This document shows, one piece after another, positions 1 through 64,000 of a DNA stretch of 64,000 nt; the stretch's first letter is position 1, and every line of letters starts with the position of its first letter. The stretch lies in the NCBI GenBank assembly GCA_964648765.1, contig CAZYLF010000001.1, positions 79,042 through 143,041 on the forward strand, read 5' to 3'. Both the position numbers and the translations under genes were made by a program. This DNA comes from an uncultured Candidatus Saccharibacteria bacterium (GTDB taxonomy: Bacteria > Patescibacteriota > Minisyncoccia > Phycocordibacterales > JACOZG01). Below the pieces are notes generated by a model. The model did no database searches and was not told the origin of the DNA. It was given only the letters and a program-made list of their open reading frames with translations.

Positions 1-299
1 TTTACTTGCTCTTTTTCCCTTTCTTCTAGGGTCTGAATATATGGGTGGATATCTAATCGTCGTGACTGAATAAAAAATTGCACGTGAAAATCTAGTGAAT
101 TTAAGAAATTTTGGTATTGAGCAAAGATCGCCTGTTGTTCTGGAGCAGATTTGAGGGCAAAATTTAAGGATGAAACCATTAGTATCATCCGCATGCCACC
201 GTCACGCAAAATCACAACCCCATCACGAATTTCATCGATAATTAAAAAATCCTGTGAGGCGCTAGCGCTATTTTGATTTGGTGTACTCGTTGTGGCCAT
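1..299 (-). CDS. N-terminal fragment (gene continues beyond window edge) of a putative VirB4/PrgJ-like conjugative T4SS ATPase
   Basis: ATG at 299-297 (minus) one nt after the PrgI-like stop codon. My reverse-complement translation begins MATTSTPNQNSASASQDFLIIDEIRDGVVILRDGGMRMILMVSSLNFALKSAPEQQ. This resembles, from memory, the N-terminal region of Gram-positive/CPR VirB4-type ATPases. The gene order PrgI-like then ATPase is typical. The CDS is partial. Confidence 0.4.
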   Translation of the reverse strand, partial: MATTSTPNQNSASASQDFLIIDEIRDGVVILRDGGMRMILMVSSLNFALKSAPEQQAIFAQYQNFLNSLDFHVQFFIQSRRLDIHPYIQTLEEREKEQV

Positions 300-300
300 T

Positions 301-705
301 TTATTTTAGATTTTCTTTAATATCCAAGCTCCATGAAAGGTCTCTGAGTTTACTCCCTGATACTTTTGGTAAACTAACACTCGCTTGCTTGGTAGCCTCG
401 ATTAAACTTTGCTCCGAAATTTTCTTTTGCCTCCTTTTCCAAATATAAAGTTTTTTTGTAAAGGCAAAGCGGAATGCCGATTCTGCCATATTTATAAATG
501 GTCGGTTGTTAATTTTATAAAAAGCCAACGCTAGACCAAAACCTACTATCGCAACCATGGGGAAAATTGCAATAATAAACGGAAAGTAAGAGTAAAACAA
601 AAAAGCCGTGCCGAGTGAACCCGCAACATACACAAACTGTTTGAACGTTAAGGGCCCAAATATTTTATCCTCAACTTCAATGAACTGTGGCACCTGAAAA
701 TTCAT
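301..705 (-). CDS. PrgI/VirB3-like small membrane protein (putative T4SS component)
   Basis: 134 aa with two hydrophobic helices (AFLFYSYFPFIIAIFPMVAIVGFGLALAFY). Sits directly upstream of the VirB4-like gene. ATG start verified. Confidence 0.45.
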   Translation of the reverse strand: MNFQVPQFIEVEDKIFGPLTFKQFVYVAGSLGTAFLFYSYFPFIIAIFPMVAIVGFGLALAFYKINNRPFINMAESAFRFAFTKKLYIWKRRQKKISEQSLIEATKQASVSLPKVSGSKLRDLSWSLDIKENLK

Positions 706-785
706 GGCCTAATTTTAGCACATTGTAAAAATTATTTTCCCCAATTAACCCCACCCCACCCTCCCCAAGGGAGAGGGTTCTCAAT

Positions 786-1253
786 TTAAACTTGTTCCAA
801 ATATGGGTCTGGGCCACGCTTTTTGCCATCCAAGTCTACCTCCTCACGTGGAATACGGAAAAGTTGCCCCATCTTTTGTTCAAAGAGGTTTTTACTAGCT
901 TCTCCACTCTCCGGCTTTGGTTCATAAGCCTTTATGTTTGTGGCGGCTTGTTGGATAAGATCTCGGATTTTAATAAAAATTGCCAAATTTACATCGTCGG
1001 CAACAGCGCTAGCCTTCTCCCTCTCTACTCCTAACTCCTTCTCTATTTCTGCTACGTAGTCCTTCATGGCGAGTAAACCAAGCATCACCAAACCAGTGAT
1101 ACTAGCCAACTTGCCTGTTTGCTCAATAGTTAAGCCATTTTTCTTTTCAATCTTCATCATCTCATCGGCAGTTTCTACCGAAAAGATGGCTTCCTGAAGG
1201 GCTTCAGGTAAGGTGTTAAATTTCTCTCTTAATTGTTCTCTTGTGTAATTCAT
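786..1253 (-). CDS. hypothetical protein in the T4SS-like locus
   Basis: 155-aa ORF with ATG start, same strand and tight spacing with neighbours. No recognised motif. Confidence 0.5.
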   Translation of the reverse strand: MNYTREQLREKFNTLPEALQEAIFSVETADEMMKIEKKNGLTIEQTGKLASITGLVMLGLLAMKDYVAEIEKELGVEREKASAVADDVNLAIFIKIRDLIQQAATNIKAYEPKPESGEASKNLFEQKMGQLFRIPREEVDLDGKKRGPDPYLEQV

Positions 1254-1263
1254 ATTTTTTTAT

Positions 1264-3912
1264 TTAGATTCCTGTTCCTCCCGCGGGTACATCAATGCCC
1301 GAAACCGTGTCGGGTGGGGTGCCGGTTGCTCCACCAGCAGTTGCGCTCCCACCCCCACCACCTGGACCTGATGGAATATCTCGCCCTGTTGAGCGCATTA
1401 CATAACCGTAAGCGTCATGACTTTCTCCAACTTGGATAACTCGTTCTTTTACCAATCGTTCTGTTTCCCCAGACAAATTCCCATGCTCAAGAAGTTCTCT
1501 AACCATCTGAGCAGACATGGCCCTAACGACTGCGGGGCTGGTTATTTGTTCGGTCGGCAGTCTCTTTAGAACTTTTGGTTCGTAACCATTTACAACTTTA
1601 TTAATTTCATTTTGATACATTGCTTTAAAGTTGTCTTTATCAACTTGCGGTGCGTCGTCTTTTGGCTCTGCAGAGACGAAACCTGCGAGCTTGCTTCCAA
1701 AGGCTGTCTTAATTTTCTCAAACTCCCCTGATTCCATATCGTTTTCTAAGGCATCGAGGTAGCTGGAATTAAGAAGGTGGGCAATTTTTTCCAGCTTCTT
1801 TTTGTCCAATTTTGTGATTTGTTCTTTCGTAATTGTCTTAAGGAAATCCTTTACCTTTTTTAATTTTTCTTCATCCTCTAGATTATCTAAATCAAGAGCC
1901 TTAAAGTCAGATATCTTCTTATTTAATTTATCCTCTCTCTCGGCGTCTTTGGCATCCTTCTCTTTCTTTTTCTTCTCTGCTAGCTCATCCTTGGTTGGAC
2001 CTAGTACGCCAGACTTAAACCCAAACGGAAGTTCTGCGGTGAGTGTGGCGATATGTTCAGACCCAGTAGAAAGGGGTTTTTTCAGGAACTCACCCACCTC
2101 TTTACCTAAAGGCACATTCTTTTCTCCAAATTTGGCTGTTCTGACTCCCGCCTTCCATGCGGCACCAGCCAATCCTCCCTCACCCTTCTTGTCTTTATTC
2201 CAATTTTCTCCAACTTTCTTTTTCCAATCTTTTAGCGTGCCACTAATTCTTGCCCCACTCTCCCTATTTCGGTCTCTTCCTTCTTTGCTTAGTACGTTTG
2301 CGGCCGTACGAATACCACCTTTACCTAGTTTGGTTAATGTCCCAAAGGCAGTCCTATTCATCTTCCCCGCCCAGCCCACAGCTTTTTGGGCCCCGAAGGC
2401 ACCCATTTGGGAAGCGATGATAAGTGAAGCAATTAGGAAGCCGATCACCACAAAAAATTGAAGCCACACATTCATGGCTGTGTTAGTGCCTTGTGAAAAA
2501 TCAATTCCGCTGATTAATTTTGATGAAACAAAAAGGAAGATGAGGTAAGCGGGCGCAAAGAAGCATTGACTCACTAAGCTCGAGAACCATTTATCAAACT
2601 GACCACTCATTTTCCCTGGCATGGCGAGGGCAAAAAAGGCAAGTGGCGAGAGAATAATTAGAAATACCAAAGTCACAATCCTGATTAGGAGCATTATTGT
2701 GCCCGCTAAGATCACAAAGGTTGAGACCACAATTACAAATATTGCTCCAAGTAACGACGAAATAATTTGAACAAAAGTGCCTTTTACTACCGGGGTGGTG
2801 CTGCCATCTGGGTTGGTTTTTATACCCGTAAACTGCTTTTCAAGGCTTAATCCACTCATTAGCGCTCCAGCCACACCTTTTATACTTTTTGTGCCACCAA
2901 AAATCTTGTATTCTTTGCTGCTAGCATCTATACCATTATAAAATTGATAGGCTAAGAGATTAGAAGCGTCTATTACAACCCTAGTGAAGAAGGCACTGAA
3001 GTTAATAAGTAGAGCAATAACGATTACTCTAACGATGATTTTTTTGGCGTCGATATCCTTTAAGCGGAGAGTCATTCCAATAGCCGCATAAAGGAGGATA
3101 AAGATAAAGAAGATATTGGCCAGATCACGGATAATCGCCCAAGTGCTCTGCATTGAACCAAGGCCGCCAATAGTGTCGGCAAATGAGGTAACAGAGAAGA
3201 ATATCGCCTTGTCAAAAAGAAAAGCTGCACCAACCAAAATGCTACCGAACAGTGGAATGATTATTCCTGTGCTTACATAAATAATCATTGCTTTGGCACA
3301 AGAGATAACATCAAAGTTCAAGTCGAAGGAACACTTTATTTCATCTCTAGTAATGTTGGCGACATTAACAGCTACACTTTTTGTATCTGAGCTTGCTATA
3401 TCGTGAACTGCACCCTGATCTTCATCTGGTGAGGTGTACTGTTCGTCAATTTCTTCTTGGCTCAATCCATTTAATGCGGCGCGCTGTCTTTGAAACCTAT
3501 TTATCTCAGCGTCATATTCAACCATTCTGTTGTTTAATAAGTTTGCCTCCTCAATATTTACATCTCTTCCTCCTGGATTGAGCGTAAGAGCCTGGAACCA
3601 TAGTGGGGTAAATACCTCGCCTGGTATCACTCTTGCTAACTCACCTTGTATCCCCAACATTTTACTTATGCCATTATCTAGCGCTGTTATACTTCTTTGC
3701 TTGTCTGCGTCGTTTGTTGGATTTTGTATCACCTGTGATCGTGTTTCATCAATTGCCGCACGGAAGCGTTCATCTATCTCTGTTACTCGTCTTTGAAAGT
3801 CACCTGATACCTCTGCTTCGGCGGCCCTGAATACAGAAAAAAAAGAAATTAGAACAAAAATTAAACTCAGGAGAAGTTTTTTATTTCCAAATAATTTCTT
3901 TAAAAAGTTCAT
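1264..3912 (-). CDS. VirB6/TrbL-like polytopic membrane protein with signal peptide, coiled-coil and Gly-rich C-terminal tail
   Basis: 882 aa. N-terminal signal/TM, a central block of at least 6 hydrophobic helices, a K/E-rich coiled coil, then a poly-Gly tail (SGPGGGGGSATAGGATG). Sits in a T4SS-like context. AT-rich (about 40% GC). Confidence 0.45.
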   Translation of the reverse strand: MNFLKKLFGNKKLLLSLIFVLISFFSVFRAAEAEVSGDFQRRVTEIDERFRAAIDETRSQVIQNPTNDADKQRSITALDNGISKMLGIQGELARVIPGEVFTPLWFQALTLNPGGRDVNIEEANLLNNRMVEYDAEINRFQRQRAALNGLSQEEIDEQYTSPDEDQGAVHDIASSDTKSVAVNVANITRDEIKCSFDLNFDVISCAKAMIIYVSTGIIIPLFGSILVGAAFLFDKAIFFSVTSFADTIGGLGSMQSTWAIIRDLANIFFIFILLYAAIGMTLRLKDIDAKKIIVRVIVIALLINFSAFFTRVVIDASNLLAYQFYNGIDASSKEYKIFGGTKSIKGVAGALMSGLSLEKQFTGIKTNPDGSTTPVVKGTFVQIISSLLGAIFVIVVSTFVILAGTIMLLIRIVTLVFLIILSPLAFFALAMPGKMSGQFDKWFSSLVSQCFFAPAYLIFLFVSSKLISGIDFSQGTNTAMNVWLQFFVVIGFLIASLIIASQMGAFGAQKAVGWAGKMNRTAFGTLTKLGKGGIRTAANVLSKEGRDRNRESGARISGTLKDWKKKVGENWNKDKKGEGGLAGAAWKAGVRTAKFGEKNVPLGKEVGEFLKKPLSTGSEHIATLTAELPFGFKSGVLGPTKDELAEKKKKEKDAKDAEREDKLNKKISDFKALDLDNLEDEEKLKKVKDFLKTITKEQITKLDKKKLEKIAHLLNSSYLDALENDMESGEFEKIKTAFGSKLAGFVSAEPKDDAPQVDKDNFKAMYQNEINKVVNGYEPKVLKRLPTEQITSPAVVRAMSAQMVRELLEHGNLSGETERLVKERVIQVGESHDAYGYVMRSTGRDIPSGPGGGGGSATAGGATGTPPDTVSGIDVPAGGTGI

Positions 3913-3915
3913 GTT

Positions 3916-6900
3916 TTAATTTGAAAAGGCCGACTCATCAAGTGGCGGGCAGGCGCCTGGCGATGGGCAGTTGTAAGCTGGTGGCTCTGGCGCCAATGTA
4001 CCCTCTGGGTCAGCTAAAAAGTTCTCATTTATTTTACTTTGAACTGGTAAATCACCTTTATTTACATCAAGTCCAAATTTTTGAACGTTCTCCATTTGTC
4101 TAATGATGCTTGTTGTGAGGGCTTCGATCTCGGCTCTTTGGATACTTGGCGGGGTAACACCTTCCACACCCTCAAAGCCCTGACCCCAACCAAGTTTGGT
4201 CATAACATTATTTACCATCTCACTTCTCAATCTCTCTAGTTTTGCTTTCTCCGCTACATATGAACCCACGGCATAATTATTAGGATTACTCGTCATTCTT
4301 CCAAAAAGTTCAAGATCTAATTCGTTTGGAGTTGTTGAAGTTTCTTCTGCACCATCTTCAACTTGGCCAAGTAATCTCTGCCAAAAACTCGGACGTTTCT
4401 TTGCTGTAGCAAAAGCGCTATTGCTCGATTCGGTTTGAGGAATTAAACCAAGCCTGGCGCGCTCTTCAGTTGTTAGGGTGGGTTCATCCGCGTTATCAGC
4501 TTCACTCTCTAGTGCTGAGGCGGTATCTTCAGCAAAAGGCCCGCCCTTTTCTCTTAAGATTTCCAGCATAACATCGGTGGCTTTTTGAATCTCCTCTATT
4601 TTACGAGCAGTGATGTTGTTTGGTGTAAATGAACCCATCTCGCCGTCTTTTATTTCTCTCCCCTCTCTAATAAATTTTAGTTTTTCTTCATAATAATTTC
4701 TTATTGCCGTGGCCGCTGCCTCGCGAGCTTTGCGATCGCCATAAAGCTCCCTCTCTTCCATTGCCAACTGCACGCGTTGGATGACCTTAAGATGGGTACA
4801 AGATTCCACTTGGAGCTGGAGGATCTTACCCGTCATGTCTTTAATGGCATTGTTAGAGGCAAGTATTTCCCCGGTGTTGGCGGCCGTTAAGCCGCTTGAT
4901 ATGAGCACTCCGCCTACTTCGGTGACGGGCACAGATACGGCTGCGGTGGTCACTCCAGCCGCTGAGGCACCGGCGTTTATTGCTTCACCGAAGATTGCTT
5001 CTGAGGCGGCGGTGAAGGCATATTTGACTACCTGTCCGCTAATTAAATCAACAATTGGGTTACCGGTTTTAAGCATGTCGGCTACAACGGTTGAGGCAGC
5101 GCCAGTTGCACTATTAATGATACTTTTTGTGGCCGGTGATAGTGTGGGGGAAGTTTGTTTGCTGATTGCGCCAGTAACTGCTCGTTCAGAGTTTGCGGTA
5201 ACCTGTCCACTCACTGCCCCTGCAGTGTCGGTGGTGACATTGTCCAAAGGCATTACAGAAGGACTGGCAGCGGGATCGCCCAAATTATTTCCACCCGTGG
5301 CGAAGAGGTTCTCGGTGTAATTATTTAAGGTGACTTGTGGTGGCGCGCCAGCGGCTGGTGGTGTGGCCCCGCTCACTGTGCCGTTTGGCATGATTTCTAC
5401 AACACCGCCGGCCGCTAGGGCTTGATTGTAATCACCCTCATACATTTGGCCGGCGGCGAGCGGGGTTGTTCCCCTCAGACTTTCTGGAATTATTTCCACC
5501 GACATTGGTGGATAAAAGAAGTCTTGCACGTTGTTTCCCACTCCTCTGATTCCACCAGCCACCCACTCACCTGCTCCTCCGGCGCCACCAGTAATGTTAA
5601 GAGCTAGTGGATAAAGTCGCCCACCAATTTCCCTATCGATGAGTGTGGTGATCTCTCCGCTCACGTGATCAATAATTGTGTCGGTGGTAGCGTTTACGGC
5701 CCCAACGGCTGCATTAATTTGGAAATCAACTTCGTTGATAATTGGATTTAAAAAGGCTTCGTCCATGTTATCGATTGCTTCTTCCACTGCGGCGATTGGG
5801 CCGGTGAGCGAAGCGGTAATATCTTTCAGACCATCTTGAAGTGAAGCGTTGAGTGGCCCTTCCATGGCGTCAATAATTTGATCACCGAGGCGATTGATGT
5901 TGGCAGGCGCGGTAATTGATTGCTCAAGCTCGAAGGCCAAGTTGGTAATCATGTCCTCTTTGAGTTGATTAATGTCTAGTTGGGCAATCCACTCGATCAT
6001 CTCTTTGGTGATGGTGATTTGATTGCCAATTTCCTCAATCATTAAAGCAAGTTGTTGGAATTCTGGTGGCCCAGTCACGTTACTTCCGTTGAACAACTGA
6101 AGAATGGCGGTAACTCCGTCCAAGGCACAGGAAATTGGATTACTAAAACATTTCTGAATATAGCTTTGTACTGCAGTTAAAGCATCCTTGGTTGATTCAA
6201 GAGTGCCTTGGATTTCTTTAAACCGTTGGTCAAGCATTTGAGGAATTGCCTGTACCATCCCCTCAATCTGGATTCCATATTGCGCCTCCACGATTGGTCG
6301 GGCCAAATCTCTAAAGCTCACGGTTAAGGCGTCGCCAACTGTGCCTTGTAAGCCGTTTCTCACCGCAGTAGAAATACTACGATTGAAGATATCGTCATTG
6401 AAAACTTCGGGTAAGGTGTCGCGAATCGATTCATTAATAAGATTCCGGAAGCGGCCTTGGCCCTCGGGGTCTTCAAAACTACCGTTAAAACCAGAGGCTC
6501 TTAGTGCTTGGATTTTTTGAGCTAGGGTAATTGGGAACTTATCTTTTAGGGCGGTGGTAATGTTTTGGGTAAAGGCGCTACGGAACTCACGTTGAATTGC
6601 CCCGTTGGCATTCACAAATGTCTGCTCCAAAGCATCGGGTGTGCCTTTGAGTGTAACGGCGTCTCTTACTACATCCTCAAATGGTTGTAGAAGTTGTCTA
6701 GAGCTAAAGGCTCCTCCACTTCCCCCTCCACCTCTCCCCTGACTTTCTTCCAAGCACTGGCGTGAGTCGTCGGCTCTTACTTGGCTTAAGGCTTGGTTGG
6801 CATTTTGTTGTTGATATGGTCGAGGAACACCAGGAGCAAAAAAGTTTGGTTGAGCAGGTGGGGTGGCTGGAGTGGTGGGGGTTCCCGGATTAGCTCGAGT

Positions 6901-7068
6901 TACTGGCACGGTGATTGTGCCGCTGGGTCTTGGTGTGCCAAAAGGGGTGCCACCCATGCCGAAACTTCTCTGGGCTTCAGCTTGACTCGGAATTAAAACT
7001 AAAGCTGTTGGCAGGAGCAAGCCAGTTAAGAGTAATCCGGAAGTTAATTTTTTAAATAAATTTTTCAC
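3916..7068 (-). CDS. large secreted Gly/Ala/Thr-rich surface protein (function unknown; possibly a T4SS- or pilus-associated surface factor)
   Basis: 1050 aa. GTG start overlapping the upstream stop (GTGA). Clear signal peptide (LLLTGLLLPTALVLIPSQAEA), then a long low-complexity extracellular region. Confidence 0.55.
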   Translation of the reverse strand: MKNLFKKLTSGLLLTGLLLPTALVLIPSQAEAQRSFGMGGTPFGTPRPSGTITVPVTRANPGTPTTPATPPAQPNFFAPGVPRPYQQQNANQALSQVRADDSRQCLEESQGRGGGGSGGAFSSRQLLQPFEDVVRDAVTLKGTPDALEQTFVNANGAIQREFRSAFTQNITTALKDKFPITLAQKIQALRASGFNGSFEDPEGQGRFRNLINESIRDTLPEVFNDDIFNRSISTAVRNGLQGTVGDALTVSFRDLARPIVEAQYGIQIEGMVQAIPQMLDQRFKEIQGTLESTKDALTAVQSYIQKCFSNPISCALDGVTAILQLFNGSNVTGPPEFQQLALMIEEIGNQITITKEMIEWIAQLDINQLKEDMITNLAFELEQSITAPANINRLGDQIIDAMEGPLNASLQDGLKDITASLTGPIAAVEEAIDNMDEAFLNPIINEVDFQINAAVGAVNATTDTIIDHVSGEITTLIDREIGGRLYPLALNITGGAGGAGEWVAGGIRGVGNNVQDFFYPPMSVEIIPESLRGTTPLAAGQMYEGDYNQALAAGGVVEIMPNGTVSGATPPAAGAPPQVTLNNYTENLFATGGNNLGDPAASPSVMPLDNVTTDTAGAVSGQVTANSERAVTGAISKQTSPTLSPATKSIINSATGAASTVVADMLKTGNPIVDLISGQVVKYAFTAASEAIFGEAINAGASAAGVTTAAVSVPVTEVGGVLISSGLTAANTGEILASNNAIKDMTGKILQLQVESCTHLKVIQRVQLAMEERELYGDRKAREAAATAIRNYYEEKLKFIREGREIKDGEMGSFTPNNITARKIEEIQKATDVMLEILREKGGPFAEDTASALESEADNADEPTLTTEERARLGLIPQTESSNSAFATAKKRPSFWQRLLGQVEDGAEETSTTPNELDLELFGRMTSNPNNYAVGSYVAEKAKLERLRSEMVNNVMTKLGWGQGFEGVEGVTPPSIQRAEIEALTTSIIRQMENVQKFGLDVNKGDLPVQSKINENFLADPEGTLAPEPPAYNCPSPGACPPLDESAFSN

Positions 7069-7928
7069 AATCCAAATGTAAGGTTTAGTTTTTTATCTTT
7101 ATTGAAAGCAAAACCTTGACCTGTAAAATATAAGTTCAAAATATTTATCGAGGAAAGAAAGTTTTGGAGATTGTCCCCGTATTTATTTACTGCGCCCAAT
7201 GCCAAGGCTGGCTCCTTCTCTACTAGCGACATCATAAAACTAGCTTCTCCTAGTTTTATTAAAGCGTTTAATAAATTAAGGTGAATTTTTTCTGCTCCTC
7301 TCGGTACCTCAAGTTTGATAAGCGAGGCAATTACTTGATTGTGGGCATTATTAATTTCCTCAATTTTCTCCACGTTTTCTTTTTTGCCTTGATCGATAAT
7401 TTCGAGAGTCAGCTTTGCTTCATTGATACCCTTTAACTCGTCGTATGTTCTCATTGCTGTTTGGATTTGCTCCCCGTACAACAAGATAAATTCTCTGGTT
7501 GGAGATTCTTTAATTTTAAGATCAGACTCAACTATGATTGGCGCAATTCTTGCCGCAGAACCCCCCGAAATTAAGGGGGAATTTTTGGAGTCACTAGCCG
7601 TGCGTGCCATGGCTAACAAGCGCTCAGTGGGATTACTTACCTTATCGTTTGGCCCGGCCACAATTGGACTTCTCCCCACCAACACTTCTGCTCCGTCATC
7701 TGCTCCGTCGCCATCCGTATCTTTATTTAGAGGATTGCTTCCCCAAAATTCTTCTTCCCAATCGGCTAAGTTGTCGGCGTCACGATCAACGGCGTCTTTT
7801 TTTATTAACTCCCCTTGTTTGTTATTTGCCGCTGCTTGATAATTTACTGGTTCTTGTCCGCCGAGAAAATAAATAAAGCCAACAAAAATTATCACCATCA
7901 GCAACAAAACGATGAATGCCTTTTTCAT
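7065..7928 (-). CDS. N-terminally membrane-anchored protein with one TSP3-like Ca-binding motif
   Basis: ATG at 7928 follows a GTG. TM segment AFIVLLLMVIIFVGFIYFL. Contains the motif DTDGDGADDGAE. First gene of the minus-strand locus. Confidence 0.5.
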   Translation of the reverse strand: MKKAFIVLLLMVIIFVGFIYFLGGQEPVNYQAAANNKQGELIKKDAVDRDADNLADWEEEFWGSNPLNKDTDGDGADDGAEVLVGRSPIVAGPNDKVSNPTERLLAMARTASDSKNSPLISGGSAARIAPIIVESDLKIKESPTREFILLYGEQIQTAMRTYDELKGINEAKLTLEIIDQGKKENVEKIEEINNAHNQVIASLIKLEVPRGAEKIHLNLLNALIKLGEASFMMSLVEKEPALALGAVNKYGDNLQNFLSSINILNLYFTGQGFAFNKDKKLNLTFGL

Positions 7929-7952
7929 CACTACTTATTATAGTATAATTAA

Positions 7953-8621
7953 ATGCATATGACGAAGTGGATTACTCTAACTATCATTATCTCTATTTTT
8001 TTATTTTCTAATTTTGCATTTGCTCAAAATTCTGACCCTTTTATTTCTCAAGTAAGTTCTCTTTTGCAAACTATTCGTAACTTGGCCAGCCAAATTGGTG
8101 CCTTAGAAAATGCGCCCGTCTTACCTCAAAATCCTTTACCGGCGCCACTTACCCCCGCCCCCATTTCATCGCCAGTTACCCCCTTAACCACCGGCTCATA
8201 CTTTCGAAGATCAGAAACTTCATATTTTGACCAAGTTAGGGCCAACCAAGCACAAAAAATGTCTGTTTACGCAAGCACCACTCAATTAACTACCTCACTT
8301 TTACCCACAATTTCACTAGTTAGTCCTGATTCCGGAAAAATCGGCACAAGAATCACCCTAAAAGGCCAAAATTTTACCAAAACTGGCAACATCGTCTACA
8401 CTGGGTTTGGTTATTTGAGCTTAGGCTCTGTGGACGGTCAGACTTTATCCTTCACAATCACTCGCCCCCCATCATTGCCGGCTGGATTTGAGGCTCAGGC
8501 ACAAGGTTTTTGGAACGAAAATTACGAGGGGGTGGTGCGGCCAGGCTTACCACTTGGCTTTTATGTTAAAAACCCTAACGGCCAGACGGCTAAGCCTGGT
8601 CTATTCTTCCTTAACTTCTAG
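7953..8621 (+). CDS. secreted protein with an IPT/TIG-like beta-sandwich segment
   Basis: Signal peptide (ITLTIIISIFLFSNFAFA). Segment SLVSPDSGKIGTRITLKGQNFTKTGNIVYTG resembles IPT/TIG. Confidence 0.45.
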   Translation: MHMTKWITLTIIISIFLFSNFAFAQNSDPFISQVSSLLQTIRNLASQIGALENAPVLPQNPLPAPLTPAPISSPVTPLTTGSYFRRSETSYFDQVRANQAQKMSVYASTTQLTTSLLPTISLVSPDSGKIGTRITLKGQNFTKTGNIVYTGFGYLSLGSVDGQTLSFTITRPPSLPAGFEAQAQGFWNENYEGVVRPGLPLGFYVKNPNGQTAKPGLFFLNF

Positions 8622-8625
8622 TTTT

Positions 8626-8997
8626 ATGGCCATTTTTAAATTAAAAATTAATTATTTGGCAGTTTTAATGGCTATAACGCTTATTTTAGGCGCTTTGGGT
8701 TTAAAAAGCGAAAAGACTCAAGCCCAGGCGGTATTGCCAATTGGTGGCCCCATTGTGGCTGTTTATTATTGTTGCAATGGGGTAATGCTTACCTTGGGCG
8801 CTCCAACTCCGGGTACATATATGTATTATTGGGGTACACCACTCTTTGCTCATTATAATGTCTGGGAACCTGGGCCTTATGTGCTTGGCCGTGGTGGCAC
8901 TCCTGGTGTTTGCAGTATCCCAACCGCCTTCCCCCCGTGTGCTTATGTTACTGCTACCACCGGCTTCTTTACCATGGTTGGTACGTCGGGCCTCTAG
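8626..8997 (+). CDS. small secreted/membrane Cys-rich protein
   Basis: In-frame ATG at 8626 inside the track ORF 8488..8997. Gives a 123-aa protein with a signal/TM segment and 7 Cys. The upstream part of the track ORF overlaps the preceding gene. Confidence 0.4.
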   Translation: MAIFKLKINYLAVLMAITLILGALGLKSEKTQAQAVLPIGGPIVAVYYCCNGVMLTLGAPTPGTYMYYWGTPLFAHYNVWEPGPYVLGRGGTPGVCSIPTAFPPCAYVTATTGFFTMVGTSGL

Positions 8998-9434
8998 TGA
9001 AACTTTAAAACGTCACCGACAGAGATATTTTGACGGGTGGTGTAACCAGCGTTTACTTCAAGTACATAAGACACAGGCGCGGGCGCCATGAAGATTTTAG
9101 GATAAGTTTCTGGCCCCACACTCTTTTCAATCCCTAACACTTTATAATTTTCATCAAGCCAAATAATGTCGAGCGCGAAGTTCATGTCCTTCATCCAGAA
9201 GCCGGTAAGTTCTGGCGGAGAAAAGATGAAAAGCATTCCTTCATCTTTACCTAAACTCTCTCTGCCACTTAAACCTAGATTTTGTTCTGCTTGCGTTCTT
9301 ACTTCTTCAATTTTTAAATTTAAAATTTTTTCGCTTACGTTGATAACTTTCACCTCACTTTTTTTATAAAGAAAAAACAAAGAGAAAATAATTACCACGA
9401 CCAATATAATAATTAAATATTTTCTGCGAGACAT
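8994..9434 (-). CDS. DUF192 family protein (COG1430)
   Basis: Signal/TM, then LFIFSPPELTGFWMKDMNFALDIIWLDENYKVLGIE, typical of DUF192. Track start is TTG; ATG at 9434. Confidence 0.7.
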   Translation of the reverse strand: MSRRKYLIIILVVVIIFSLFFLYKKSEVKVINVSEKILNLKIEEVRTQAEQNLGLSGRESLGKDEGMLFIFSPPELTGFWMKDMNFALDIIWLDENYKVLGIEKSVGPETYPKIFMAPAPVSYVLEVNAGYTTRQNISVGDVLKFH

Positions 9435-10159
9435 AACCAATCATTTAATGATAACTCTTCTGCTCTCTTTTTTAAATCTAAATCGGTGTGTGAAGGATCG
9501 ATAGTTAACAAATTATTTTTAAGTTGTTTACGCTTGTGAGCAAAACCTTGATGAATAATTTCAAAAAACTTTTTCTCATGCTCTTTGCTCTTAAAATTAT
9601 TTCTATTTATATTCTTGATAGAAATTACCGCAGAATCAACTTTAGGCGCGGGATTAAATGATCCGGCCTTCACGATAAATTCCTTTTTCGGTTCACCGTA
9701 AACTTTTACACTTAAAGAAAGTAAACTTTCTTTTTTATCGTGTGCCACAATTCTATCCACTACTTCCTTTTGTAAAAGTAAGGTCATGGACTGCGGCTGA
9801 TTTTCACCCGATAAAAATTTTCGTAAAATTTCTCCAGAAATATAATACGGAATATTGGCTACAATCTTAAAATTTTTCTCCGAAAAATTAAGATCCAATA
9901 TGTCTCCCTCAATTATTTTTAATTTCTTGTTTGAAATTTCTTTTGCAAACTTTTCTTCAAGCGGCGCAATTAAACGATTGTCTTTTTCTACCGCAATAAC
10001 ATTCGCGCCGGTGGCGAGAATTACTTCCGTGAGCGTGCCGAGACCGGGGCCGATTTCTAAAACTATGTCCCCTGCTTTTACTTCCGACACAGTCACAATC
10101 TTTTTTAAGATCGCCGGATCAGAGAGAAAGTTTTGGCCTAAAGATTTTTTAGCTAACAT
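9413..10159 (-). CDS. rsmA: 16S rRNA (adenine1518/1519-N6)-dimethyltransferase
   Basis: SLGQNFLSDPAILKKIV ... LEIGPGLGTLT SAM motif. Canonical KsgA/RsmA. Confidence 0.9.
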   Translation of the reverse strand: MLAKKSLGQNFLSDPAILKKIVTVSEVKAGDIVLEIGPGLGTLTEVILATGANVIAVEKDNRLIAPLEEKFAKEISNKKLKIIEGDILDLNFSEKNFKIVANIPYYISGEILRKFLSGENQPQSMTLLLQKEVVDRIVAHDKKESLLSLSVKVYGEPKKEFIVKAGSFNPAPKVDSAVISIKNINRNNFKSKEHEKKFFEIIHQGFAHKRKQLKNNLLTIDPSHTDLDLKKRAEELSLNDWLCLAENI

Positions 10160-10162
10160 AAA

Positions 10163-12100
10163 TTAAAAGTCGATTAACCAACCTGATTGTTTTTTATCTA
10201 ACTCTGCTTCATTTAAATCTGCTAAAAATTCTGACGGTAAACGTGGCTGAAGGCTACCAAATATTGTCCTGGCTTCAGCGTAGCATAAATATAATTTTTT
10301 CCTCGCGCGCGTGATCGCCACATAAAATAATCTGCGCTCCTCCTCATTATCCCTTTCAGATTCCTCGCCCATTCTTGGTGCCGATGGAAATAAATCTTGC
10401 TCCAAGCCCATCACAAAAACGTAATCAAATTCTAAACCTTTGGCCGCGTGCACGGTCATAAGGCGCACGCCACCGCCATCTTTAATTGTGTCTTGATCAG
10501 CAATTAATGCGGTGTCGGTGAGCATTTGTTCTAGTCCCTCGCCGAGAGGGAAGATGTCATAACGCTTGGCGAGAGTTACTAATTCCTTAATGTTTTCCAA
10601 CCGCTCTTTATCTTGCTCATCTTTAGATTCAGCTAATTGATCCCCTAACCCAGATCGTTTCACGATGAGTTTAATAAGCTCTGAGGGCAACTCTTTTTCT
10701 CCCGCGTTTTTAATCTCTGTTTGTAATTTACGAAAGTTCTCAACTTTAATTTGCGTAGCTTTTGGCAAAGTGCTGGCAAGTCCAGAAAATATTTTAGCAA
10801 TTGTGGCTTTACCAATTCCGCGCGGTGGCACATTGATCACACGCTTGGTACTCTCAATATCTTCCGGATTTAGCGAACATTTAAGTAAACTTAAAACATC
10901 TTTAATTTCTTGTCGGTCGAAAAATCTTGTGCCCACCACTTGATACGGCGTGCGATTATTTATCAACGCTTCTTCAATTGCTCGCGATTGATAATTGGCG
11001 CGATAAAGTACACCAATATTTTTCGCTTGCGCTTGTTCGCTCTGAATTAACTTTTCAATTGCTTCAGCCACGAGCCCGGCCTCCTCATTTTCATCCATAC
11101 CTACGATCAGCGCAATTTCTTCCCCACCTTTTTTACGAGTAAATAAATTTTTCTCTTTCCGTTTTTTATTTTTAGCGATTACGGAATTGGCGAAGTCGAG
11201 GATTACCTGCGTGCTCCGATAATTTTCTTCAAGTGTTACCACTTTGGCTTCCGGATAATCTTCTTCAAATCTTAAAATATTTGTGAAGTCGGCACCGCGC
11301 CAACTGTAAATAGATTGATCCACGTCACCAACCACACAAATATTTCTGCGCTCGCCAGCGAGCAATTTAGAGAGTGCATATTGCACAGCGTTTGTGTCTT
11401 GGTATTCATCAATGTGGATGTACTGCCAACGCTCTTGATAAATTTTTAAACGCTCCGGATTATCGCGCAAGAGTAAAGTAGCTTTTAATAATAAATCGTC
11501 GAAGTCGAGAGAGTGGCTCGCCTTCTTTAAACTTTCATATTTCTTCCACGCCTCAACCACGAGATTAATGAAGAACTCATTGGAACCTTGCGCGTAGGTT
11601 AAATATTCGTCGGGGCCGCGCATTAAGTTTTTCTGTTTCGAAATAGTGCTAGAAATTTTTTGCGGCAAACCGTTATCAATTGGCGCGCCGCCTTCCTTGA
11701 GCGCTTGTTTAATTAACTTCACCGATTCGTCCTTATCAATAATTTGGAAGAATTTCGGTAAATTAAAATATGCCAGATTTTCTTTAATCAATCTCACGCC
11801 GAGCGCATGAAACGTACTAACCCAGGGCCTCCCGCCAGAGGCGGGTAAATTTGCCCACATACTGTTTCCGCTTTCTTCCATTAAGCCCCTGAGACGCTCC
11901 CCCATTTCCTTGGCTGCTTTGTTGGTAAAAGTGATGGCCATAATACTCTCCGGTGCCACCCCATTTTTAATTAAATGAAAAATCCGATGAGTGATCGTTT
12001 TGGTTTTGCCTGCGCCCGCACCCGCCACAATCAAAAGCGGTCCTCGCTCGTGCAAGACCGCTTCCTTTTGCGCCTCATTGAGACCCGCCAAATAATCCAT
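10163..12100 (-). CDS. uvrD: UvrD/PcrA-family ATP-dependent DNA helicase
   Basis: Walker A GAGAGKTKTITHRI, plus UvrD motifs (VVGDVDQSIYSWRGAD, TVHAAKGLEFDYVFV). Confidence 0.9.
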   Translation of the reverse strand: MDYLAGLNEAQKEAVLHERGPLLIVAGAGAGKTKTITHRIFHLIKNGVAPESIMAITFTNKAAKEMGERLRGLMEESGNSMWANLPASGGRPWVSTFHALGVRLIKENLAYFNLPKFFQIIDKDESVKLIKQALKEGGAPIDNGLPQKISSTISKQKNLMRGPDEYLTYAQGSNEFFINLVVEAWKKYESLKKASHSLDFDDLLLKATLLLRDNPERLKIYQERWQYIHIDEYQDTNAVQYALSKLLAGERRNICVVGDVDQSIYSWRGADFTNILRFEEDYPEAKVVTLEENYRSTQVILDFANSVIAKNKKRKEKNLFTRKKGGEEIALIVGMDENEEAGLVAEAIEKLIQSEQAQAKNIGVLYRANYQSRAIEEALINNRTPYQVVGTRFFDRQEIKDVLSLLKCSLNPEDIESTKRVINVPPRGIGKATIAKIFSGLASTLPKATQIKVENFRKLQTEIKNAGEKELPSELIKLIVKRSGLGDQLAESKDEQDKERLENIKELVTLAKRYDIFPLGEGLEQMLTDTALIADQDTIKDGGGVRLMTVHAAKGLEFDYVFVMGLEQDLFPSAPRMGEESERDNEEERRLFYVAITRARKKLYLCYAEARTIFGSLQPRLPSEFLADLNEAELDKKQSGWLIDF

Positions 12101-12385
12101 TAACTATTTATAACATTTTTATACTACTTGCCGAAATAATTTGCCAAAAAACTTATCCCCATGTGTAGTTTGTAACAGTTCGCGAGAAGGGTGTTTTTTT
12201 GCTATAGTAACCCTTATCCAGATTTGACTGATTTGCTGTAATGTCACCGCCTCGCCGACTCGCTATACAATAGGCTTATTTTATCCAAAACCTCTAAAAT
12301 AGTCATATTTACCAAGCTTTTTTACAAAAAGCCTATTTTTGTTTTACTTATTACGACTATTATTTTTAGTCCAATCTTAATCGTT

Positions 12386-13291
12386 TTGCCCTTGGCTCGG
12401 GCCAACACCACTCCACTCTCTAGTACTGGGGTGGTTTTAAATTCACAAAATGTTCCGCTTGTTGGAACTTCCGGCACTAGCAACCAGCTCCCTTTCCGCG
12501 GTGGCGGTGACATTACAATTTTGGACGACAGCGCCTTGATGCCAGAGTCACCACTCTCTTTACTTGCCTCAGAGGCCTCGGAAGTGGCAGCTGGCAAAGG
12601 CGACATTAGTATTTATGTGGTACGCGAAGGAGATTCGCTCTCGGGGATTGCTCAAATGTTTGATGTTTCCGTTAACACAATTGTGTGGGCCAACGACATT
12701 CCTCGTGCCACCGCTATTTACGAGGGTCAGGTGCTGGTGATTTTGCCAGTTTCTGGGCTTAAGTATGAGGTGAAGAAGGGCGACACTCTTGCCTCCCTCG
12801 CTAAGCGTTACCATGGCGATTTGGAGGAAATTGCCCAGTTTAATGATCTTGACCCAAATGGCGCGCTCGCTGTGGGTACCGAGATTATTATCCCTGACGG
12901 TGAGATGGTGGCTGTGGAAGGAAGTAGTGGTCCGGCCCCGGTTTTTGTGGACTTCTTTATGAGGCCAATTAAGGTGGGTAAAAAGACCCAAGGAATCCAT
13001 GGTTACAACGGTGTGGATATTGGCGCTCCAACTGGCACACCAGTCCTCGCCTCCGCGGCTGGCACGGTGATGGTGAGCCGAAGTGGTGGTTGGAACGGCG
13101 GTTACGGCAACTTTATTGTGATCAAACATAGCAATGGCACCCAGACTTTGTATGCGCACAATAGTGAGAATTTGGTAAAAGTGGGTGCCAAGGTGGTGCA
13201 GGGTCAGGTGATTGGTTATGTGGGTTCAACTGGTAAATCCACAGGGCCTCACCTCCACTTTGAGGTTCGTGGAGCAAAGAACCCGTTTTAA
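12386..13291 (+). CDS. LysM-domain M23 family metallopeptidase
   Basis: Two LysM-like repeats (YVVREGDSLSGIAQMF, YEVKKGDTLASLAKRY). M23 motifs GVDIGAPTGTPVLAS ... HLHFEVR. Track start is TTG; first in-frame ATG is at 12539, so start is uncertain. Confidence 0.8.
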   Translation: MPLARANTTPLSSTGVVLNSQNVPLVGTSGTSNQLPFRGGGDITILDDSALMPESPLSLLASEASEVAAGKGDISIYVVREGDSLSGIAQMFDVSVNTIVWANDIPRATAIYEGQVLVILPVSGLKYEVKKGDTLASLAKRYHGDLEEIAQFNDLDPNGALAVGTEIIIPDGEMVAVEGSSGPAPVFVDFFMRPIKVGKKTQGIHGYNGVDIGAPTGTPVLASAAGTVMVSRSGGWNGGYGNFIVIKHSNGTQTLYAHNSENLVKVGAKVVQGQVIGYVGSTGKSTGPHLHFEVRGAKNPF

Positions 13292-13325
13292 ATAAGATCT
13301 AGATAATACCTTAAGCAAAAAAATA

Positions 13326-13347
13326 CCCCGCAAGGGGCTATTTTTTT
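13326..13347. terminator. short GC hairpin with flanking A and T runs between convergent genes
   Basis: ccccgcaagggg followed by ttttttt; an A-run precedes on the plus strand. Confidence 0.35.
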
Positions 13348-14888
13348 GGCCTGTATTGAAGTGCCTCGAGGAGATGTTCTTCTTTAATATCGGGTGCAGA
13401 GGCGAGGTCGGCGATGGTGCGGGCAAGTTTGATGATGCGGTGATAGGCGCGCGCGGAGAGTTCAAGTTGTTTGGCAGATGAATTTAAAAGTTTTACACAC
13501 GAGTCAGAAAGTGGGGCCAACTTCTCAATTTCTTTGGCGCTGATTTGGCTATTTAACTTTTCGCTCACGTTTAATTTTTGCGAGCGCGCTTTCTGCCTTT
13601 CGCGCGCGGCCATTACTCGCTCTTTAATTTTCAGTGATGTCTCACCTCCTCCACCTTTTTGTGAAAGTTTTTCATATTCCACTACGGGCACGTCGAGCCA
13701 CAGGTCGATGCGGTCGATGATGGGGCCAGAGATTTTACGTTCATATTTCATTAATGCTCCAGCCGAGCACACACATTCTTTTCCTCGCACGCCTTTGTGT
13801 CCGCAGGGGCAAGGATTCATGGTAGCGATTAGAATGAAGCTTGCCGGGAAGGTCATAGACCCCCGCGCTCTCGCGATCTGGATCACGCGGTCCTCAAGTG
13901 GTTGGCGCAGAGATTCAATTACCCTGCGATCAAATTCTGGGAATTCATCGAGGAATAAAACGCCGTGATGGGCTAAAGTAATCTCGCCCGGTTTGGGCCA
14001 AGCACCACCACCCACGAGTGAGATGTAGGACGCGGTGTGATGTGGCGCGCGCAGTGGGGGCCGAGTTACGAGCAAGTTACCAAGCACGCCAGCGGCGGAG
14101 TGGATGCCCGTGGCCTCCATCATTTGATTAAAATTTAAGTTGGGGAGAATACTAGTGAAGGCTTTAGCGAGCATTGATTTACCCGTGCCTGGCGGGCCCG
14201 ACATCGCTAAGTTGTGACCACCAGCCGCGGCAATCTCAAGTCCGCGCTTGGCGGAGAATTGCCCCTTCACATCACTCATATCAAATAAGTGATCCAGAAT
14301 AATTTCTGACTCATCCACCTCTGTCGGCGGTTCAGGATTGAGGATCACAATCACCCTTTCTTCTGGCTCCTCTTTTGGTGATAAATGATTGGTGAGTTCG
14401 GCGAGATTTTTAATTCCAAAGACTTTTAAATTTTTTATTAATGCTGCTTCTTTAGCATTTTCTTTCGGTAAATAAAGTTCGATGAAGCCGGCTTTGGCTA
14501 ACTTCTCGGCGATCATTAGCGCGCCTTTAATCCCCCGCACTTCACCGTTGAGCGCAAGCTCTCCGAGAAAGGCTACCTTTTTTGGTTCAAATTTAATTTC
14601 TTTAGCGGCCAGCAGAAAGCCCACCGCGATTGCAAGATCAAAAACTGGCCCCTCCTTCTTTACATCCGCTGGGGCTAAACTCACAATCACTTTTTTGTTC
14701 CCCTTCTGTGGAGATTTAAATCCCGAATTTTTTATAGCGGCACTAATGCGATCTTCAGCTTCTTGAATTGCTTTGTCGGGCAAACCCACAATCGAGAACG
14801 AGTGGAGACCTTTTGAAATATCCACTTCCACACTTACCAGATCAACTTTAAGTCCCACCACTTGAGCGCTATGAACTTTTGCGAGCAT
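13338..14888 (-). CDS. comM: YifB/ComM family Mg-chelatase-like AAA ATPase
   Basis: Lon-like N-domain (LAKVHSAQVVGLKVDLVSVEVD), Walker A GPPGTGKSMLA, MCM-like C-terminus. Confidence 0.9.
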   Translation of the reverse strand: MLAKVHSAQVVGLKVDLVSVEVDISKGLHSFSIVGLPDKAIQEAEDRISAAIKNSGFKSPQKGNKKVIVSLAPADVKKEGPVFDLAIAVGFLLAAKEIKFEPKKVAFLGELALNGEVRGIKGALMIAEKLAKAGFIELYLPKENAKEAALIKNLKVFGIKNLAELTNHLSPKEEPEERVIVILNPEPPTEVDESEIILDHLFDMSDVKGQFSAKRGLEIAAAGGHNLAMSGPPGTGKSMLAKAFTSILPNLNFNQMMEATGIHSAAGVLGNLLVTRPPLRAPHHTASYISLVGGGAWPKPGEITLAHHGVLFLDEFPEFDRRVIESLRQPLEDRVIQIARARGSMTFPASFILIATMNPCPCGHKGVRGKECVCSAGALMKYERKISGPIIDRIDLWLDVPVVEYEKLSQKGGGGETSLKIKERVMAARERQKARSQKLNVSEKLNSQISAKEIEKLAPLSDSCVKLLNSSAKQLELSARAYHRIIKLARTIADLASAPDIKEEHLLEALQYRPKK

Positions 14889-14905
14889 TGCTCAATTATA
14901 GCAAA

Positions 14906-14937
14906 ATAAAAAACCCGCAAAGTTTTTAACTTGCGGG
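14906..14937 (-). terminator. putative intrinsic terminator (minus strand)
   Basis: Minus strand reads cccgcaagttaaaaacttgcggg followed by ttttttatttt. Confidence 0.45.
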
Positions 14938-14947
14938 CGTATAGGCA

Positions 14948-15139
14948 TTAACGACGCTGAAGCTTTACCAGTTGTTCAATCCTCGATGAATAAATTTCTC
15001 CTTTTGGGGCCCAAAGCAGTCTCGCTAATTCCTCGTGTTGTCGCCAGATATTAGTCCCTTGTTTACATTCTCCCACAACTATTTTGAAGATAGAAATCGG
15101 GTTGAGGAAAAACAAAATTTTTCTTATGTAGTGCATCAT
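14948..15139 (-). CDS. small hypothetical ORF (63 aa), questionable
   Basis: Lies between the dksA-like gene and a minus-strand terminator. No motif. May be 3' UTR. Confidence 0.2.
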   Translation of the reverse strand: MMHYIRKILFFLNPISIFKIVVGECKQGTNIWRQHEELARLLWAPKGEIYSSRIEQLVKLQRR

Positions 15140-15196
15140 CTACCTCCTTTAAAAAGGTTTGTTTGAAGAACAACTAACTACTCACAACCTACCACT

Positions 15197-15556
15197 TTAC
15201 AGATGCGCTTTGCAAGTGAGAGCTGCAGGGTTGGCGTCGAGACGTTCCTCCTCAATTGATTGTCCGCAAACATTGCAAATTCCGTAAGTCCCCTCACTCA
15301 TTCTGGCTAAAGCCGATTTTACTTCATGCAAACGGCTTTCAAGTGGCAAAGTTTCCGCCTCGCGATCATCGAGTTCTTCCAAACGTTCGGCTACATCCTC
15401 ACGGAATTCAATTTCTGATAGATCGTCAGATTTGGCTTGCCAGTTTTCTGGATTTTTTGGATCTTTGGTAGCGATACCGCTTAACTCCTCTTCGAGCACT
15501 GCTCGCTCATCCTCGAGTTTGGCTTTTAATTCAGCTTTTTTAGCATCATTTAACAT
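15197..15556 (-). CDS. DksA/TraR family C4-type zinc-finger protein
   Basis: Coiled-coil N-terminus. C-terminal CNVCGQSIEEERLDANPAALTCKAH zinc finger. Confidence 0.75.
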   Translation of the reverse strand: MLNDAKKAELKAKLEDERAVLEEELSGIATKDPKNPENWQAKSDDLSEIEFREDVAERLEELDDREAETLPLESRLHEVKSALARMSEGTYGICNVCGQSIEEERLDANPAALTCKAHL

Positions 15557-15584
15557 ATAAGCAATATATCAAACGGTCTAATTT

Positions 15585-16820
15585 TTACAATAGCGACAAG
15601 CGGCTAATTAGGTATTCTAGAGATTTGTCGTTGGTGGTTATCACCAAATAACGATTACCTACAATGGTGTAAATCATTTGACTGGCACCAAAAGCGTCGG
15701 GGAGCACGCGCACTTCAAGATTTTGAAAGAGTCGAGAATTAAATACTGCCGTGGCATTTTTGCTTCCGATTAAGGTTGTTAATCTTGAGGCCAGATTTGG
15801 CTCCCACTCCATAATATTTTCGTTTGTGGCGCCACTTACCTCAGCAATCAAGAAGCCGTTTTTAGTTTCATTAATATTTAAAATTCCGTACAAAAATTTT
15901 GATCCAAATTTTGAAATTAAGGTTGCCGGTGCACCAAGTGCCAGCTTACTTTGGAAGCGGGCAAAATCAATTTGCTTTTCGCCTTCCACAAATGCGAGGC
16001 CCGTGAGCGCCTTGTCTTCTTTGGCGTTAGTGAAAACTTGATCAATTTGCGAGCGTAAACCTTCAGCGTCGAGTTTGCTTACTTCTACTTCAACCTCTTC
16101 ATCCGCGGGGATTAAATAAGTAGGTTTAAAGGTTGGAGTATTTGTGGTGACGGTTTCACCGTTTATTAAATTCTTAACTTTTTCAGTGATTTGGGTGGCC
16201 GTGTTGGGGAAGAAGATAAGTAACACCGCGCTCCCACTGGCGGCAAGGAGTAAGATTATTAAAAAAATTAGCAAACCAATCTTCCCTCCCCTTTTAGGTT
16301 TTTCGGTTGTCATTCCGCCTGGCATTGATAAACCCATCCTTGCGCGATCCTTTTCTTGGATAACCATTTTGGTCATACTCATTTCCTCGTCGCGAATGGT
16401 GCGAGCCATGTCACTTTTTAGTGTATGAATGGAGCTGAGTGTACTTACTGGAGCTTGTCTAACTGTGTTTATCTTTAATTCTGATTGTTTAATTTTGCGG
16501 AGACGGTCGTCGTATTGCTCCTTCTCCTTTTTGCCTTCTGAAGCTAGTTTTTGTTTTAAAGCTTCGGCTTTTGCGTTTTCTTCTTGTCGACGCTTTTCCA
16601 TATCTTGTGCTAAGCGCTCTTTAGCAATGGCGCGTGAACGTTCAGTCTGCTCAGCATTGATTCGAACACGTTTTTGTTCCTCGCTTTCCATGGCGGCACG
16701 AGCATCAGATCTACGTTTGGTTAGCACCGCAGTTTCAGCCTCCCGGCGTTTTGCCACCTCCTCACCTTCCATAGCTTTACGCGCCTCCTCTCGGCGAGCT
16801 TGGAGATCGTCAGGACCCAT
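15585..16820 (-). CDS. coiled-coil protein with one TM helix and a C-terminal globular domain
   Basis: K/E/R-rich N-terminal half, TM segment IGLLIFLIILLLAASGSAVLLIFF, ATG verified. Confidence 0.5.
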   Translation of the reverse strand: MGPDDLQARREEARKAMEGEEVAKRREAETAVLTKRRSDARAAMESEEQKRVRINAEQTERSRAIAKERLAQDMEKRRQEENAKAEALKQKLASEGKKEKEQYDDRLRKIKQSELKINTVRQAPVSTLSSIHTLKSDMARTIRDEEMSMTKMVIQEKDRARMGLSMPGGMTTEKPKRGGKIGLLIFLIILLLAASGSAVLLIFFPNTATQITEKVKNLINGETVTTNTPTFKPTYLIPADEEVEVEVSKLDAEGLRSQIDQVFTNAKEDKALTGLAFVEGEKQIDFARFQSKLALGAPATLISKFGSKFLYGILNINETKNGFLIAEVSGATNENIMEWEPNLASRLTTLIGSKNATAVFNSRLFQNLEVRVLPDAFGASQMIYTIVGNRYLVITTNDKSLEYLISRLSLL

Positions 16821-16822
16821 AC

Positions 16823-17413
16823 TTATTTTATTCCTCCAGTTACCTTCAGTTCTTGTAACCGATTTTTGAGTCTGTCTTCCTCGGCTAAAATTTCTCGATA
16901 CTCTTTAGTGTTAGTTTCAATCACGCTTTCAATCTCCCACAGATTTTGCTGGAGATCCCATTTTTCCTTTTCAGCTTTTCGGCGAGCGTCATCAGCCTCC
17001 CAGCGCTTTTTCTCTACTTCAATTTTTTGTTGAGGCAAGGTGGCCTTAGCCTCTTCAAGTTCAAGTGTGGCCTCGGCATCCTCGGCTAACTTCTCTGCTT
17101 CCAAAATTGGCTTAAGGGCGTTATTAATAATTTTACGTTTGTCGTCTTGCTTAACCCACTCAAGTTCGTAATGCTCTTTATTTTTTTCAAGCTTGGCGAG
17201 CTTGGCCTCAATCTCGGCGATTTCTTTGCCGGCTGTTTGACTCCTCTCCTCTTCCAAACGCTTTTCGGTGTGCTCTAAACCTTCCATCGCCATTTTGGCT
17301 TCGGATAATTTTTTCTCTAATGATTTTTGTAAATCTACTTCCGGGTTTACTACTGGAGCTGCATTTACTGGCGTCGGGTTTGTTGCTGGTTGGGTGTTGT
17401 TAGGTTCATCCAT
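16823..17413 (-). CDS. coiled-coil protein
   Basis: 196 aa, E/K-rich heptad-like sequence. Stop is 2 nt from the downstream gene start. Confidence 0.45.
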   Translation of the reverse strand: MDEPNNTQPATNPTPVNAAPVVNPEVDLQKSLEKKLSEAKMAMEGLEHTEKRLEEERSQTAGKEIAEIEAKLAKLEKNKEHYELEWVKQDDKRKIINNALKPILEAEKLAEDAEATLELEEAKATLPQQKIEVEKKRWEADDARRKAEKEKWDLQQNLWEIESVIETNTKEYREILAEEDRLKNRLQELKVTGGIK

Positions 17414-17439
17414 AAAATAATTATAGACGAAAATGTTTT

Positions 17440-18054
17440 TTATTCCAGAGTAGTTGTGATTTGTTCAGGAGATTCCGCTATTGCGGGAGTTTCTTTAACG
17501 GTTGTTTGGCGGCGATTTGTACTGCGGTTGTTGTTAGTCCCGTTACCTCCACCTAAAAGATATTTGCGAGGATTGTTGCACAAATCAATAAAGTCGTCAG
17601 CGGCTTCTTTAAGTTTGCCTGATGTGCTTTTACCAAAGGCAATCGCTTCCACTTGGTTACCGCTATGAATTTTTAAATACTCAACGAGAGGCACAAAGTC
17701 TCCGTCACCCGAGACGATTACTACGGCGTCGAGACGTGGTGCGAGCTTAATTGCGTCTACCGCTAAGCCCACATCCCAGTCTGCCTTTTTAGAACCACCG
17801 GCAAAAATTTGTAAATCTTTAGTTTTAATTTCGATGCCCATTTTGGCCATCGCCTCAAAAAAGTTCTTTTCTTCTCCACTTTCAGTAGTTACCACGTAGG
17901 CTACGGCTCGGATTAATGTGCGTCCAGCCACTGCTTCTTTTAAAATTGCTCCGAAATTTACCCGTGCTCCGTATAGATTTTTGGCACAGTGATAGAGATT
18001 TTGGGTATCGATGAATACACCGACCCTTTGTCCCTTATGTTTGATTATTGGCAT
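17440..18054 (-). CDS. NYN/LabA-like domain protein (COG1432)
   Basis: VGVFIDTQNLYHCAKNLYGARVNFGAILKEA ... VVIVSGDGDF, typical NYN. Confidence 0.75.
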   Translation of the reverse strand: MPIIKHKGQRVGVFIDTQNLYHCAKNLYGARVNFGAILKEAVAGRTLIRAVAYVVTTESGEEKNFFEAMAKMGIEIKTKDLQIFAGGSKKADWDVGLAVDAIKLAPRLDAVVIVSGDGDFVPLVEYLKIHSGNQVEAIAFGKSTSGKLKEAADDFIDLCNNPRKYLLGGGNGTNNNRSTNRRQTTVKETPAIAESPEQITTTLE

Positions 18055-18064
18055 AAAAATGCGT

Positions 18065-18289
18065 TTACTTGCTTCGGCGTGCTAAAAACTTTTCATGAGC
18101 GCGGCGTTTAGAAACTAGTTTTAAAAGCCCACGTCGTGAATGCTCATCCTTTTTATTTTTCTTTAAATGTTTGGTGAGCTCGTCAATTCTTTCTGAAATC
18201 ATAGCCACTTGCACAGCCGAAGAGCCGGTATCCTTTTCGTGGATCTGGCTTTTCTTAATAATTGTCTGTTTTTTCTTGGTTGACAGCAT
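18065..18289 (-). CDS. rpsO: 30S ribosomal protein S15
   Basis: [44 protein letters not shown] matches the S15 consensus. Confidence 0.9.
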
Positions 18290-18333
18290 GGGGCTATCGT
18301 ATCACAGTCTTTTTAAAAATGCAAGTTTGGTAT

Positions 18334-18366
18334 TAAAAAAAGAAAACCCGAGCTCCAGACGGGTTT
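18334..18366 (-). terminator. intrinsic terminator after the purA-like gene (minus strand)
   Basis: Minus strand reads aacccgtctggagctcgggtt followed by ttctttttttaat. Confidence 0.6.
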
Positions 18367-18394
18367 TCCGTTAGAGTTCGGGTTGAATCATTTT

Positions 18395-19750
18395 CTACAC
18401 GACATTTTTATCTTCCGAAGTCGGGCCATACGACCGGTAACCGACCGGACTCTCGCAGACACTGGCGACATATTCTTCAAGTTCTTGTGCACTATTTATG
18501 AATCCTGTTCCGCCACCACTTGCTCTCATTAAGAGAGCAGTCATATCTGACTGATGTTTAAGTGTCGGATCAAACTTGATTGGTAGTTCTCCAATCACTT
18601 GACCTGAAATCGGATCAGTATAGTGGTCACAGAACTCTAATCGAGTTAGCCGCCCAAAGACATCCTCATGGGTGACTGCAATTTTTGTAAGTGGTGTCAC
18701 CTTTTTAACGCAGGCGGCCGCGTACCTAAGTAACACTCCATCCAAGTGACCGAAACGAAATTTTCCTTGCCACTCTCCTTTGGTGTTATGTTCCTGAGGT
18801 GAGAGGTACTTTTCTTGGCCCTCTGTTTCAGTGGGGAAGGGGCCGGCTCCATGGCGGGTGCCATAAGCTCTGGTGATCCCTATTGTTTCTACTCCGCCCG
18901 CGAAACCATTTTCCTCAAGAATTATCAGGGCGTTTGCGGGTGTGGTTGTGCTCCAGGTAGTGTGCGGGTGAAAACCGAACCACTCATCGAGGAGTACACC
19001 TTGCGCTCCTTCAAACACAACAGGACCTGAATTAAACATCATTTTCACCACTGCTTCCCCGATGATGTTTAAGTGCTTTGATAGTTCGAAATAAGTCTGA
19101 GCTATCAACGTAGGGTGCCCTGGCCCCATCAAGAGATCAGTTTCAGCCATTAAATCAGTGGTGTTCATCTGCTCTGGAGAGAAGCCCATTAATAGCAGCT
19201 CCGCCCTTTTTCTTTCTTGAATGGCGGTGAGGATCTTGGTTACGTGTTTTTTGTTTGATAGATCACCAGCATAGATGACTTCATCTGGGCGATTTACTAA
19301 ATCGGTTGCCGTTTCACCAATCCCCTTACCGCAAGAGCCATGTCTTCCGTTACCCCTCACCCATTCCCGTATACGATTACTGGCCACATGAATGGGAGTG
19401 ATCACCGGAGCTCGATAGTCAATAAAATGCCTACCCATCACGGAGCCTCCGATTTTTCTCGATAGAACATTTGCTTCGTCGGCCAGTGCAACTGGATCCC
19501 ACAACATGAAACGGGAGATTAATGTTTGAACCCCATCAATAAAGGTGCCACTGCCAAATTGTGCGAAGGTGTGGTGTTTGCCACTCCCCGAGACGACATT
19601 ATGAGCTGCCTGGGAGCCACCGTTATAACGAACAACTAGTTTAGCCCCATGGTGACGGCATAAAAAATCCGTCATCGTCCCTTTTCCCTCATCTCCAAAG
19701 CCTAAGCCAACTATGATGTGGGCGGCATATTTTGCCTTACATTTGCTCAT
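18395..19750 (-). CDS. adenylosuccinate synthetase family protein (divergent PurA-like)
   Basis: GDEGKGT P-loop variant, VVRYNGGSQAAHNVV, FEGAQGVLLD, TRAYGTRHGAGPFPTE. All align by eye with PurA blocks. Several key positions differ (see findings). Confidence 0.8.
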   Translation of the reverse strand: MSKCKAKYAAHIIVGLGFGDEGKGTMTDFLCRHHGAKLVVRYNGGSQAAHNVVSGSGKHHTFAQFGSGTFIDGVQTLISRFMLWDPVALADEANVLSRKIGGSVMGRHFIDYRAPVITPIHVASNRIREWVRGNGRHGSCGKGIGETATDLVNRPDEVIYAGDLSNKKHVTKILTAIQERKRAELLLMGFSPEQMNTTDLMAETDLLMGPGHPTLIAQTYFELSKHLNIIGEAVVKMMFNSGPVVFEGAQGVLLDEWFGFHPHTTWSTTTPANALIILEENGFAGGVETIGITRAYGTRHGAGPFPTETEGQEKYLSPQEHNTKGEWQGKFRFGHLDGVLLRYAAACVKKVTPLTKIAVTHEDVFGRLTRLEFCDHYTDPISGQVIGELPIKFDPTLKHQSDMTALLMRASGGGTGFINSAQELEEYVASVCESPVGYRSYGPTSEDKNVV

Positions 19751-19769
19751 TTTTATACCCTTTCCACAA

Positions 19770-19807
19770 ATAAAAAAGAACTTAACCAGATTCCTCTGGT
19801 TAAGTTC
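19770..19807 (-). terminator. intrinsic terminator between the vWA gene and the purA-like gene (possibly also a leader terminator)
   Basis: Minus strand reads gaacttaaccagaggaatctggttaagttc followed by ttttttatttg. Only about 20 nt separate it from the purA-like SD/ATG. Confidence 0.55.
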
Positions 19808-19848
19808 TATACTACTTACTTTAATTTGTCAAGTGCAAAGCTAAACTT

Positions 19849-20895
19849 CTAGCGTTTGCGACCTTGGGAACCACCATTTCTGGTAGTTACCACTGCGGAG
19901 GAACTGGCGGCCGTTGCTAGGGCTCCACCACCCACTGGCATGATTGCCTTGGTGGCTGCTGCAGCCGATTGGGCACCGGGCGCCCCCTTCTGCTTCAAGA
20001 TCTCCTCGATCTCGTCGCCATCGACGCCCTGTGTCCGAGCGATGGTCATCACCATGGTGGCAATGATCGCTTCAGTCTCCGGGATTTCGAGGATGCGCTC
20101 AGGATCCTCTCCTGCTGCGCGGAAGAGGTCCTGCCACATCTTGGTGATTGATCGGTCCTTGCCATGTAGAGTGTGGCCTGGTCGGATCACAAACACGTGG
20201 TAGCGGGTGGCCGCTTCTTTGAGCGATTCAAGCATCGTCACTGTCTTCTCGAGATGGTCACCAAAAACTGCCTTGGCGACTTCAGGTGAAGTGCCGTTGA
20301 CCTTGGGGTCACCGGCTCCATAGAAGGGCTCCTCATCACCAATGATGAAGAGGAAGCCCTTCGTGCCATCGCGCTCGAAGCACTCCAGTCGAGTGTGTCG
20401 AGCGGCGGCGTAGAGCGGCAGGTGATAAGCCTCACCCCTGTTGCCTCCCCCTTGATGGGGAATGACCATCTCATTCAAAGCGGTGATGAGCTCTTCTGCC
20501 CCTGTTTCGAACTGGCTCATCTGAAACGCGGCATCTGGTGGTACGGCGTGCTCATCATCATGTTGCATGAACATGATGTTAGGATGGTCGCTGATACCTT
20601 GTTCAGTCAGCATCGTCATCAATGTTGGTAGCGACTTTTGCAAGTCATAGGGCACATCTTCCATCGACCCGGTACCGTCCATGCTCACCACCACAGGTGT
20701 GGCATCATTAAAGCCCGGGGCAAAGCACGACTCCCGCACCCCATTTTTGAGTTGCTTGGGGTCGAGAATGTTTGCCAAGTTAGAGTAAACACCAGTTGCT
20801 CGGGCTTGAGTGGCCCTCGCGAACGTCTGGCCGGTATCTTGCAGCTTACTGACGGCGGCCTTGTACTTAAGTGACTCAAAATTACTACCTCCCAT
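19849..20895 (-). CDS. von Willebrand factor A domain protein (TerY-like)
   Basis: MIDAS-like VVVSMDGTGSM ... FLFIIGDEEP. Track start is GTG at 20940; SD plus ATG at 20895. GC-rich. Confidence 0.6.
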   Translation of the reverse strand: MGGSNFESLKYKAAVSKLQDTGQTFARATQARATGVYSNLANILDPKQLKNGVRESCFAPGFNDATPVVVSMDGTGSMEDVPYDLQKSLPTLMTMLTEQGISDHPNIMFMQHDDEHAVPPDAAFQMSQFETGAEELITALNEMVIPHQGGGNRGEAYHLPLYAAARHTRLECFERDGTKGFLFIIGDEEPFYGAGDPKVNGTSPEVAKAVFGDHLEKTVTMLESLKEAATRYHVFVIRPGHTLHGKDRSITKMWQDLFRAAGEDPERILEIPETEAIIATMVMTIARTQGVDGDEIEEILKQKGAPGAQSAAAATKAIMPVGGGALATAASSSAVVTTRNGGSQGRKR

Positions 20896-20953
20896 GCTCC
20901 ACATCCTTTCATGATTGTGGGTGAGTGGTCTAATCGCCACACCGTGTGGCTAT

Positions 20954-22126
20954 TTAGACCGGACTCATTTCCAGATTTACGAACTTCCTCGAACCAAACA
21001 CTCGTTTGGCAATGCCTCTGAACTCCTCATAAGCCACTGCTGCGTTCTTTGGCCGAAGCCTAATTTTGGGTTGCAAACAACGGTTTAAAAAGTCTTTGAT
21101 CGGTTCCTCTACTGTGCTTGGCAAGTCACCAGATCCTGGTTCTCCGCCAAGTAGATAAACCATGCACCAAGCTGACATATAAATATCAGCTGATGGTGTT
21201 GGTGACCCTCTCCCACCTAAAATCTCAGCGGGAAAAAAGTTTTTGAAGCGTTCGTCCACGTAGGGCAGAGATTGATTTTTTCCGGATAGGCACGAGGCCG
21301 TCCAGTCAATGATCTTGCCACTGTGACTCTCGGTGTGGATCAATATGTGGTTCGGGGTTATTGCGGCGTGTACCACCCCCGACAAGTGAGCCAAGGTTAG
21401 TCCCTCAAGGGTACGATTCCAGATAAAGCACATTTGTCGGGTGTTTATCCCCGTCGGATGTTTGGCCCGGATTTCCTCTAGGTTGAACCAGCCAGCATTT
21501 AAGCCAGATGGTTCAGTGAAGAGGTTTACTACTCGGTGCCCTTGCCCCCCATTATCTTTCAGTTTGACCGACTCAGTGAGGCTTGGGATTCGCGCTAAAA
21601 ATTTGCGCGCACTCTCCGTGCCTTCCGGATCGGTTGCTAACTTTTTAACTTTGGCTTGCATGGCTTTGATCGCCTGAACCTCGCGCTCCATTAGATCGTT
21701 ATCTTTTGGACTGTGAGGGACTCGGGCAATTATCGGTATGGTTTGATTCTCCTTATTTTGCATTATGGCGGAGAAAATACCGCAGGTGCCCCCTTCTCTG
21801 ATTAGTTCCACCAATACGTAAGTACCTTTTTTGGTTTTAAACATTGGCGGACCAATTGGATCAGCTTGTGGTTTAACCGCTAGATTGCCGTAAATGCCTT
21901 GGGCGAATTTGAGTTTGGCTAGTCCCCACAGCTCATTAAGCCGTTTGGAAGCAGTTTCCCCCAGCTCCTTTCCCTCGTCGGTTTGCTGTCGGTCTGGGTG
22001 GACCAACTTACTTAACTTTAGGTAGGTCTTTTCCGCCTCTTCCTGGCTACTTTTTAAGCCAAAAATCTCTTCGGGTTGTTTTGCCCGCTTCAGCTTATTA
22101 AGGACCGATATAAACTCCTTTTCCAT
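20954..22126 (-). CDS. J-domain (HPD) protein fused to a protein-kinase-like (possibly pseudokinase) domain
   Basis: N-terminal YLKLSKLVHPDR, a J-domain-like HPD motif. Kinase-like glycine loop EGGTCGIFSA. HAAITPNHILI sits where HRD is expected, DWT where DFG is expected. C-lobe motif SADIYMSAWCMVYLL. Confidence 0.5.
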   Translation of the reverse strand: MEKEFISVLNKLKRAKQPEEIFGLKSSQEEAEKTYLKLSKLVHPDRQQTDEGKELGETASKRLNELWGLAKLKFAQGIYGNLAVKPQADPIGPPMFKTKKGTYVLVELIREGGTCGIFSAIMQNKENQTIPIIARVPHSPKDNDLMEREVQAIKAMQAKVKKLATDPEGTESARKFLARIPSLTESVKLKDNGGQGHRVVNLFTEPSGLNAGWFNLEEIRAKHPTGINTRQMCFIWNRTLEGLTLAHLSGVVHAAITPNHILIHTESHSGKIIDWTASCLSGKNQSLPYVDERFKNFFPAEILGGRGSPTPSADIYMSAWCMVYLLGGEPGSGDLPSTVEEPIKDFLNRCLQPKIRLRPKNAAVAYEEFRGIAKRVFGSRKFVNLEMSPV

Positions 22127-22220
22127 TGTTTAGTTCCTCCATTTGTAAAAGAACCTGATATCCTTTGCCAGTCTACATTTTTATAACTTTTTGTCAAGTA
22201 TAGTGTATAATGTTTAAAGT

Positions 22221-23102
22221 ATGAGTTTATCTAAACTAAAAAATGAGTTTTTGGAGTATTTGGAGATTGAGAAGGGGCGGAGTTTGAAAACGGTGGCTAA
22301 TTATGACCGTTATCTGCTGCGCTTTTTTGAATTTAGCCAAGTTAAGGAGCCAAAATCGCTCGATGATGAGATGTTGCGCAAATATCGCCTGTGGCTCAAT
22401 CGCCTGCCAGCACCCGAAGGCAACCTTAAAAAAAATACCCAAAATTATCACTTAATTGCCTTGCGGTCCTTCTTAAAATACTTAACCAAACGTGGTGTAA
22501 CCACGGCGCTCTCCTCTACTGACATTGAGCTAGCTAAAACTGGTGAGCGAGAACTTGATTTAATTGAGCCAGACGAGCTCGATCGCCTGCTGGCCGCGCC
22601 TAAAAGTAAGGATGTATGGGCTTTGCGCGATAAAGCGTTGCTCGAGCTCCTCTTCTCTACTGGTTTGCGCGTGTCTGAACTTGTGGCTTTAAATCGCGAC
22701 AGTATAGATATGAAGCGTGATGATTTCTCTATTAGAGGTAAGGGCGGCAAGGTGCGCGTGGTCTTCCTCTCCCCCCTCGCAAAAGATACAATCCAACAAT
22801 ATTTAAATAAACGCGATGATCCTGAAGAACCGCTTTTTGTGAGTCAAAAACTAACCAGATTAACCGCGCGGAGCATTGAGCGCTTGATAAAACAGTATGC
22901 GATCAAGGCTGGGATAACGCGCAAGGTCACGCCGCACGTGATTCGTCACAGTTTTGCCACAGATTTGCTCCGTAATGGTGCTGATTTACGTTCGGTGCAA
23001 ATGATGCTTGGGCACGCCAATATCTCAACCACTCAAGTGTACACTCACGTTACCGATCGCGAACTCAAACGCATCCACGACAAATTCCATAGGAGGAAAT
23101 AA
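22221..23102 (+). CDS. xerC: tyrosine site-specific recombinase, XerC/XerD family
   Basis: GLRVSELVALNRDSID ... HVIRHSFATDLLRNGADLRSVQMMLGHANISTTQVYTHV, including the R-H-R-Y catalytic residues. Confidence 0.85.
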   Translation: MSLSKLKNEFLEYLEIEKGRSLKTVANYDRYLLRFFEFSQVKEPKSLDDEMLRKYRLWLNRLPAPEGNLKKNTQNYHLIALRSFLKYLTKRGVTTALSSTDIELAKTGERELDLIEPDELDRLLAAPKSKDVWALRDKALLELLFSTGLRVSELVALNRDSIDMKRDDFSIRGKGGKVRVVFLSPLAKDTIQQYLNKRDDPEEPLFVSQKLTRLTARSIERLIKQYAIKAGITRKVTPHVIRHSFATDLLRNGADLRSVQMMLGHANISTTQVYTHVTDRELKRIHDKFHRRK

Positions 23103-23146
23103 AAAAAGCGTCTCCTGTGGGGAGACGCCGGTGTTGTTCGACAAAC

Positions 23147-23959
23147 TTAAAGGACAATAGGTTTTACTTCAAGCGACCTCATCGTTTCTGGCGGTAAGCC
23201 CAAATCATCCGGTGTTTGGATCACCATCTCTGGTATTTCATAAACTTCCGCAACCCCATCGCCAATTTTGGCGCCTTTTGTTTGCTGATTAATAAGTTCA
23301 AGGAGTTGCAGCTCGTAGCTTTCATAACATGTGCTAGTCAGGTTAAGCTCAAGAAAGACACTGTGTCTTAACTTGAATTCAGCCAATCGATTTTTCAGTG
23401 CAGTGTAAGTTTCAGGCGAATAACCAATTTGCGCTATTTCCTTAATCTGCTTGTCGAGGAATTCGCGAACTCGATTCTCTAGTTCTTTGGGAGAAAGAAA
23501 TTGCAACTCCTCTTCCCCGATCAGCTTTCGTTTGTTATCAAGCCACAACCGGCCGACCACAGCATCTAGTGTGTCCACAAAGGATTTAACTTTTCTACCT
23601 ACTCTAACTTCGGCAATTCCTTCTGCCACACAGCCAATGATAATGGTAAAAAATCCAGTCACTAGTACTAGCAGAAATGGAAAAAGAATAAACCCAAAAA
23701 GAACATTGAGAAATTCCCCAAAATTTTTTGTGGGTAGATTGGAGAACCACAAGGTAATAGCAATCCCATAGAAAAGACCTCCAAAAATAAAAGCAAATTG
23801 ATCGACCTTTTCTGTGGCGTCCCGCATCCTTTTGAGAGGTTTTTCTCCTGAGTGTTTTCCTGCCCATAAATCATCCCAGCAATCGTTGATTTTTTTCGTT
23901 TTGACCAATTCATACAGGCGCTTGTTGCAAGCCTTTGCCTCGTCTCTTGATATTTTCAC
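23147..23959 (-). CDS. membrane protein, hypothetical
   Basis: Track start TTG at 23974; AAGGAG plus GTG at 23959. Two or three TM helices (FIFGGLFYGIAITLWF, FGFILFPFLLVLVTGFFTIIIGCV). Confidence 0.5.
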   Translation of the reverse strand: MKISRDEAKACNKRLYELVKTKKINDCWDDLWAGKHSGEKPLKRMRDATEKVDQFAFIFGGLFYGIAITLWFSNLPTKNFGEFLNVLFGFILFPFLLVLVTGFFTIIIGCVAEGIAEVRVGRKVKSFVDTLDAVVGRLWLDNKRKLIGEEELQFLSPKELENRVREFLDKQIKEIAQIGYSPETYTALKNRLAEFKLRHSVFLELNLTSTCYESYELQLLELINQQTKGAKIGDGVAEVYEIPEMVIQTPDDLGLPPETMRSLEVKPIVL

Positions 23960-24062
23960 GATTTTCTCCTTCAAAAAGTGTTACTTTAACAAAGTCCAAA
24001 CCAGCCTTATAACTACCATTTCATGGTAAAAAGTCAACTTAAATATTTAGGGAAATAAAAAT

Positions 24063-24093
24063 AAAAAAACGCGGAACGTGTACACGTTCCGCG
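24063..24093 (-). terminator. intrinsic terminator (minus strand)
   Basis: Minus strand reads cgcggaacgtgtacacgttccgcg followed by ttttttt. Confidence 0.6.
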
Positions 24094-24112
24094 CGAGTGA
24101 TTCGAGCTTGAT

Positions 24113-24634
24113 TTAGTCAACGATGAACGATCCCGGGCAATCTCCCGGGCTATGGCCACGGGGTTGTCTGCGCATTGGACGAGGGTCTACAGATTCATCT
24201 GGTAGAGGGATCTTTGTGACATCAACCTTGGGCACGTTCTTGCGCTTGGTTGGTCGTCGTCGGCCAACTTCTTTTAGTGCCATCGCACTTGGTGGTAGTG
24301 CACCCCCACGAGCATTGTCCATCCAATCTTCGGCCGGGATCCCTTGCAAAAAATCTTGCAAGGTGGGGATGAACAGCATGTCGAAGTCTTCATTCACATG
24401 TTGTTCTGCAACATCACGTGTCGAGTAAGTACCTCCTGCCGAGTTAGTCCTCTCTTCGCCAAAGACCCTCGGAATTACCGTGTAAATGAACCAAGAGTTG
24501 TGAGTGGCCGCCCTGTGGCGCAGATCTTGAAATACACTTTTGCTCGAGTCCATAAAATCATGGATATCCAAGTAGTCTTCCGCCTTGCCGCCAAATTTTT
24601 TGGCGCTATTTTTGGCGTGTTCATAAGGTTTCAT
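24113..24634 (-). CDS. hypothetical protein
   Basis: GGAGGA SD plus ATG at 24634. The longer track ORF would run through an upstream terminator hairpin. Confidence 0.45.
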   Translation of the reverse strand: MKPYEHAKNSAKKFGGKAEDYLDIHDFMDSSKSVFQDLRHRAATHNSWFIYTVIPRVFGEERTNSAGGTYSTRDVAEQHVNEDFDMLFIPTLQDFLQGIPAEDWMDNARGGALPPSAMALKEVGRRRPTKRKNVPKVDVTKIPLPDESVDPRPMRRQPRGHSPGDCPGSFIVD

Positions 24635-24719
24635 TACCAAATCCTCCACAAAAATGAAATTGAACTGGTTGCCAATGAACCATCTGTGAGCAAATTTAGC
24701 ACAAGGTGAAATTTTATAC

Positions 24720-24748
24720 AAAAAAGGCGTCTCTCGCAGAGAGACGCC
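24720..24748 (-). terminator. intrinsic terminator (minus strand)
   Basis: Minus strand reads ggcgtctctctgcgagagacgcc followed by tttttt. Confidence 0.55.
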
Positions 24749-24763
24749 TGGTAAAACTCCTTT

Positions 24764-24964
24764 TCAATCAAACACACCAACCCACTGCACTTCCTCTTCT
24801 GCATCAACCTTAATTGGTCCATCAAAGAAGATGGGTTTGCCGTGCAAATCGATCCCTCTTATTTCCCTGGCATTTTCTCCGTTACTCTTTGATAACACCT
24901 TCGACTTTTGGCTTGGTTGAATCCTGACAAACAAACTCCCCGACGCCAATTCTCCAAACTTCAT
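24764..24964 (-). CDS. small hypothetical protein (66 aa)
   Basis: AAGGAG SD 9 nt upstream of the ATG. Followed by a terminator. Confidence 0.35.
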   Translation of the reverse strand: MKFGELASGSLFVRIQPSQKSKVLSKSNGENAREIRGIDLHGKPIFFDGPIKVDAEEEVQWVGVFD

Positions 24965-24975
24965 ATCAGTTCTCC

Positions 24976-25515
24976 TTATAGTTCAAGATTATTTAGAATT
25001 TGTTCGGCTACATCTTCTGGGTTTGTGATGCCAGTATCTATCACAAGATCAAACTTATTCGGTTCCCAGTTAGAACCTGGATAGAGCGCTTCATACCTTG
25101 CCCTGTCAACACGGTCTCGCTCTTGGATCAACTTGGTTACCTCCTCAAGTTTGGATCCTTGGAGATCTTTATGTCGCCGCTTGGCTCTGACTTCTAAACT
25201 GCATACAAGCAGGACGTGGAGCGCGTTTGGGACAAAGATGTGCGGAAGACGACCTTCAGCCACGACGCAGGAATTTCTGCCTAGCTCAGCAATTCTTTGA
25301 TCCACCTTTTCATCCCATTTTTCTTCAGGATGATTTTTGGCGTGAGTTACAAATTCCTCGATTGTTTTTCCTTTCTCTTTTGCAAAAGCTCGCATGATCA
25401 AACCAGCACTTACAAATTGCCGAGTTCCCAAACCTTCCAGTTTACGTTTCAGGATTTCTAACGTGGTGGTACCACCAACCCCTGCATCACTTGTGATGGT
25501 GATTGATTTTGGCAT
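24976..25515 (-). CDS. cytidylate kinase-like protein (archaeal-type Cmk fold) with degenerate P-loop
   Basis: VSAGLIMRAFAKEKG, EGRL and FDLVIDT align with archaeal-type (d)CMP kinase. The P-loop reads DAGVGGTTT, not GxxGxGKT. AAGGAG plus ATG at 25515. Confidence 0.65.
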   Translation of the reverse strand: MPKSITITSDAGVGGTTTLEILKRKLEGLGTRQFVSAGLIMRAFAKEKGKTIEEFVTHAKNHPEEKWDEKVDQRIAELGRNSCVVAEGRLPHIFVPNALHVLLVCSLEVRAKRRHKDLQGSKLEEVTKLIQERDRVDRARYEALYPGSNWEPNKFDLVIDTGITNPEDVAEQILNNLEL

Positions 25516-25584
25516 CTCACACTCCTTCAAAAAGTTACAACGAACTAATCTGTGTTTATAACTACCATTTATTTAAAATTTATA

Positions 25585-25614
25585 CAAAAAAAGCGGATCC
25601 ATTATGGACCCGCT
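25585..25614 (-). terminator. intrinsic terminator (minus strand)
   Basis: Minus strand reads agcgggtccataatggatccgct followed by ttttttt. Confidence 0.5.
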
Positions 25615-25618
25615 GGTT

Positions 25619-25990
25619 TCAAACTAAATTCCTATTTCTTACTCTCTGACAGTAAACCTCGAAAGAATGTGAGGTTGTTCTGATGTGTCCGTTGGCAAGA
25701 TTTTCAGGTAAGGCCAATTGATCACGTAGTTTGCAGTATTCAAGAGACAGAGGTCCAATAACCTCAGGTTCGATTAGTTGGAGCGGTCTACTGATCCGTT
25801 TGTGCAATCTTCTTGCGGTCTCCACTGCTCCGTTCACCCAATTCTCGTCGTCAGTATCAACATACATTTCATACAGTCGATTCTCCCCACCATCTGGGCC
25901 AAACATTCGAAGAAGTTCAAACATCCCAACTTCATCCAGAATTGTGTTTTTTGTGATTCTTACCACCCGCTCTTGAATCTCAAATGACAT
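25619..25990 (-). CDS. hypothetical protein
   Basis: AGGAGGAG SD plus ATG at 25990, just downstream of the preceding stop. Confidence 0.45.
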   Translation of the reverse strand: MSFEIQERVVRITKNTILDEVGMFELLRMFGPDGGENRLYEMYVDTDDENWVNGAVETARRLHKRISRPLQLIEPEVIGPLSLEYCKLRDQLALPENLANGHIRTTSHSFEVYCQRVRNRNLV

Positions 25991-25992
25991 CG

Positions 25993-26364
25993 TTATTCTC
26001 CTCCTAAAATGTCGGAAAAGCATCTTGCCAAGTTTGCTTCTTCACTAAAGCCATGAGATTTGGCCAGTTGGCAGAGTTCGTTAAATGTGACCTGCAATTG
26101 GTCGTCGCCACCCTTTTCCATCCTCGTATCTAAATTTTTCTTAACTTCATTTAGTCGATTCAGGATGGTAGGGGCGAGCTCTTTTTTCTCCGGCCCACTC
26201 TTTGGGTATTGAACACCAAAAAGTAATGAAAATCTATCTTGCTCTTTGGTCAGTTTCCCCTGTTCATTCCAAATGAGGGCGGGGATAACTAAGCAGATGA
26301 TAGCCAATCCTGATGCGGTGTAAAACAAGCGATCCTCCCACCACACCCTCTTGTGTGTTTGCAT
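25993..26364 (-). CDS. N-terminally membrane-anchored hypothetical protein
   Basis: ATG with AAAGGAA SD. TM segment LFYTASGLAIICLVIPALIW. Confidence 0.45.
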   Translation of the reverse strand: MQTHKRVWWEDRLFYTASGLAIICLVIPALIWNEQGKLTKEQDRFSLLFGVQYPKSGPEKKELAPTILNRLNEVKKNLDTRMEKGGDDQLQVTFNELCQLAKSHGFSEEANLARCFSDILGGE

Positions 26365-26427
26365 TTTCTGTTCCTTTCAAAAAACAATATCTACCTGCTC
26401 CCAAACTAGCATTTTAAAATCATAAAG

Positions 26428-26465
26428 TAAAAAAAGAGCCCCGAACGCACATGTGCGTTCGGGGC
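26428..26465 (-). terminator. intrinsic terminator closing the 7-gene AAA operon (minus strand)
   Basis: Minus strand reads gccccgaacgcacatgtgcgttcggggc followed by tcttttttt. Confidence 0.65.
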
Positions 26466-26487
26466 CTTGCGCGCTACTTTTCAATAA

Positions 26488-27075
26488 CTAGTCAGGGGTT
26501 TTAAATGTGAAGGGTGGGAGAGGGCCAAAACATAATCGCCAGTACGTAATCACAACCAGAATCCCACAATAAATCGTGGCGCTGGCCGGGTAGAACACTT
26601 CTTCAATCGACCAATCTTTACCTCCCAAGGTGGAAAGTAAGTTGGCAAAGAAGTACCCCACAAAGATCAGAATCGGTGTCTCCCAAGGTTTCCGGTAACT
26701 CGCTACGGTTTGGGGTATGCCAGCAATAACCATTGCCAGTGTACTCGCAATCGTCGCGTTCCTCGGCCCAGAGTGATACCAAATCACCAGGCAGACAATC
26801 ACCAAGAAGGTTACAAAGCTCTCAAATCGAGTCCAGTTAAAGTTCCTGGATTTTAAAATGCACAATGCTGTTATGCTACCACCAACCGTGTAGGCTGCTG
26901 CTAGCAAATAATTTCCGTCTTGCAGAAAAATGGTGACGGCAGCAATTGCATCAAGCGCCGACCAAAGTAACCATGTAGCCAAGTTCTGCACCACCTTGCC
27001 GGTCAAGAGTTGGTAGCAAAGTGGAAAGTAGAGTGAAATGGCCAACAGTGTGCTAATCACTACGAGCAGGTTCAT
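26488..27075 (-). CDS. polytopic membrane protein (about 6 TM)
   Basis: 195 aa, hydrophobic throughout. AAAGGAGG plus ATG. Overlaps the upstream gene by 23 nt. Confidence 0.55.
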   Translation of the reverse strand: MNLLVVISTLLAISLYFPLCYQLLTGKVVQNLATWLLWSALDAIAAVTIFLQDGNYLLAAAYTVGGSITALCILKSRNFNWTRFESFVTFLVIVCLVIWYHSGPRNATIASTLAMVIAGIPQTVASYRKPWETPILIFVGYFFANLLSTLGGKDWSIEEVFYPASATIYCGILVVITYWRLCFGPLPPFTFKTPD

Positions 27076-27505
27076 TCACGCCTCCTTTCTTGGGCGAGAG
27101 GTCTCGGCAAAGGGCCGAATCTTTGTTGGCAATACCAGCATTTTTCCGGATCAAGACAGCCATGGAAATGAGGAAATTCTTTTCTATGGTTGTGAGATCG
27201 GTGTATTGCTTGCGGGTGCTTGTCTTTAGTACGCCGCTTTCTCGATAGCCATCTGGGTCGATATGTGAAATATAGTAGTACTCAAATCGGTTGTTTGGCC
27301 AGATTTGTTTGACTTCTAATATTTCACCCATTTTTCCCATAGCGAGGGTGTAAGAAACACTTAGACCGTCTTTGCCAATCCAATCTAAACAAATCCGACC
27401 AATGCGAGGATTATCTTGAGTGGCTTCTTGCTTTCTGATTAATTTCTGCGCGCGTGATAAGGTTTTGCTGACTCTTGGCCCGAAAAAGAAATTCCATAAA
27501 CCCAT
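27053..27505 (-). CDS. hypothetical protein
   Basis: Track start is TTG; AAAGGAGG plus ATG at 27505 (MGLWNFFFGP...). Confidence 0.45.
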   Translation of the reverse strand: MGLWNFFFGPRVSKTLSRAQKLIRKQEATQDNPRIGRICLDWIGKDGLSVSYTLAMGKMGEILEVKQIWPNNRFEYYYISHIDPDGYRESGVLKTSTRKQYTDLTTIEKNFLISMAVLIRKNAGIANKDSALCRDLSPKKGGVNEPARSD

Positions 27506-27658
27506 TATTCGCCTCCTTTTTTTGAAGTTGTTTAAGATCAATCTAACAACCCCTATTATAACCTTTTATAAAATTTTGTCAATGAATAAAAAAGAGCGCT
27601 TCGAAGTTAATCGAAGCGCTCTGTGCTGCACTGCAAACTGCAAAGAACAAATGAGCTT

Positions 27659-29254
27659 TTATCCTCCTTCATCAATTGCTGAAGCTAGCTCTTGCTTCAG
27701 ATTATTGAACCACTCCTTCCGAGGAAGGTTGGTGTTAATCCATACCACCTTTTTGGTTGCCGCATCAGTGATTGTTACTTCAGGATTTGAACCTGCAACG
27801 AAGTCACTACGCGTTTTATCTGTATAAGTGACGATGGTGGTTAACCACATAAAACGCACCACCCCGTCAATTAACTTAATGAAAGGTCGGTGTTCGGCTG
27901 GGTAATTTTGATCCCAGTCGTTAAAAGCCCGACTTCCCATTACGCTGGCACCAATAGTGCTTACCCCCGGCAGCGCCTCGTTGCGCTTGGCGTGAGAGTA
28001 AGTAAAGATTGGACCAATACCATCCGCAGGGTAGAAGACAGAGGCGTTATGCCCCTGATTCGCCTTTGTGTATGGTTCAAGTGAGAAATAATGATACAAC
28101 TTATTTTCACCCCCGCCTTCTTTCAAAAAACGAAAGTAGATGGTGAAGGGCTGTTCGTTATAATCACCTTCTAAGTCAGGGATTCGCACATCGCCTTGGT
28201 GTGAACCAGGGAAGGGTGCAAAAAATCCTGACTGAAAACGGAAACTCTCAGCTGCGTACCGGCTCACATCGTATGGTATGAGTGGCTGGCCGCGCAGGTA
28301 GGAGTGGTTGGCCACCTCTTCTGGTGGAATCCACTCCCCATCACCAATCATCATGAGTTTGAGCCAATGCAACAGCCCGCCCTCACTTTGACGTATCACT
28401 TGCACACCGCCGAATTCCGGTCGAGGGAAAAGTATTCCCTTCCAGCGTACTAGTGACACAACTTCTACCCACTCACCCTTATCATCCTTGATGTATTTAA
28501 CATCACTCGGACTGTATGACAGGAACCGAAACGGATTTAAGAATGAGCGGATAGTGCTAATTTTTACGTTCTTCCCAAGGAGTAGATTCTCACCAACGGC
28601 AAATGATACCGGTGTGCGATTCTTACTTGAGAAGTCTGGTGATGCCGCTTCGCCGGGGAGACTGAGCACTCCTTTCACGTTCTCTATGAGTCGTGGAAAG
28701 AAGTACGAAGGTTCTATCCCCATTGTAAACCGATAGCTATCACCAACCCTAACGTAATAGGGTTCTGAAACTTGATGCACATCCTGCATCCCACCCCTCA
28801 GGGATTGAACCCTAATGGAGTGTAGAGGCTGGATTCGATCATGCTCTGTCACCGGTAGCTCCTCTAGCTCCCGGAGGTCAAGTGTTTTGTAACGCCAGTA
28901 CAAGGTTAAGTACTTGTGAGGTGAAGCGCCAATGTAGCGATAATTAACCGCCATCAGCACCAACACTCCCAAAATTATTAACCACTTTTTCCGACTGATT
29001 CTGTGGTGGTAGTGATAGATCAAAGCAATGGAAGTAACCGCAACGATCACTTCAAAGCTATAGATCCTTACCGCTAGAAACAGTGGCTGTACCCACGCTC
29101 TGGCAAGCAGAGCAAGGAAGAGTGCAACTCCCAATAAAAGGAGGAAGCGTCCTCGATGCTCTTGCCAAAGATTTTTTGCCCAAAGTAGGAAGTTTCTGAA
29201 AATCCAGTACAACCTGCCATGAGCAACCTTTATTTCTGCTTCTGAAGAGGTCAC
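27659..29254 (-). CDS. membrane protein with 3 N-terminal TM helices and about 400-aa extracytoplasmic domain
   Basis: GTG start with GAGGAGG SD, abutting the upstream stop. No recognised family. Confidence 0.5.
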   Translation of the reverse strand: MTSSEAEIKVAHGRLYWIFRNFLLWAKNLWQEHRGRFLLLLGVALFLALLARAWVQPLFLAVRIYSFEVIVAVTSIALIYHYHHRISRKKWLIILGVLVLMAVNYRYIGASPHKYLTLYWRYKTLDLRELEELPVTEHDRIQPLHSIRVQSLRGGMQDVHQVSEPYYVRVGDSYRFTMGIEPSYFFPRLIENVKGVLSLPGEAASPDFSSKNRTPVSFAVGENLLLGKNVKISTIRSFLNPFRFLSYSPSDVKYIKDDKGEWVEVVSLVRWKGILFPRPEFGGVQVIRQSEGGLLHWLKLMMIGDGEWIPPEEVANHSYLRGQPLIPYDVSRYAAESFRFQSGFFAPFPGSHQGDVRIPDLEGDYNEQPFTIYFRFLKEGGGENKLYHYFSLEPYTKANQGHNASVFYPADGIGPIFTYSHAKRNEALPGVSTIGASVMGSRAFNDWDQNYPAEHRPFIKLIDGVVRFMWLTTIVTYTDKTRSDFVAGSNPEVTITDAATKKVVWINTNLPRKEWFNNLKQELASAIDEGG

Positions 29255-29896
29255 TTAGGCCTCCTCTCGTTTGTTCCTTGTGCCAAGAAAGTCCGCCATC
29301 AAGTCTTCCGGCGAGGCGTTCTCGGTGACCACTGGTGGAGCCGGCGCTTCTTGGGGATTTTCTTTTTGAACATTACTACTCGTGCCTTCCACGCGGAGTG
29401 AATGCTCATACTCAAATATCCAAGTGATAAAGCGGTTCCACTGGTTCTTAACCCACGAGCTGCTGCGCTCGTATTGCCTTTGACCCGACTTTACGAGGTC
29501 GTAATCGCCAGCATTGAAACGCTTCTCATAATCTCCAATGACCTCAAACACATTTACTCGTCTCCCCCACAAACGGAGGAAGATTGGCCCAGTGAGAAAC
29601 CCGAAGGCAATCACCAGGATTCCAAAGAGCCAAATGAAGAAGCCGTTAAGCATCCCCACCTCAGAGAAGATCGAAATAAGAAGAATGAATTTTGTCGAGA
29701 GGATAGTGGCCGTCATAAAACGAAAACTCACCGGCCTCTGACAAATAAACCCTTTCTCACTCGTCTTCGCTAGACCCTCAGTGCTGATTCCGCACCACCA
29801 GTTGTACCACTTTACGCCCCTCTTTCGATCCAGAGCGTAAAGGGTCCAAGCCACGCCAAGATATATAATCATCCAGACTATCAATGCACCGTTCAT
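29255..29896 (-). CDS. polytopic membrane protein
   Basis: ATG at 29896 overlaps the upstream TGA (ATGA coupling). Four or five hydrophobic helices. Confidence 0.5.
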   Translation of the reverse strand: MNGALIVWMIIYLGVAWTLYALDRKRGVKWYNWWCGISTEGLAKTSEKGFICQRPVSFRFMTATILSTKFILLISIFSEVGMLNGFFIWLFGILVIAFGFLTGPIFLRLWGRRVNVFEVIGDYEKRFNAGDYDLVKSGQRQYERSSSWVKNQWNRFITWIFEYEHSLRVEGTSSNVQKENPQEAPAPPVVTENASPEDLMADFLGTRNKREEA

Positions 29897-31149
29897 ACAT
29901 GTCTCCTTGGCTTTAAGCCACCGGTCAGGAGCTTCCTGACCGTCCATGTTTTTTGCGCGTCTGGCCACACGCCATAACTTGCAAAAAACGTTTCCTTATC
30001 GTACGCGTGCCAGTTGGTCACCAACGTTGGTGCCACTCGGCAGATGAGCTTCCACACTACCTCAGCCTGAGTTACTGCGAGTGAGCTTTTGGGTCGCCCT
30101 AGTAACCAACGCATCCGTAGCGATAGTCGCTCGAGGTTGATCTCCTCACCGTTCGCCAACTTCTTCTCCAGTCTTTCCAAGGTGGAGTATTCTGGGGGGA
30201 GATGATGGCGAAATTCCATGACCAAACCTTTTTGCTGAGCTCCGTTTAATTTGCTGAAGTCAATCTCGGCATTTTGGCCACTGTATAAAGTAGCAACCAA
30301 AATTGCTTCACGCATTTCTTCAAGAACCCACAGGTTTTGTCGATACCAATCCAGTGGAATTTCCACCAAACCAAGATCGACCATTTGGGCAAAAAGTGTT
30401 TTGTCGTTTCGACTTAACACCTTGCCGCCCGCCACTTTTCGCTTTTTTTCAGCCTCGTTTGTTACTAGGAGCATATTTTGGCTTCCATGGCGGAAGACAA
30501 ATACTCCACCGAACGCCACCGTGTAATAAGCGGCAAGCTCGGTAAACTCTCGAGACACTTCAAGCTTAGGGTTGAAGCGGAGATCACCAAATTTTTTCCC
30601 ACTCTCAAGCAATTGTTGTCTGAGATTAGGGTTTGACCAATCGCCGGCTTCTCCCACAAAGCGTTTCACTAGTGCTCGTTGAGCGCTAGCTTCCTCGATC
30701 ATCCCAAGTGTGTCCGAGAGATTTACTCTCACCGACTTAACCGTGGCTAAGTCGGCAAGCTTCTTCAGTTCAGATACACCTGGATCAATTTGGATAATCA
30801 TCCCAGCGTCACGAGTGACGCGGGTGATTGCTCCCTCACTGCCAGTTAGGACGTTGGCCAGCACCGCCCGCTCAAATGAATAAGTCGGGTTGAAAACTGG
30901 TTTTCCGCCTTGCTCCGGAGTGAGCACGATGGCAAATTGCACTGCGCCATCGTGTGAGAGGTAGTTGGGGTCCTCTTTTTCTTCTGCAATTTGAGGGCTC
31001 CAACCGCGCCCGTCAATCTGAAATCCGGTGAGATTTGTTTTGGTTAACCCAAGTTCGGCGAGGCATTTATTATACCTCTCCACCAAAACTTGGTTGTTAA
31101 CGTCTACCAAGCCTCCACCGTAAAATCCATGTTCTCGAAGACTATCCAT
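29893..31149 (-). CDS. hypothetical soluble protein (418 aa)
   Basis: ATG overlaps the AAA gene stop (TAATG). No recognised motif. Confidence 0.5.
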   Translation of the reverse strand: MDSLREHGFYGGGLVDVNNQVLVERYNKCLAELGLTKTNLTGFQIDGRGWSPQIAEEKEDPNYLSHDGAVQFAIVLTPEQGGKPVFNPTYSFERAVLANVLTGSEGAITRVTRDAGMIIQIDPGVSELKKLADLATVKSVRVNLSDTLGMIEEASAQRALVKRFVGEAGDWSNPNLRQQLLESGKKFGDLRFNPKLEVSREFTELAAYYTVAFGGVFVFRHGSQNMLLVTNEAEKKRKVAGGKVLSRNDKTLFAQMVDLGLVEIPLDWYRQNLWVLEEMREAILVATLYSGQNAEIDFSKLNGAQQKGLVMEFRHHLPPEYSTLERLEKKLANGEEINLERLSLRMRWLLGRPKSSLAVTQAEVVWKLICRVAPTLVTNWHAYDKETFFASYGVWPDAQKTWTVRKLLTGGLKPRRHV

Positions 31150-33140
31150 TAGGCTTCTCCTTTCGCCGTAAGTCTCCTCCTTACTTCTTCTTGAACACCA
31201 AAGGCTTCAATTTGTGCATCAATCGTGCGTTCACGACCGACGTTGGCAATTTCTGCCATGGCATTTAAGTAGCGAACCGTCTCTCGCAAACGAATGTCAG
31301 CGAAAGATAGCCCCTTCATATTGCCCCGCATTAAGTCCTTCAGCATCTCCACCTTAACTTGGTAGTCTTGATGAAAAAATACTTCCGGCTGGTTAAACCA
31401 GTTTTCCGGTAGGTCGAAGTCCATAACACGAGTTTGCACTGCTTGTTGGATGTTACGCACATCCCGTGAAGTGAAGAACGGATACAACTGGTGAATCTCC
31501 GTGAAAAGAGTGGCAAAAAAGCCATGGCTGTTTAAGTCATATCTTTCTCGCATCTTACGGTAAATCACCCGAATCCGTTCATCATTTGGTTCTCCTAGTT
31601 CACCTTCGCGCACCAGAAGATTTTTTACTTCCTTCTGATCATCCAAGTAATTGTAACCTGGGATGTCTGTCATGTTGACGAACTTGGGATCAACTTTTTG
31701 GAGCTTGCGCCACCATAGGTGATCCTGATCGCCAAAGTCATGCACTGTTGTCGCTCCGTTAATTGGGAAGCGATCTTGAATTCGCGAGAGCACTGCCTTG
31801 TCGATTTGCTCGGGCAAGTTGGTGAAAATAATAATCACCGTGTTCCCGCGGATCAATGCGTAAGCGCCTTCAGTATACCGAAGGAAGACGCCGATCACTT
31901 CTCTCACACCGGCACTGACGCCGTTCCGGGTTCGCTCTTCAAGATTATTTTCCCCATCGTCGATGGGAGCAAAGATAACTTTGTCTGGATCTTGAAGACG
32001 CTTCATCCAGTCGAGCATCCGTTCGGCTGACCCACCTTGAAATGTGGAAACCACATTGTCGGGTAGAGGCCAGAAGAGAAATGGGATTTCAATCTTTTCA
32101 CACAGGTCATGAAGTAACGTGGCCGTAGCCGAGATCTGCATCGTTTTACCTGTGCCAGGCTTCCCATAGCCCATTTGCACCATGGGGAAGCCGCCGAGAT
32201 CAAGAAAGGGGTTTCGTTGTTGTTTGAGATCATAACAAGCCAACCGGCTAGCAAGTCGCCTCGCTGCATGCTTGGCCGCTTGATTACCCACAATGTCACC
32301 GAAACCTACTCGATTGAACTCTACACTAACGCCCGCCGTGTGCTTTTTTACCTCGAAACCTTCTACAGTGAAGTCAGTTTCAGCTAACTGATAACTGACA
32401 TTTGTAAAAGCATCGACATACTTAAGCGAGGGCAAGCGCAACTTGATCTCGTTCATCATGGCTTCGCTAAAGCGAATACCCATGCGCACCATAGCAAGGT
32501 CACTTTTGACCAAGCCAGTGCGTTCCGGATCAAGATAAGCCGCCAAGTAAAAGGTGAAGCACTTAAGTGCTCCCGGGATGGTTTGGAGGTCTACCTCAGG
32601 GATCCCATGGAATTCCATGTTGATCATTGAGACTTTGTCCTCTTTGTAACCACTGAGTTTCCAATTGATATAAGCCGCGGCGCTAAAGACTGCAACAGCA
32701 CTTGCGGTGATACCTTTGGCTTGGAGCTCATCCTTTTGGTCTTGGGTTAACTGTCCGGCACCTGCCAATTTGCGTAGTTCTGTTGATCCAACCGCTTTGA
32801 GATACTGCTCGGCTAAGTAAAAGCCGACACTCAAACCAGTTTGGATTGTGATCAACACAAAGTTGGCGTCTTCACTCAATAAACTTTGCCCACCACTTAA
32901 GGTTTGGGCAGTTTTCATGAGTGAAAGCTTTTCGATTTTTGGTGAGCCACTCGCCATTGCGGGGCGCCAAGCGGGAGCATTGCCATTTGGGCCTGCACCT
33001 TTTTGCGCCGCGTTATGTTGAGTATCCCACTCCGTTTTTGGAGCCCACTCCACCGAGGTTAGAAGTCCAAAGGCAATTTGCTTTTGGGTAACTAAATCCT
33101 TGGGATGAATGGGGAAGTGAGAACCGCTAGGAGACTGCAT
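31149..33140 (-). CDS. classical-clade AAA ATPase with large unrecognised N-terminal domain
   Basis: FGDIVGNQAAKHAARRL ... GYGKPGTGKT (Walker A), VIFAPIDDGE (Walker B-like, DD not DE), IIIFTNLPEQIDKAVLSRIQDRF (sensor 1 and Arg fingers). GGAGG plus ATG at 33140. Confidence 0.8.
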   Translation of the reverse strand: MQSPSGSHFPIHPKDLVTQKQIAFGLLTSVEWAPKTEWDTQHNAAQKGAGPNGNAPAWRPAMASGSPKIEKLSLMKTAQTLSGGQSLLSEDANFVLITIQTGLSVGFYLAEQYLKAVGSTELRKLAGAGQLTQDQKDELQAKGITASAVAVFSAAAYINWKLSGYKEDKVSMINMEFHGIPEVDLQTIPGALKCFTFYLAAYLDPERTGLVKSDLAMVRMGIRFSEAMMNEIKLRLPSLKYVDAFTNVSYQLAETDFTVEGFEVKKHTAGVSVEFNRVGFGDIVGNQAAKHAARRLASRLACYDLKQQRNPFLDLGGFPMVQMGYGKPGTGKTMQISATATLLHDLCEKIEIPFLFWPLPDNVVSTFQGGSAERMLDWMKRLQDPDKVIFAPIDDGENNLEERTRNGVSAGVREVIGVFLRYTEGAYALIRGNTVIIIFTNLPEQIDKAVLSRIQDRFPINGATTVHDFGDQDHLWWRKLQKVDPKFVNMTDIPGYNYLDDQKEVKNLLVREGELGEPNDERIRVIYRKMRERYDLNSHGFFATLFTEIHQLYPFFTSRDVRNIQQAVQTRVMDFDLPENWFNQPEVFFHQDYQVKVEMLKDLMRGNMKGLSFADIRLRETVRYLNAMAEIANVGRERTIDAQIEAFGVQEEVRRRLTAKGEA

Positions 33141-34254
33141 AGATTCCTCCTTCCGAGGTGTAAGTGACGTGTTGATAAGTCTTGTAAGACTCACGGAACT
33201 CGTCGTGATGACCAATTTGCTGCAACAAATGATGCGGCAAAATGATCACCGACTGAACCTGGCTGGAGTAGCGGCCAGTGGAAATCTCCATACTGGGGGA
33301 AATGGCAAAAATCTGCTTTACCAATTTCCGGCCGTTGATGAGGTCTAACCAACTCCAAGGCTCTTTTGACTCGCCTTTGGAGTAAATCATCTCTGCATCA
33401 AGTTTTAGTACAAAATCATCCACTTTGCCGAACTCGCTAAGCCATTTACCGATTGGACTTTGATTATCACCCGAGCAAAAGCGCGGACAAATAATTGGTC
33501 CAATCTGTACTCGTTTGATGATCTTAGGGAAAACATGCGGATGTTCATCGTCAATGGAAGTGCCAAGCACCGCCAGAGACGTAGTTCCGCGGTTGCCGTA
33601 CTTACGAACAACCTCGAATATTTCCCCGTAATCATTTTTGAGTTCGAGATGCGTACCATGATAGTCAAACGCCATAATGTACACAAAAGGCACATTGAGG
33701 GTTCGGTCATAACACGCCCAAGAGATAAGACAGCCCAACTTACCACGTGCCTCGCCTACCACGGCAATTTCACCGGGTGAGAAAGGGAGTAACATTGAGT
33801 TCTCATGTAAGCTCTCCAAAAATTGCCGTTTGGCCATTTGTGGTAAGAGCTCAACCGGATCGCGCCCGCGGACTAAAAGTTCTTCAAGCGCCATCTCCTC
33901 GTAAACCCGCCGGCTTGGCAAGTCTACGAGTCGCTCCTCCTTAAGATCAAAATCACTTTCTAACTCGGCAACGCCGAGGTAGTGTGGCAAACCGGAATCG
34001 TTAAGATCCAGTACCAAGTGATCCGATTGATTGAAGAGATGTTTCCACCGGAGCACGCCGACCGTATAAAGCAGTCGGTCTAAATATCCGGCTACGATTT
34101 TTGCCTCCACATCGCCACCGGTAGCCAACTTCTGGTACCAAGTGCGAAGGAATGCAAAAACGCGATTTAAGTGAGCGAAGTATTTGGCATAATCCTCACT
34201 GCTAGTGAGTCGGCAACAATCGCTGACTCCCCGTAACTCGTCGAGTGTCTGCAT
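33127..34254 (-). CDS. hypothetical protein (His-rich motifs; possible but unproven metallo-hydrolase)
   Basis: AAGGAG plus ATG at 34254. Motifs AFDYHG, DDEHPH, ILPHH, GHHDEF. No firm family assignment. Confidence 0.45.
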   Translation of the reverse strand: MQTLDELRGVSDCCRLTSSEDYAKYFAHLNRVFAFLRTWYQKLATGGDVEAKIVAGYLDRLLYTVGVLRWKHLFNQSDHLVLDLNDSGLPHYLGVAELESDFDLKEERLVDLPSRRVYEEMALEELLVRGRDPVELLPQMAKRQFLESLHENSMLLPFSPGEIAVVGEARGKLGCLISWACYDRTLNVPFVYIMAFDYHGTHLELKNDYGEIFEVVRKYGNRGTTSLAVLGTSIDDEHPHVFPKIIKRVQIGPIICPRFCSGDNQSPIGKWLSEFGKVDDFVLKLDAEMIYSKGESKEPWSWLDLINGRKLVKQIFAISPSMEISTGRYSSQVQSVIILPHHLLQQIGHHDEFRESYKTYQHVTYTSEGGIYAVS

Positions 34255-34286
34255 CGATATTCTCCTTTTTTGTTTGGGTAGTAAGA

Positions 34287-34321
34287 CAAAAAAAGGGAGG
34301 GGAGCATAACACACCCCTCCC
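34287..34321 (-). terminator. intrinsic terminator between the coiled-coil gene and the AAA operon
   Basis: Minus strand reads gggaggggtgtgttatgctcccctccc followed by ttttttt. It is immediately followed by the SD/ATG of the next gene. Confidence 0.6.
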
Positions 34322-34351
34322 CGTAAGTTTTACTTCCCGCCAACTAGACCG

Positions 34352-35656
34352 CTAGTTGGTGTTTTGGTAGCTGAAGATCGAGCTCGCGCTCGCCTTCACT
34401 CCATAGTGCTTGCTGAAAGCCTCAAAGGCTTTGGCTTCACGCTCACGCATGAGAGCCGCAGCCTCTGCTTGCCCCGCCGCTGCGTTAGCGATACGAGCCA
34501 AACGTTCGGGATGGTCCTCCACCATTTGCTGGCGGACCTCATCAGAGGCGGCTCCAAATCGAGCCATAGCTTCAGCATTACGCGCATCAATTTCTGTCCC
34601 GATTTTGTCGAGACCTCGCGCCACTTGCTGATCAGCCACACCCTTCATACCCTCTAAGCGGCTGGTATAAGTTACCAATCGCTCTTGAGTGTCAGACTTC
34701 AAAACCATCATCCAGGCTCGCTGGTTGTCGCGCAGTTTGCGCTGTGCCAGTTCGTGGATGGCTAGTTCTGCCGCGAAACGTTCTTTGGACTGATACAGAA
34801 CAAAGACGACATTTCGCTGTCCGCGGAGTTCCTCCATCTCGTTTCGGAGTTTGGTGACCTCTGTTTCCTTGGCCACATAGGCCGCGGTTCCATTGGTGAG
34901 CCCCGCCATCTCCATTTCAGCAAGTTTGACCTTGCTTTCTGTGTCCGAGAGAGCTTTGTCCAACATCTCGAGCTTCTTCGCTGCCTCTTCCTTCACTCCC
35001 AACGCTTCGATCAAGCGGTGAGCCACCTTGACTCGTTCGCTTTCAATCGTGACCGAGCGCGCTTCCATAATCTTGAGCGCTCTGAGCACTTGGGTGGTGA
35101 ATGTCTGAAGTGACTTCTCCATGTTTGACGACATCAGACGCTTGCGATACAAACGCGCTGATTCCGCTTTGGCATGCTGGAGGCCTGACTCGCAGGTTGC
35201 GAGATAGTTTTGGGCAGCAGCAATTCGCTTGCTTTTGAACCAAAAACCGCTCTCGGCCTTTGACAGAGCTTCCTTTGCTTTTTGCAAAGCAAACTCAGCT
35301 CTGGTGACCATCCCCCTTTCTTCGGGTGAGGCTTCAGCCAGGCCCGTCCACTCAAAGCCCATTTTGTTCATGAGTTCGCGGAGTCCGAGAACCGCTTGCG
35401 CTAAGTCCCCCTCCTCCTTCTCCATGTCGGCGCGTAGTGCTTCCACGTTCGCCTTCACAGTCTTGACTCTCATTTCACGAGCGTTGGCCTCCTTCACTTT
35501 CATTGCTTCCTCAAGATCAGTCTCCATTTTGTCGAGACGATCCGTGATGTTCACATCTGGAGTTTTGTGCTCCAGATTAGTAAGCAAGCCGAAGGTGTCA
35601 GTCTGAAGCTCCTTTAGCAGATCCTCTGCTGTCCGCGCCTTTACTGCAGTTTCCAT
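34352..35656 (-). CDS. long alpha-helical coiled-coil protein (TelA/PspA-like architecture, unverified)
   Basis: Track start GTG at 35701; AAGGAG plus ATG at 35656. 434 aa, helical and charged. No TM. Confidence 0.5.
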   Translation of the reverse strand: METAVKARTAEDLLKELQTDTFGLLTNLEHKTPDVNITDRLDKMETDLEEAMKVKEANAREMRVKTVKANVEALRADMEKEEGDLAQAVLGLRELMNKMGFEWTGLAEASPEERGMVTRAEFALQKAKEALSKAESGFWFKSKRIAAAQNYLATCESGLQHAKAESARLYRKRLMSSNMEKSLQTFTTQVLRALKIMEARSVTIESERVKVAHRLIEALGVKEEAAKKLEMLDKALSDTESKVKLAEMEMAGLTNGTAAYVAKETEVTKLRNEMEELRGQRNVVFVLYQSKERFAAELAIHELAQRKLRDNQRAWMMVLKSDTQERLVTYTSRLEGMKGVADQQVARGLDKIGTEIDARNAEAMARFGAASDEVRQQMVEDHPERLARIANAAAGQAEAAALMREREAKAFEAFSKHYGVKASASSIFSYQNTN

Positions 35657-36084
35657 ACAGGTTTTCTCCTTTTCTTCCAAAAATCCTATATTTTGACCCA
35701 CCTACAAGGTGGGCCTATTCGATTGTCAAAAAACAATCACTACTGTCTATATACCTAGCACAATCCGTTTGATTTGTCAACCCATGCTCCATGTTGTATT
35801 TTTATCAATATATCTCGAAAATAATTAAAAAATTTTTGTAAAAATTTTTTCTAATAAATAAATAATAATGACCTGTGGATAACTTACTTGTCCTTTACAA
35901 TGTCTTTTATTAAACTATAGGACAGGTACGATTTGATCTTTGAAAAGGCTGACGAATCCGGAGGCCGGCTATGTCCTTTTAAATCATTTTTGTTTGCCCC
36001 ACTACAATGGTAAACAAAAGGCTAGTCTCCCCTGATATCGGGCCATCCAACCCCAAATAGGGTTGATAAATATAAATAATCCGC

Positions 36085-36125
36085 CCAAAAACACTCCACG
36101 TTTCGGGCGGATTTTTTGTTCCTAA
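36085..36125 (-). terminator. intrinsic terminator after cca (hairpin usable on both strands)
   Basis: atccgccc...gggcggat hairpin with T-rich flanks. Confidence 0.55.
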
Positions 36126-36141
36126 AAGTTTCCCGTGTAAC

Positions 36142-37623
36142 CTATTTTACCCAGTGTTTATCGCGGATTTTCTTGATTTCCTCGCTCTCAATCTCCTCTT
36201 TCTTCTCTTTGCCTTTCTCTCCTAATTCTTTTAATTTAATATCTTCTAGTTTGCTTAACTCTTTCGCTTTGTTAGTTAAATATTCCTGATTGTTTAATTC
36301 TGGGTTATCTAAAGTTTCTTCAAGTAATGCGTGCAGAATGTAACCAATCTTCGGACTTGGATTTAAACCTGTTTCACGTATAACATCCTCCCCTTTTATC
36401 TTAAGCATCGCCACGGAAGTTGGCGCTCGCAAAGCCTCATCAATCATTGATTCATACTTCCTTAAGCGGTAAGGACTCTCTTTTGGTCGGCCCATGCCGA
36501 TACGATCGCAGTTGCGCACCTTCATTAAGTCCCAGATCTCCTCTCTACCCACATTCCTAATTATCCTTCTGACTGCCGAAAGGGTAATTTTATCAATATC
36601 AGTGAAGAACATGTGGTTCCTCACCAATTTTGTTACCAATTCCGTCGTTTCACGTGAAAACTTAAGTCGCTTAAGTATATTTTCAGCCATTTTTGCACCA
36701 ACTACGTCGTGACCGTAGAAGGTATAGTCATTCTTCTCCTTACTAAACTCTCTGGTGCGGGGCTTACCAATGTCATGGAACAAAGCGGCAAGTCTCACGT
36801 GAAACGCAAAGTCCTTGTCGGCCGAATGCTGGGCTACTCGCAAGGTATGCTCCCAAACATCATAGATATGGTCACCGTTTTGCTTCATTCCGATCCCCTC
36901 CTCAAGCTCAGGCATAAACTCCTTTAACGCTCCAGCTTTGTGGAGTAAAATGATCCCGATCATTAGGTTTTTTGACATCAAAAGCTTTGAAAATTCGTCA
37001 TTAACCCGCTCAACTGCAATCTTTTTTAGAAGTGGGGAGGTTTTTATCATTGCCTCAAAAGTCTCACTGTTTAACGTGAAACCGAGCTCCGCCGCCAGCC
37101 TTATACCCCTCATAATTCTAAGTGGATCCTCCTCAAATCGGTCCTCCGCTTTACCCACTGCTCTTAAGGTCATGTCTTTTAAATCTTGAGCGCCGCCGTA
37201 TGGGTCAATTATTTGACCTATAAGAGGCGTAAAGGCCATGGCATTGATCGTAAAGTCCCGACGTCCTAGATCATCCTCAATCTTGTCACTAAACGTCACA
37301 GAGTCAGGATGGCGCTTGTCTGAGTACTTAGCCTCTAATCTAAAAGGCGTGATCTCAATATGCTTTTCAGTTTCATCCCCTGCTTGCTCGTCTACCACAG
37401 TAACGGTGCCGTAGGAATTCTCGTAAAATGTTTTAGGAAAGAGTGAAGCAATCTCTTCTGGCTTTGCGTTGGTGGTGATGTCCCAATCTTTTGGCTTCAC
37501 GTGTAACATTAGGTCGCGCACGCAACCACCAACTAAATAGGCCTTAAAATTGGCTTTTTCAAGGGTGTTTAGGGTCTCAGCGACCCCTTTAGGTATTAAA
37601 AATTGTGTTTTTGACTCCCCCAT
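36142..37623 (-). CDS. cca: CCA-adding tRNA nucleotidyltransferase with HD domain and K/E-rich C-terminal tail
   Basis: GGCVRDLMLHVKPKDWDITT head domain. HD motif LAALFHDIGKP. C-terminal about 55 aa is lysine/glutamate-rich. Confidence 0.85.
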   Translation of the reverse strand: MGESKTQFLIPKGVAETLNTLEKANFKAYLVGGCVRDLMLHVKPKDWDITTNAKPEEIASLFPKTFYENSYGTVTVVDEQAGDETEKHIEITPFRLEAKYSDKRHPDSVTFSDKIEDDLGRRDFTINAMAFTPLIGQIIDPYGGAQDLKDMTLRAVGKAEDRFEEDPLRIMRGIRLAAELGFTLNSETFEAMIKTSPLLKKIAVERVNDEFSKLLMSKNLMIGIILLHKAGALKEFMPELEEGIGMKQNGDHIYDVWEHTLRVAQHSADKDFAFHVRLAALFHDIGKPRTREFSKEKNDYTFYGHDVVGAKMAENILKRLKFSRETTELVTKLVRNHMFFTDIDKITLSAVRRIIRNVGREEIWDLMKVRNCDRIGMGRPKESPYRLRKYESMIDEALRAPTSVAMLKIKGEDVIRETGLNPSPKIGYILHALLEETLDNPELNNQEYLTNKAKELSKLEDIKLKELGEKGKEKKEEIESEEIKKIRDKHWVK

Positions 37624-37703
37624 TTAAATTATTCTAGCCTAGATTTTGCCGTGTTGCTAATTATCTGTTATATTAGCGAGGCACCGGACAGATTCGCTCC
37701 CGT

Positions 37704-37775
37704 GGTGAAATGGATATCACAACGGTCTTCGGAACCGTTATTGGGGGTTCGAATCCCTCCGGGAGCACAGCGACG
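37704..37775 (+). tRNA. tRNA-Arg (anticodon TCG)
   Basis: Manually folded: 7-bp acceptor GCTCCCG/CGGGAGC, D-stem GTGA/TCAC, anticodon stem ACGGT/ACCGT, loop CTTCGGA, T-loop TTCGAAT. Confidence 0.8.
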
Positions 37776-37806
37776 AAGGGATTCGAGAATCCCCGAGGTA
37801 GCGAAT

Positions 37807-37877
37807 GCGGATATCGTTTAGTGGTAGGACACGTCCTTGCCAAGGATGAGGTGGGAGTTCGATTCTCCCTATCCGCA
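37807..37877 (+). tRNA. tRNA-Gly (anticodon GCC)
   Basis: Acceptor GCGGATA/TATCCGC, anticodon loop TTGCCAA, T-loop TTCGATT. Confidence 0.8.
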
Positions 37878-38003
37878 CACAATATGTACCTTGTCTCATT
37901 ATTTCCATCAGACAGTCCGTTATAAACCCTTAAAACTGTGGATAACTCTGGGGACAATGGGGATAAAAGACAGTAAAAGTCGTCTTATATGGCTTAAAAT
38001 CGT

Positions 38004-38387
38004 ATGTCCAAGACAGAAAAGCAGCTGACAGGTGATGTTGGGGAAAACCTAGCAGCTATGTTTCTTATGAAACATAATTTCACCATTATTGGCCGTAATT
38101 ACCGTAAAAAGTGGGGTGAGATTGATGTCATTGCTAAGAAGGGGAATGAGATTAGATTTGTGGAAGTGAAGACTGTGATCCGAGATTTTATTAAAGAAGG
38201 GGATTATGAGGCGTCAGATAATGTGCATCCGTGGAAGCTTAAGAGACTTTCACGAGCGATTCAGACATATTTGTTAGAAAATAAAATTAATGAAGATGAA
38301 ATTGATTGGCAGCTTGATGTAATCTCTGTATATTTAAACGGGCGAGGGGAGACTTTAAAAATTGATTGGTTAGAGGATGTGTTTTAA
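38004..38387 (+). CDS. YraN/UPF0102 family endonuclease-like protein
   Basis: GENLAAMFLMKHNFTIIGRNYRKKWGEIDVIAKKGNEIRFVEVKT matches the UPF0102 pattern. Confidence 0.7.
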   Translation: MSKTEKQLTGDVGENLAAMFLMKHNFTIIGRNYRKKWGEIDVIAKKGNEIRFVEVKTVIRDFIKEGDYEASDNVHPWKLKRLSRAIQTYLLENKINEDEIDWQLDVISVYLNGRGETLKIDWLEDVF

Positions 38388-38468
38388 GCTTGACTTTTGT
38401 GTTGTTTCTGCTTTAATGTGAAAAGCGAATTTTGTTGTTTGAAATGGTAAATTTGAAAGGAGAAAATC

Positions 38469-39425
38469 GTGGCCGAAAGTCGGAAAGAACGCCTCAAAGA
38501 TCTAGTTTTGTTGCCATTCTGGGTGCTCTTATTCTTGCTTATTCTAATTATTTATCCATTTTGGCTTTTGTTTACCAGAGTGGTGAACTGGGTGGGATTA
38601 AGCAATTTACGCACAATGAAAGGTGATGTGCAGACTCCGGTGGTTTATTTTCTGAATCAAAACACCAAACGGATGGTGATTCTGGTAGGGGTGGTGCACC
38701 TCGGCGAGAAGTCGTATTACGCGCAAATCCGGGAACTTCTGGCCTCACTCGACGGCTTCACTGTTCTTTATGAATGGATTAAAGCCTTAAGTGATGAGGA
38801 AAAGTCGAAATTAACTGAGAAGTCCGAAAAAATCGTAAAGGAGTTTGAGAGCTATGGTAAATCCTCACGGATGATTTGTGAGATTCTGGGCCTACAGCCG
38901 CAGAAAGAGGGTTTGCCAATTGAAGCAAAGTGGATCAACACTGACGTAAGAGCCTTTGAATTGATCAATTACTTTGTGAATCACAATCTCAATTTCATGA
39001 AAGATATCGGCAAAATTGAGAAACTTCTAGGTGCGGAATCTGACCAAGTGCTTGATAAGTGGCTACTGAATGGGACCTTCAAGCGAATCATTGTTGTTAT
39101 GGTGTTTGCGGGGTTTTATAGTAAACTCACCAGAAAGCGCCGTTTGAAGCATGATTTTTTGATTAACCAGCGGAATGTTGTTGCAGTTGAAGGTATCCGC
39201 GAGCATTTGGCCAAAGGCAATGTGGTGGCAATATGGGGAGCAGGGCATTTGCCGGGGATTGCCAAAATGCTTAAGCAAGATGGCTTCAGTGTGGTGGGCA
39301 AAGAATGGTACACGGCGTATAAAGCAAAAGATTGCTCGTTTTGGGATGTTTTTGCCGATCGTAGTGTGGTGGCGGTGGAGCGTTTGGCGGCAATTTCTGA
39401 TCAGATAACGAGAATAAAAAAGTAA
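38469..39425 (+). CDS. TraB/GumN family protein
   Basis: GTG start with GGAG SD. N-terminal TM. Motifs LVGVVHLGEKS and GAGHLPGIAKMLKQDGFSV are typical of TraB/GumN. Confidence 0.6.
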   Translation: MAESRKERLKDLVLLPFWVLLFLLILIIYPFWLLFTRVVNWVGLSNLRTMKGDVQTPVVYFLNQNTKRMVILVGVVHLGEKSYYAQIRELLASLDGFTVLYEWIKALSDEEKSKLTEKSEKIVKEFESYGKSSRMICEILGLQPQKEGLPIEAKWINTDVRAFELINYFVNHNLNFMKDIGKIEKLLGAESDQVLDKWLLNGTFKRIIVVMVFAGFYSKLTRKRRLKHDFLINQRNVVAVEGIREHLAKGNVVAIWGAGHLPGIAKMLKQDGFSVVGKEWYTAYKAKDCSFWDVFADRSVVAVERLAAISDQITRIKK

Positions 39426-39449
39426 CACAGTTTGCTTAGGCAAACACCG

Positions 39450-39483
39450 ACCCCCTCCGTAAAAAAGAGGGGGTTTGATTTTA
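39450..39483 (+). terminator. putative intrinsic terminator
   Basis: accccctc-cgtaaaaaa-gagggggt followed by ttgatttt. Confidence 0.45.
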
Positions 39484-39484
39484 A

Positions 39485-39556
39485 TCGGAGCGCCGGGATT
39501 TGAACCCGGAGTCACACGAACCCGAATCGTGCATGTTACCGTTACACTACGCTCCG
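39485..39556 (-). tRNA. tRNA-Pro (anticodon CGG)
   Basis: Minus-strand fold: acceptor CGGAGCG/CGCTCCG, anticodon stem CACGA/TCGTG with loop TTCGGGT, T-loop TTCAAAT. Confidence 0.8.
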
Positions 39557-39677
39557 TAACTCTTGGGTAATTTAACATAATTAAAATTAATTTGTAGTAA
39601 TCCACCTCATTTGCTAGGGTTAAAATTGGAAAATAACAAGCTCGAAGGCTTGTTTGTGGAAATTAAGGAGGACTGTA

Positions 39678-40292
39678 ATGGCGAAGAAAAAGGTTAGATC
39701 GGGAATTCAGAGGCGGGTCAAAGCATCTGCAAGCAGAAATTTGGTTGATGAAATCAACTCTAAGCTTGAAAGTGTAAGACGTCAGCTTGTGATGGAGATT
39801 ATCCCCGACACCTCTGGGAACGAACACACACTCTTAAATTTGGGGGTAATAGGGGATGGGTGTGTTCAGAATATAAATAAAGGGCACTTCTTTTTTCCAT
39901 TTTTAGGAAATAGATATGTAGCCGCGATGTGCTTTTACGGGAAGGCATCTGCGTATGACGTAAGGGCATATAATTTTAACAACCCCTTTTCCCCTAACCC
40001 TCTTAACGATCTTTTGTCTGGCAATTGGTCTATGCGAGTCGGCGCTCAGCACTTTCTTTCTGAAAATTTTGGATCAAATGGGCGTATGTTTTTGGGAAAC
40101 AAGGCTGTTTTGGATTGGTTCTTTGAGAGAGCGCTTTTACACCCCATGGCTAAGCCATATGAGGTTCTTAAGTTTGCAACTAATGTCTTTAGTGCAGAAA
40201 AGATAGTCGTTTCAGGTTATCAACACTACCTGAGAGAAGTAATCCAACAAAGGCTCGATGGTGTGGGCCAAATAGTAGAGCTTTTGGGTTAG
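39678..40292 (+). CDS. hypothetical protein (MAKK family A, paralog 1)
   Basis: AAGGAGG plus ATG. C-terminal GNKAVLDWFFERALLHPMAKPYEVLKFA resembles the 40416 gene. Own terminator. Confidence 0.5.
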   Translation: MAKKKVRSGIQRRVKASASRNLVDEINSKLESVRRQLVMEIIPDTSGNEHTLLNLGVIGDGCVQNINKGHFFFPFLGNRYVAAMCFYGKASAYDVRAYNFNNPFSPNPLNDLLSGNWSMRVGAQHFLSENFGSNGRMFLGNKAVLDWFFERALLHPMAKPYEVLKFATNVFSAEKIVVSGYQHYLREVIQQRLDGVGQIVELLG

Positions 40293-40314
40293 GTTGATTT
40301 CTAGAAGCTGATCT

Positions 40315-40345
40315 GGCCCCGTCGCTTGTGACGGGGCCTTTTTCT
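40315..40345 (+). terminator. intrinsic terminator
   Basis: ggccccgtcgcttgtgacggggcc followed by tttttc. Confidence 0.65.
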
Positions 40346-40415
40346 TGCTAGTTTGAGGTTTGAAAACTCGAGCCAAGGTGGCTTGTTAGGATCTTTGATT
40401 TGAAGGGAGAAAACG

Positions 40416-41180
40416 ATGGCAAAGAAGGTTATGAAGGTGGAGCAGAAGAAAAGCGGCGGTTTGGTTCAGCGTATTAACGAGGTGCTGAAGGATCACAATG
40501 GCCAATTGGCGATGGTGATCAAGCATGAAACTGCTTCGCCCCAGAAAAGTGGCGGGGTAAGAAGAAATTGTGAAGAACCGACCATGGATCTCGATATCGA
40601 GCCGAGGATCAAAACGACGCTTCGTGTTGGGAGGGTATGCAAGGGGTTGCCAGTAGAAAAGCTTAGGGAAGATGGAATTTTTTCCATGCCGGCTTTTGGC
40701 GGTATCGTGGTATGTAAACGTGCTAGCGAAAAAGATCAATTTTCCGTTGAGTTTTTAAAGGGGGAAGGATATTTTTTTATCCCCGCGCAATCGGTAATAC
40801 CGCTTAAGAAGAAGGCCCCTGAGGATGTGTCTGGCGAAGAAATCTTGGATATTCTCAAAAGCCGCGAGCATGGAATGGGTTTGATTGGAGATAAGGCAGT
40901 TATTGAATGGCTCCTTGGTGATTATCTGGATAATCCAGAGTCAAACGCACCTGAGGTACTTGCGCAGGCCATCAAGCACCTTAAGATTGATAAAGAAATT
41001 GGTCTGCCGAATTTTTTTGTGGGACGACACGAAGCGGCAGAAGCAAGGTTTCAACAGGTGGAGGAGGCAATTTACCAGTTGGTGCCGCAAAAGCTTCGCG
41101 AGCTAAGAAGTTCGATCGAGCATGAAAAGAAGCAGTTAGAAACCTTAATCGAATTGTCTACTGAAAGGAGGGGAGGATGA
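40416..41180 (+). CDS. hypothetical protein (MAKK family A, paralog 2)
   Basis: GGAG SD plus ATG. GDKAVIEWLLGDYLDNPESNAPEVLAQA resembles the 39678 gene. Confidence 0.5.
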   Translation: MAKKVMKVEQKKSGGLVQRINEVLKDHNGQLAMVIKHETASPQKSGGVRRNCEEPTMDLDIEPRIKTTLRVGRVCKGLPVEKLREDGIFSMPAFGGIVVCKRASEKDQFSVEFLKGEGYFFIPAQSVIPLKKKAPEDVSGEEILDILKSREHGMGLIGDKAVIEWLLGDYLDNPESNAPEVLAQAIKHLKIDKEIGLPNFFVGRHEAAEARFQQVEEAIYQLVPQKLRELRSSIEHEKKQLETLIELSTERRGG

Positions 41181-41842
41181 ATCTGAAACCGTGGAAAAAG
41201 AAGGAACCGGAGAATCTTTCTCCGGAAGAGGCGAGGTTTAAGAGGGGATTTGATCGGTTGTTTGGCTTTGGTCTGCCAGAGTATGTGCAGAAATCTCTCG
41301 AGCGCCAAAAATCTTTGGTGATCGCCCATGCTTTGAAGTTGCAGACCACCGACTTTTATTCAGTAGTACCGCTTAGTGACGTAAATTTGCCAACGCAGCT
41401 TAGTTGGCTGGCTGGTAAAAAGGCACCGAGTTTACCTCATTATCGTCGTTGGCCAAAATGTCGATTCGGCAGTTTGCCAGACTTGCCGTGGTTTATTTTT
41501 GGTGTGAAGGTCACTAATTGTTTGGATCACAGCGTGGAGGACGTGGCGCGACACTTAGTAGGCGAAGGGGAGGAGATCCTGACTTTGCCAGAGGTGATTG
41601 CCTTTTTGCTTGAGGTGAAAAAGACGCAAGCCGAAGCCCCAAGTGAGCCTCACCCCATAAAATTGGCGCTCTCCACATTTCATCTTGTTGGTAATATGGA
41701 TGGCAACAATTGGCCACTCATCACTTGTGATAGTGCGGGAGTGGCGCTGGTGTCGAGACAAGATTCTGCGCTTATCTCAACAACCAGACCCAACAATTAT
41801 CTCCTTTCAACTCAAGTCAGAAAGTGTTTTGTTTTGGAATAG
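41177..41842 (+). CDS. hypothetical protein
   Basis: ATGA overlap with the upstream gene. 221 aa. Followed by a terminator. Confidence 0.5.
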   Translation: MNLKPWKKKEPENLSPEEARFKRGFDRLFGFGLPEYVQKSLERQKSLVIAHALKLQTTDFYSVVPLSDVNLPTQLSWLAGKKAPSLPHYRRWPKCRFGSLPDLPWFIFGVKVTNCLDHSVEDVARHLVGEGEEILTLPEVIAFLLEVKKTQAEAPSEPHPIKLALSTFHLVGNMDGNNWPLITCDSAGVALVSRQDSALISTTRPNNYLLSTQVRKCFVLE

Positions 41843-41849
41843 TTCACTC

Positions 41850-41884
41850 GCCCCGCGCCGTAAATGGTGCGGGGCTTTTTTTTA
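41850..41884 (+). terminator. intrinsic terminator
   Basis: gccccgcgccgtaaatggtgcggggc followed by ttttttttt. Confidence 0.7.
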
Positions 41885-41906
41885 TGCTAGATTAACTGGG
41901 CAATAA

Positions 41907-41977
41907 CGGAGCGTAGTATAGCGGTAGTATGCATGCTTTGGGAGCATGTGGCCCGGGTTCGATTCCCGGCGCTCCGA
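41907..41977 (+). tRNA. tRNA-Pro (anticodon TGG)
   Basis: Acceptor CGGAGCG/CGCTCCG, anticodon stem CATGC/GCATG with loop TTTGGGA, T-loop TTCGATT. Confidence 0.8.
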
Positions 41978-42074
41978 AGATTAGGTTTTCAAATTTGCGT
42001 GAGTTTATTTTTTGGCGTACCATATATCCCAACGTGTTCTTTGGAGGTTGGAGTCAGTTTTTTATGGAGGATTT

Positions 42075-42374
42075 ATGAAAACGGCCCCATGTTTGGCTAG
42101 TGATCTCTCGGTGTATCCAGAGTCGTCGTTGCGCGAGATTGGCCACTGGTTGGACCAATCTATTGGAGCGATGGAAAGTTTAAGTAAATTAAGGAGCACC
42201 ATCCCGTCTTTTTTTGGTTCTGATCGGCGCCTGACGAGCGCTTCCAACGCTTTTGTTTCTAGTGTTGGCGCGTTACTCCTAACTCTTCACGAAATGAAGG
42301 ACCTGCGCTCCAAAATTACTGATGAAATCAGGAAAAAGCGCGAAGTGCGTGAGCCTTCTCTCATTTCTGCATGA
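42075..42374 (+). CDS. small hypothetical protein
   Basis: GGAGG plus ATG at 42075 inside the track ORF. 99 aa. Terminator downstream. Confidence 0.4.
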   Translation: MKTAPCLASDLSVYPESSLREIGHWLDQSIGAMESLSKLRSTIPSFFGSDRRLTSASNAFVSSVGALLLTLHEMKDLRSKITDEIRKKREVREPSLISA

Positions 42375-42398
42375 AGAAAAAGCTGGAAAAAACAACTA

Positions 42399-42439
42399 GC
42401 GCCAGTCCCGCACCGTTGCGGGACTGGCGCACTTTTTTG
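42399..42439 (+). terminator. intrinsic terminator
   Basis: gcgccagtcccgcaccgttgcgggactggcgc followed by acttttttg. Confidence 0.7.
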
Positions 42440-42510
42440 TCTGTGCTAAAATCAAATCAGTCTGATCTTTGTGAGACAGGCTATTTTATACCAAATAAGG
42501 AGGATGATCG

Positions 42511-42876
42511 ATGGGTCGATCCCGGCGTCGGCGTGGATATGGTGGCAATAACAATGGTCAATCTAATGGGGGAAAGGCAAATAAACCCCAAGCAGCGCCT
42601 ATCCAAACAAGCAACGAACAATCAAAGCAGCCCCCGTCAATTTATTGTGGTATTTGCGGAAAAGCCCACGATAACGGCTTTCCAATTTGGGAGTTGCCAT
42701 GTGGTCGTCGATTTAACATCAGGGTAGAAATTCCAGCCTGCGACTTTTGCTTAGACTCAAAGCATTTCAAAGACTTTCTTGGTCTTCGTGATGCAAATGG
42801 TCCTAAGACTACGTCGGATTACCTCACTCTCCTTGCTCGTTACATAGAATTGTATCAAAAAAGACGTACATCCTAA
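42511..42876 (+). CDS. small Cys-rich (zinc-ribbon-like) protein with Arg/Gly-rich N-terminus
   Basis: AAGGAGG plus ATG. CGICGK ... CGRRF ... CDFC. Preferred over the overlapping track ORF 42371..42727. Confidence 0.45.
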   Translation: MGRSRRRRGYGGNNNGQSNGGKANKPQAAPIQTSNEQSKQPPSIYCGICGKAHDNGFPIWELPCGRRFNIRVEIPACDFCLDSKHFKDFLGLRDANGPKTTSDYLTLLARYIELYQKRRTS

Positions 42877-42898
42877 GTTTCAAAAAAAGTAATTAAAC

Positions 42899-42940
42899 TT
42901 GCCCTGACCATCATACGGTTGGGGCAACTTTTTATTTTAA
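42899..42940 (+). terminator. putative intrinsic terminator (imperfect stem)
   Basis: ttgccc ... gggcaa followed by ctttttatttt. Confidence 0.4.
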
Positions 42941-42944
42941 ATTT

Positions 42945-43015
42945 TCGGGCTGCCGAGAATTGAACTCGGTCTACATGCACCCCATGCATGCGTACTGCCG
43001 GTATACTACAGCCCG
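42945..43015 (-). tRNA. tRNA-Pro (anticodon GGG)
   Basis: Minus-strand fold: acceptor CGGGCTG/CAGCCCG, anticodon stem CATGC/GCATG with loop ATGGGGT, T-loop TTCAATT. Confidence 0.8.
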
Positions 43016-43127
43016 TAGCAACAACCATGTATCATACTTCTGATAACGAGGTTTGCAACTTTTTGTGCTTTAGAGTAGTTTTCATTATTAGTGAGGACAA
43101 ATAAGCTTTTTGAAAGGAGGCAAGCGG

Positions 43128-43640
43128 ATGAGCGGAGCACAGGTTGAAAGCCGTTTCAAAGTATTTGAAGAAATTGAAAACGCTTTGGCTGGCAAAATCG
43201 GTGAGCGAGTGCTGGTGGTGAAGAGGGGAATCCATCATCAAAAACGCGCAAGCGATAACACGGTGGTGCACTCGTGGCATGTTGAGGAATGGTTTATAGG
43301 CAGATTGAATGCGAACATTTTACTTACCGAGCCGGACTGTGGAATTATCTTTGTGCCGGTGGAGAAGCACGTGCGGGCAAAATTTCCGTACGGCAATCAG
43401 AAGGTAGTGTGTGATGTTACCACCTCACCTATTCGTCTTAATGTGTTTGATGACGATGGAGCGATTGAAACGGTGATTCCGCCGCGAGAAGCTTTTGATC
43501 TCAGTGTGCGTAATGCGCCGCCACGCTCTGTGCAAGTGGTGATCTCAGACGATCCGATCAGAAGTTTTGTGGCAAACAAGGGTAAAATGGCTGCACACAT
43601 GTATTTTTGTCTCAATGCACAACTTCATCGTAGTGGGTAA
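43128..43640 (+). CDS. hypothetical protein
   Basis: AAAGGAGG plus ATG at 43128. 170 aa. Own terminator. Confidence 0.5.
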   Translation: MSGAQVESRFKVFEEIENALAGKIGERVLVVKRGIHHQKRASDNTVVHSWHVEEWFIGRLNANILLTEPDCGIIFVPVEKHVRAKFPYGNQKVVCDVTTSPIRLNVFDDDGAIETVIPPREAFDLSVRNAPPRSVQVVISDDPIRSFVANKGKMAAHMYFCLNAQLHRSG

Positions 43641-43654
43641 GATATCAGTTTTTC

Positions 43655-43683
43655 TGCCGGGCGCTTCGCGCCCGGCTTTTTTC
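43655..43683 (+). terminator. intrinsic terminator
   Basis: gccgggcgcttcgcgcccggc followed by ttttttc. Confidence 0.7.
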
Positions 43684-43700
43684 TTGCTACAATTATATGA

Positions 43701-44123
43701 ATGGTATTTTTTCTCCAAATCTTGATTGCGTTGGTGGCGCTTTGTGGCTTATCAATCGCTCTTTATATTTCTCATAAAAAAGTTCATGGTGGCAAAATGG
43801 TTTGCATGCTTAATTCAGATTGCGAAGTGGTGGTCACAAGTAATTATTCTAAGTTTTTAGGAATCCCCGTTGAGCGTTTAGGTATTGCTTATTACTCTAT
43901 TGTGGCGGCAAGTTATTTGGTTTTTGCTTTCGCACCTCAACTCTCACATAACTTTTATTCAGTAATTTTGCTTTGGGCCACGGTGCTCGCTTTTTTATTT
44001 TCGATTTATCTTACCTACATTCAGATGGCTAAGATTAAACAGTGGTGCACTTGGTGTCTCACCTCAGCAATCATTTGCACCGTAATCTTCCTTGCAGTTC
44101 TTAAATTAATCAGTATATTTTAG
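43701..44123 (+). CDS. vitamin K epoxide reductase (VKOR) family membrane protein
   Basis: Four hydrophobic helices. Loop cysteines (CMLNSDC). CTWC redox motif in the last helix region. VKOR-like arrangement. Confidence 0.65.
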   Translation: MVFFLQILIALVALCGLSIALYISHKKVHGGKMVCMLNSDCEVVVTSNYSKFLGIPVERLGIAYYSIVAASYLVFAFAPQLSHNFYSVILLWATVLAFLFSIYLTYIQMAKIKQWCTWCLTSAIICTVIFLAVLKLISIF

Positions 44124-44161
44124 CTACAGCGGGCTTGCCCGCCGTAGCGTTAGCAAAAGCG

Positions 44162-44235
44162 GGATTAGTTTATCGGTAAAATAACAGTTTTCCAAACTGT
44201 GGTGACCGGTTCGACTCCGGTATCCCGCACCAAAA
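44162..44235 (+). tRNA. tRNA-Gly (anticodon TCC), CCA encoded
   Basis: Acceptor GCGGGAT/ATCCCGC, anticodon stem ACAGT/ACTGT with loop TTTCCAA, T-loop TTCGACT, 3' ACCA. Confidence 0.8.
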
Positions 44236-44311
44236 ATAAGGATTGCTCAAAATGTAACTTGTGGTAGTTTGTTGTCTGGATTAGAACCTTGTTAATTTAA
44301 GGAGAAAGGCA

Positions 44312-45241
44312 ATGATAACGCTGTCGAATCGTTACACTTTTGATTATCTGATCTCAAGTGGCGCTTGGGGCGATGTGGGTAGGGGTTGGTGGTATGACCA
44401 ACCGTGGTTTGCATTAGGACTTATGAAGCGCAGGCCGTTTGCTGTTGTCACCAAATCAGTTAGCCGTTTCCCCATGAAAGGGAATCGTTCTTTCAAAGAC
44501 TGGTTTGGTGTTGGTTGTGTGCGTTTTATTCCTGATGGTGTGGTTAATGCCGTTGGTCTCACCAATGATGGCTTTCATGTTTGGTTTGATAAGGTGAAGC
44601 GATATGTGAGACCTAATGACTGGCGACTAATTCCATCTTTGTACGGCTCTACTGAGGATTTGGTTTATATGATTGATCGACTCAATCAGTCCGGACTTCC
44701 GTTTGTGGCTCTCCAAATCAATATGTCTTGCCCCAACACTGGCCCAGGTCTTTTGGGTACCGAGGATGCCTTAATCAGGCTCCGTGTACTTAAAGGAACA
44801 AGTTCCTACCCAATTATCGCCAAACTTTCAGTCGCACAAGATTGTGTAGCGATTGTGAAGGGGGGTAAACCGGAAGCGGTGGAACTTAACAGTGTGCCGT
44901 GGAAAATAATGTTCCCTAATGACCGAAGTCCGCTGGAACATATCCCCAACAGTAATGGTGGGGGCGTATCGGGCAAGGTGGCACAAAAATTTACCTGGCC
45001 ACTCATCGAGAGATTGGCGAAGGAGTGTCCGGAAGTGCCGGTGATCGGCGGGAACATCTGGGAGTATTTAGACATCGCTCGCGTGCGATTGATCGGCGCT
45101 AAAGCTGTGAGTTTTGGTTCGGTGCACATTCCTAACCCACGTAAGATTTCAACGTGGTTAAACCCCACAAAACCCACGCGGTGGGTTTTGCAAGATATCC
45201 AAGACATGAATGAATGGGAGGAAGATCTAGATGAAGAGTAG
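44312..45241 (+). CDS. pyrD: dihydroorotate dehydrogenase-like (class 1) flavoprotein
   Basis: LQINMSCPNTGP active-site Cys motif. C-terminal GGVSGK ... VPVIGGNIWEYLDIARVRLIGAKAVSFGS. GGAG SD plus ATG. Confidence 0.7.
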   Translation: MITLSNRYTFDYLISSGAWGDVGRGWWYDQPWFALGLMKRRPFAVVTKSVSRFPMKGNRSFKDWFGVGCVRFIPDGVVNAVGLTNDGFHVWFDKVKRYVRPNDWRLIPSLYGSTEDLVYMIDRLNQSGLPFVALQINMSCPNTGPGLLGTEDALIRLRVLKGTSSYPIIAKLSVAQDCVAIVKGGKPEAVELNSVPWKIMFPNDRSPLEHIPNSNGGGVSGKVAQKFTWPLIERLAKECPEVPVIGGNIWEYLDIARVRLIGAKAVSFGSVHIPNPRKISTWLNPTKPTRWVLQDIQDMNEWEEDLDEE

Positions 45242-46304
45242 AGGTAGTGAAGTGTCGCAGGTGAAGGTGCAAGCCATTGCCGACACGCATTTGCATTTGC
45301 GTGAAGGTGCTAAGTTGGTAAAGGATTTGATCGCTGCATCCGCTCAAGGTGGCGCTGACTTTGCTATTTTTATGCCCAACACACAAGCTGGGTTGAAAAA
45401 TGGAGTGGAAGCAGAGAGGTATTATAAGGTTGCTCGGAATGCTGATCGAGAAGGTAAACTTGATCTTCGAGCAACTTTTGTGATTACACCAGACACAACC
45501 TTTGAAACATTAAAGAATTGTGTTCAGTGTGGAGTACGTGATGCCAAAGTTTATCCGAGAGGAAGAACCACCAACTCCAGTTATGGGGTGAGTGATTATG
45601 GCGCACTTCTTCCGATCATCAAACGTTGTGGAGAAATGGGGATACGCGTGCACTTCCATCCGGAACATCCGATTGGCCTCGTGCCTAATCGCGATGCGGA
45701 GTATCTTTTTATCCCGATTATGGACATGTTTCTTCGGGAGACTAAAGCTACTCTCATTTGGGAGCATGGCACTGATGGTCGGTGTGTACCATTTTGGGAA
45801 GAGTGGGGTGAGAAAGAAAAAGGTCGTTTTGCCGTGACTCTCACGGCGCACCATTTGCTCACCACTGAAGATGTTGTGTTTGGTGATGTGCGTGGTGTGT
45901 GCAAGCCGCCAATAAAAACAGAAGCAGACCGTTTCCGTCTCATCGATTTGGTGGCAGCTGGTTACTCTTGGGTAATGGCAGGGTCTGATAGTGCGCCGCA
46001 CCCAGTGCATAAGAAAAATGTGCAGCAAGGTCGATGTGCGTGTGGGGCCTTCACTGCTCCCTTTCTCCATTCACTTTATGCTCAGGCGCTTGGTGATATT
46101 CTCTTTGATACTGAAACTGGTATCAATCTCTACAACGCGTTTGTAAGTGAGAACGCGCGCAAGTTCTATGATTGGCCGGCGAGTTCTCGGGAGATCGTCC
46201 TGATAAACGAGCCGTTTACGATCCCCAATTCTTACTTGCTGGGTGGTGAAGAGTACGAACTCTTCATGGCTGGCGAGATGCTTAGGTGGAGTATTGCTAA
46301 GTAG
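45231..46304 (+). CDS. pyrC: dihydroorotase, type II (E. coli-like)
   Basis: ADTHLHLREG, DAKVYPRGRTTNSSYGV, GSDSAPHPVHKK, FMAGEMLRWS. All align with E. coli PyrC blocks. Confidence 0.85.
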   Translation: MKSRGSEVSQVKVQAIADTHLHLREGAKLVKDLIAASAQGGADFAIFMPNTQAGLKNGVEAERYYKVARNADREGKLDLRATFVITPDTTFETLKNCVQCGVRDAKVYPRGRTTNSSYGVSDYGALLPIIKRCGEMGIRVHFHPEHPIGLVPNRDAEYLFIPIMDMFLRETKATLIWEHGTDGRCVPFWEEWGEKEKGRFAVTLTAHHLLTTEDVVFGDVRGVCKPPIKTEADRFRLIDLVAAGYSWVMAGSDSAPHPVHKKNVQQGRCACGAFTAPFLHSLYAQALGDILFDTETGINLYNAFVSENARKFYDWPASSREIVLINEPFTIPNSYLLGGEEYELFMAGEMLRWSIAK

Positions 46305-46318
46305 TAAAATTTATTAAG

Positions 46319-46357
46319 CGTGGTAGCTTGTTAACGCAAGCTACCACGTTTTCTTTA
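46319..46357 (+). terminator. intrinsic terminator after pyrC
   Basis: cgtggtagcttgttaacgcaagctaccacg followed by ttttcttt. Confidence 0.7.
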
Positions 46358-46453
46358 TTAATTTGTTTTGCTTGCAAGTTTGGCGTTTACGTATTAAATT
46401 TAATGGCAGAGGTTCTGTGATTAGTACAGTTTTTTTTGGTAAAGGAGCAACGC

Positions 46454-46600
46454 ATGATTTGCCTTCAGAGTGTCTTCGATCTTCCGTGGCTTAATGAGAT
46501 CAATTTTGATCTCGAGATTGACTGGCAGTATGTCTTCAAGGTCATCTTGATTTTGAAAGTCGTCTTCTTGCTCGCGCTCTTTGTCGTCACATTTTTGTGA
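46454..46600 (+). CDS. unannotated small ORF (48 aa) with hydrophobic C-terminus
   Basis: AAAGGAG 7 nt upstream of the ATG. Encodes MICLQSVFDLPWLNEINFDLEIDWQYVFKVILILKVVFLLALFVVTFL. Followed by its own terminator. Below the ORF-track cutoff. Confidence 0.35.
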   Translation: MICLQSVFDLPWLNEINFDLEIDWQYVFKVILILKVVFLLALFVVTFL

Positions 46601-46616
46601 CGAGCGCCGTTCCTAA

Positions 46617-46650
46617 ACCGTGGAGTTTTCACACTCCACGGTTTTTGTTT
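46617..46650 (+). terminator. intrinsic terminator
   Basis: accgtggagttttcacactccacggt followed by ttttgttt. Confidence 0.65.
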
Positions 46651-46753
46651 ACGCTATTTACTTTTTTAATATAATGTGCTAGTAATTTAAGTAGAAATTG
46701 TCGCCTCATTTGAGGCTTTGAAAATCAAAACACTTAATGAAAGGCGGTGGCGT

Positions 46754-47503
46754 ATGATATCAATAGACACGATTCAAAATCTGAGTTGGGGGCGTGGGGA
46801 TTTCAGGGCGAAGTTGGAGTTATTTAGGCGGGCCAGAAAAGAGTTCCGAGACAAAGAATTTGAAATCAAGATGTTTCCAAAGGGCAATACAGAACATCGG
46901 CTCTCGTGGGAATATTCAGCATTGTCGAGTACTTACTATAGCATCTTCACTACGGCCATTGCTCAGCTTTTTTCAATTAAGTCTGATGGGTGGTTGGCGC
47001 CACTTCGCCTTATCCCTTGGCTCCTCACCTGGGGTTGGTTGGGCTTTTGGTGTTGGTGGCGGATGTTACCACTTTCCAATAAAGCCTTAAGGTTAGCTGG
47101 AGGGTACGGTTGCATGGACGCTGATATGTGTGATGTTCGTCAAAGCATTCTTCGGGCTCGTTTGAAATGGGAGAAGGCGCTCAATTGTTGCGGTTATGGT
47201 TTACGGGATGAACAAATTTCCCCTCATACTAAAGCGCTACTTTTGGTGGCGCGGGCAGAAGGGTATTGGAGGTTTAATAAGACCCGAGATGTCGAACATG
47301 ACATTGAGTCGGCACTGAGGCTTGCAGTTGAACTTGAAGAGAGTGAACCCAATCAGATGTCGCGTGTGTATCGTCGGTGTGCTGTATTAGTTGAAAAACT
47401 TAACTTTGATAAGTATGACTGGCAAGCACTTTTGGCTAAGGCTAAAGAGCTAGCCGAGAGAGCGGGCGCTGGTGATCAGACTCTCAAGTGCGCAGTAGTT
47501 TGA
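46754..47503 (+). CDS. membrane hypothetical protein (Trp/Cys-rich)
   Basis: ATG at 46754 inside the track ORF. TM segments (PWLLTWGWLGFWCWW). Own terminator. Confidence 0.45.
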   Translation: MISIDTIQNLSWGRGDFRAKLELFRRARKEFRDKEFEIKMFPKGNTEHRLSWEYSALSSTYYSIFTTAIAQLFSIKSDGWLAPLRLIPWLLTWGWLGFWCWWRMLPLSNKALRLAGGYGCMDADMCDVRQSILRARLKWEKALNCCGYGLRDEQISPHTKALLLVARAEGYWRFNKTRDVEHDIESALRLAVELEESEPNQMSRVYRRCAVLVEKLNFDKYDWQALLAKAKELAERAGAGDQTLKCAVV

Positions 47504-47523
47504 TTGATAATGGATTCTTTACT

Positions 47524-47558
47524 CCGCGGAGGCTTTTACGCTTCCGCGGTTTTTTTGT
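47524..47558 (+). terminator. intrinsic terminator
   Basis: ccgcggaggcttttacgcttccgcgg followed by tttttttg. Confidence 0.7.
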
Positions 47559-47661
47559 TTCACTAACTTGTTTTATTGGGCTATTTAAGATAGTTTGAAA
47601 GTTGGTTAGGTATTTTGAAAAAAGAACATTTTCTCCCGAAGGGAGAGAGGGGTGGTAAAAG

Positions 47662-48435
47662 ATGGAAAAAGGAAGTAAGCAGTTATTGGATGAATTAGAT
47701 AGTTTAGAAAATCTGCACACAAACCTGGCAATTCTGAAGAGCCAGGTAGAAATTGGTGCCAGTAAGTGCCGGGAAAAATCTTCAGAAATTCATAGACTAA
47801 TCTCTTCTGGTCACACCACAGGTGATCCGTTTCGGGATTTTGTGATTTATTGGGCTGAACGTTATAAATGGGATCCGATCAGGTCAAATTTATCAAGTCT
47901 CCAGCGATTGATCGCACACAAGAAGGGGCAATTGGTGTTGGCCATTTTCCGTCGTGAGATTGAGAAGCCTCGCGCTTGTCTTGATTTGGGTTTAGATGGC
48001 TGTTTACCAGCCAGTTATGATCAAGCCGTCGACATGTGCTTGGGGCGGTTAACAGACAGTTGTTTAATTATTGATGTAAAACAGTATTTGATTCAACTGC
48101 CAACGGGGAGTTATGTGAGATGGTCGGAAAAGGGTATTTTGGAGGCTGCAAAACCCGGGCCAATTGGGAGTTCGCCATCTGGTAAACACTTTTTGGGTTT
48201 GTTTGAGCCGGTGGGAAGATGGGAGGGAAGAGGGGAGGATCTACCCGCCGTTTGTGATCTTGAGCATGCGCCGACAGACACCAGAGACCACATTACTTCC
48301 AGTTGCTTCTTTCATTATCTTGGTGAAAATAAGCGACGAGCGGAAGTGTGGGTTGGTGATAAAGAGGTTGAAGCTTTTTTCCCAGGTTGTATGAAGGAGA
48401 GAATTTTTTCCAAAATGCTTCACCTGCTTGGTTAA
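47662..48435 (+). CDS. hypothetical protein, family B paralog 1
   Basis: Shares LQRLIAHKKGQLVLAIFRRE, FGRLT and VGDxxxxAFFPG blocks with the 48597 gene. Conserved 5' leader. Confidence 0.55.
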   Translation: MEKGSKQLLDELDSLENLHTNLAILKSQVEIGASKCREKSSEIHRLISSGHTTGDPFRDFVIYWAERYKWDPIRSNLSSLQRLIAHKKGQLVLAIFRREIEKPRACLDLGLDGCLPASYDQAVDMCLGRLTDSCLIIDVKQYLIQLPTGSYVRWSEKGILEAAKPGPIGSSPSGKHFLGLFEPVGRWEGRGEDLPAVCDLEHAPTDTRDHITSSCFFHYLGENKRRAEVWVGDKEVEAFFPGCMKERIFSKMLHLLG

Positions 48436-48457
48436 GTAGTTCGAGTAAGTAAATCAG

Positions 48458-48490
48458 CTCCTCACTCATAAATGAGTGGGGAGTTTTTTG
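48458..48490 (+). terminator. intrinsic terminator
   Basis: ctcctcactcataaatgagtggggag followed by ttttttg. Confidence 0.6.
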
Positions 48491-48596
48491 TTTCATATTG
48501 TTTGCAATTCTTCCAATTTGCGGGTAGTTTAATGACTGGATTTGGTATTTTGAAAAATAAACGTTATTTCCCGTAAGGGAGAAGGGTTGGTGAAAA

Positions 48597-49379
48597 ATGT
48601 CGCCAGTAAATGACGTGGGAGTGTCAAAAAAGTTGGGTAATTTGGATCAAGAGTATGTTGAGCTTGCAAATGAGAAGGAGGTGGTGAAGCGGAGAGTTAT
48701 CCGCATCAACACTCTGGTTGATGAAATCCGTGTCGATATTTTAGCAGGTCGCTCCACAGGCAATGCGGTCGACGATTTCGTCGTATGTAAGTTTGATTAC
48801 CCAGACTGGGGAAAGAAGAAATCAAACCTCGACGCTTTGCAGGATTTGATTAAGGGGAAGAAGGGTGAACTTGTGCTCGTGATTCACCGATATGTGGATC
48901 GACCGTTCGGTGACTGTGGTGGACCAGTTCACTTGGCGTGCATTGCGCCACCTGAGTCGGAGAAAGGGTGGCCAACATACACTCTCTATTTCGGTAGGCT
49001 GACTGGAGAAAATTTAATTGTAGGCTTGGAGCCTGAAACTATAGGTTTGCCTACTTCTTATCATGTTATTTATCCCAAAAGTAACAAAATGGAGAAAGTG
49101 GTTGGTCCAATAGCGAAGTATGGTTATCCAAACAATTTCGACTTGGCAAACTTTGAGCCACAGGATGCAAGCAAAGAAAATTCCCGTGTGTGGCCTCCAC
49201 ATGAAGCGATCGTGGAGAAGGACCATCTTATTGCTAGCATGCTCGACTCTTTACTTTGTGAGGGTGATGAAAAAATTCAAGTAATTGTCGGTGATGACAA
49301 CATTTCCGCTTTCTTTCCTGGAGCGACTCGTAAAATTTTTACCGAGATGACTCGGGTGATGGCTGAAGGAGTTGTTTGA
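48597..49379 (+). CDS. hypothetical protein, family B paralog 2
   Basis: LQDLIKGKKGELVLVIHRYVD, FGRLTGENLIVGLEP, VIVGDDNISAFFPGATRKIFTEM. Confidence 0.55.
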   Translation: MSPVNDVGVSKKLGNLDQEYVELANEKEVVKRRVIRINTLVDEIRVDILAGRSTGNAVDDFVVCKFDYPDWGKKKSNLDALQDLIKGKKGELVLVIHRYVDRPFGDCGGPVHLACIAPPESEKGWPTYTLYFGRLTGENLIVGLEPETIGLPTSYHVIYPKSNKMEKVVGPIAKYGYPNNFDLANFEPQDASKENSRVWPPHEAIVEKDHLIASMLDSLLCEGDEKIQVIVGDDNISAFFPGATRKIFTEMTRVMAEGVV

Positions 49380-49396
49380 GGTCTGAGTTTCACACT

Positions 49397-49431
49397 CGCC
49401 CTGTACTATTATGGTACAGGGCGGTTTTTTT
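49397..49431 (+). terminator. intrinsic terminator
   Basis: cgccctgtactattatggtacagggcg followed by gtttttttg. Confidence 0.7.
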
Positions 49432-49531
49432 GTTTCATTGTTGATTTTTATTAAATTTAAGGTAGTTTAGGAAAAGTGTTGAACGTTGTTAAAATGAACT
49501 TTTAGCCAAGAGCTAGAGAGGTTGGTGAAAA

Positions 49532-50146
49532 ATGTCGGAAGCACCCCACAGTGACACATATTCACATCGAGATCATTTGCTTGCTGCTGTTCAGTTTCAG
49601 GAGGATTGCTTGAGGGAGATAGAAACCTCTCTGTCTGCGCAGAAGAAAAATGTGGTTTCAGCAGTCAATGAATTTCGAGCGTTCCTGAGAGAAGATAAGG
49701 AGCACAAAGACCCAATTGCGGATCTAATTATCCTTCGCTTTCCGCGTGAGGAATGGAATTGGCGGATACAATTATTTCACGAGTTGGAGAAACAGCTTGC
49801 TGGCCTTGTTGGTAAAACAGTATGTGTGAAGGAGAGGGAACGTGTTGCCACAGGTGATAGCGAGTTAATCTACCAAACTAATTTTTGCGTTGGCGTGTTA
49901 AAACAAGATAAACTCGTTTTTACTTGGGGAGAAGATAATTGCGTCTACTTACCTACTGAAAAGCATGTTTACTTCACCAAGAGGGGGACCAGCATTTACC
50001 ATGATCCACCCCCCTCGCTTATACAGGGCAATGTCAAACTAAGTTTGGGTCAAATTGAAATTCGTGATGTGGGTAACGACAATGAATATCTGAGAGTTTT
50101 GTACCAGGAGGAAATGACAAGAGCGCTTGAGCTGCTTGATCAATAA
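49532..50146 (+). CDS. hypothetical protein, probable divergent family B paralog 3
   Basis: Same leader (ttggtgaaaaATG) and weak similarity (LEKQLAGLVGKTVCV). 204 aa. Confidence 0.45.
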   Translation: MSEAPHSDTYSHRDHLLAAVQFQEDCLREIETSLSAQKKNVVSAVNEFRAFLREDKEHKDPIADLIILRFPREEWNWRIQLFHELEKQLAGLVGKTVCVKERERVATGDSELIYQTNFCVGVLKQDKLVFTWGEDNCVYLPTEKHVYFTKRGTSIYHDPPPSLIQGNVKLSLGQIEIRDVGNDNEYLRVLYQEEMTRALELLDQ

Positions 50147-50160
50147 GCTTCACAAACCCG

Positions 50161-50189
50161 TCCCGCGCCTTACAGCGCGGGATTTTTTT
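50161..50189 (+). terminator. intrinsic terminator
   Basis: tcccgcgccttacagcgcggga followed by ttttttt. Confidence 0.7.
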
Positions 50190-50222
50190 GCATCACAAGT
50201 CAAAATCCGCTAGCATGGTGGA

Positions 50223-51350
50223 ATGAGTATGAGCAAAATTGAGACAAGCAAATTACGCACCTGGATCACGATTGATAAAAGTGCGATTAAAAATAATTAC
50301 CAAGTTTTCCGTAAATTAATTGGACCAAAAGTTAAATTAATGAGTGTGGTGAAGTCGAACGCTTATGGTCACGGCTTGGTAAATTTTGCTAAAGAAGTTG
50401 CAAGTCTGGGTGCAGACTATGTTGCCGTGGACTCAATTGTGGAAGCCGAGCGCTTGCGCAAGGAGGGGATCACCACACCAATTTTTGTGCTTGGTTACAC
50501 CCGACCAATTAATTACCCTCGCGCGGTGGAACTTAATATTGAACTGGCAATTTCTAGTCTCGACTCAATTAAGCAATTAATCCCGGGACTTAAAATTCAT
50601 TTGAAGGTAGACACGGGTATGCATCGACAAGGTTTTCTTTTGTCTGAATTTTCTGATGCGCTTGGTGAGTTAAAAAAGTTTGAGAGTGATGTGCAAGTGG
50701 TAGGCGTGTTTAGTCACTTTGCCTCAGCAAGTGACGTTGAGTTTAAAGAAGATTCACAAAAACAAATTGTCGAATATAAAAATTTCTTAAAAATTTTGGA
50801 AGAAAAAAGTTTTGATACTAAAAAAATAATCAAACACATGAGCGCATCTGGCGCGACGTTTAATTATCCTGAGGCACACTTTGATATGGTGCGCGTGGGT
50901 TTGAGTATGTATGGCTTGTGGCCATCGCGTGAGCTTGAGGAACGTTTTGCTGGCGAGCATCCACTCAAGCGCGTGATGACTTGGCAAACAATAATTGGCG
51001 AAGTAAAAATTCTAACTGAAGACGGACACATTGGTTACGATTTTACTGAAGAGGTGAAAAAGGGGATGAGGATCGCGGTTTGCCCGATTGGTTATTGGCA
51101 TGGTTATCCACGCCACCTTTCTTCAATCGGCCACGTGTTGGTGCGTGGAGAGCGAGCTAAAATTTTAGGTCGTGTGTCGATGGATATGATTGCGATTGAT
51201 GTTTCAAACATACCTGAAGTGAAGGCCGAAGATGTGGTGACAGTACTTGGTGAGGGGATGACCGCGCGCCACTTTGCGGATCAGATAGGCACTTCGCAAT
51301 ACGAATTTATCACAACGGTTAATCCGCTGATTAAAAAGTTTTATATTTAA
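50223..51350 (+). CDS. alr: alanine racemase
   Basis: PLP lysine motif VVKSNAYGHGL plus overall Alr architecture. Confidence 0.9.
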   Translation: MSMSKIETSKLRTWITIDKSAIKNNYQVFRKLIGPKVKLMSVVKSNAYGHGLVNFAKEVASLGADYVAVDSIVEAERLRKEGITTPIFVLGYTRPINYPRAVELNIELAISSLDSIKQLIPGLKIHLKVDTGMHRQGFLLSEFSDALGELKKFESDVQVVGVFSHFASASDVEFKEDSQKQIVEYKNFLKILEEKSFDTKKIIKHMSASGATFNYPEAHFDMVRVGLSMYGLWPSRELEERFAGEHPLKRVMTWQTIIGEVKILTEDGHIGYDFTEEVKKGMRIAVCPIGYWHGYPRHLSSIGHVLVRGERAKILGRVSMDMIAIDVSNIPEVKAEDVVTVLGEGMTARHFADQIGTSQYEFITTVNPLIKKFYI

Positions 51351-51418
51351 ACATAATAAAACTCCGGAGAGCCTAAACGCTTCCCGGAGTCTTATTTTTA
51401 AAACGAACTAGAGTCGAC

Positions 51419-51697
51419 TTATTTAACTGCGTCCTTCAAGCCCTTAGCGGCGCGGAACTTAGGCACGCGCATGGCGGCGACTTGAATAGATTCCCCAGTG
51501 CGAGGATTGCGGGCGGTGCGAGCAGCACGATTTTTTGTGCTGAAGATCCCAAGGCCGGCAATCGAGACCTCCCCTCCCTTTTTGAGAGTGTCGATGATGG
51601 CGTCTAACATTGTGTCTACAGCCTGCTCGGCCATAGTTTTGGTGCCACCAATCTTCTCGGAGACCATATCAACAATACCTTGTTTGTTTAGATTCAT
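51419..51697 (-). CDS. hup: HU family DNA-binding protein
   Basis: GLGIFSTKNRAARTARNPRTGESIQVAAMRVPKFRAAKGLKDAV is the HU arm consensus. Confidence 0.9.
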   Translation of the reverse strand: MNLNKQGIVDMVSEKIGGTKTMAEQAVDTMLDAIIDTLKKGGEVSIAGLGIFSTKNRAARTARNPRTGESIQVAAMRVPKFRAAKGLKDAVK

Positions 51698-51874
51698 TTT
51701 TTCTTAAATTAATTTTTAAAAAAATTAAAGTCGACCAAGCCCCAACTACGCGGACAATTATAGCTTTTAGCCATATTCTCTGCAACTTATTTTGAGGTTG
51801 ACTTTTTTACAATAAAAATGTAGAAATAAAGTTGGGAAGTTTGTTATTTTGGTCAAAACGGAAAGGAATGAAGC

Positions 51875-52234
51875 ATGGAAACCTACACTCTGGTAGTGAG
51901 ACAGCTTGAAGAGGGGCGTTTGTTGGACAATATTCTCGGCAAAACTGCCCCGCACATCCAAGTGCTAATGTCTGAGGCGTCGGCGCCGTTTATCAAGCAT
52001 GTGCTTGGGGTTATCCCCGCACCAAAATTTGGGGAGCATTGCCCAACTCATTTCCGAAGCAGGGTGATCCATTTTGAGGGCGATCCTAAACGTGTGTTTT
52101 TGAAAGGTCATTTTGTTAAGAACTCTAAAGGAGATGAAATTTCTCCTGAAGCCACCGCGCGTGAGTTTTTTGGGTTCTATGATCTGATAAATCACACTGG
52201 GGAATTGCAAGAGATGGCCATAAAGTTGAAGTAA
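51875..52234 (+). CDS. hypothetical protein
   Basis: 119-aa ORF with ATG. Convergent with rny. Shares a bidirectional terminator with it. Confidence 0.4.
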   Translation: METYTLVVRQLEEGRLLDNILGKTAPHIQVLMSEASAPFIKHVLGVIPAPKFGEHCPTHFRSRVIHFEGDPKRVFLKGHFVKNSKGDEISPEATAREFFGFYDLINHTGELQEMAIKLK

Positions 52235-52242
52235 CTCATAGC

Positions 52243-52272
52243 AAAAAGGCTCTCCACGGAGAGCCTTTTCTT
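52243..52272. terminator. bidirectional intrinsic terminator between convergent genes
   Basis: aaaaaggctctccacggagagccttttc. A/T runs on both sides. Confidence 0.65.
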
Positions 52273-53800
52273 ATCTCGCGTATTCGATAACTCTCGCTTC
52301 GCGGATCACGACGACTTTAATTTCTCCAGGATATTTAAGGTCTTGCTCGATGCGTAAGGCAATGTCGCGGCCGAGCTTTTTAGCTTCAATGTCCGTAATT
52401 TCTTCTGGCTTCACAAACACGCGGAGTTCCCGCCCGGCTTGAATGGCGTAACTCTTCTCAATACCAGGGAAGGCGTTAGCAATATCTTCTAAATCTTTTA
52501 ATCTGCGTAAATAATTTTCTAAACTGTCGCGCCGGGCTCCTGGGCGACCACCAGAGATGGCATCAGCGGTTTGCACAATAATTGATTCAATCGTTTCATA
52601 TGGATACTCTTCATGATGCGCTTGCATAGCTTTAATCACCGCTTCGCCGGCACCAAACTTTTCTAAAATTCTCCGGCCGATTTCTACATGCGTGCCTTGC
52701 ACCTCGTGATCCACGGCTTTGCCGATGTCGTGTAAGAGCGCCCCAGCGCGCGCCACTTGTGGGTCAGCGCTTAATTCTTCAGCGAGCATTCCGGCCAAAT
52801 GCGCCATTTCCACGGAGTGCTGCAACACGTTTTGCCCGTAACTCGTACGGAAGTGTAAGCGCCCTAAGATCAAAATAATTCTTGGGTCAAGATTAAACAC
52901 ATTGGCCTCATAAGCTGCTTCCTCACCCTTCTCTTTTATAATTTTGGCGATACTCTCTTTGGCTTTTTCTGTTAACTCTTCAATTTTGGCTGGATGAATT
53001 CTCCCGTCCACAATTAAGTTTTCAAGCGCCACTTTAGCAATTTGCCTGCGCACTGGGTCGAAGGACGACAGCACAATTGTTCCTGGTGTGTCATCAATAA
53101 TTACTTCCACGCCTGTGGCCTTTTCAAACGCTCTAATATTGCGCCCTTCTTTACCAATAATTTTACCCTTCACATCGTCGGACGGAATTTCCACAATCGT
53201 CGACATCACTTCTGGCACTGTGGAATTTGCCAGACGTTGAATTGTGGTGGCCAAGATATTCTTAGCTTTGTATTCAAGTGCCTCGTTGTTGGCACTCTCA
53301 AGTTTGCGTGTGCGTACCATCAAATCTTCCTCATAATTTTTTGTGATGGTGTTTAGGAGTTCTTCTTTAGCATCCTTTTCACTAAGTTTTGCCACGCGTT
53401 CAAGTTCCAACTTTTTCTCAGTGGTTAATCGTGCTACTTCAGCCCGAGTTTTATTTATTTCGGCTTCATGTTTTTTTAATTCCTCACCTTCTTTGTCGAT
53501 ATCTTGCTGGCGTCGATCTAAAAGCTCATCTTTTTTAATTAAACGATCTTCCTTTTTTCTTAATTCGCTCTCAGTCTCTTTTTCTTTCTTTTTGGATTCT
53601 TTTAAAATTTCGTCTGAATCACTTTCAGCTTTGTCGACAATTTTTTGGGCTTGATCTTTAGCTTCAAGAATAATCTGTTTCACAGTTAATTCCATTGAGC
53701 CTTTTTTGCCCAAGGTAATTAACCAACGTAAAAAGTAGCCGAAGATAGCCCCTCCCACGAGTGCGGTGCCGGAGATAAAAAAGACGGTAAACAGATTCAC
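52271..53800 (-). CDS. rny: ribonuclease Y
   Basis: N-terminal TM, coiled coil, KH (GKIIGKEGRNIRAFE), HD (LLHDIGK). Confidence 0.9.
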   Translation of the reverse strand: MNLFTVFFISGTALVGGAIFGYFLRWLITLGKKGSMELTVKQIILEAKDQAQKIVDKAESDSDEILKESKKKEKETESELRKKEDRLIKKDELLDRRQQDIDKEGEELKKHEAEINKTRAEVARLTTEKKLELERVAKLSEKDAKEELLNTITKNYEEDLMVRTRKLESANNEALEYKAKNILATTIQRLANSTVPEVMSTIVEIPSDDVKGKIIGKEGRNIRAFEKATGVEVIIDDTPGTIVLSSFDPVRRQIAKVALENLIVDGRIHPAKIEELTEKAKESIAKIIKEKGEEAAYEANVFNLDPRIILILGRLHFRTSYGQNVLQHSVEMAHLAGMLAEELSADPQVARAGALLHDIGKAVDHEVQGTHVEIGRRILEKFGAGEAVIKAMQAHHEEYPYETIESIIVQTADAISGGRPGARRDSLENYLRRLKDLEDIANAFPGIEKSYAIQAGRELRVFVKPEEITDIEAKKLGRDIALRIEQDLKYPGEIKVVVIREARVIEYAR

Positions 53801-53808
53801 GTTACTTA

Positions 53809-54393
53809 TTAGTGTTTAGCTTTAGTGATAATGTCGTCCACAATGCCGTAGGTTTTTGCTTCTTCTGCCGACATAAAGTAGTCGCGGTCAGAATCTTTTT
53901 CAATTTGTTCAAGTTTTTGACCGGTGTGCCGAGCCAACATTTTATTGAGGTTGTCTTTGGTTTTTAAAATATGTTTGGCGCTAATCGCAATATCTGAAGC
54001 TTGACCCTCAGTGCCGCCAAGCGGTTGATGGATCATCACCTCAGCATTAGGGAGCACATAACGTTTACCTTTTTTACCTGCTGAGAGGAGCAGGGCGCCA
54101 CCAGAGGCAGCAATACCCACACAGACCGTAGACACGTCCGGGCGGATGTAGTTCATGGTGTCGATAATCGCTAATGTGGCAGTTACTGCGCCCCCTGGAG
54201 AATTGATGTATAAAGTAATGTCCTTTTTAGGATCCTCAGACTCAAGGAAGAGCAATTGGGCAATAATAATATTGGCTACATTGTCATCAATCGGCCCGCC
54301 TAAAAACACGATCCGCTCGCGTAAAAGCCTTGAGTAAATATCATAGGCTCGTTCACCGAATGGCGACTTTTCAATAACGGTTGGTATTAACAT
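53809..54393 (-). CDS. clpP: ATP-dependent Clp protease proteolytic subunit
   Basis: [42 protein letters not shown] ... MIHQPLGG. Confidence 0.9.
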
Positions 54394-54405
54394 AATTTTT
54401 TACAA

Positions 54406-55359
54406 TTAAACCAGACTTTCTAAAAATTGCAAGGTTTTCTCACTGGCGATGGCGTTTTCAAGATATACTCGCAAACGTAAAGGGTCAGCATCTTTGTGCT
54501 CCATTTGTAAGGTTTCAAGATGTGGCTCGATCTCTTCCTCAGTGGCTTTGATATTTTCTTTGATTCCTACTTCAGTTAGGACGAGCGACGAGATGATCCG
54601 TTTCTTTGCACCCTCCTGCCAATCCTTCTTTAAATCTTCCTCGGACTTTTTTAGGTGCTTTAGATAATCCTCAAACTTAAGTCCCATTGAGGCAATATCG
54701 TTTTTCATCTCATGAATCATTTTTTCTAACTCGTTTTCAATTAAAATTGGTGGGATTTCTACTTTTGAGGCCTCTACTAGAGCATCAATTAATGAGAGGC
54801 GACGTTTTTCATGAGCTTTGCGGGTTTTTTCACTTACTAAATATTTCCTTATCTCCTCTTCGGTCGGGATTTTGGCGTCTTTGCTTCCTTCTTGGCTTTT
54901 GGTGACGTTTTCAAGAACTTTTTTTACTTCATCGTCGGTTACTTCTGGCTCTTTTTCGTCTTTATTCTTTTTATTGGATTCTTTTGCAACGTTTTTGTAG
55001 TCAGGCAAAGCTAATTTGGGCGCCAAAGCGGTTTTAATTTTAAAACCAAGTGGATTACCTTTGGCGATTTTAGTAATTGTGATTTCCGGCCGGCCAATCA
55101 CGTCCAGAGACTTCTCCTTAACTATTTTGGGGTACCATTCTGAAAGGGCTAGTTCAGCCATCTCAAGTAAAACGCGCTCGGTGCCAAGTTTGCTCTCAAG
55201 CACAGCTTCAGGCACGTGGCCATCGCGGAAGCCATCAATTTTAACTTCCGCTTGCAGGCGCTTTAAGGCGGCATCTCGTTTGGCTTCAAAATCAGCCAAA
55301 GCAATTTCACCCTCCAGCTCGATCTCCGAGTTGGTTAAATTTGTGAGTTTTACCTCCAT
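54406..55359 (-). CDS. tig: trigger factor (short form, apparently lacking the PPIase domain)
   Basis: N-terminal ribosome-binding-like domain (EVKIDGFRDGHVP) and C-terminal arm. Only 317 aa. Confidence 0.7.
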   Translation of the reverse strand: MEVKLTNLTNSEIELEGEIALADFEAKRDAALKRLQAEVKIDGFRDGHVPEAVLESKLGTERVLLEMAELALSEWYPKIVKEKSLDVIGRPEITITKIAKGNPLGFKIKTALAPKLALPDYKNVAKESNKKNKDEKEPEVTDDEVKKVLENVTKSQEGSKDAKIPTEEEIRKYLVSEKTRKAHEKRRLSLIDALVEASKVEIPPILIENELEKMIHEMKNDIASMGLKFEDYLKHLKKSEEDLKKDWQEGAKKRIISSLVLTEVGIKENIKATEEEIEPHLETLQMEHKDADPLRLRVYLENAIASEKTLQFLESLV

Positions 55360-55367
55360 AAAATTTT

Positions 55368-55679
55368 TTATTGTAGTTCGACTTCTAGTGAATTAACGTC
55401 TTCGTCCAAAAAGTCAGGACTTTCTGTGCTTAAATCTGCTTCAAGATCACTTACGTCTGTGGGGTCTGGACTGGTGGTTAAGCTGTTTTCTCCAGTACCG
55501 GTGCCATTTTGAACACCAGCTCCCTCCATATTGTCTCCTGCTGGGACCTCGGGTTTACTAAGTAAAAGGTAAGCTCCGCCGAGAATTAAAATAATAACGA
55601 TGATTACGGCGCTAATGGTTGGCCCTTTGGACTGTTTCTCAGGCCCACCTACGATCTCACTTTGGTTAATTTGATCCAT
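55368..55679 (-). CDS. small membrane-anchored hypothetical protein
   Basis: TM segment ISAVIIVIILILGGAYLLL. Acidic tail. Confidence 0.4.
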   Translation of the reverse strand: MDQINQSEIVGGPEKQSKGPTISAVIIVIILILGGAYLLLSKPEVPAGDNMEGAGVQNGTGTGENSLTTSPDPTDVSDLEADLSTESPDFLDEDVNSLEVELQ

Positions 55680-55702
55680 GTTTCAAGGTTTCTTGTTGAT
55701 AA

Positions 55703-56263
55703 TTAATTGGCTGTGGTGGAAGCAGTCGCGTTATCCTTGGCCTCCATCCTAGCGTCTTTTAAAGCTTTTACGGCTTCACGGACCTTCTCGTGGGCCATCT
55801 TTATCTTTTCTACCAGATTTTTGATTGAATTGCGAACTTCTTCAATGATTGCTAGTGGTTTTACTTGATCTCCAGTTAGTTGGGTACCAGCTGTCTCAAT
55901 TTTGGTTTTTAAGGTTTCGTAAAGGGTTTTGGCTTCAGTAATCAAAGTTTTGGCTTCAGCAATTTTCGCTTTAGCAACTACTGTGCTGATGTTTCGGGCA
56001 TCAAACTCGTTAATTCTGGCTTCAATCTTAGCCACTAAACGCTCGTTTCGCTCAAAAGCAGCAGGGAAACGTTCGCGGATTCGATTGAGTTCGGCTTTCA
56101 CTCTCTCCCGCTTATCTGTTTTCCATTCCTTGATCCTTTCAATCAATGGGCGCTCATCCTTCTTCATCGCGTTGGTTCCAGTAGCTGATTGAGCCATTAC
56201 CTGGTTGCCGAGGCCCAACCCGACCGCTCCCAAAAGCAGTAATATTAATGTGTTTTTAAGCAT
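55703..56263 (-). CDS. secreted coiled-coil protein
   Basis: Signal peptide (ILLLLGAVGLGLGNQVMA), then K/E-rich helices. Confidence 0.45.
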   Translation of the reverse strand: MLKNTLILLLLGAVGLGLGNQVMAQSATGTNAMKKDERPLIERIKEWKTDKRERVKAELNRIRERFPAAFERNERLVAKIEARINEFDARNISTVVAKAKIAEAKTLITEAKTLYETLKTKIETAGTQLTGDQVKPLAIIEEVRNSIKNLVEKIKMAHEKVREAVKALKDARMEAKDNATASTTAN

Positions 56264-56320
56264 GTAAAATAATTATCAAACTAATAAATAAGTTCAATAC
56301 TATTTTACTACTTTTTTGCT

Positions 56321-56845
56321 CTATTTACCAAACTTTGCTTGATAGAGTTCTTGCCCGCGGACAAAAGCATTTTCAGCCTCGTTTTTACCGGCAAAACCTT
56401 TAACTTCTACCTTTTTGCCTTGCAATTGCTTGTAGGTGCTATAAAAGTGTTCAATTTCCTTAATTTGATGAGGATTTAGGTCAGCCAAATCTTTAATATC
56501 TTTAAAGCGTGGGTCATCCACCGGCACTGAGATGAGTTTGTCGTCAGCTTCACCGCTATCAATCATATTCATAATGGCCACCGGGCGCACGCGCACCAAA
56601 ACTCCCGAGGGGAGCGGGTTGGTGGTTAAAATTATCACATCAAGAGCGTCGCCGTCGTCCCAAAGGGTTTTTGGCACAAAACCATAGTCAAAGGGGAAGG
56701 TTTGAGCGCTGTGCAAAACGCGATCAAGGGCGATCATGCCCGTTTCCTTATCAATTTCGTACTTATTATTTGAGCCTTTAGGAATTTCAACAATTACGTT
56801 GATGCTTTCCTTGGTGCCTGGTTCCACATCGTGCCAAAGATTCAT
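56321..56845 (-). CDS. ppa: inorganic pyrophosphatase (family I)
   Basis: VIVEIPKGSNNKYEIDKETGMIALDRVL ... DGDALDVIILT. Confidence 0.9.
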   Translation of the reverse strand: MNLWHDVEPGTKESINVIVEIPKGSNNKYEIDKETGMIALDRVLHSAQTFPFDYGFVPKTLWDDGDALDVIILTTNPLPSGVLVRVRPVAIMNMIDSGEADDKLISVPVDDPRFKDIKDLADLNPHQIKEIEHFYSTYKQLQGKKVEVKGFAGKNEAENAFVRGQELYQAKFGK

Positions 56846-56847
56846 AA

Positions 56848-58041
56848 TTATTCTGATTTAGTTTCGCTAATAATTGGTTCTGAGGGAGTTTCTGTTGGGG
56901 CAACGGGAGTTGGTGTAGTGGAATTAATGTCGATTTTCCAGCCGGTTAATTTGGCAGCAAGGCGCACATTTTGTCCGCCTTTACCTACCGCGAGTGAAAA
57001 TTGTTCGGGTTCTACCATAATTTTGGCCTCGCGAGTTTCCTCAGTTAATTTTACCTCTTTAATTTTAGCAGGTGAGAGAGCGTTTTCAATAAATTCTTTA
57101 GGATTTTCAGACCATTCAATAATATCAATCTTTTCACCTCCTAATTCAGCAATTACTGTGTTTACTCGCACGCCACGCTGGCCTACGCAAGAGCCTACTG
57201 GGTCAATATTTGATTCTTTTGAAGAAACGGCCACCTTAGTGCGTCCGCCAGCTTCACGAGCCACCGCTTTAAACTCCACAATACCATTGGCAATTTCTGG
57301 AGCTTCAAGTTCAAAAAGTTTCTCCACAAATTTAGGGTGAGAACGGGAGAGGCGGAGATTAATACCGCGTGGCGTGTCTTCCACGCGCACCAAATAAGCG
57401 CGGATGCGCTCACCTTGGCGATAATGCTCGCCGGGTACTTGCTCGTCGTAAGGCAAAGTGGCGGTGGTGCGGCCGAGATCCACTAGTACGTTGCCACGCT
57501 CCACTTTTTGCACTTTACCGTTCAAAATAGAGCCTTGGCGGTCAGAATATTCCTCCATAACGGAAGTTTTTTCAGCTTCGCGAATTCTTTGAATAATCAC
57601 CTGTTTGGCGGTTTGAGCGGCAATACGGCCGTAATCATCTTTTGTTTCAAGTGGGAAGATCAACTCCTCATTTAAAGCCACGTTTTGTTTGATCTTTTTG
57701 GCGTCATCAATCCACATATGATGCTCCTCGTTAAAGCGAGGGAGGGGTTCTGCAGCCACTTCACCTTCAGCCAATGGAGCCTTAACCTCAACTACTTCCT
57801 CCTCGCCCTCTACTGCGGCTGGGCGCACCACGCTTTCATCCACCGCTACTTTAACTTGATAAAACTCAGTTTTTCCGGTTTCTAAATCAAGTTTGGCACG
57901 GATAATCTGACCTTTTTTGCCGTAATCTTTTTTATACGCGGCAACTAAAGCGTCCTCAATGGCGCCGATAATCTTTTCGCGCGGAATCCCGCGCTCTTCC
58001 TCTAATTGCTCCAATGCTGATTTTAAGCTTTTTAAATCCAT
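56848..58041 (-). CDS. nusA: transcription termination/antitermination factor NusA
   Basis: N-terminal NusA domain, S1, and two KH domains (GSCVGQRGVRVNTVIAELGGEKIDII). Confidence 0.9.
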   Translation of the reverse strand: MDLKSLKSALEQLEEERGIPREKIIGAIEDALVAAYKKDYGKKGQIIRAKLDLETGKTEFYQVKVAVDESVVRPAAVEGEEEVVEVKAPLAEGEVAAEPLPRFNEEHHMWIDDAKKIKQNVALNEELIFPLETKDDYGRIAAQTAKQVIIQRIREAEKTSVMEEYSDRQGSILNGKVQKVERGNVLVDLGRTTATLPYDEQVPGEHYRQGERIRAYLVRVEDTPRGINLRLSRSHPKFVEKLFELEAPEIANGIVEFKAVAREAGGRTKVAVSSKESNIDPVGSCVGQRGVRVNTVIAELGGEKIDIIEWSENPKEFIENALSPAKIKEVKLTEETREAKIMVEPEQFSLAVGKGGQNVRLAAKLTGWKIDINSTTPTPVAPTETPSEPIISETKSE

Positions 58042-58146
58042 GTAATTATTTTTTTATAAAAAAATCCGTAGCTTGCGCCCGGACAATCGTAAATCGAACC
58101 TGTCCCCATGAGCTTATCATAACCAAGGGTGGTTGTCAAAATCAAG

Positions 58147-58905
58147 TTAATGAGATTTAGAGGCTCCCCAGAGGCCATCAAACCAAGCCTGCATGGTCTG
58201 GTGATGTTCTTTAGACGTAATAATTACCGCATAACTATTTTTGATAGATGAAACATAGAGTGTTTTGTTGTCATAGAGGAAAACCGTAGTTTCAAATTTA
58301 CCTTGCATTGCGGCGGGTAATATTTTTATTTGTGACAGTTCTGTATAGTATTGCTTGATTAGCTCCTGGTTTATTGGCTCTTCCCAAAGATTTTTTGTTT
58401 TGATATTTCTCCGTACGCGTTCTTCCACAAATGTTTCCACAAAATCTTTACCAACCTGCCAAAAGAAATTTGCTTTTGGAACAACAGAGTAAATTTGCTT
58501 ATTTTTGCAATAAAGCATATCCATCACCACATTTTTTACCGCTTCAACTCCCTCGAAAAAAGCAACACTCGGTTTTTGTTCAGGTAAAATTTTAGTTTCA
58601 AGTGAAGGAATAATCGAAATAATTCGGTCTCTTAATTTGTTGGCCTCCAGAGCTTTTTCTTCAGCGAGCATTATTAATCTCTTTGAGGATTCAATTGTAA
58701 ATTTTTTGTCGCCCTCCAGTCCCGTTTTGCTAATCAGTCCGCGTTTTTCTAAACAACCGAGAGCGTAATAGACGGTTGGGCGCTTTAATCTCGTGGCTTT
58801 AAGTAGGTCTCGGGCCGTTTGTGCTCCAGAAGTCATTGCTAAATATACAGTAATCTCTGAGTCACTCAATCCTAGCTGTGAAAGGTACTTTCTTGGTTCT
58901 TGCAT
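58147..58905 (-). CDS. TrmB-like HTH transcriptional regulator
   Basis: N-terminal LGLSDSEITVYLAMTSGAQTARDLLKATRLKRPTVYYALGCLEKRGLIS winged helix. Confidence 0.6.
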   Translation of the reverse strand: MQEPRKYLSQLGLSDSEITVYLAMTSGAQTARDLLKATRLKRPTVYYALGCLEKRGLISKTGLEGDKKFTIESSKRLIMLAEEKALEANKLRDRIISIIPSLETKILPEQKPSVAFFEGVEAVKNVVMDMLYCKNKQIYSVVPKANFFWQVGKDFVETFVEERVRRNIKTKNLWEEPINQELIKQYYTELSQIKILPAAMQGKFETTVFLYDNKTLYVSSIKNSYAVIITSKEHHQTMQAWFDGLWGASKSH

Positions 58906-59005
58906 GGTAAAAATTTATATTTGTATAGTGGTTATTATACATGATTGACGCTTTTTAGCAATCTGATAAGGTGTGGAAAGTCAGTTCTTTAAAAAGGAGA
59001 GTGTT

Positions 59006-59605
59006 ATGGATCCATTTGGGCTTACTGGCAATATCGGCTGTGGTAAAAGCACGGTTTCTCGGCTACTTTTGTCGCATGGTGACGTACTGGTTCTAGATAG
59101 CGATAGATTGGCTAAAGAGGTTATTTCCTCAAATATGAACCATGGGCAAATAAATGAAATTCTGGGGAGTGAGGTTTATGCTGGCGTCCCAGATTACAAA
59201 CTCATTGCTCAAATAATTTTTTCAGCACCCGATAGAAGAAGGATGCTGGAAGAATTTATTCATCCAAAGGTTTGGGAGGAAATTCAAAGAAGAATGCATC
59301 AAAAGCCTTTCAGGCCAATATGTGTAGTAGAATCGGCGCTAATCTTTGAGCTAGGTTGGGAGAGAAAGTTTTTTGCAACAATTGTTGCAACTTGTGGCGA
59401 GGAAGAACAAATTCGACGTCTTAAGGAGAATCGAGGGATGAGTATGGAAGAAATTATGGCTAGGAAAAGGTTGCAGCTTGATCCTGATGTTGTAAAAAGA
59501 CGAGCAGACTATGTTGTGGACACAGAATGTCCACTCCAGGAGTTGCAAAAACGGGTAGATTGTTTGCATCGGTCACTTATGTGGAGAATGGCAGGGACAC
59601 TATGA
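59006..59605 (+). CDS. coaE: dephospho-CoA kinase
   Basis: AAGGAG plus ATG at 59006. LTGNIGCGKST P-loop. Confidence 0.85.
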   Translation: MDPFGLTGNIGCGKSTVSRLLLSHGDVLVLDSDRLAKEVISSNMNHGQINEILGSEVYAGVPDYKLIAQIIFSAPDRRRMLEEFIHPKVWEEIQRRMHQKPFRPICVVESALIFELGWERKFFATIVATCGEEEQIRRLKENRGMSMEEIMARKRLQLDPDVVKRRADYVVDTECPLQELQKRVDCLHRSLMWRMAGTL

Positions 59606-60096
59606 AAAGAAAAGCTGTGTATGCGGGAACATTTGATCCTCCAACTCTCGGTCATCTTTGGATGGTTGAGCAGGCCTCTGGGTTGTTTGATGAAGTGGTG
59701 ATGGCAATTGGCCAAAATCCAGATAAGAAATCAAGATTTTCTCTCGAAGAGCGTCTTGAGATGCTTGAAAAAATCACTGCTCATTTGCCGAATGTTCGAG
59801 TCACTTCATACTGGAATCAATACCTCGCTTCGTATGCTGGCTCACTTGGAGCGCGGTATATTATCCGGGGTGTTCGTAATAGTGAGGATTATGAGTATGA
59901 AAGGGCAATGCGAAACATTAATGGCGATTTGGGGGCCGCAATTACCACTATTTTCCTGATACCGCCTCGTGAAATTGCTGAAGTGAGCTCGAGTGTGGTA
60001 AAAGGTTTAGTGGGGCCAGTAGGCTGGGAAGATGTTGTTTCAAAGTATGTCCCAGTTCCAGTACTTGAAAAATTGAAGGAGGTGAGGGAAAAATGA
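59602..60096 (+). CDS. coaD: phosphopantetheine adenylyltransferase
   Basis: ATGA overlap with coaE. AVYAGTFDPPTLGHL (T/HxGH motif). Confidence 0.9.
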   Translation: MKRKAVYAGTFDPPTLGHLWMVEQASGLFDEVVMAIGQNPDKKSRFSLEERLEMLEKITAHLPNVRVTSYWNQYLASYAGSLGARYIIRGVRNSEDYEYERAMRNINGDLGAAITTIFLIPPREIAEVSSSVVKGLVGPVGWEDVVSKYVPVPVLEKLKEVREK

Positions 60097-60494
60097 TCGC
60101 AGAACTGTTTGTTTATGCTTTGTTGGGTCACCTGATTGGAGATTTTTTGCTTCAGCCTAAAGAAATGGCTTTGCGTAAGTCCCAATCGGGGAGTAAGGGC
60201 TTGGTGATTTGCACAATGCACGTGTTGGTGTACACCGTCGCTGTTTGCGTGATGATGGGCACATTTAGCCTCCCAATTTTCCTCGGAGTATATGCGCCAC
60301 ATTGGGTAATTGATCGTTGGTCGCTTGCGGATAAGTGGAGTAGGTTGATCCGCGGGCGAACATTTGAAGCTGCTCATGCTTCAAAAGATCAATATCGTGA
60401 ATTCGATATCGCTTTCACTTGTACTGTGTATACGGTGATTGATAGCACTTTCCATCTACTTTGTTTGTTTGCGCTAATTAAGTATGCGGCGTAA
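60093..60494 (+). CDS. membrane protein (DUF3307-like)
   Basis: ATGA overlap with coaD. GHLIGDFLLQP, then 3 TM helices. Confidence 0.5.
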   Translation: MIAELFVYALLGHLIGDFLLQPKEMALRKSQSGSKGLVICTMHVLVYTVAVCVMMGTFSLPIFLGVYAPHWVIDRWSLADKWSRLIRGRTFEAAHASKDQYREFDIAFTCTVYTVIDSTFHLLCLFALIKYAA

Positions 60495-60499
60495 GAAGC

Positions 60500-60536
60500 A
60501 GACCCATGATAATTCAATTATCATGGGTCTTTTTAA
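60500..60536 (+). terminator. intrinsic terminator
   Basis: agacccatgataattcaattatcatgggtct followed by ttttt. Confidence 0.7.
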
Positions 60537-60618
60537 AATCTAAATTCGTGAAGTTATCAACATTTAATTGATTAAAATTCTTTGAGTGCACTCGACTTCT
60601 TGTTATGATGTTAGTCAA

Positions 60619-60918
60619 ATGGATGAACAAAATCAAAAGCATCATTATGGAGTAATCGCGGTGGTAGTGGTGGCAGTGATTCTCGCATTAGTTTTTATCG
60701 GCCAAAAATATTTAGGTGAAAAAGAGGGAGTACAATTAAGTGGAGAGTTGAGTGAGGAGGATAGGGAGGCGGTTTTAAATTCACTCTCGGCTAGCACCCC
60801 GTCTCCTCTAACCGCTGAGGAAAAAATAAAAGTGCTGGAGAGTCTAAGTTCCAAAGAGCCAAATCCGATGTCACCCGAAGAACAAGAAGCAGTTTTTAAT
60901 TCATTAATTTCTAATTAG
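60619..60918 (+). CDS. membrane-anchored protein with three EE..EAV.NSLS repeats
   Basis: TM segment VIAVVVVAVILALVFIG. Repeats EEDREAVLNSLSAS / EEKIKVLESLSSK / EEQEAVFNSLISN. Start uncertain (60586 or 60619). Confidence 0.4.
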   Translation: MDEQNQKHHYGVIAVVVVAVILALVFIGQKYLGEKEGVQLSGELSEEDREAVLNSLSASTPSPLTAEEKIKVLESLSSKEPNPMSPEEQEAVFNSLISN

Positions 60919-60920
60919 TT

Positions 60921-62195
60921 ATGAAATATTTTTTATTTTCAATCTTAATTCTCGCTTTGTTTGTGATCCCCACCCACGCCGCCTATAACCCCCCACCAGG
61001 CAGTGGCCAAGCCCCACTGTGCCCAGATGGCTACCCAGGCTGTAATCCACCTATCGACTCATCAGCTACTCCCCAAATCAAAGATGGTGGCTTAAGCATC
61101 CTCGGCCTCTTCCGCGCTCTCACTGGCATGGTAGTAGGTGGTGCTGCCAACGAAACCCCCAGCCCTAACCTTCTCTTAGATGTTGAGGGTAAAGTTGGTG
61201 CCACTGATTACTGTGATAAGGATGGTAATAATTGTACGAAGGCGGGTAATTTGGGGGGGTTCAAGAACATTTGGTACGCCGACACTAACAGTGTCTTTCT
61301 CCCTAACAACAAACTCACAGCTTCTTCTAATGGCACCTTAACCTTGAGAGGCAACGGCATTACCTTTGCTCATAATGCTGTGGACGCAGATGGTGATGGT
61401 GTTTCTGAGCCAGGGCTTATCCTCAGTGTTACTGGCGGTGGCGTGCAAGGCCCACAAGGACCCCAGGGACCAGTGGGGCCACAAGGGCCACCGGGACAAG
61501 ATGGTAATGGGGCTGGCACAGTCACAAAAGTTAAAGCATCAAAGGGTCTGAAGGCTTGGACTATTGGCGGAAGCCCATTATCTAATGACGAAATCACCTC
61601 ATCTGGTCAAATCGGTTTACAAAATTGCTCAACAGATGGTCAGGTTTTGAAATATGACGCGACAAGTAAGTCATGGAATTGCGCTAGTGATATTGGTGGT
61701 GGAGCTAGTGATAATTTAGGGAATCATGTTGCTGGGCAAGCATTAAAAATGGGAACCCAAAATATTGAGTTTCATAACGGCGGCACTGGCGCTCAGTATA
61801 ACTGGATAACCCAAGACACGACGGCCGCAGACGCTCTGATCATCCAAAGTCCTAAGCTTAGACTTAAGGTTGGTGGCGCTACGGGCGCGATTGGAGCTAG
61901 TGGTCAGGTGTTGACGGTTTCAGGTGGCAACGGCGATGCGGTTTGGAGTGACCCCTTTGCTTCAATGAGAATCTCTGGTCCTTATTCTGCAGATGATGCA
62001 AACAATGACGGCCTGCCTGGCACCCTATCTGCATCTTTAAGCAAGAAATTTTGTTTCCTTACAAGAGTAAACGCTCACGTGACAGACAAAAATCCACAGT
62101 GTTTGATTGGTAAGGGTGGGGCAGGAACCGTGCCACCGTTCGATTGGACTCTCTCTGCTTACTATGCCGATTGTCAGATGTACTGCTTTGATTAG
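60921..62195 (+). CDS. secreted protein with collagen-like GPQ triplets, tandem paralog 1
   Basis: Signal peptide. GGVQGPQGPQGPVGPQGPPGQDG. Conserved Cys-containing N-terminal block shared with the next two genes. Confidence 0.6.
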   Translation: MKYFLFSILILALFVIPTHAAYNPPPGSGQAPLCPDGYPGCNPPIDSSATPQIKDGGLSILGLFRALTGMVVGGAANETPSPNLLLDVEGKVGATDYCDKDGNNCTKAGNLGGFKNIWYADTNSVFLPNNKLTASSNGTLTLRGNGITFAHNAVDADGDGVSEPGLILSVTGGGVQGPQGPQGPVGPQGPPGQDGNGAGTVTKVKASKGLKAWTIGGSPLSNDEITSSGQIGLQNCSTDGQVLKYDATSKSWNCASDIGGGASDNLGNHVAGQALKMGTQNIEFHNGGTGAQYNWITQDTTAADALIIQSPKLRLKVGGATGAIGASGQVLTVSGGNGDAVWSDPFASMRISGPYSADDANNDGLPGTLSASLSKKFCFLTRVNAHVTDKNPQCLIGKGGAGTVPPFDWTLSAYYADCQMYCFD

Positions 62196-62203
62196 TTAGT
62201 TGT

Positions 62204-63742
62204 ATGAGCAATAACAAAAGTCAAAATTTTTTCACTACATTTTTTTTCTTCGTAGTAGTAACTTTTTTTCTACCTTTTTTCACTTTCGCCGCTTGGACAG
62301 TGCCAAGCTCGGCACCTACCCCACCAGGGGTAACTTGCCCAGCATCTGATCCGATGTGCAATATGCCGATTAATGTTTCCGGTGAAGATCAAACCAAAGC
62401 TGGTTCACTGGGAGTCTCGGGTACAACGGTTATTTATAATAATCTCGTGAGTCGCAAGGTGGGAGCTGGCCCCCATTTCCCAGCTCCAGCCGGTGTGGTT
62501 GATCTCGTGGTTGAAAATCAAATTTCAATTAGAGAGAATTGCGACGACTTTATGGTGGACGATGATTGTACAAACTTGATTTTAACTTCTGATGCAAACG
62601 GATTGGCTAGTTGGCTGCCAAGTGGATGGACTTTAAGTGGGACCGATCTTTATGCCAATAATTCAATGTTTCCAGACAATGGCAGTGTGTTGATTGGCAC
62701 AACCATACCAGTTGCAAATGCTAAGTTAACTGTGGCTGGAGCAATTGCCAGGAAGGGCACCACCCTTTATGGTTCAAATTCTTCCACTCACATAAATTTA
62801 GGCAACTCAAGTATTACCGGCACCGCTGCTCAAAATTATTCTGGTGCAACAGTTGGTGGGGGAAATTCTAACAATGCCAGAAATAATTACTCTACTGTGG
62901 CTGGTGGTCAATCAAACACCGCTGGCCAATCGGGTGTCCCGTCTAGCACCCATTCTTTTGTCGGTGGTGGTCAAAACAATGTTGCAAGCGGAGCTTATTC
63001 CGTTGTCCCTGGAGGTTTAAATAATATTGCTGCTGGTAGCCATTCTTTTGCTGCTGGTAGAGGAGCGCAGTTATCTAGTTTAGCCACTAGTACTTTTATT
63101 TTTGATAATAACACTGTTGGTAATCCTCCAGACATCGCCACGGCGAATGCTTTTTTAGTGTTTCCAACTCTTGGTCCAAACTCTGGTTTTACTGGTATTG
63201 GTACGTCTTCCCCAACAGCTAAGTTAGATGTGGTCGGAAAGGTTAGGGCGACTTCGCTTGATGTAAATGGCCTCGTTAAATTGGTCCCTAATTCTTCCAC
63301 TGCTGGTCAAGTATTAACCTCTGACGCATCAGGTAATGCCACCTGGGGTACAGTGACCATCCCCGGGTCTTCTTATCCAGGCAATTCAATTGTCAGAATT
63401 TCTTGTCGCTACAATGCCACCGGTTGTTCTACTGCCGCTGCTGGTGGGGCAAACGTTGTTAGCCCCCCACCTTGTTCTAGTTTGGTAGGTGGTGGGTGGA
63501 TGGAAGTGAGTTCAACCACTGAAGCTGTGGGTTCGGCAATTAACACTGTACGTACTTGTATACGCACCACAGGGATAACTCAAGTTTTATATTTGAAATC
63601 AGGCAGCGGCCCTGTCGCTTGTCCAGGCTCACCATGGAATGCTTTTCCAACGGGCGCTCCAGCCACATCTTTTTATTTTAATGAATGGGTCGGTGGTGGT
63701 GTGTTCGATAGAATATTAATTTGTTATCGTAACCATAGCTAA
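62204..63742 (+). CDS. secreted protein with YadA-head/tail-fibre-like beta-roll repeats, tandem paralog 2
   Basis: Signal peptide. Repeats NYSTVAGGQSNTAGQSG, SFVGGGQNNVASGAYSVVPGGLNNIAAGSHSFAAGRG. N-terminal block AWTVPSSAPTPPGVTCPASDPMCNMPINVS. Confidence 0.6.
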   Translation: MSNNKSQNFFTTFFFFVVVTFFLPFFTFAAWTVPSSAPTPPGVTCPASDPMCNMPINVSGEDQTKAGSLGVSGTTVIYNNLVSRKVGAGPHFPAPAGVVDLVVENQISIRENCDDFMVDDDCTNLILTSDANGLASWLPSGWTLSGTDLYANNSMFPDNGSVLIGTTIPVANAKLTVAGAIARKGTTLYGSNSSTHINLGNSSITGTAAQNYSGATVGGGNSNNARNNYSTVAGGQSNTAGQSGVPSSTHSFVGGGQNNVASGAYSVVPGGLNNIAAGSHSFAAGRGAQLSSLATSTFIFDNNTVGNPPDIATANAFLVFPTLGPNSGFTGIGTSSPTAKLDVVGKVRATSLDVNGLVKLVPNSSTAGQVLTSDASGNATWGTVTIPGSSYPGNSIVRISCRYNATGCSTAAAGGANVVSPPPCSSLVGGGWMEVSSTTEAVGSAINTVRTCIRTTGITQVLYLKSGSGPVACPGSPWNAFPTGAPATSFYFNEWVGGGVFDRILICYRNHS

Positions 63743-63743
63743 A

Positions 63744-64000
63744 ATGATTATTAAGTTAACAAAAATTTTACTCTTGTCTGCCTGTTTGGTGTTTGTTTTT
63801 TCAACTAATGTGGGTGCTGTATGGACTGTCCCAAATTTACCAGCCAATCCATCCCCAATTTGTACTACGAGTTCATCCTGCAAGACACCAGTTAATGTTT
63901 CTCAATCATCCCAAGTTAAACCTGGCTTACTAAATCTTTTAAACCCAAGTGGGACATTGCCCACTTTTGTTGGCTTCTCCTCACTTTTTAGTACAACCAC
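63744..64000 (+). CDS. N-terminal fragment (gene continues beyond window edge) of tandem paralog 3
   Basis: Begins MIIKLTKILLLSACLVFVFSTNVGAVWTVPNLPANPSPICTTSSSCKTPVNVS, the same N-terminal block. Truncated at the window end. Confidence 0.45.
   Translation, partial: MIIKLTKILLLSACLVFVFSTNVGAVWTVPNLPANPSPICTTSSSCKTPVNVSQSSQVKPGLLNLLNPSGTLPTFVGFSSLFSTT

Follow-up and report, generated by a model that had tools for sequence, protein, structure and literature searches.

The window (the whole 64,000-nucleotide stretch that was analysed) opens with six minus-strand open reading frames in positions 1-7931, which lie in the order and at the coordinates claimed in an earlier note on this DNA. They are tightly packed, with a 4-nt overlap followed by gaps of 3, 10, 80, and 1 nt. 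A public contig, L001, is identical (100%) to window positions 1-10705 and continues beyond the window start. Read with this contig, positions 1-7931 make up 60% of an operon of 11 genes and ~12.8 kb, at its promoter-proximal end. Genes 1-5 encode a TSP3-anchored protein (p288), p1050, an extended VirB6, p155, and PrgI/VirB3; genes 6-11 encode a TrsD-like protein, a VirB4 ATPase, a small, 128-aa membrane protein (p128), a secreted Ig-like protein, a VirB2-like pilin, and an anchored TolB-like propeller. The features are as follows, in window coordinates unless L001 is named.

7065-7931, minus strand: p288, ORF of 288 aa, first gene of the operon
3916-7068, minus strand: p1050, ORF of 1050 aa
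1264-3912, minus strand: extended VirB6/TrbL-like protein, ORF of 882 aa
786-1253, minus strand: p155, ORF of 155 aa
301-705, minus strand: PrgI/VirB3-type protein, ORF of 134 aa, Pfam PF12666
1-299, minus strand: TrsD-like protein, first 99 codons of 221 aa, cut by the window edge
L001 10407-11072: full TrsD-like ORF, 221 aa
L001 11080-12897: VirB4, 605 aa, 7 nt downstream of the TrsD-like ORF
L001 13981-14289: VirB2-like pilin, PF18895
7932-7952: divergent intergenic spacer of 21 nt, between p288 and the oppositely oriented TIG gene
7953-8997, plus strand: divergently transcribed pair of secreted proteins, TIG and Cys-rich
7953-8621, plus strand: IPT/TIG-domain secreted protein, 222 aa (Pfam TIG, 25.2 bits, cut-off 20.9)
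8626-8997, plus strand: Cys-rich secreted protein, 123 aa

On L001 the last operon gene is directly followed by yidC-rnpA-dnaA-dnaN. Because dnaA is only ~1.2 kb away, we presume that the operon sits beside the replication origin. A ksgA gene is found at window positions 9413-10159. The TIG/Cys-rich pair is also called as genes on L001. Among the 42 related loci whose flanks are complete (full loci), 18 have a TIG gene and 23 a Cys-rich gene at this position. The pair may be associated with the secretion cluster, and its membership is uncertain. Promoter-like hexamers straddle the 21-nt spacer on both strands (minus, 7965-7937, TCGTCA-17-TATAAT; plus, 7922-7949, TTTTCA-16-TATAAT). Promoter and terminator scans were at chance level overall (16 promoter sites vs 15 expected), so that this promoter pair has positional plausibility only. 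In the 80-nt gap (706-785), a GC-rich hairpin shows no gain in stability over shuffled sequence (z 0.17).

The secretion core

The genes for VirB4, PrgI, VirB6, and a pilin bear out the proposal, made from the window alone, of a T4SS-type membrane apparatus. The earlier note also expected a VirB4 ATPase in the upstream continuation, and the 605-aa protein found there scores 358.1 bits against NCBIfam conju_CD1110 (cut-off 325, E 9.6e-107), with Walker A (AQSGAGKS) and Walker B (LLVVDE) motifs both intact. It has a weak partial match to CedB (NCBIfam, 3.9e-9), and its 90%-identity cluster contains a protein annotated as Patescibacteria.

The ORF at the window edge, which had itself been taken for the VirB4-type ATPase, starts at 299, separated by a single base from the 301-303 stop codon, and reads MATTST...IIDEIRDGVVILRDGGMRMILMVSSLNFALKS... 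It proves to be related to the VirB4 N-terminal domain but belongs to a separate 221-aa, TrsD-like protein. In NCBIfam it aligns with the N-terminal parts of VirB4_plasma (1.4e-9) and CD1110 (3.5e-6, residues 11-112) and with TrsD (1.2e-4), each time below the full-length cut-off, and a Pfam TraC-like assignment is on record. The protein is thus homologous to the N-terminal domain of VirB4 but stands alone, and is not the ATPase itself. The TrsD-like protein and VirB4 are encoded by separate genes in all 65 loci that have both, and all three relative frames occur among these loci, so a frameshift artefact does not account for the split.

The PrgI/VirB3 call also held, with 34.3 bits against PF12666 (cut-off 27). 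The protein contains two adjacent hydrophobic helices (TM segments in residues 30-61), its gene is present in 42/42 full loci, and by analogy with other T4SSs it would serve as the membrane anchor for VirB4. The predicted pilin has VirB2/TrbC architecture. Its score against PF18895 (26.2, E 8.7e-6) is marginally below the cut-off of 26.6, and a second match is to the Mbov_0395 pilin-like family (1.4e-6). PF18895 is matched by 14 of 15 members of the pilin family (best E 1.2e-11), and the pilin is conserved in 41 of the 42 loci.

The 882-aa protein was correctly described as VirB6-like, as homologues and fold both indicate. It has no Pfam match of its own at E<=1, VirB6/TrbL PF04610 included; the relation is reached through intermediate homologues and a polytopic VirB6 fold. 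From the N-terminus it contains a signal peptide, an extracytoplasmic helical domain (~38-190), and a transmembrane core (~200-525), followed by a cytoplasmic helical domain (~640-775) and a Gly/Pro-rich tail that ends in PSGPGGGGGSATAGG... It is thus an extended VirB6, with a ~170-aa domain outside the membrane and ~350 aa inside. The core has the fold of TrwI/VirB6 and DotA at a sequence identity of only 9-17%. When the VirB6 family profile was compared with PDB sequences, the hits were coiled-coil proteins only, matched via the charged tail, and we discarded them.

We identified neither a VirB8-like nor a VirB1-like component among the operon's products. Using hhalign, we compared the family profiles with single sequences of pCF10 PrgC-PcfC and Ti VirB1-11/VirD4, an insensitive method that gave no equivalents of VirB5, VirB8, VirB1, or PrgF; only expected pairs came out on top, at low probability (TrsD with the VirB4 N-terminus, 29%; PrgI with PrgI, 23%), and by this method the unknown genes matched none of the pCF10 proteins.

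Accessory proteins of the operon

Domains detected among the accessory proteins are Ig-like, TolB-like, and Ca-binding TSP3. Roles for p288, p1050, p155, p128, and the Ig-like and TolB-like proteins are assigned here from location signals, domains, and conserved synteny only.

The gene for p288, found in 42/42 full loci, encodes a protein with one hydrophobic segment (residues 5-23, an N-terminal membrane anchor), a Ca-binding TSP3-type repeat (DADNLADWEEEFWGSNPLNKDTDGDGADDGAE), and, at the C-terminus, a helical domain that is conserved. The TSP3 motif that had been noticed by eye is below cut-off in this protein alone (PF18884 TSP3_bac, E 0.013), although the family consensus, DxDxDGLKDWEE...DTDGDG, shows it clearly. 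Y152, P210, and H217 are invariant in the family, and its profile matches Ca-binding repeats of a biofilm surface protein in PDB (7e-5).

p1050 has a Sec signal peptide (...PSQAEA/QR) and is mostly helical. Its N-terminal ~700 aa form amphipathic helices that vary between lineages, while the last ~300 aa are a conserved module, cysteines included, that most of 68 members have in common. It had been described as having no recognisable family, which is true of the curated libraries scanned; full HMMER searches nonetheless found 41 representative relatives (E below 1e-30 for 13). A word-indexed search that returned only p1050 itself was an artefact of the index, as HMMER and pairwise BLAST both recovered homologues. 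The syntenic homologues in L003 and L005 are 35% and 26% identical (pairwise BLAST), every relative inspected, distant ones included, is in the same T4SS slot, and the gene is present in 38/42 full loci. We predict p1050 to be a T4SS-linked component from a fast-evolving family that is confined to this cluster slot.

The AF2 model of p1050 is poor (pLDDT 58, pTM 0.35), and a Foldseek search with it against PDB gave nothing with E<0.08. Alpha-pore-forming toxins came up with probabilities of less than 0.25, which we do not count as evidence. In Pfam, the p1050 and p155 families gave generic helical-repeat matches or nothing.

p155 is cytoplasmic, with no TM segment, a helical N-domain, and a C-terminal DPYxE motif (here DPYLEQV), of which D149, P150, Y151, and E153 are invariant in the family. 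It has no Pfam or PDB match. Its homologues come from Patescibacteria only, and the gene is in 42/42 full loci. We considered DPYxE as a general C-terminal secretion signal and rejected this, since 67 of the 70 ORFs that carry it are members of the p155 family, to which it is confined in the loci sampled. p155 is a likely docking or adaptor subunit.

Inheritance of the cluster

The collinear cluster occupies the same chromosomal slot in dozens of Paceibacteria genomes. Gene order is shared by L003, L005, L010, and L011, and the dnaA/dnaN/rnpA/ksgA context, a Paceibacteria pattern, is also found in L003, L005, and L011. Among the 42 loci with full flanks the slot is conserved in all; p1050 is present in 38 loci, p128 in 36, and each of the other nine genes in 41-42. 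Named relatives are Patescibacteria/Paceibacteria MAGs, those of VirB6 and p155 being from Patescibacteria; the exceptions are some short contigs, few in number, that had been binned under other taxa. In related genomes the slot is bounded by ksgA/DUF192 on one side and yidC-rnpA-dnaA on the other, which indicates that the cluster has probably been inherited vertically over a long time.

The identities to L003 and L005 are 96% and 86% for VirB4, 77% and 51% for KsgA, 93% and 46% for YidC, and 39% and 25% for the Ig-like protein. The ATPase is thus more conserved than housekeeping genes, whereas the exposed proteins diverge fast.

It had been suggested that the locus is a horizontally acquired conjugative apparatus. 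In its strongest form, this would make the locus a recently acquired ICE or plasmid remnant that moves its own DNA, a reading that we consider largely refuted and very improbable. Several components do resemble parts of mobile elements: the CD1110-family VirB4 and PrgI are homologous to Gram-positive conjugation machinery, and the Mbov_0395 pilin-like protein matched by the pilin belongs to Mycoplasma ICEs. No relaxase (MOB) and no VirD4/TcpA-type coupling protein was found by Pfam in the called genes of the window plus a 10-kb extension (~74 kb), nor by an NCBIfam scan of ten large unannotated ORFs.

The base composition is also against recent acquisition. The first 3.9 kb is AT-richer, as had been noted, with a GC content of 41.4% in 1-3912 vs 44.7% for the window, but this dip, a point in favour of acquisition, is marginal (5th percentile of equal-sized sub-windows), and lower 1-kb blocks occur elsewhere (33.6% at 9-10 kb and 37.2% at 58-59 kb). 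GC for the whole of 1-7931 is at background (43.9% vs 44.9% for the rest of the window). A tyrosine recombinase at 22221-23102 would also speak for a mobile element, but it is the nearest one, 14 kb off, and does not flank the cluster. The locus shows none of the island features looked for (atypical composition, variable presence, a flanking integrase), most components diverge in step with the neighbouring housekeeping genes, and position and housekeeping neighbours are the same across dozens of genomes.

Function and comparison with known systems

We conclude, with a probability of roughly 0.9, that the locus is a chromosomal, Patescibacteria-type T4SS, derived from the monoderm MPF-FATA conjugation machinery, in a Paceibacteria-like CPR bacterium; this figure covers the identity of the system and not its transport direction. 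We infer that it functions as a host-contact machine required for an epibiotic lifestyle and not in conjugation. In the architecture of R388 and pCF10, VirB4, anchored by PrgI/VirB3 and helped by the TrsD-like protein, would power assembly at the VirB6 membrane platform, and the VirB2-like pilin would polymerise into a pilus or conduit. p288, p1050, and the Ig-like and TolB-like proteins may build or decorate the extracellular, host-facing part, and p155 may dock at the cytoplasmic face via its DPYxE tail.

The transport direction is something we purely infer. We tentatively suggest, at a little under even odds, inward transport, that is, uptake of host macromolecules (nucleic acids), which would fit the make-up, free of coupling protein and relaxase, that the locus shares with the ComB and Ced importers. 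The opposite direction is possible but rather doubtful: a T4SS whose exported effectors, such as p1050 or others encoded at unlinked sites, would be injected or released to manipulate or lyse the host bacterium. The majority of non-conjugative T4SSs export proteins, and this operon encodes several Sec-secreted, fast-evolving proteins, one of which, p1050, has a model with a weak, non-significant likeness to alpha-helical pore-forming toxins. T4SS export nearly always requires a coupling protein, however, and none is linked in ~74 kb. The secreted proteins of the operon carry Sec signals and so need no T4SS to leave the cytoplasm, and Pfam/NCBIfam scans of the cluster found no effector-like enzymatic domains. 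That Saccharibacteria deliver effectors is an existing proposal (PMC11665869, PMC10633639).

It is unlikely that the core is only an adhesion or pilus-assembly organelle, building a VirB2-type pilus and a surface complex that holds the host without translocation. The pilin, present in 41/42 loci, and the Ig-like, TIG, TSP3, and TolB-like surface domains, which are typical of adhesion modules, would fit such an organelle, as would tubular structures, possibly T4SS pili, seen at a parasite-host interface (bioRxiv 10.64898/2026.06.21.733656). However, type IV pili already serve attachment and motility in Patescibacteria (PMC12857230), and the extended VirB6, whose cytoplasmic domain is large, together with the p155 adaptor, suggests substrate handling beyond pilus assembly.

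Within the host-contact machine, the six unannotated genes (p288, p1050, p155, p128, Ig-like, and TolB-like), which in Paceibacteria are nearly always collinear with the T4SS core, could form a lineage-specific, host-facing module. This is a speculative proposal, in which the C-terminal module of p1050 would be a stalk, tip, or host-membrane-engaging element and its N-terminal helices would set host specificity. The p1050 gene immediately precedes virB6, which is the position of virB5 in classical operons. If the proposal is true, the contrast in conservation (86-96% for VirB4 and 25-40% for exposed parts) marks an arms race between epibiont and host.

Among known systems, R388 Trw and Agrobacterium VirB (MPF-T) and Legionella Dot/Icm DotA share the fold of the transmembrane core of the 882-aa protein. 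Those systems are diderm and have VirB5 and VirB7-11, unlike the cluster here, and the 882-aa protein differs in being an extended VirB6 with its large outer and inner domains.

The MPF-FATA systems of pCF10 (Prg/Pcf, PrgH-PrgI-PrgJ) and pGO1/pSK41 (Trs, TrsC-TrsD-TrsE) have in common with this locus a CD1110-family VirB4 above cut-off, a PrgI-family VirB3, and the absence of outer-membrane core components. A separate TrsD-like gene lies upstream of VirB4, as in pGO1. The pCF10/Trs systems also have a relaxase, VirD4, a PrgK-type hydrolase, the VirB8-like PrgL, and LPXTG adhesins, none of which was detected here, and they are without the VirB2 pilin that is present here.

The ComB importer of Helicobacter pylori and the archaeal Ced importer (CedA/CedB) resemble the locus in their minimal set of a VirB4-type ATPase and a polytopic VirB6-like protein, with no linked relaxase or coupling protein in either. 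ComB has a diderm VirB7-10 core, and for the cluster here import is suggested by analogy. Ced is without PrgI, TrsD, and a pilin, and works with type IV pili.

The closest likeness is to the T4SSs of other Patescibacteria. In Southlakia epibionticum, T4SS genes (cluster SEML1_0006-0019) are essential for epibiotic growth of the Saccharibacterium (Wang et al. 2023, PMC10633639). Not many machines are known on which the epibiotic life of these ultra-small bacteria depends, and the Patescibacteria T4SS is one; its role has been called 'completely unknown' (PMC11665869). PMC12102498 (Quinonero-Coronel et al. 2025) describes VirB4, TrsD, PrgI/VirB3, VirB6, and a VirB2-like pilin, without a relaxase, near dnaA, dnaN, rnpA, and ksgA in Paceibacteria, and VirD4-like genes elsewhere in many Patescibacteria genomes. 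Our locus agrees with it and with SEML1_0006-0019 in having the same five components on the chromosome with no relaxase or coupling protein nearby, and with its Paceibacteria loci in the four neighbouring genes. It differs in having a single pilin gene, where Saccharimonadia have pilin arrays, and in having no lysozyme or peptidase gene directly downstream of virB4. Genes without a profile match are coloured grey in PMC12102498, and its sections 12-15 do not list p288, p1050, p155, p128, or the Ig-like and TolB-like proteins among the T4SS components. The locus is an ordinary member of a kind of T4SS already described in 2023-2025, categorically nothing new, and a clean, complete Paceibacteria example of it. 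Its operon of 11 conserved genes extends beyond the five recognisable ones and offers candidate extracellular and adaptor subunits.

Layout and extent of the operon

The six ORFs that the earlier note had placed on the minus strand at the start of the window were all recovered at the same positions.

Minus-strand ORFs in transcription order
7065-7931, minus strand, 288-aa ORF (p288)
3916-7068, minus strand, 1050-aa ORF (p1050)
1264-3912, minus strand, VirB6-like 882-aa ORF with a Gly-rich tail
786-1253, minus strand, 155-aa ORF (p155)
301-705, minus strand, PrgI/VirB3 134-aa ORF
1-299, minus strand, TrsD-like ORF cut by the window edge (99 codons inside the window), starting 1 base past the preceding stop

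The ORF spacing in 1-7931 is operon-like, with a 4-nt overlap followed by gaps of 3, 10, 80 and 1 nt. The sole sizeable gap, 80 nt between p155 and prgI (706-785, minus strand), contains a GC-rich hairpin (CCCUCUCCC-UUG-GGGAGGGUG) with no excess of stability over shuffled sequence. In the closest relative (locus L003, 12842-13039) the same gap encodes a 65-aa ORF of the 23S_rRNA_IVP family (PF05635).

Looking up the exact sequence of the 134-aa protein yielded an 84-kb public contig (L001) that is 100% identical to the window over the 10,705 overlapping bases and reaches past the window start. There, in the direction of transcription, the truncated ORF is completed to 221 aa, and a 605-aa ORF begins 7 nt on. 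Next are genes for a 128-aa membrane protein (p128), a 231-aa secreted protein (p231), a 102-aa two-helix protein, and a 413-aa membrane-anchored protein (p413), then yidC and rnpA on the opposite strand, then dnaA and dnaN. Given these further genes up to dnaA and dnaN, the T4SS locus is an 11-gene operon of ~12.8 kb adjoining the presumed replication origin; the window contains five of its genes in full and about half of the sixth.

Divergent from the operon are genes for a secreted IPT/TIG-domain protein (7953-8621, plus strand, 222 aa) and a secreted Cys-rich protein (8626-8997, plus strand, 123 aa). The TIG gene is beside the operon in 18 of 42 related loci and the Cys-rich gene in 23 of 42, and the pair may belong to the T4SS as an optional accessory.

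The earlier note had read the AT-richness of the first 3.9 kb as consistent with a horizontally acquired conjugative or competence-like membrane apparatus. The figure holds (41.4% GC for 1-3912 vs 44.7% for the window, the 5th percentile of equal-sized sub-windows), but it is weak as a signal: several kilobase blocks elsewhere are lower in GC, and the full span 1-7931 does not differ from the rest (43.9% vs 44.9%). A search of the genes in the window and its extension found neither a relaxase nor a VirD4/TcpA-type coupling protein. The horizontal and conjugative framing is left unsupported, and conjugation is an unlikely function.

Elsewhere in the window, large minus-strand genes without family assignment occupy ~27600-35700 (531, 237, 418 (DUF6638), 688 (AAA ATPase), 395, and 449 aa), with a tyrosine recombinase (22221-23102) close by. 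This run may represent a defence or mobile island, with no apparent relation to the T4SS. A 318-aa protein (38469-39425, plus strand) has a weak TraB/PrgY/GumN family match on record. There are six tRNA genes at 37.7-44.2 kb, and GC skew changes sign at ~38 kb and ~52 kb, tracking gene orientation.

Secretion system components and accessory proteins

The assignment of the locus to a T4SS proved correct. The 134-aa protein is PrgI/VirB3, as had been proposed (34.3 bits vs a Pfam cut-off of 27), and the 605-aa protein is a VirB4 ATPase with Walker A and Walker B motifs (358 bits to the NCBIfam CD1110 family vs a cut-off of 325). The 221-aa protein matches solely the N-terminal ~100-130 residues of VirB4 models, plus the TrsD subfamily. 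In 65 of the 65 related loci with both, TrsD and VirB4 are encoded separately, in all three relative frames, so the split is real. The ORF cut by the window edge is the stand-alone TrsD-type protein; its likeness to VirB4/PrgJ-type ATPases, remarked on earlier, reflects homology to the VirB4 N-terminus, and the ATPase itself is the next gene.

The 882-aa protein has no direct Pfam match. TrbL/VirB6 is matched by 23 of its 42 homologues, the transmembrane core of its AlphaFold model is predicted with confidence, and all of the top eight Foldseek matches in the PDB are R388 TrwI/VirB6. Because of the homologue and fold matches the original VirB6/TrbL-like call stands. The protein is an "extended" VirB6: besides its signal peptide it has a helical domain outside the membrane and a large cytoplasmic one that ends in the Gly/Pro tail.

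The 102-aa protein is a VirB2-like pilin that falls just under the PF18895 cut-off (26.2 vs 26.6 bits), a family matched by 14 of 15 members of the pilin family, and has a further match to the Mbov_0395 pilin-like family. Its ORF (L001 13981-14289, beyond the window start) begins right after the upstream stop and lacks a feature of most homologues, a hydrophobic leader ahead of the conserved LLEP motif; a mis-set start or an unusually short leader may account for this.

Among the accessory proteins, p288 combines a membrane anchor with a Ca-binding TSP3 repeat and a helical domain that is conserved. The 231-aa family is Ig-like and the 413-aa family is an anchored TolB-like beta-propeller. The cytoplasmic p155 has no known domain; a C-terminal DPYxE peptide (mostly DPYREP) is invariant in its family, within the last ~8 residues (window 786-1253, minus strand; homologues in loci L003-L091). 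Among 5,624 ORFs in 85 loci, 67 of the 70 that carry this C-terminal motif belong to the p155 family. One VirB6 (L086 9320-12187) likewise ends in DPYNE.

p1050 has a Sec signal peptide. The statement that it has no recognisable family holds for curated families, and a word-indexed search gave no relatives, but exhaustive HMMER gave 41 representative relatives, 13 of them at <1e-30. Same-position proteins in related loci are homologous to it (35% identity full-length, and 26%), and two distant relatives (23-25% identity) are also between p288-like and VirB6-like genes. The 68 family members are 267 to 1402 aa long and have the C-terminal ~300 residues in common; the N-terminal ~700 residues, with amphipathic helices, are in only about a quarter of them. 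Structure prediction was poor, with no significant fold match.

A LysM and Peptidase_M23 protein (12386-13291, plus strand) is conserved upstream of uvrD here and in loci L003 and L005. A Patescibacteria survey mentions LysM and M23 domains on some VirB1 homologues (PMC12102498), making this protein a candidate wall hydrolase of the T4SS. In locus L011 a phage-lysozyme-like gene adjoins the cluster in its place.

Distribution and divergence

Searching GTDB species genomes with the VirB6 alignment gave 467 relatives; the best 80 loci were subjected to ORF calling and iterative HMM searches for each operon protein. Nearly all of these 80 carry the titles of Patescibacteria/Paceibacteria-type MAGs (Vogel-, Taylor-, Zambryski-, Wolfe-, Campbellbacteria etc.), with a few short contigs binned to other taxa. 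The order p288, p1050, VirB6, p155, PrgI, TrsD, VirB4, p128, p231, pilin, p413 is collinear almost everywhere among them. Where flanks were long enough (42 loci), nine of the eleven genes are each present in 41-42, p1050 in 38, and the 128-aa protein in 36. In the relatives inspected the cluster lies between the same housekeeping genes, with uvrD, ksgA, and DUF192 at one end and yidC, rnpA, and dnaA at the opposite end.

Identity of proteins to those of relatives L003 and L005
VirB4: 96%, 86%
DnaA: 95%, not available
YidC: 93%, 46%
KsgA: 77%, 51%
p1050: 35%, 26%
Ig-like p231: 39%, 25%
TolB-like p413: 39%, 34%

The secreted and anchored operon proteins of L001 have 25-40% identity to those of L003 and L005. 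From these identities the motor appears constrained beyond housekeeping genes, and the exposed parts appear to diversify fast. The excess of VirB4 identity over KsgA and YidC points either to a motor under very strong constraint or to virB4 recombining between relatives.

Proposed function and relation to described systems

Composition, gene order, location signals, conservation pattern, and chromosomal context are observed features; the working of the system is modelled on R388-/pCF10-type architecture. VirB4, with PrgI/VirB3 as its anchor and TrsD as its partner, would power assembly on the VirB6 platform, and a pilus or conduit would be built from the pilin. A wall-spanning, host-facing part may consist of the anchored and secreted accessory proteins, and p155 may dock intracellularly via its conserved tail.

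We favour a host-contact translocon. ComB and Ced are coupling-protein-free, relaxase-free T4SS derivatives, and they are importers; for this reason we rank import of host macromolecules (probability about 0.4) somewhat above export and adhesion. Of these two, protein export is the more probable and a purely adhesive role the less. Reviews call the role of the Patescibacteria T4SS unknown and discuss effector delivery or host nucleic-acid uptake (PMC12857230, PMC11665869). A 2026 preprint describes tubular structures that may be T4SS pili where a parasite meets its host, and also host-RNA feeding (bioRxiv 10.64898/2026.06.21.733656).

Quinonero-Coronel et al. 2025 surveyed 3,035 Patescibacteria genomes (PMC12102498). 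In that survey, Patescibacteria VirB4 is a monophyletic clade nested in MPF-FATA, the monoderm conjugation-machinery class, with TrsD, PrgI/VirB3, VirB6, and VirB2-like pilins nearby. A relaxase almost never occurs and an adjacent coupling protein is rare; the Paceibacteria cluster is close to dnaA, dnaN, rnpA, and ksgA. Wang et al. [quoted passage not shown] Remaining interest lies in six further conserved, unannotated genes consistently in the operon, including p1050, and in the strikingly asymmetric divergence of motor and surface parts. The locus matches the two published descriptions (PMC12102498, PMC10633639) point by point and is typical of a system that was known before.

Follow-up and report, generated by a model that had tools for sequence, protein, structure and literature searches.

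The open reading frame (ORF) that ends a three-gene cassette in the 64-kb stretch of DNA analysed here (hereafter the window) probably encodes an active PurA-family ligase of a distinct and widespread clade. Judged by its sequence, the protein is a member of a large PurA-like clade and is neither an ordinary, AMP-making adenylosuccinate synthetase (PurA) nor a phage PurZ. The reading that we favour as a whole, with moderate confidence, is that this clade of ligases, encoded together with its cassette partners, may perform purine-nucleotide chemistry linked to NAD+ and ADP-ribose. The cassette is transcribed in the order kinase-like gene, vWA/MIDAS gene, PurA-like gene:

20954..22126 (-): putative J-domain (HPD at aa 43-45) fused to a protein-kinase-like domain without the catalytic Asp
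19849..20895 (-): vWA-fold protein, 348 aa; MIDAS-like site intact, C-terminal tail disordered
18395..19750 (-): PurA-like ORF, 451 aa, intact, with its ATG at 19750

An earlier note on this DNA had assigned the protein to the adenylosuccinate synthetase family, which is borne out by profile, fold and motifs. PF00709 matches aa 12-398 with 212.2 bits (E=1.4e-62; cutoff 27), the P-loop GDxGKG and the counterparts of Asp13 and His41 are present, and Foldseek aligns the AF2 model (pLDDT 92) with E. coli PurA at TM 0.77-0.80, other bacterial and eukaryotic PurA structures being matched as well. The protein is 29% identical to E. coli PurA (1ade; phmmer, 2.5e-31) and is matched end to end by PHROG 1211 (254 bits). 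Its scores lie below every NCBIfam PurA equivalog cutoff and at less than half of their values (176.3 bits against 402 for NF002223, 158.1 against 395.55 for TIGR00184). Together with the clade-conserved site changes described below, these scores agree with the note's proposal of a specialised PurA paralogue, which it did not claim to be PurZ. A second purA, whose presence the note had left to be checked, was not found in the window by tblastn with E. coli PurA as query.

The roles of the ligand-contact residues of PurA come from published work on the E. coli enzyme. The PurA-like protein was mapped onto that enzyme by HMMER and, together with 120 homologues, by MAFFT, and its key residues are the following:

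G19-D20-E21-G22-K23-G24-T25: P-loop, D20 and K23 kept in the homologues
H50: catalytic His, equivalent to E. coli H41
Q47, C140, W266, H300, W327-Q328, F331: clade-specific residues
T360-H361-E362-D363 and S440-x-G442-P443 (here S440-Y-G-P): guanine contacts

The residues D20, K23 and H50 are invariant among the 120 homologues, the Asp13 equivalent is Asp in this protein and in 120/120, and the equivalents of Gln224 and Thr239 are also present. The retained P-loop Lys, Asp13 and His41 equivalents, Gln224, guanine-specific Asp and S-x-G-P make up the set used by PurA for gamma-phosphate transfer; because this core is present, the enzyme is probably GTP-dependent and would activate the 6-oxo group as PurA does. 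Around the core, three changes that had been read by eye in the earlier note were reproduced by both aligners. GDEGKGK of E. coli has become GDEGKGT (aa 19-25), a clade-conserved change in which K18 is Thr or Ser in 112 of the 120 homologues. QGGHNAGH has become NGGSQAAH (aa 43-50), Q34 being replaced by Asn and N38 by Gln in 119/120 each, while the catalytic H41 is kept in all. GRRRRTGWLD corresponds to GK-FRFGHLD (aa 329-337), with one residue lost and a single Arg of the four retained. The mapping adds T129 to Cys, S240 to Trp, V273 to His, T300 to Trp and T301 to Gln. Where PurA binds aspartate through Thr300, Thr301, Arg303-305 and Arg131, this protein has W327, Q328, K330, a gap, F331 and K142, and the clade consensus at the aspartate loop is W-Q-G-x-F-R; from the IMP 5'-phosphate set (Asn38, Thr129, Thr239, Arg143') Thr239 alone remains, R143 not being conserved in the clade. 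Since the changes at both sites are conserved across a large clade, they are not noise.

The guanine site tells a different story from the one first proposed. The note had read the TKLD motif as TKIA, with Asp changed to Ala, which proves to be an error of register: TKIA occupies aa 355-358, five residues upstream of the true counterpart, and in both alignments E. coli T330-K331-L332-D333 falls on T360-H361-E362-D363 (nt 18673-18662). The Asp is retained there and D333 is kept in 120/120 homologues, K331 alone changing, to His or Asn (His in this protein), and S-x-G-P is invariant or nearly so; phiVC8 PurZ has Asn at the aligned D333 position. The suggested switch from GTP to ATP is thus unsupported, because it rested on the misplaced motif and because D363 and S-x-G-P are kept. 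The other part of that proposal, altered substrate specificity, agrees with the clade-wide changes in the substrate site, the Arg cluster among them, which is truly altered.

Compared with canonical PurA (1ade, 1cg0-1cg4), the clade shares the long-form fold, the P-loop, Asp13, His41, Gln224, Thr239, Asp333 and S414-x-G-P, but it has replaced T300, T301, R303-R305 and R131 as well as N38, T129, R143 and V273, which surround the IMP 5'-phosphate and ribose; moreover, canonical PurA stands alone, whereas the PurA-like gene is almost always accompanied by genes for a vWA protein and a pseudokinase. These features bear on the possibility, which we regard as unlikely, that the protein is a true adenylosuccinate synthetase (IMP + L-Asp + GTP) serving as a divergent auxiliary source of AMP, with the vWA and kinase-like proteins as its regulators. 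Phages and some bacteria would in that case boost their adenylate supply, for instance for NAD resynthesis. The retained fold, catalytic Asp and His, Gln224 and GTP contacts are as expected of such an enzyme, phage databases label the protein PurA-like, and the NAD salvage genes that adjoin some cassettes use ATP. Against it stand the conserved replacement of T300, T301 and three of the four Asp-loop Arg, the loss of R131 and R143, equivalog scores of less than half the cutoffs, and the lack of an adenylosuccinate lyase gene among the recurrent neighbours of the cassette. Members of the clade are also found in Actinomycetota and Myxococcota, phyla that generally possess a canonical purA, so that the PurA-like gene would be a paralogue there. 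As the main reading, a housekeeping PurA was set aside on the equivalog scores, the lost aspartate site and the cassette context.

A PurZ-type enzyme, which would convert dGMP and Asp to N6-succino-2-amino-dAMP for 2-aminoadenine DNA, is the reading to which we give almost no weight. It draws on the name '2-aminooxy adenylosuccinate synthetase' given to relatives by PHROG 1211 and RefSeq, and on a weak match to the NCBIfam PurZ model NF038379, and PurZ and PurZ0 (6fm1, 7odx, 7vf6) are likewise specialised, phage-carried PurA-family paralogues with altered substrate pockets. That match, however, amounts to 42.1 bits where the cutoff is 300, the protein is 20% identical to phiVC8 PurZ, and the structural model aligns with PurZ at TM 0.57-0.60 (0.55-0.60 for PurZ and PurZ0 taken together), compared with 0.77-0.80 for PurA. 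PurZ has a short, archaeal-like architecture of ~340 aa, whereas the PurA-like clade is of the long form, and there is no DatZ, MazZ, DpoZ or DutZ partner beside the PurA-like gene. The N6-succino-2-amino-2'-deoxyadenylate synthases PurZ and PurZ0 are defined by the replacement of the catalytic Asp13 with Ser (or Gly), Ser being the residue in each of 147 phage PurZ sequences (PMC12884076). The PurA-like protein is not a PurZ, because its Asp13 is kept; its clade retains both Asp13 and Asp333.

The first gene of the cassette encodes a protein with matches to Pfam Pkinase (35.7 bits) and to PHROG 3043 'kinase' (5e-24). Its Pfam DnaJ score, 18.8 bits, is under the cutoff of 27.8, PF00226 is precomputed in several homologues, and HPD occurs in about 65-75% of the family. 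In comparison with DYRK2/3, the window copy has H-A-A-I-T-P-N-H for HRDxKxxN, DWT for DFG and Arg for the beta3 Lys. Across the family, Ala occupies the catalytic-Asp column in 113/130, Asp not being among the five commonest residues listed, and His occupies the catalytic-loop Asn column in 115/130. Lacking the catalytic Asp and Asn of an active Hanks-type kinase, the protein is predicted to be a pseudokinase, and with its putative J-domain it may act as a nucleotide-binding or chaperone-recruiting regulator.

The mechanical ORF of the vWA gene extends to a GTG at 20940. The N-terminus of its product is conserved as M-G-G/S-G/S-S-W/Y-S, an MG start being found in 129 of 147 cluster representatives of the family. 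The MIDAS-like motif consists of D-x-T-G-S, then E, then D-E, and its D, T and S show little or no variation among 155 vWA sequences. No Pfam family matches the protein; PHROG 2971 does (6e-28), and Foldseek relates the AF2 model (pLDDT 83) to integrin I and beta-I domains and to the SpaC vWA domain, as expected of a vWA fold with a MIDAS. Such a protein would be a metal-dependent binder of a peptide or other ligand. Comparative genomics has described TerY-P triads of a vWA protein, a Ser/Thr kinase and a PP2C phosphatase. The cassette may be analogous to these in coupling a vWA/MIDAS protein to a Hanks-type kinase fold within a compact conflict or stress operon, but it has no phosphatase, its kinase fold has no catalytic Asp and is joined to a putative J-domain, and its third partner is a PurA-like ligase.

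This cassette context, absent from the earlier note, is the most informative fact about the gene. Of the 162 loci, 154 have a vWA homologue; in 131 its stop immediately precedes the PurA-like gene, and the order kinase-vWA-PurA is kept in 117; upstream sequence ends early in 7 of the 8 loci without a vWA match. In most loci outside Patescibacteria the vWA gene abuts or overlaps the PurA-like gene, a sign of co-transcription. All three window genes match PHROGs. The PurA-like clade has at least 597 matches in species-representative genomes and is found on 303 viral contigs and in 202 mycobacteriophage records, and the vWA family comprises 1346 clusters at E<=1e-10; the cassette spans ~600 species genomes from many bacterial phyla and ~300 viral contigs, including large phages, as well as Bxz1-type mycobacteriophages. 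In the Bxz1-type Mycobacterium phage LRRHood, gp256 is 37% identical to the window protein over its full length and has the same signature residues, and gp253-gp256 follow the order kinase, vWA-type hypothetical protein, PurA-like. The mycobacteriophage copies differ in that an extra 88-aa ORF (gp255) separates the vWA gene from the PurA-like gene, and they have neither a terminator hairpin in that spacer nor an NrtR neighbour. Two clustering passes over the cassette loci revealed no universal fourth gene; antisense ORF overlap in high-GC loci confounded the first pass, in which NrtR was missed, and NrtR was recovered by targeted phmmer. Full-text literature searches returned no description of the cassette, and we could not find an earlier report of an operon of J-domain pseudokinase, MIDAS protein and PurA-like ligase. 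In the window, which resembles a piece of a Patescibacteria chromosome, the cassette stands alone as the most GC-rich 3.7 kb, with anomalous GC content, next to a XerC-like recombinase gene, rpsO and a NYN-domain gene. Exact look-up gave no name for any of its three proteins.

What surrounds the cassette elsewhere suggests a role linked to NAD or ADP-ribose, because NrtR, NadV and Nudix genes are among its neighbours and a Nudix fusion occurs in Kitasatospora. An NrtR-like gene (NUDIX + NrtR_WHD) adjoins the cassette in 43 of the 162 loci, a set that takes in all Actinomycetota loci with sufficient upstream flank and nine viral contigs; such genes lie beside the cassette in Actinomycetota and Patescibacteria. 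NrtR regulators respond to ADP-ribose. Nampt is found in 13 loci, and in several phages and Saccharibacteria genes for NadV (Nampt) and for NadM/Nudix proteins interleave with or adjoin the cassette, Nampt and NMNAT genes being present in the related loci L005, L010, L042, L092, L103 and others. The gene order is NrtR, vWA, Nudix protein, Nampt, PurA-like, kinase in the viral locus L103, and PncB, NadE, NrtR, NADAR, PncA, KptA, vWA, PurA-like in a metagenome locus. The Kitasatospora fusion (626 aa) joins the PurA-like protein to a NUDIX domain, and its Zn-ribbon-plus-Nudix part aligns to NudC; the resemblance is weak, and inspection by eye reveals no clear NADH-specific motif.

The NAD link is lineage-specific. 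No NrtR, Nampt, PncB, NadE or Nudix gene was detected in the 64-kb window by tblastn with queries from relatives, NrtR was not found beside mycobacteriophage cassettes, and the flanks in Myxococcota, Chloroflexota and Verrucomicrobiota hold unrelated housekeeping genes. NrtR adjacency could also be mere co-regulation. The phage NAD+ pathways NARP1, NARP2 and NARP3 are comparable in being phage-carried and in that related loci hold the cassette among Nampt and NMNAT/Nudix-type genes, components of NARP2; the window, from which an NMNAT gene is absent, is not a NARP2-like locus. As described in the accessible part of PMC13464706, which defines NARP3 as PnuC + NadR, these pathways have no PurA-like, vWA or kinase-like component. 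The nrtX-nrtY genes, for which no function was given (Rodionov 2008), could not be equated with the cassette.

A role in anti-phage defence or abortive infection appears rather improbable to us. The vWA protein and pseudokinase would then sense infection, and the PurA-like protein would be an effector that drains GTP or IMP or makes a toxic or signalling nucleotide. The patchy spread over phyla, a self-contained cassette with variable flanks and the anomalous GC content in the window would fit such a role; the kinase-like domain weakly and partially matches PADLOC MkoA, PD-T4-6 and mad6 and also NCBIfam MAD6, and NrtR-type Nudix regulators have been predicted to sense ADPr in conflict systems (PMC9503650). 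Yet the PurA-like and vWA proteins match no model of PADLOC-DB 2.0, by which the cassette proteins form no known defence system, and the sampled bacterial flanks consist of housekeeping genes rather than defence islands. The cassette is, moreover, abundant in phage genomes, lytic Bxz1-type mycobacteriophages among them, where it can be interleaved with NAD salvage genes, which are known phage counter-defence functions.

According to the reading favoured here, a PurA-family ligase linked to NAD+/ADP-ribose, the enzyme would still activate a hypoxanthine-type (6-oxopurine) nucleotide with GTP but would couple to it an amine other than free L-aspartate, or accept a nucleotide whose 5' side extends beyond a monophosphate, or both. 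We infer substrate and amine donor solely from the PurA ligand-contact residues that are kept or lost. Ordinary IMP could still be the substrate, since Asp13 and Gln224 are kept, and a different loop could still bind aspartate. The cassette would not serve bulk AMP synthesis; its purine-nucleotide chemistry would be tied to NAD+/ADP-ribose turnover in stress or phage-host conflict. A more specific proposal, which we put forward as speculative and unlikely, is that of a new NAD+/ADP-ribose-linked nucleotide pathway, shared by bacteria and large phages, in which either a hypoxanthine nucleotide other than IMP is aminated at the expense of GTP, with IDP-ribose, a hypoxanthine dinucleotide and ITP as candidates, or the purine C6 is joined to a non-aspartate amine. 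In its boldest form, that amine would be the near-invariant N-terminal glycine of the vWA partner, the product an N6-linked adenylate-protein conjugate or an N6-modified adenylate signal, and the pseudokinase pocket its reader.

The one major surprise of the PurA family so far has been PurZ, with its 2-aminoadenine DNA. The present clade is no less widespread (~600 species genomes, large-phage contigs in the hundreds and >200 sequenced mycobacteriophages), combines a kept catalytic core with a conserved, remodelled acceptor site, and is tied to a J-domain pseudokinase/MIDAS operon; its recurrent NrtR, Nampt, Nudix and other NAD-gene neighbours place it in the NAD+ arena that now dominates work on phage-bacterium conflict. 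Were the product a new nucleotide or nucleotide-protein adduct, purine and NAD biochemistry would gain a new reaction, the propagated PurZ-type label of RefSeq and PHROGs would be corrected, and a conserved gene block would acquire a function in the Bxz1-type phages of M. smegmatis, which are well studied and easily manipulated. A non-aspartate amine or a non-IMP substrate would amount to chemistry undescribed for the PurA family.

Several candidate signals for expression of the cassette were found:

22170..22197 (-): sigma-70-like promoter TTGACA-16-TAGACT, 44 nt upstream of the kinase-like gene, 10/12 matches
19804..19832 (-): promoter-like element, TTGACA (19832-19827), 17-nt spacer, TAGAAC (19809-19804), read from the letters
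19767..19808 (-): intrinsic-terminator-like hairpin between the vWA and PurA-like genes, from pattern scan and folding
18335..18368 (-): terminator-like hairpin directly after the PurA-like stop, GAAAACCCG, 9-nt loop, CGGGTTTTC, T-run

The hairpin between the vWA and PurA-like genes lies 41 nt past the vWA stop codon and has the features of an intrinsic terminator, as the earlier note had proposed: the hairpin proper, 19808..19777(-), combines a 14-bp stem and a 4-nt GGAA loop with a following T-run (TTTTTTATTTG), and its folding z-score against shuffles is -4.0. The spacer matches no Rfam family (best match at chance level, E=0.77), and a riboswitch or known RNA was dismissed on that result. 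The TTGACA noticed just upstream of the hairpin lies at 19832..19827. To the two options first offered, read-through or a leader terminator, a third can be added: the -10-like hexamer TAGAAC overlaps the 5' arm of the hairpin, and a transcript begun at this putative promoter would not contain the hairpin. The hairpin, with the promoter-like element that overlaps it, insulates the PurA-like gene from the two genes upstream. The alternative that the hairpin terminates the kinase-vWA unit, or is an attenuator whose partial read-through lowers expression of the PurA-like gene, the TTGACA being there by chance, is a serious one that falls somewhat short of even odds. It gains from the strong stem and T-run, from -10-like hexamers that are poor and miss the scan criteria (TTGACA-N17-TAGAAC misses the strict -10 rule), and from the abutting or overlapping genes of most non-Patescibacteria loci. 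It is opposed by the occurrence of TTGACA and a 17-nt spacer directly before the hairpin in at least 4 independent loci whose hairpin sequences differ, and by the PurA-like gene's own Shine-Dalgarno (GGAAAGGG), which precedes the ATG at 19750, and own terminator-like hairpin downstream, whose 9-nt loop is above the limit of the pattern scan.

The intergenic hairpin recurs in Patescibacteria relatives: a similar hairpin and T-run of unrelated sequence occupies the same spacer in L005, L006, L010, L042, L058, L059 and L165-L169, and in L005, L006 and L042 TTGACA-N17 is followed at the same position by TAGAAC, CACAAT or TAAAAC. Upstream of the whole cassette, the element at 22170..22197 is its likely promoter, judged by the match to the consensus.

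The 451-aa product of the PurA-like gene in the window is encoded by a real ORF, one of three consecutive minus-strand genes that all match phage orthologous groups (PHROGs) and that lie among chromosomal genes.

Cassette genes and immediate flanks
22221-23102, plus strand: XerC-like tyrosine recombinase, on one flank of the cassette
20954-22126, minus strand: kinase-like gene, 390 aa, PHROG 3043 'kinase'
19849-20895, minus strand: middle (vWA) gene, 348 aa, PHROG 2971, unknown function
18395..19750, minus strand: PurA-like gene, 451 aa, PHROG 1211
18065-18289: rpsO, on the other flank

The PurA-like protein matches the Pfam adenylosuccinate synthetase family (PF00709, 212 bits, E=1.4e-62) and solved PurA structures (E ~1e-31), and it is 29% identical to E. 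coli PurA. Its AF2 model (pLDDT 92) superposes on long-form PurA structures with TM 0.77-0.80, on the archaeal short form with TM ~0.6, and on PurZ/PurZ0 with TM 0.55-0.60. The nearest homologues are found in Paceibacterota-type MAGs (46-55% identity), and the best annotated relatives are the 'PurA-like adenylosuccinate synthetases' of ~200 Bxz1-type mycobacteriophages. The protein is neither a canonical PurA, since its scores with the NCBIfam PurA equivalog models, 176 and 158 bits, fall well short of the cutoffs (402 and 396), nor a PurZ, since the PurZ model scores 42 bits against a cutoff of 300 and the equivalent of Asp13 is kept as Asp. Ser replaces this residue in all 147 phage PurZ sequences, according to a 2026 survey (PMC12884076).

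Active-site motifs were mapped with HMMER against E. coli PurA, and with MAFFT in the company of E. coli PurA, phiVC8 PurZ, one mycobacteriophage homologue, and 120 database homologues. Three of the four substitutions proposed in the earlier note hold throughout the clade: GDEGKGK to GDEGKGT (aa 19-25), QGGHNAGH to NGGSQAAH with retention of the catalytic His (aa 43-50), and GRRRRTGWLD to GK-FRFGHLD, in which one residue is deleted and a single Arg remains (aa 329-337). The fourth, TKLD to TKIA, was a register error, as the E. coli motif aligns to T360-H361-E362-D363, and TKIA occupies positions 355-358. The guanine-specificity Asp (D363) is invariant in 120/120 homologues, and within that motif only the Lys differs, being replaced by His or Asn. 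Asn38 of E. coli PurA, described in that note as an IMP O6 contact, is a contact for the IMP 5'-phosphate in the published work on the E. coli enzyme.

Active-site positions in the clade; the residue roles follow established E. coli PurA crystallography and mutagenesis
G19, D20, K23 (P-loop Gly, Asp, Lys): retained
His50 (E. coli H41): retained
Gln250 (E. coli Q224): retained
Thr265 (E. coli T239): retained
Asp363 (E. coli D333): retained
Ser440-x-Gly-Pro (E. coli S414 to P417): retained
E. coli K18: conserved replacement by T/S
E. coli Q34: conserved replacement by N
E. coli H37: conserved replacement by S/A
E. coli N38: conserved replacement by Q
E. coli T42: conserved replacement by N
E. 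coli T129: conserved replacement by C
E. coli R131: conserved replacement by K/M
E. coli R143: not conserved
E. coli S240: conserved replacement by W
E. coli V273: conserved replacement by H
E. coli T300: conserved replacement by W
E. coli T301: conserved replacement by Q
E. coli R303/R304: deleted/variable
E. coli R305: conserved replacement by F

Judging from these retained and replaced residues, the clade has an intact guanine pocket and intact machinery for phosphotransfer, and the positions that serve L-aspartate and the IMP 5'-phosphate/ribose in E. coli PurA are remodelled. Of the altered specificity suggested earlier, the substrate side is supported by the aspartate and IMP positions; a change of nucleotide from GTP to ATP is not supported, having rested on the misaligned TKLD motif. 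The enzyme would still use GTP to phosphorylate a 6-oxopurine nucleotide, but with a different amine and/or a larger 5' substituent on that nucleotide. Titles of PDB entries among the PurA matches name the K16Q, R143L, and R303L mutants.

The conservation of the cassette was assessed in 162 loci, for which 80 loci were fetched of at least 597 matches in species-representative genomes, and 80 viral loci of 303 viral-contig matches, many of them from contigs 100-500 kb long. The middle gene has a homologue in 154/162 loci, and seven of the eight loci without one are cut off upstream. In 131/162, the PurA-like gene directly follows the stop codon of this homologue on the same strand, and the full order kinase, middle gene, PurA-like is found in 117/162, the kinase gene being directly downstream instead in 10/162. 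Two clustering passes over the loci revealed no universal fourth gene. Among the matches listed, cassette hosts include Patescibacteria (Saccharibacteria, Paceibacterota), Chloroflexota, Myxococcota, Actinomycetota, Planctomycetota, and Verrucomicrobiota. In the mycobacteriophage LRRHood, gp253 (Ser/Thr kinase) is followed by gp254 (hypothetical), gp255, and gp256 (PurA-like); gp255 (L001 5732-5998) is an extra ORF of 88 aa without a Pfam match, which lies between the vWA and PurA-like genes of mycobacteriophages, and a large viral contig has a vWA/PurA-like spacer of equal length, 259 nt (L085 7733-7991). Several Patescibacteria loci and a single viral contig (L166 1918-3084; also L009, L042, L073, and L096) encode, immediately upstream of the kinase-like gene, a conserved protein of ~390-410 aa with no Pfam family.

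No Pfam family was found for the 348-aa middle protein, but its model (pLDDT 83) matches integrin I/beta-I and SpaC vWA domains, and across 155 sequences a MIDAS-like D-x-T-G-S, followed by E and then D-E, is invariant or almost so. A profile search returned 1346 vWA-family clusters at E<=1e-10, nearly all aligned from residue 1, and the N-terminus is M-G in 129/147 representatives (consensus MG(G/S)(G/S)S(W/Y)S). Some Patescibacteria members reach ~480 aa rather than ~340 aa through a region without a Pfam match (L166 4293-5732; L042 6456-7898). One 581-aa homologue (P0341) carries an intein-like insertion with C...HN|C boundaries right in front of the invariant (F)IIGDE MIDAS strand; functionally critical sites are where inteins tend to lie.

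The kinase-like protein begins with a J-domain signature (HPD at aa 43-45), for which the DnaJ match is below cutoff here and PF00226 is recorded in several homologues. In its kinase fold, HRDxKxxN reads H-A-A-I-T-P-N-H. The catalytic Asp column holds Ala in 113/130 family members, Asp not being among the five commonest residues listed, and the catalytic-loop Asn column holds His in 115/130; the protein is therefore a predicted pseudokinase. Residue 135 of the window protein is Arg where 114/130 members have the beta3 Lys, and Gly replaces the 'DFG' Asp in ~30% of members, so that nucleotide binding by the pseudokinase may not be universal.

In some lineages, the neighbours of the cassette suggest a recurrent link to NAD/ADP-ribose. 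In the gene lists of long contigs, the cassette adjoins an NrtR-type gene that combines NUDIX with an NrtR winged helix, or has one within a few kb along with PncB and NadE, and one metagenome locus reads PncB, NadE, NrtR, NADAR, PncA, KptA, vWA, PurA-like. NrtR regulators are ADP-ribose-responsive repressors of NAD genes (PMC2330246), and a role as ADPr sensors in conflict systems is predicted for related Nudix transcription factors (PMC9503650). Targeted phmmer searches located an NrtR-like gene in 43/162 loci, including most Patescibacteria loci and nine viral contigs; every Actinomycetota locus with sufficient upstream sequence has NrtR, kinase, vWA, and PurA-like genes in that order on one strand (e.g., L045). 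Nampt (NadV) is encoded in the flank of 13 loci (10 viral, 3 Saccharibacteria), and the genes are interleaved in a viral locus (L103) as NrtR, vWA, a 309-aa Nudix protein, Nampt, PurA-like, kinase. In three Kitasatospora loci (L045 7971-9851, L022, L080), a Zn-ribbon and a NUDIX domain are joined in frame to the C-terminus of the PurA-like protein (626 aa). Viral loci L092, L093, and L099 encode this Nudix type as a gene of its own, and both fused and stand-alone forms give weak alignments to NudC, an NADH pyrophosphatase, that span the Zn-ribbon and Nudix box. A 'nucleoside 2-deoxyribosyltransferase-like' (PF15891) protein also recurs near the cassette (L121 432-1664, three other viral loci, and L169 14868-15326). 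The NAD-gene link is absent from the sampled Myxococcota, Chloroflexota, and Verrucomicrobiota loci, the NrtR neighbour is absent in mycobacteriophages, and no NrtR, Nampt, PncB, NadE, or Nudix gene lies within the 64-kb window.

The frequent overlap of vWA stop and PurA-like start codons suggests a protein complex, in which the vWA and J-pseudokinase proteins might bind or regulate the PurA-like enzyme, and the pathway may couple purine chemistry with NAD/ADP-ribose during stress or in conflicts between phage and host. Taken as a whole, a GTP ligase with an altered acceptor, vWA and pseudokinase partners, and an NAD/ADP-ribose-linked role is somewhat more likely than not. Genuine AdSS activity with regulatory partners, in a protein that retains the phosphotransfer residues and has replaced those for aspartate, is unlikely, and a PurA-like defence effector, a role for which the predicted conflict-system ADPr sensors might be cited, is rather improbable. 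The phage NARP1-3 pathways of NAD+ reconstitution, as described, differ in having no PurA-like, vWA, or kinase-like component (PMC13464706).

The chances of a PurZ-type enzyme are very slim given the retained Asp13, even though RefSeq and PHROG 1211 label members '2-aminooxy adenylosuccinate synthetase' (NC_054722, NC_041993, etc.), the label of phiVC8 PurZ. As clade members keep Asp13, this label on the mycobacteriophage proteins looks like a propagated annotation unsupported by sequence. The gene family is already recorded as 'PurA-like' in phage annotation. Literature searches found no link between NrtR and adenylosuccinate synthetase and no description of the cassette; the distinct active site, obligatory partners, and NAD-linked neighbourhoods appear undescribed, and there is a realistic chance that the altered-acceptor ligase represents new chemistry.

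In most phyla, the vWA gene runs up to or into the PurA-like gene; in the Patescibacteria branch, a spacer of 60-175 nt separates them. In the window, this spacer harbors the terminator noticed earlier, with the TTGACA-like sequence just upstream of it.

Elements flanking the PurA-like gene
19832-19827, minus strand: TTGACA of a promoter-like element, then a 17-nt gap and TAGAAC, which overlaps the first stem bases
19808-19777, minus strand: terminator-like hairpin, 14-bp stem and GGAA loop, then TTTTTTATTTG
18368-18335, minus strand: second hairpin and T-run, read from the sequence

The first hairpin, 41 nt past the vWA stop codon and 26 nt ahead of the PurA-like ATG, folds much more strongly than shuffled sequence does (z = -4.0). 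Hairpins with T-runs, of unrelated sequence, occupy the corresponding spacers of L005, L006, L010, L042, L058, L059, and L165-L169, and a crude scan detected such sites in 13/45 vWA|PurA spacers versus 1/13 kinase|vWA spacers. The spacer has no Rfam family match. Promoter-like elements occur at the same place in relatives (TTGACA-N17-TAGAAC in L005, TTGACA-N17-CACAAT in L006, TTGACA-N17-TAAAAC in L042), but they are a lead rather than a finding because the -10-like hexamers fail the -10 rule of the scan tool. If the element is real, transcripts would start inside the 5' arm of the hairpin and be unable to form the terminator, and those of the kinase and vWA genes would end at the hairpin; the PurA-like gene would therefore be its own transcription unit, which the second hairpin would close.

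The flank with rpsO also holds ComM and genes of the NYN-domain and DksA/TraR types. Both strands of a 6.5-kb region (37696-44229) carry scattered tRNA genes, six in all, and an Rfam search of the window found no rRNA or other family besides them. No other 3.7-kb stretch of the window is as GC-rich as the cassette (18395-22126; 0.497 versus 0.448 +/- 0.022, with the vWA gene at 0.559), an excess compatible with horizontal acquisition.

Follow-up and report, generated by a model that had tools for sequence, protein, structure and literature searches.

What brings a J-domain, a kinase-like fold, and a vWA protein together in two neighboring genes of a CPR bacterium? The pair lies in a 64-kb stretch of DNA, the whole of which is called the window below, and the original prediction read it as a two-gene, TerY-P-like module for stress or phage defense, with the J-domain in the phosphatase's stead. 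The open reading frames of both genes, K and V, were confirmed on the minus strand at the coordinates listed below. A third gene, P, immediately downstream of V, had been overlooked; it extends the unit to position 18395, and the three genes are adjacent and co-oriented, in the order K, V, P. We tentatively regard K and V as two-thirds of a self-contained three-gene cassette in which P would be catalytic, V its partner, and K an adaptor to DnaK/Hsp70. Taken jointly, the cassette and this division of labor seem possible, at somewhat less than an even chance. The locus is laid out as follows.

22170..22197, minus strand: promoter-like site upstream of K, TTGACA-16-TAGACT (a consensus match only, with fewer matches than shuffled sequence)
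20954..22126, minus strand: gene K, J-domain plus pseudokinase, 390 aa
19849..20895, minus strand: gene V, cytosolic vWA/MIDAS-like protein, 348 aa
19777..19808, minus strand: terminator-like hairpin in the V/P interval, 14-bp stem then TTTTTTATTTG (T-run after the stem)
18395..19750, minus strand: gene P, divergent PurA-like (adenylosuccinate-synthetase-fold) enzyme, 451 aa

The pair had been credited with its own terminator, and the hairpin with its T-run does lie after V, at 19808-19777. As a strong terminator-like element between V and P, it raises the possibility that K, V, and P are not cotranscribed in the window. The pair is also the most GC-rich of the 2.3-kb stretches of the window, as a rough count had suggested, with a GC content of 0.517 versus 0.447 for the window and 0.559 for V. 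An Xer-type recombinase adjoins the cassette in divergent orientation. Its adjacency was thus described correctly, but it was not found beside the cassette at any other locus examined and does not belong to the unit; a mobile element with an Xer recombinase was rejected for this reason. Among the window neighbors, Pfam placed P and the Xer recombinase in their own families, one gene in none, and the next in DUF6915, and no PP2C appeared in the precomputed Pfam assignments of the remaining ones. No DnaK gene lies within the 64-kb window. Upstream regions were searched for riboswitches and other known RNAs; Rfam gave no match at 13 loci or in this part of the window.

Co-occurrence of J-domain-kinase fusions with vWA genes, proposed at the outset as a check, was borne out by the K-V-P order, retained by about 75 of 80 genome loci. 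These belong to CPR, Chloroflexota, Planctomycetota, Actinomycetota, Myxococcota, and Abditibacteriota, as well as a gammaproteobacterial MAG, and the order is also kept in the metagenomic contigs examined. Of 83 phage loci, 81 have V next to P; K occurs in 35 and is missing from 46, and it is thus dispensable for whatever V and P do. In Mycobacterium phage Tonenili, a kinase (gp106), a hypothetical protein (gp105), and a PurA-like protein (gp104) follow one another in that order, and about 200 Bxz1-type Mycobacterium phages with sequenced genomes contain relatives of the cassette. The nearly universal adjacency of V and P, together with the absence of K from most phage loci, argues against a unit made of K and V only.

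Overall, cassette relatives occur in about 420 of 185,579 species (at least 420 bacterial species), in at least seven phyla, and on at least 300 viral contigs. The cassette is borne by free-living actinomycetes, myxobacteria, and planctomycetes; among the phages, it is found in those infecting Mycobacterium, Vibrio, and Rhizobium. Neighbor clustering of 171 loci revealed no conserved fourth gene (Hsp70, phosphatase, or effector); the flanks were unrelated, with NAMPT tallied at only 16 loci and Ro60/TROVE at 7.

Such a patchy, transfer-prone-looking distribution, with enrichment in developmentally complex bacteria, abundance in large phages, varied genomic contexts, and, in the window, a GC content of V above its surroundings, would suit a conflict system, either antiviral or used by phages for counter-defense or superinfection exclusion. 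K would then sense infection or proteotoxic stress via DnaK and release V-P, either to produce a purine nucleotide in modified or toxic form or to re-aminate deaminated adenine nucleotides. We consider this unlikely. The cassette contains no recognized effector domain, and the flanks examined consist of housekeeping or secondary-metabolism genes, not defense islands. In PADLOC-DB 2.0, V and P had no match and K showed only partial similarity in the kinase domain (MkoA, 5e-11; PD-T4-6, 1.5e-8; MAD6, 2.8e-7), and a known anti-phage defense system was rejected on this basis. Nor was an experimental report on the cassette found in the full-text literature searched, which leaves out most subscription journals; no paper in it ties adenylosuccinate synthetase to a vWA protein, a J-domain, or a pseudokinase, in line with the earlier impression that the combination of K and V was undescribed.

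What each gene encodes was examined through profiles, predicted structures, and conserved residues. K carries the following features.

21893..22126, minus strand: J-domain of K, about aa 1-78
21992-22000, minus strand: HPD, aa 43-45
20957..21844, minus strand: kinase-like domain of K, about aa 95-390
21773-21796, minus strand: Gly-loop EGGTCGIF, aa 111-118
within 21716-21733, minus strand: Arg135 at the VAIK position
within 21677-21703, minus strand: alphaC Glu
21347-21370, minus strand: HAAITPNH, aa 253-260, no HRD Asp
21299-21307, minus strand: DWT, aa 274-276

The J-domain, predicted from the HPD tripeptide, was confirmed at the level of the family. On its own, the window K scored 18.8 to 22 bits against Pfam DnaJ (PF00226), under the cut-off of 27.8, and 13 of 22 K relatives matched this model (best E, 2.7e-9). 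A profile of the N-terminal 82 residues of K matched J-domain proteins exclusively in the PDB, the best matches being DNAJC8 (1e-7), auxilin (3.5e-6), and E. coli DnaJ (9e-6), and alignment to the E. coli DnaJ J-domain by hhalign gave a probability of 95.7%. The HPD is flanked by helices 28-42 and 50-75 in the predicted structure, and the family bears the helix II-HPD-helix III signature of J-domain models. The HPD is kept across phyla. In the window's own CPR clade, HED or HKV replaces it in 7 of 25 members, and K may, to judge by its sequences, be degenerating further there.

The kinase fold held up as well. Pfam Pkinase (PF00069) matched K at 35.7 bits (cut-off, 31.7), although the match was limited to aa 222-330, whereas the family profile aligned the full kinase domain of K, including both lobes and the Gly-loop, with CK2 alpha (E, 6e-10). 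A Foldseek search with the AlphaFold model of K (pLDDT, 90.8) returned the kinases Pim1, PknB, and GRK2 (E, ~1e-11), so the bilobal kinase fold is present. The glycine loop EGGTCGIF, HAAITPNH in place of HRD, and DWT were all found as described, and the catalytic set of the window K comprises Arg135 (VAIK), Ala255 (HRD Asp site), and Asp274 (DFG). In all K relatives, the catalytic loop reads H-G/A-A-x-x-P-x-H, the HRD Asp always being replaced by Ala and the Asn by His. The predicted loss of kinase residues is otherwise narrower than it seemed from one sequence: the alphaC Glu is kept, the DFG Asp and the VAIK Lys are mostly kept, and Arg or Thr replaces the Lys only in several members of the window's CPR clade. 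Likewise, the Trp of DWT is not a sign of degeneration, since CK2 has DWG. With the VAIK Lys/HRD Asp/DFG Asp set incomplete, K is a pseudokinase by the classical definition; judging from these residues, phosphate transfer by the classical mechanism is beyond its kinase fold, and nucleotide binding is probably retained.

V actually begins with the ATG at 20895 (348 aa) rather than the GTG at 20940, and its landmarks are these.

20890-20895, minus strand: invariant Met-Gly of V
20662-20679, minus strand: DGTGSM
20425-20451, minus strand: GGGNRGEAY
20326-20343, minus strand: IGDEEP
19852..19932, minus strand: disordered C-terminal tail of V, aa 322-348, pLDDT below 50

Both stretches that had suggested a vWA protein with a MIDAS-type motif, VVVSMDGTGSM and IIGDEEP, are present in V, and fold comparison of the predicted structure, the only route by which the domain was recognized, agrees with the assignment. 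By sequence alone, V had no match in the PDB. The window V was not matched by Pfam VWA, its relatives matched weakly in 7 of 26 cases, and no VWA/TerY family match was significant, no VWA family threshold being reached. The predicted structure combines a Rossmann-like vWA fold with a putative metal-binding site of the DxSxS...T...D type. This site consists of D73-x-T75-G-S77 and D187-E188. All of its named residues are invariant in 130 distinct sequences, as are G2, G76, D114, Q125, E130, G149-G150, E155, Y157, and G180. The N-terminal Met-Gly is 100% conserved, with small residues after Gly2, and the C-terminal tail is conserved as well, ending in GRKR in the window's clade and in RL in most other lineages. 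The family comprises 1880 clusters at 50% identity, nearly all 300-350 aa long and beginning at profile position 1. Domain fusions, considered as Rosetta-stone evidence, were not real: in P0336 an intein interrupts V at its GDE strand, and P0370 reflects a frameshift artefact.

These results bear on the TerY-P-like module from which the question arose. A vWA fold and a kinase fold are indeed adjacent and co-conserved, and K is weakly similar to the defense-associated kinases MkoA, PD-T4-6, and MAD6. However, the HRD Asp is gone from all K relatives, the strongest linkage is that of V to P rather than to K, and V and P lack PADLOC matches. The reported absence of a phosphatase proved correct, with no PP2C among the window neighbors and neither PP2C nor another fourth gene conserved in 171 loci. 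Membership in TerY-P was rejected given the dead kinase, the missing phosphatase, and the lack of a significant VWA/TerY family match for V, and we regard a stress or phage-defense module of this type as very improbable.

The remaining gene, P, contains the following motifs.

19679-19696, minus strand: P-loop GDEGKG of P
19598-19630, minus strand: RYNGGSQAAHN
19313-19342, minus strand: HGSCGKGIGE
18998-19015, minus strand: FEGAQG
within 18827-18859, minus strand: TRHGAGP
within 18740-18778, minus strand: GEWQGKFR loop, in place of GATTGRRRR
18662-18676, minus strand: VTHED

Existing annotation names P an adenylosuccinate synthetase or synthase, and all the residues of the chemistry are kept (D13, K16, H41, Q224, and D333 in E. 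coli PurA numbering). P might thus be an ordinary enzyme of IMP-to-AMP salvage, with K and V as regulators or chaperones of purine/NAD salvage and the whole serving phages as an auxiliary metabolic module. Consistent with this, no second PurA homologue occurs within the 64-kb window, P may be the sole PurA homologue in CPR genomes, and NAMPT, NMNAT/NUDIX, NrtR, NAPRTase, and RNR genes recur in the neighborhood. Yet P reached less than half of the PurA equivalog cut-offs (176.3 bits versus 402 for NCBIfam NF002223 and 158 versus 395.6 for TIGR00184). Relative to E. coli PurA, it carries N38Q, T128S, T129C, V273H, T300W/Y/F, and T301Q and has lost R303 and R143. The residues of both the L-aspartate loop (T300, T301, R303) and the IMP 5'-phosphate contacts (N38, T129, R143) of PurA are thus replaced in P, roles that we take from the E. 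coli PurA literature, and the changes are the same in every V-linked P, across phyla and phages. Moreover, a canonical purA is expected in the free-living bacteria that bear the cassette and in the hosts of the phages that do. We accordingly find the salvage account rather doubtful. With the catalytic residues kept and the aspartate and IMP-phosphate pockets uniformly remodeled, P is not PurZ and probably not a housekeeping PurA; it could still function as an adenylosuccinate synthetase whose aspartate site is unusual.

The three-gene reading, which we tentatively prefer, makes P the catalytic component, a PurA-fold ligase that is probably GTP dependent. It would activate a 6-oxopurine by O6-phosphorylation via the kept P-loop Asp and Lys, His41, Gln224, and the guanine-specifying Asp333. 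The pocket for aspartate is rebuilt, as is part of the one for the nucleotide 5'-phosphate; the amine that P couples to a purine nucleotide would not be free L-aspartate, or else the nucleotide would not be IMP. V would be the obligate physical partner of P, either a subunit completing the active site or a substrate or carrier, and K would be an adaptor or sensor bringing DnaK/Hsp70 to V-P for assembly, activation, or dismantling. The folds, motif patterns, and gene linkage are those described above; complex formation, substrates, and Hsp70 recruitment we infer. The cassette could function in nucleotide salvage or remodeling or in phage-host conflict.

A more specific version, which we offer as a long shot, is that the N-terminal Gly amino group of V replaces L-aspartate in P. 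Removal of Met would expose the alpha-amino group of Gly2, which would attack the GTP-activated purine C6, leaving V covalently "purinylated" at its N-terminus as an N6-(peptidyl)-AMP, and DnaK, together with the J-domain pseudokinase, would load the modified V or recycle it. This would fit the obligate V-P pairing, the 100% conserved Gly2 with its small following residues, the change of the carboxylate-binding Thr/Thr/Arg in the aspartate loop to Trp/Gln, and the loss of R143. If true, purinylation would be a new type of protein modification, performed by a PurA-fold enzyme.

If K, V, and P act together, they form an undescribed, widespread module uniting Hsp70 recruitment, a pseudokinase, and PurA-type purine chemistry, which are not known to cooperate. 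In that case, many genes that are annotated "adenylosuccinate synthetase" or "PurZ-like" in CPR bacteria, actinomycetes, and phages probably encode another enzyme, with consequences for metabolic reconstructions of CPR as well as for the interpretation of phage auxiliary genes. Genetically tractable Mycobacterium smegmatis phages carry the cassette, as do cultured members of Actinoplanes, Kitasatospora, Ktedonobacter, and Labilithrix, so that it is open to direct testing.

Several known systems resemble the cassette in part. Toxin-antitoxin-chaperone (TAC) systems combine a SecB-like chaperone with a chaperone-addiction tail. By analogy, the cassette also has three genes, and its chaperone-linked component could control a partner via a disordered C-terminal tail; the proteins are not homologous, however, a J-domain with DnaK takes the place of the SecB-like chaperone, and no toxin activity is known for P. 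GAK, a eukaryotic J-domain protein, unites a J-domain and a protein-kinase fold in one polypeptide, as does K, and the auxilin J-domains are among the best matches of the N-terminal profile of K. In GAK, the kinase domain is active and N-terminal and the J-domain C-terminal, the reverse of the order in K. Auxilin and GAK act in eukaryotic clathrin uncoating, and their homology with K is confined to two generic domains.

TerY-P triads are reported (Anantharaman, Iyer and Aravind 2012) to consist of a TerY vWA protein, a Ser/Thr kinase, and a PP2C phosphatase. The likeness lies in a cytosolic vWA/MIDAS protein encoded beside a kinase-fold protein in a small, mobile-looking cassette. In the present cassette, by contrast, the catalytic Asp is missing from all K members, the kinase carries a fused J-domain, V falls under all VWA family thresholds, and the third gene encodes not a phosphatase but a PurA-like enzyme.

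PurZ and PurZ0 are, like P, phage-borne PurA homologues; they share PHROG phrog_1211 with P, whose GenBank records bear a PurZ-derived label. PurZ has Ser14, a Ser where PurA has Asp13 (10.1101/2025.10.22.683976), whereas P keeps the Asp (G-D-x-G-K-G). PurZ uses aspartate and neighbors datZ, mazZ, and dpoZ, whereas P neighbors V and often K. Identity with PurZ was rejected because of the kept Asp13 and a score of 42 bits against a cut-off of 300 for the NCBIfam PurZ model (NF038379). P shares the fold of the E. coli (1ade) and Bacillus-type (4m0g) PurA enzymes over ~380 residues (E, 1e-31 to 1e-32), with the P-loop GDxGKG, His41, Gln224 of FEGAQG, TRxGxGPFPTE, and Asp333. It differs from PurA in having xx(W/Y/F)QG-xFR for GATTGRRRR and in always being paired with V.

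Three co-oriented genes on the minus strand make up the cassette: K (J-domain plus pseudokinase), V (vWA/MIDAS-like) and P (PurA-like). The original prediction had described a two-gene unit of K and V, but P adjoins them as a third gene.

20954-22126, minus strand: gene K, ORF of 390 aa
19849-20895, minus strand: gene V, 348 aa from its ATG start (mechanical ORF call, 19849-20940)
18395-19750, minus strand: gene P, ORF of 451 aa
22197-22170, minus strand: promoter-like site TTGACA-16-TAGACT, a consensus match of a kind with fewer matches than in shuffled sequence
19808-19777, between V and P: terminator-like 14-bp hairpin followed by a T-run
19313-19342 and 18827-18859, minus strand: 'HGSCG' and 'TRHG' motifs of P, sites of I126H, T129C and V273H

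The real start of V is the ATG at 20895, since the database copy is 348 aa long and that codon coincides with profile position 1. V has a G+C content of 55.9% (GC3 62%) compared with 44.7% for the window, and K and V together form its most GC-rich 2.3-kb stretch, as predicted. The terminator ascribed to the pair corresponds to the hairpin 3' of V, before P, and the Xer-type tyrosine recombinase gene noted beside the pair adjoins upstream in divergent orientation. The flanking ORFs (15585-17413, 17440-18054 and 24113-24721, all on the minus strand, among them) encode two Lys/Glu-rich coiled-coil-like proteins (a membrane segment is predicted in one of them) as well as an NYN-domain and a DUF6915 protein, none of which was kept beside the cassette in the other genomes examined. 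Elsewhere in the window, six tRNA genes lie within 6.5 kb (37696-44229), and sign changes of the GC skew fall near 38, 52 and 59 kb.

With one genome scanned per species, V relatives turned up in 420 species, and every context look-up for K and V relatives had a Pfam Adenylsucc_synt gene beside V. K, V and P were adjacent and co-oriented in the order K-V-P in ~75 of 80 genome loci, the exceptions being mostly contig ends. These loci came from CPR, Ktedonobacteria and other Chloroflexota, Planctomycetota, Actinoplanes, Kitasatospora, Streptomyces, Frankia, Myxococcota, Abditibacteriota and a gammaproteobacterial MAG. V and P were adjacent in 81 of 83 viral loci, and 35 of the 83 also contained K (order K-V-P or V-P-K). 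The 219 cultured-phage records with V included 201 from Mycobacterium (Bixzunavirus type), 10 from Rhizobium and 6 from Vibrio phages. Thus, by linkage, V-P is the core, and K is a frequent third member that is universal in cellular genomes. Cassette flanks in cellular genomes were unrelated to one another, and no conserved fourth gene was found around the cassette loci. The cassette might be a conflict system, which we consider improbable; PADLOC contains neither V nor P.

In phages with V-P and no K, two small-protein families (125-145 aa) stood directly upstream of V, in K's usual place (L109 5594-5971; L116 5558-5944; L110 4790-5221; L122 5589-5990; related viral loci); no HPD motif was seen in them by eye. 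NAMPT-like genes lay near the cassette in 16 loci. In phages and CPR, NAD-salvage or NAD-regulation genes (NAMPT/NadV-like, NMNAT/NUDIX, NrtR-type NUDIX, NAPRTase, NAD synthase) recurred within a few kb (L012 610-1998; L052 264-1622; L171 480-2146; L004 5118-5852; L007 4279-5037; L003 11781-13164; L099, L108, L138 and 11 other viral loci), which could reflect a generic nucleotide-metabolism neighbourhood or be a functional hint. In seven loci a nearby gene encodes a Ro60/TROVE protein that itself contains a vWA domain (L005 3688-5175; L116-L118 ~1775-3229, among them); Bxz1-type phages also encode a Ro-like protein.

The J-domain with HPD proposed for K was borne out at the family level for the N-terminal 80 residues. 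In the PDB, a profile of the N-terminal region matched J-domain proteins alone (DNAJC8, 1e-7; auxilin, 3.5e-6; DnaJ, 9e-6), hhalign with the E. coli DnaJ J-domain gave 95.7% probability, and HPD lies between helices 28-42 and 50-75 of the AlphaFold model. Pfam DnaJ was matched by 13 of 22 K members. HPD was kept across phyla, but seven of the 25 close relatives from CPR had HED or HKV instead.

Against Pfam Pkinase, K scored barely above threshold, in the C-lobe only. A profile of 25 relatives aligned both lobes with CK2 alpha (E = 6e-10), so that EGGTCGIF corresponds to the glycine loop, R135 to the VAIK lysine, E149 to the alphaC glutamate, HAAITPNH to HRDVKPHN and DWT to the CK2 DWG; the model (pLDDT 90.8) matched Pim1, PknB, GRK2 and YopO at ~1e-11. 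The predicted catalytic degeneracy held in 80 further loci, where the catalytic loop was H-G/A-A-x-(L/T)-P-x-H without exception, the HRD Asp was absent from every K and the metal-binding Asn was replaced by His. The Arg noted at the VAIK position is present in the window's K but is not a family trait, being found in some CPR members only, whereas most non-CPR members keep the Lys together with the alphaC Glu and, as a rule, the DFG Asp. With the HRD Asp missing throughout and these three residues mostly kept, K is a pseudokinase in which nucleotide binding may persist.

The window's V had no Pfam match, 7 of 26 V relatives matched VWA weakly, and a sequence search of the PDB with V found nothing. 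Residues invariant among 130 distinct sequences include D73-x-T75-G76-S77, G149-G150, E155, Y157 and D187-E188, a MIDAS-like constellation. One homologue, P0336, carries an intein (Pfam Hint; residues ~173-460, between 'KKGY' and 'CFIIGDEGPY') exactly at the GDE strand bearing the invariant Asp-Glu; inteins usually occupy functionally critical sites. In bacteria and phages alike, the V start codon fell exactly at profile position 1 and Gly2 was 100% conserved across the 130 sequences. Of 105 distinct versions of the disordered tail, 64 ended in RL; planctomycete tails ended in Phe, and those of the window's clade in a GRKR-like motif. It is conceivable, but quite doubtful, that the N-terminal glycine of V serves as the nucleophile in place of aspartate, yielding an N-terminally purinylated protein.

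P aligned with the PurAs of E. coli and of the Bacillus type (~380 residues; E ~1e-31), and every V-linked P, with or without K, kept D13, K16, H41, Q224 and D333, as might a housekeeping PurA with K and V as accessory proteins, an unlikely alternative. Every V-linked P also had N38Q, I126H, T128S/T, T129C/V and V273H, carried xx(W/Y/F)-Q-G-xFR in place of GATTGRRRR and had lost R143. In E. coli PurA, the changed positions bind L-aspartate and the 5'-phosphate of IMP, and they were kept in two canonical PurAs aligned with P. Against the PurA equivalog, P failed with 176 bits (cut-off, 402) and scored higher against the phage family phrog_1211. P is probably not an ordinary PurA. Separately, I126H, T129C and V273H, near the nucleotide site and conserved across phyla, add candidate metal or catalytic ligands.

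PurZ, the PurA homologue of the phage 2-aminoadenine pathway, was rejected as an identity for P: PurZ has Ser at the PurA Asp13 position (10.1101/2025.10.22.683976), whereas P has Asp, and P failed the PurZ test (PurZ model, 42 vs 300 bits). In phage Tonenili the three genes carry separate annotations: 'kinase', 'hypothetical protein' and '2-aminooxy adenylosuccinate synthetase, PurA like' (gp104, L169 6031-7359; phrog_1211). The last resembles a garbled form of the PurZ name (compare PMC12884076), and it is spreading to proteins that cannot be PurZ, since they retain the PurA Asp13.

We tentatively suggest that P would be a GTP-dependent ligase that activates 6-oxopurines and whose amine and/or nucleotide substrate has changed, that V would be its obligate partner and that K would couple the V-P pair to DnaK. 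Three observations speak against a simple operon or complex: in the window a hairpin separates V from P, many phages lack K, and some CPR members have a decayed HPD and VAIK Lys.

The original prediction also likened the pair to TerY-P, a triad of vWA protein, Ser/Thr kinase and PP2C phosphatase. The one point of resemblance between the cassette and TerY-P is that a vWA protein is paired with a kinase fold; both decisively testable TerY-P features fail. A TerY-P-like pair is very improbable. A full-text literature search found no description of the cassette; most subscription journals lay outside its scope, and a prior description is possible. We rate the cassette as categorically new at the system level, built from known folds.
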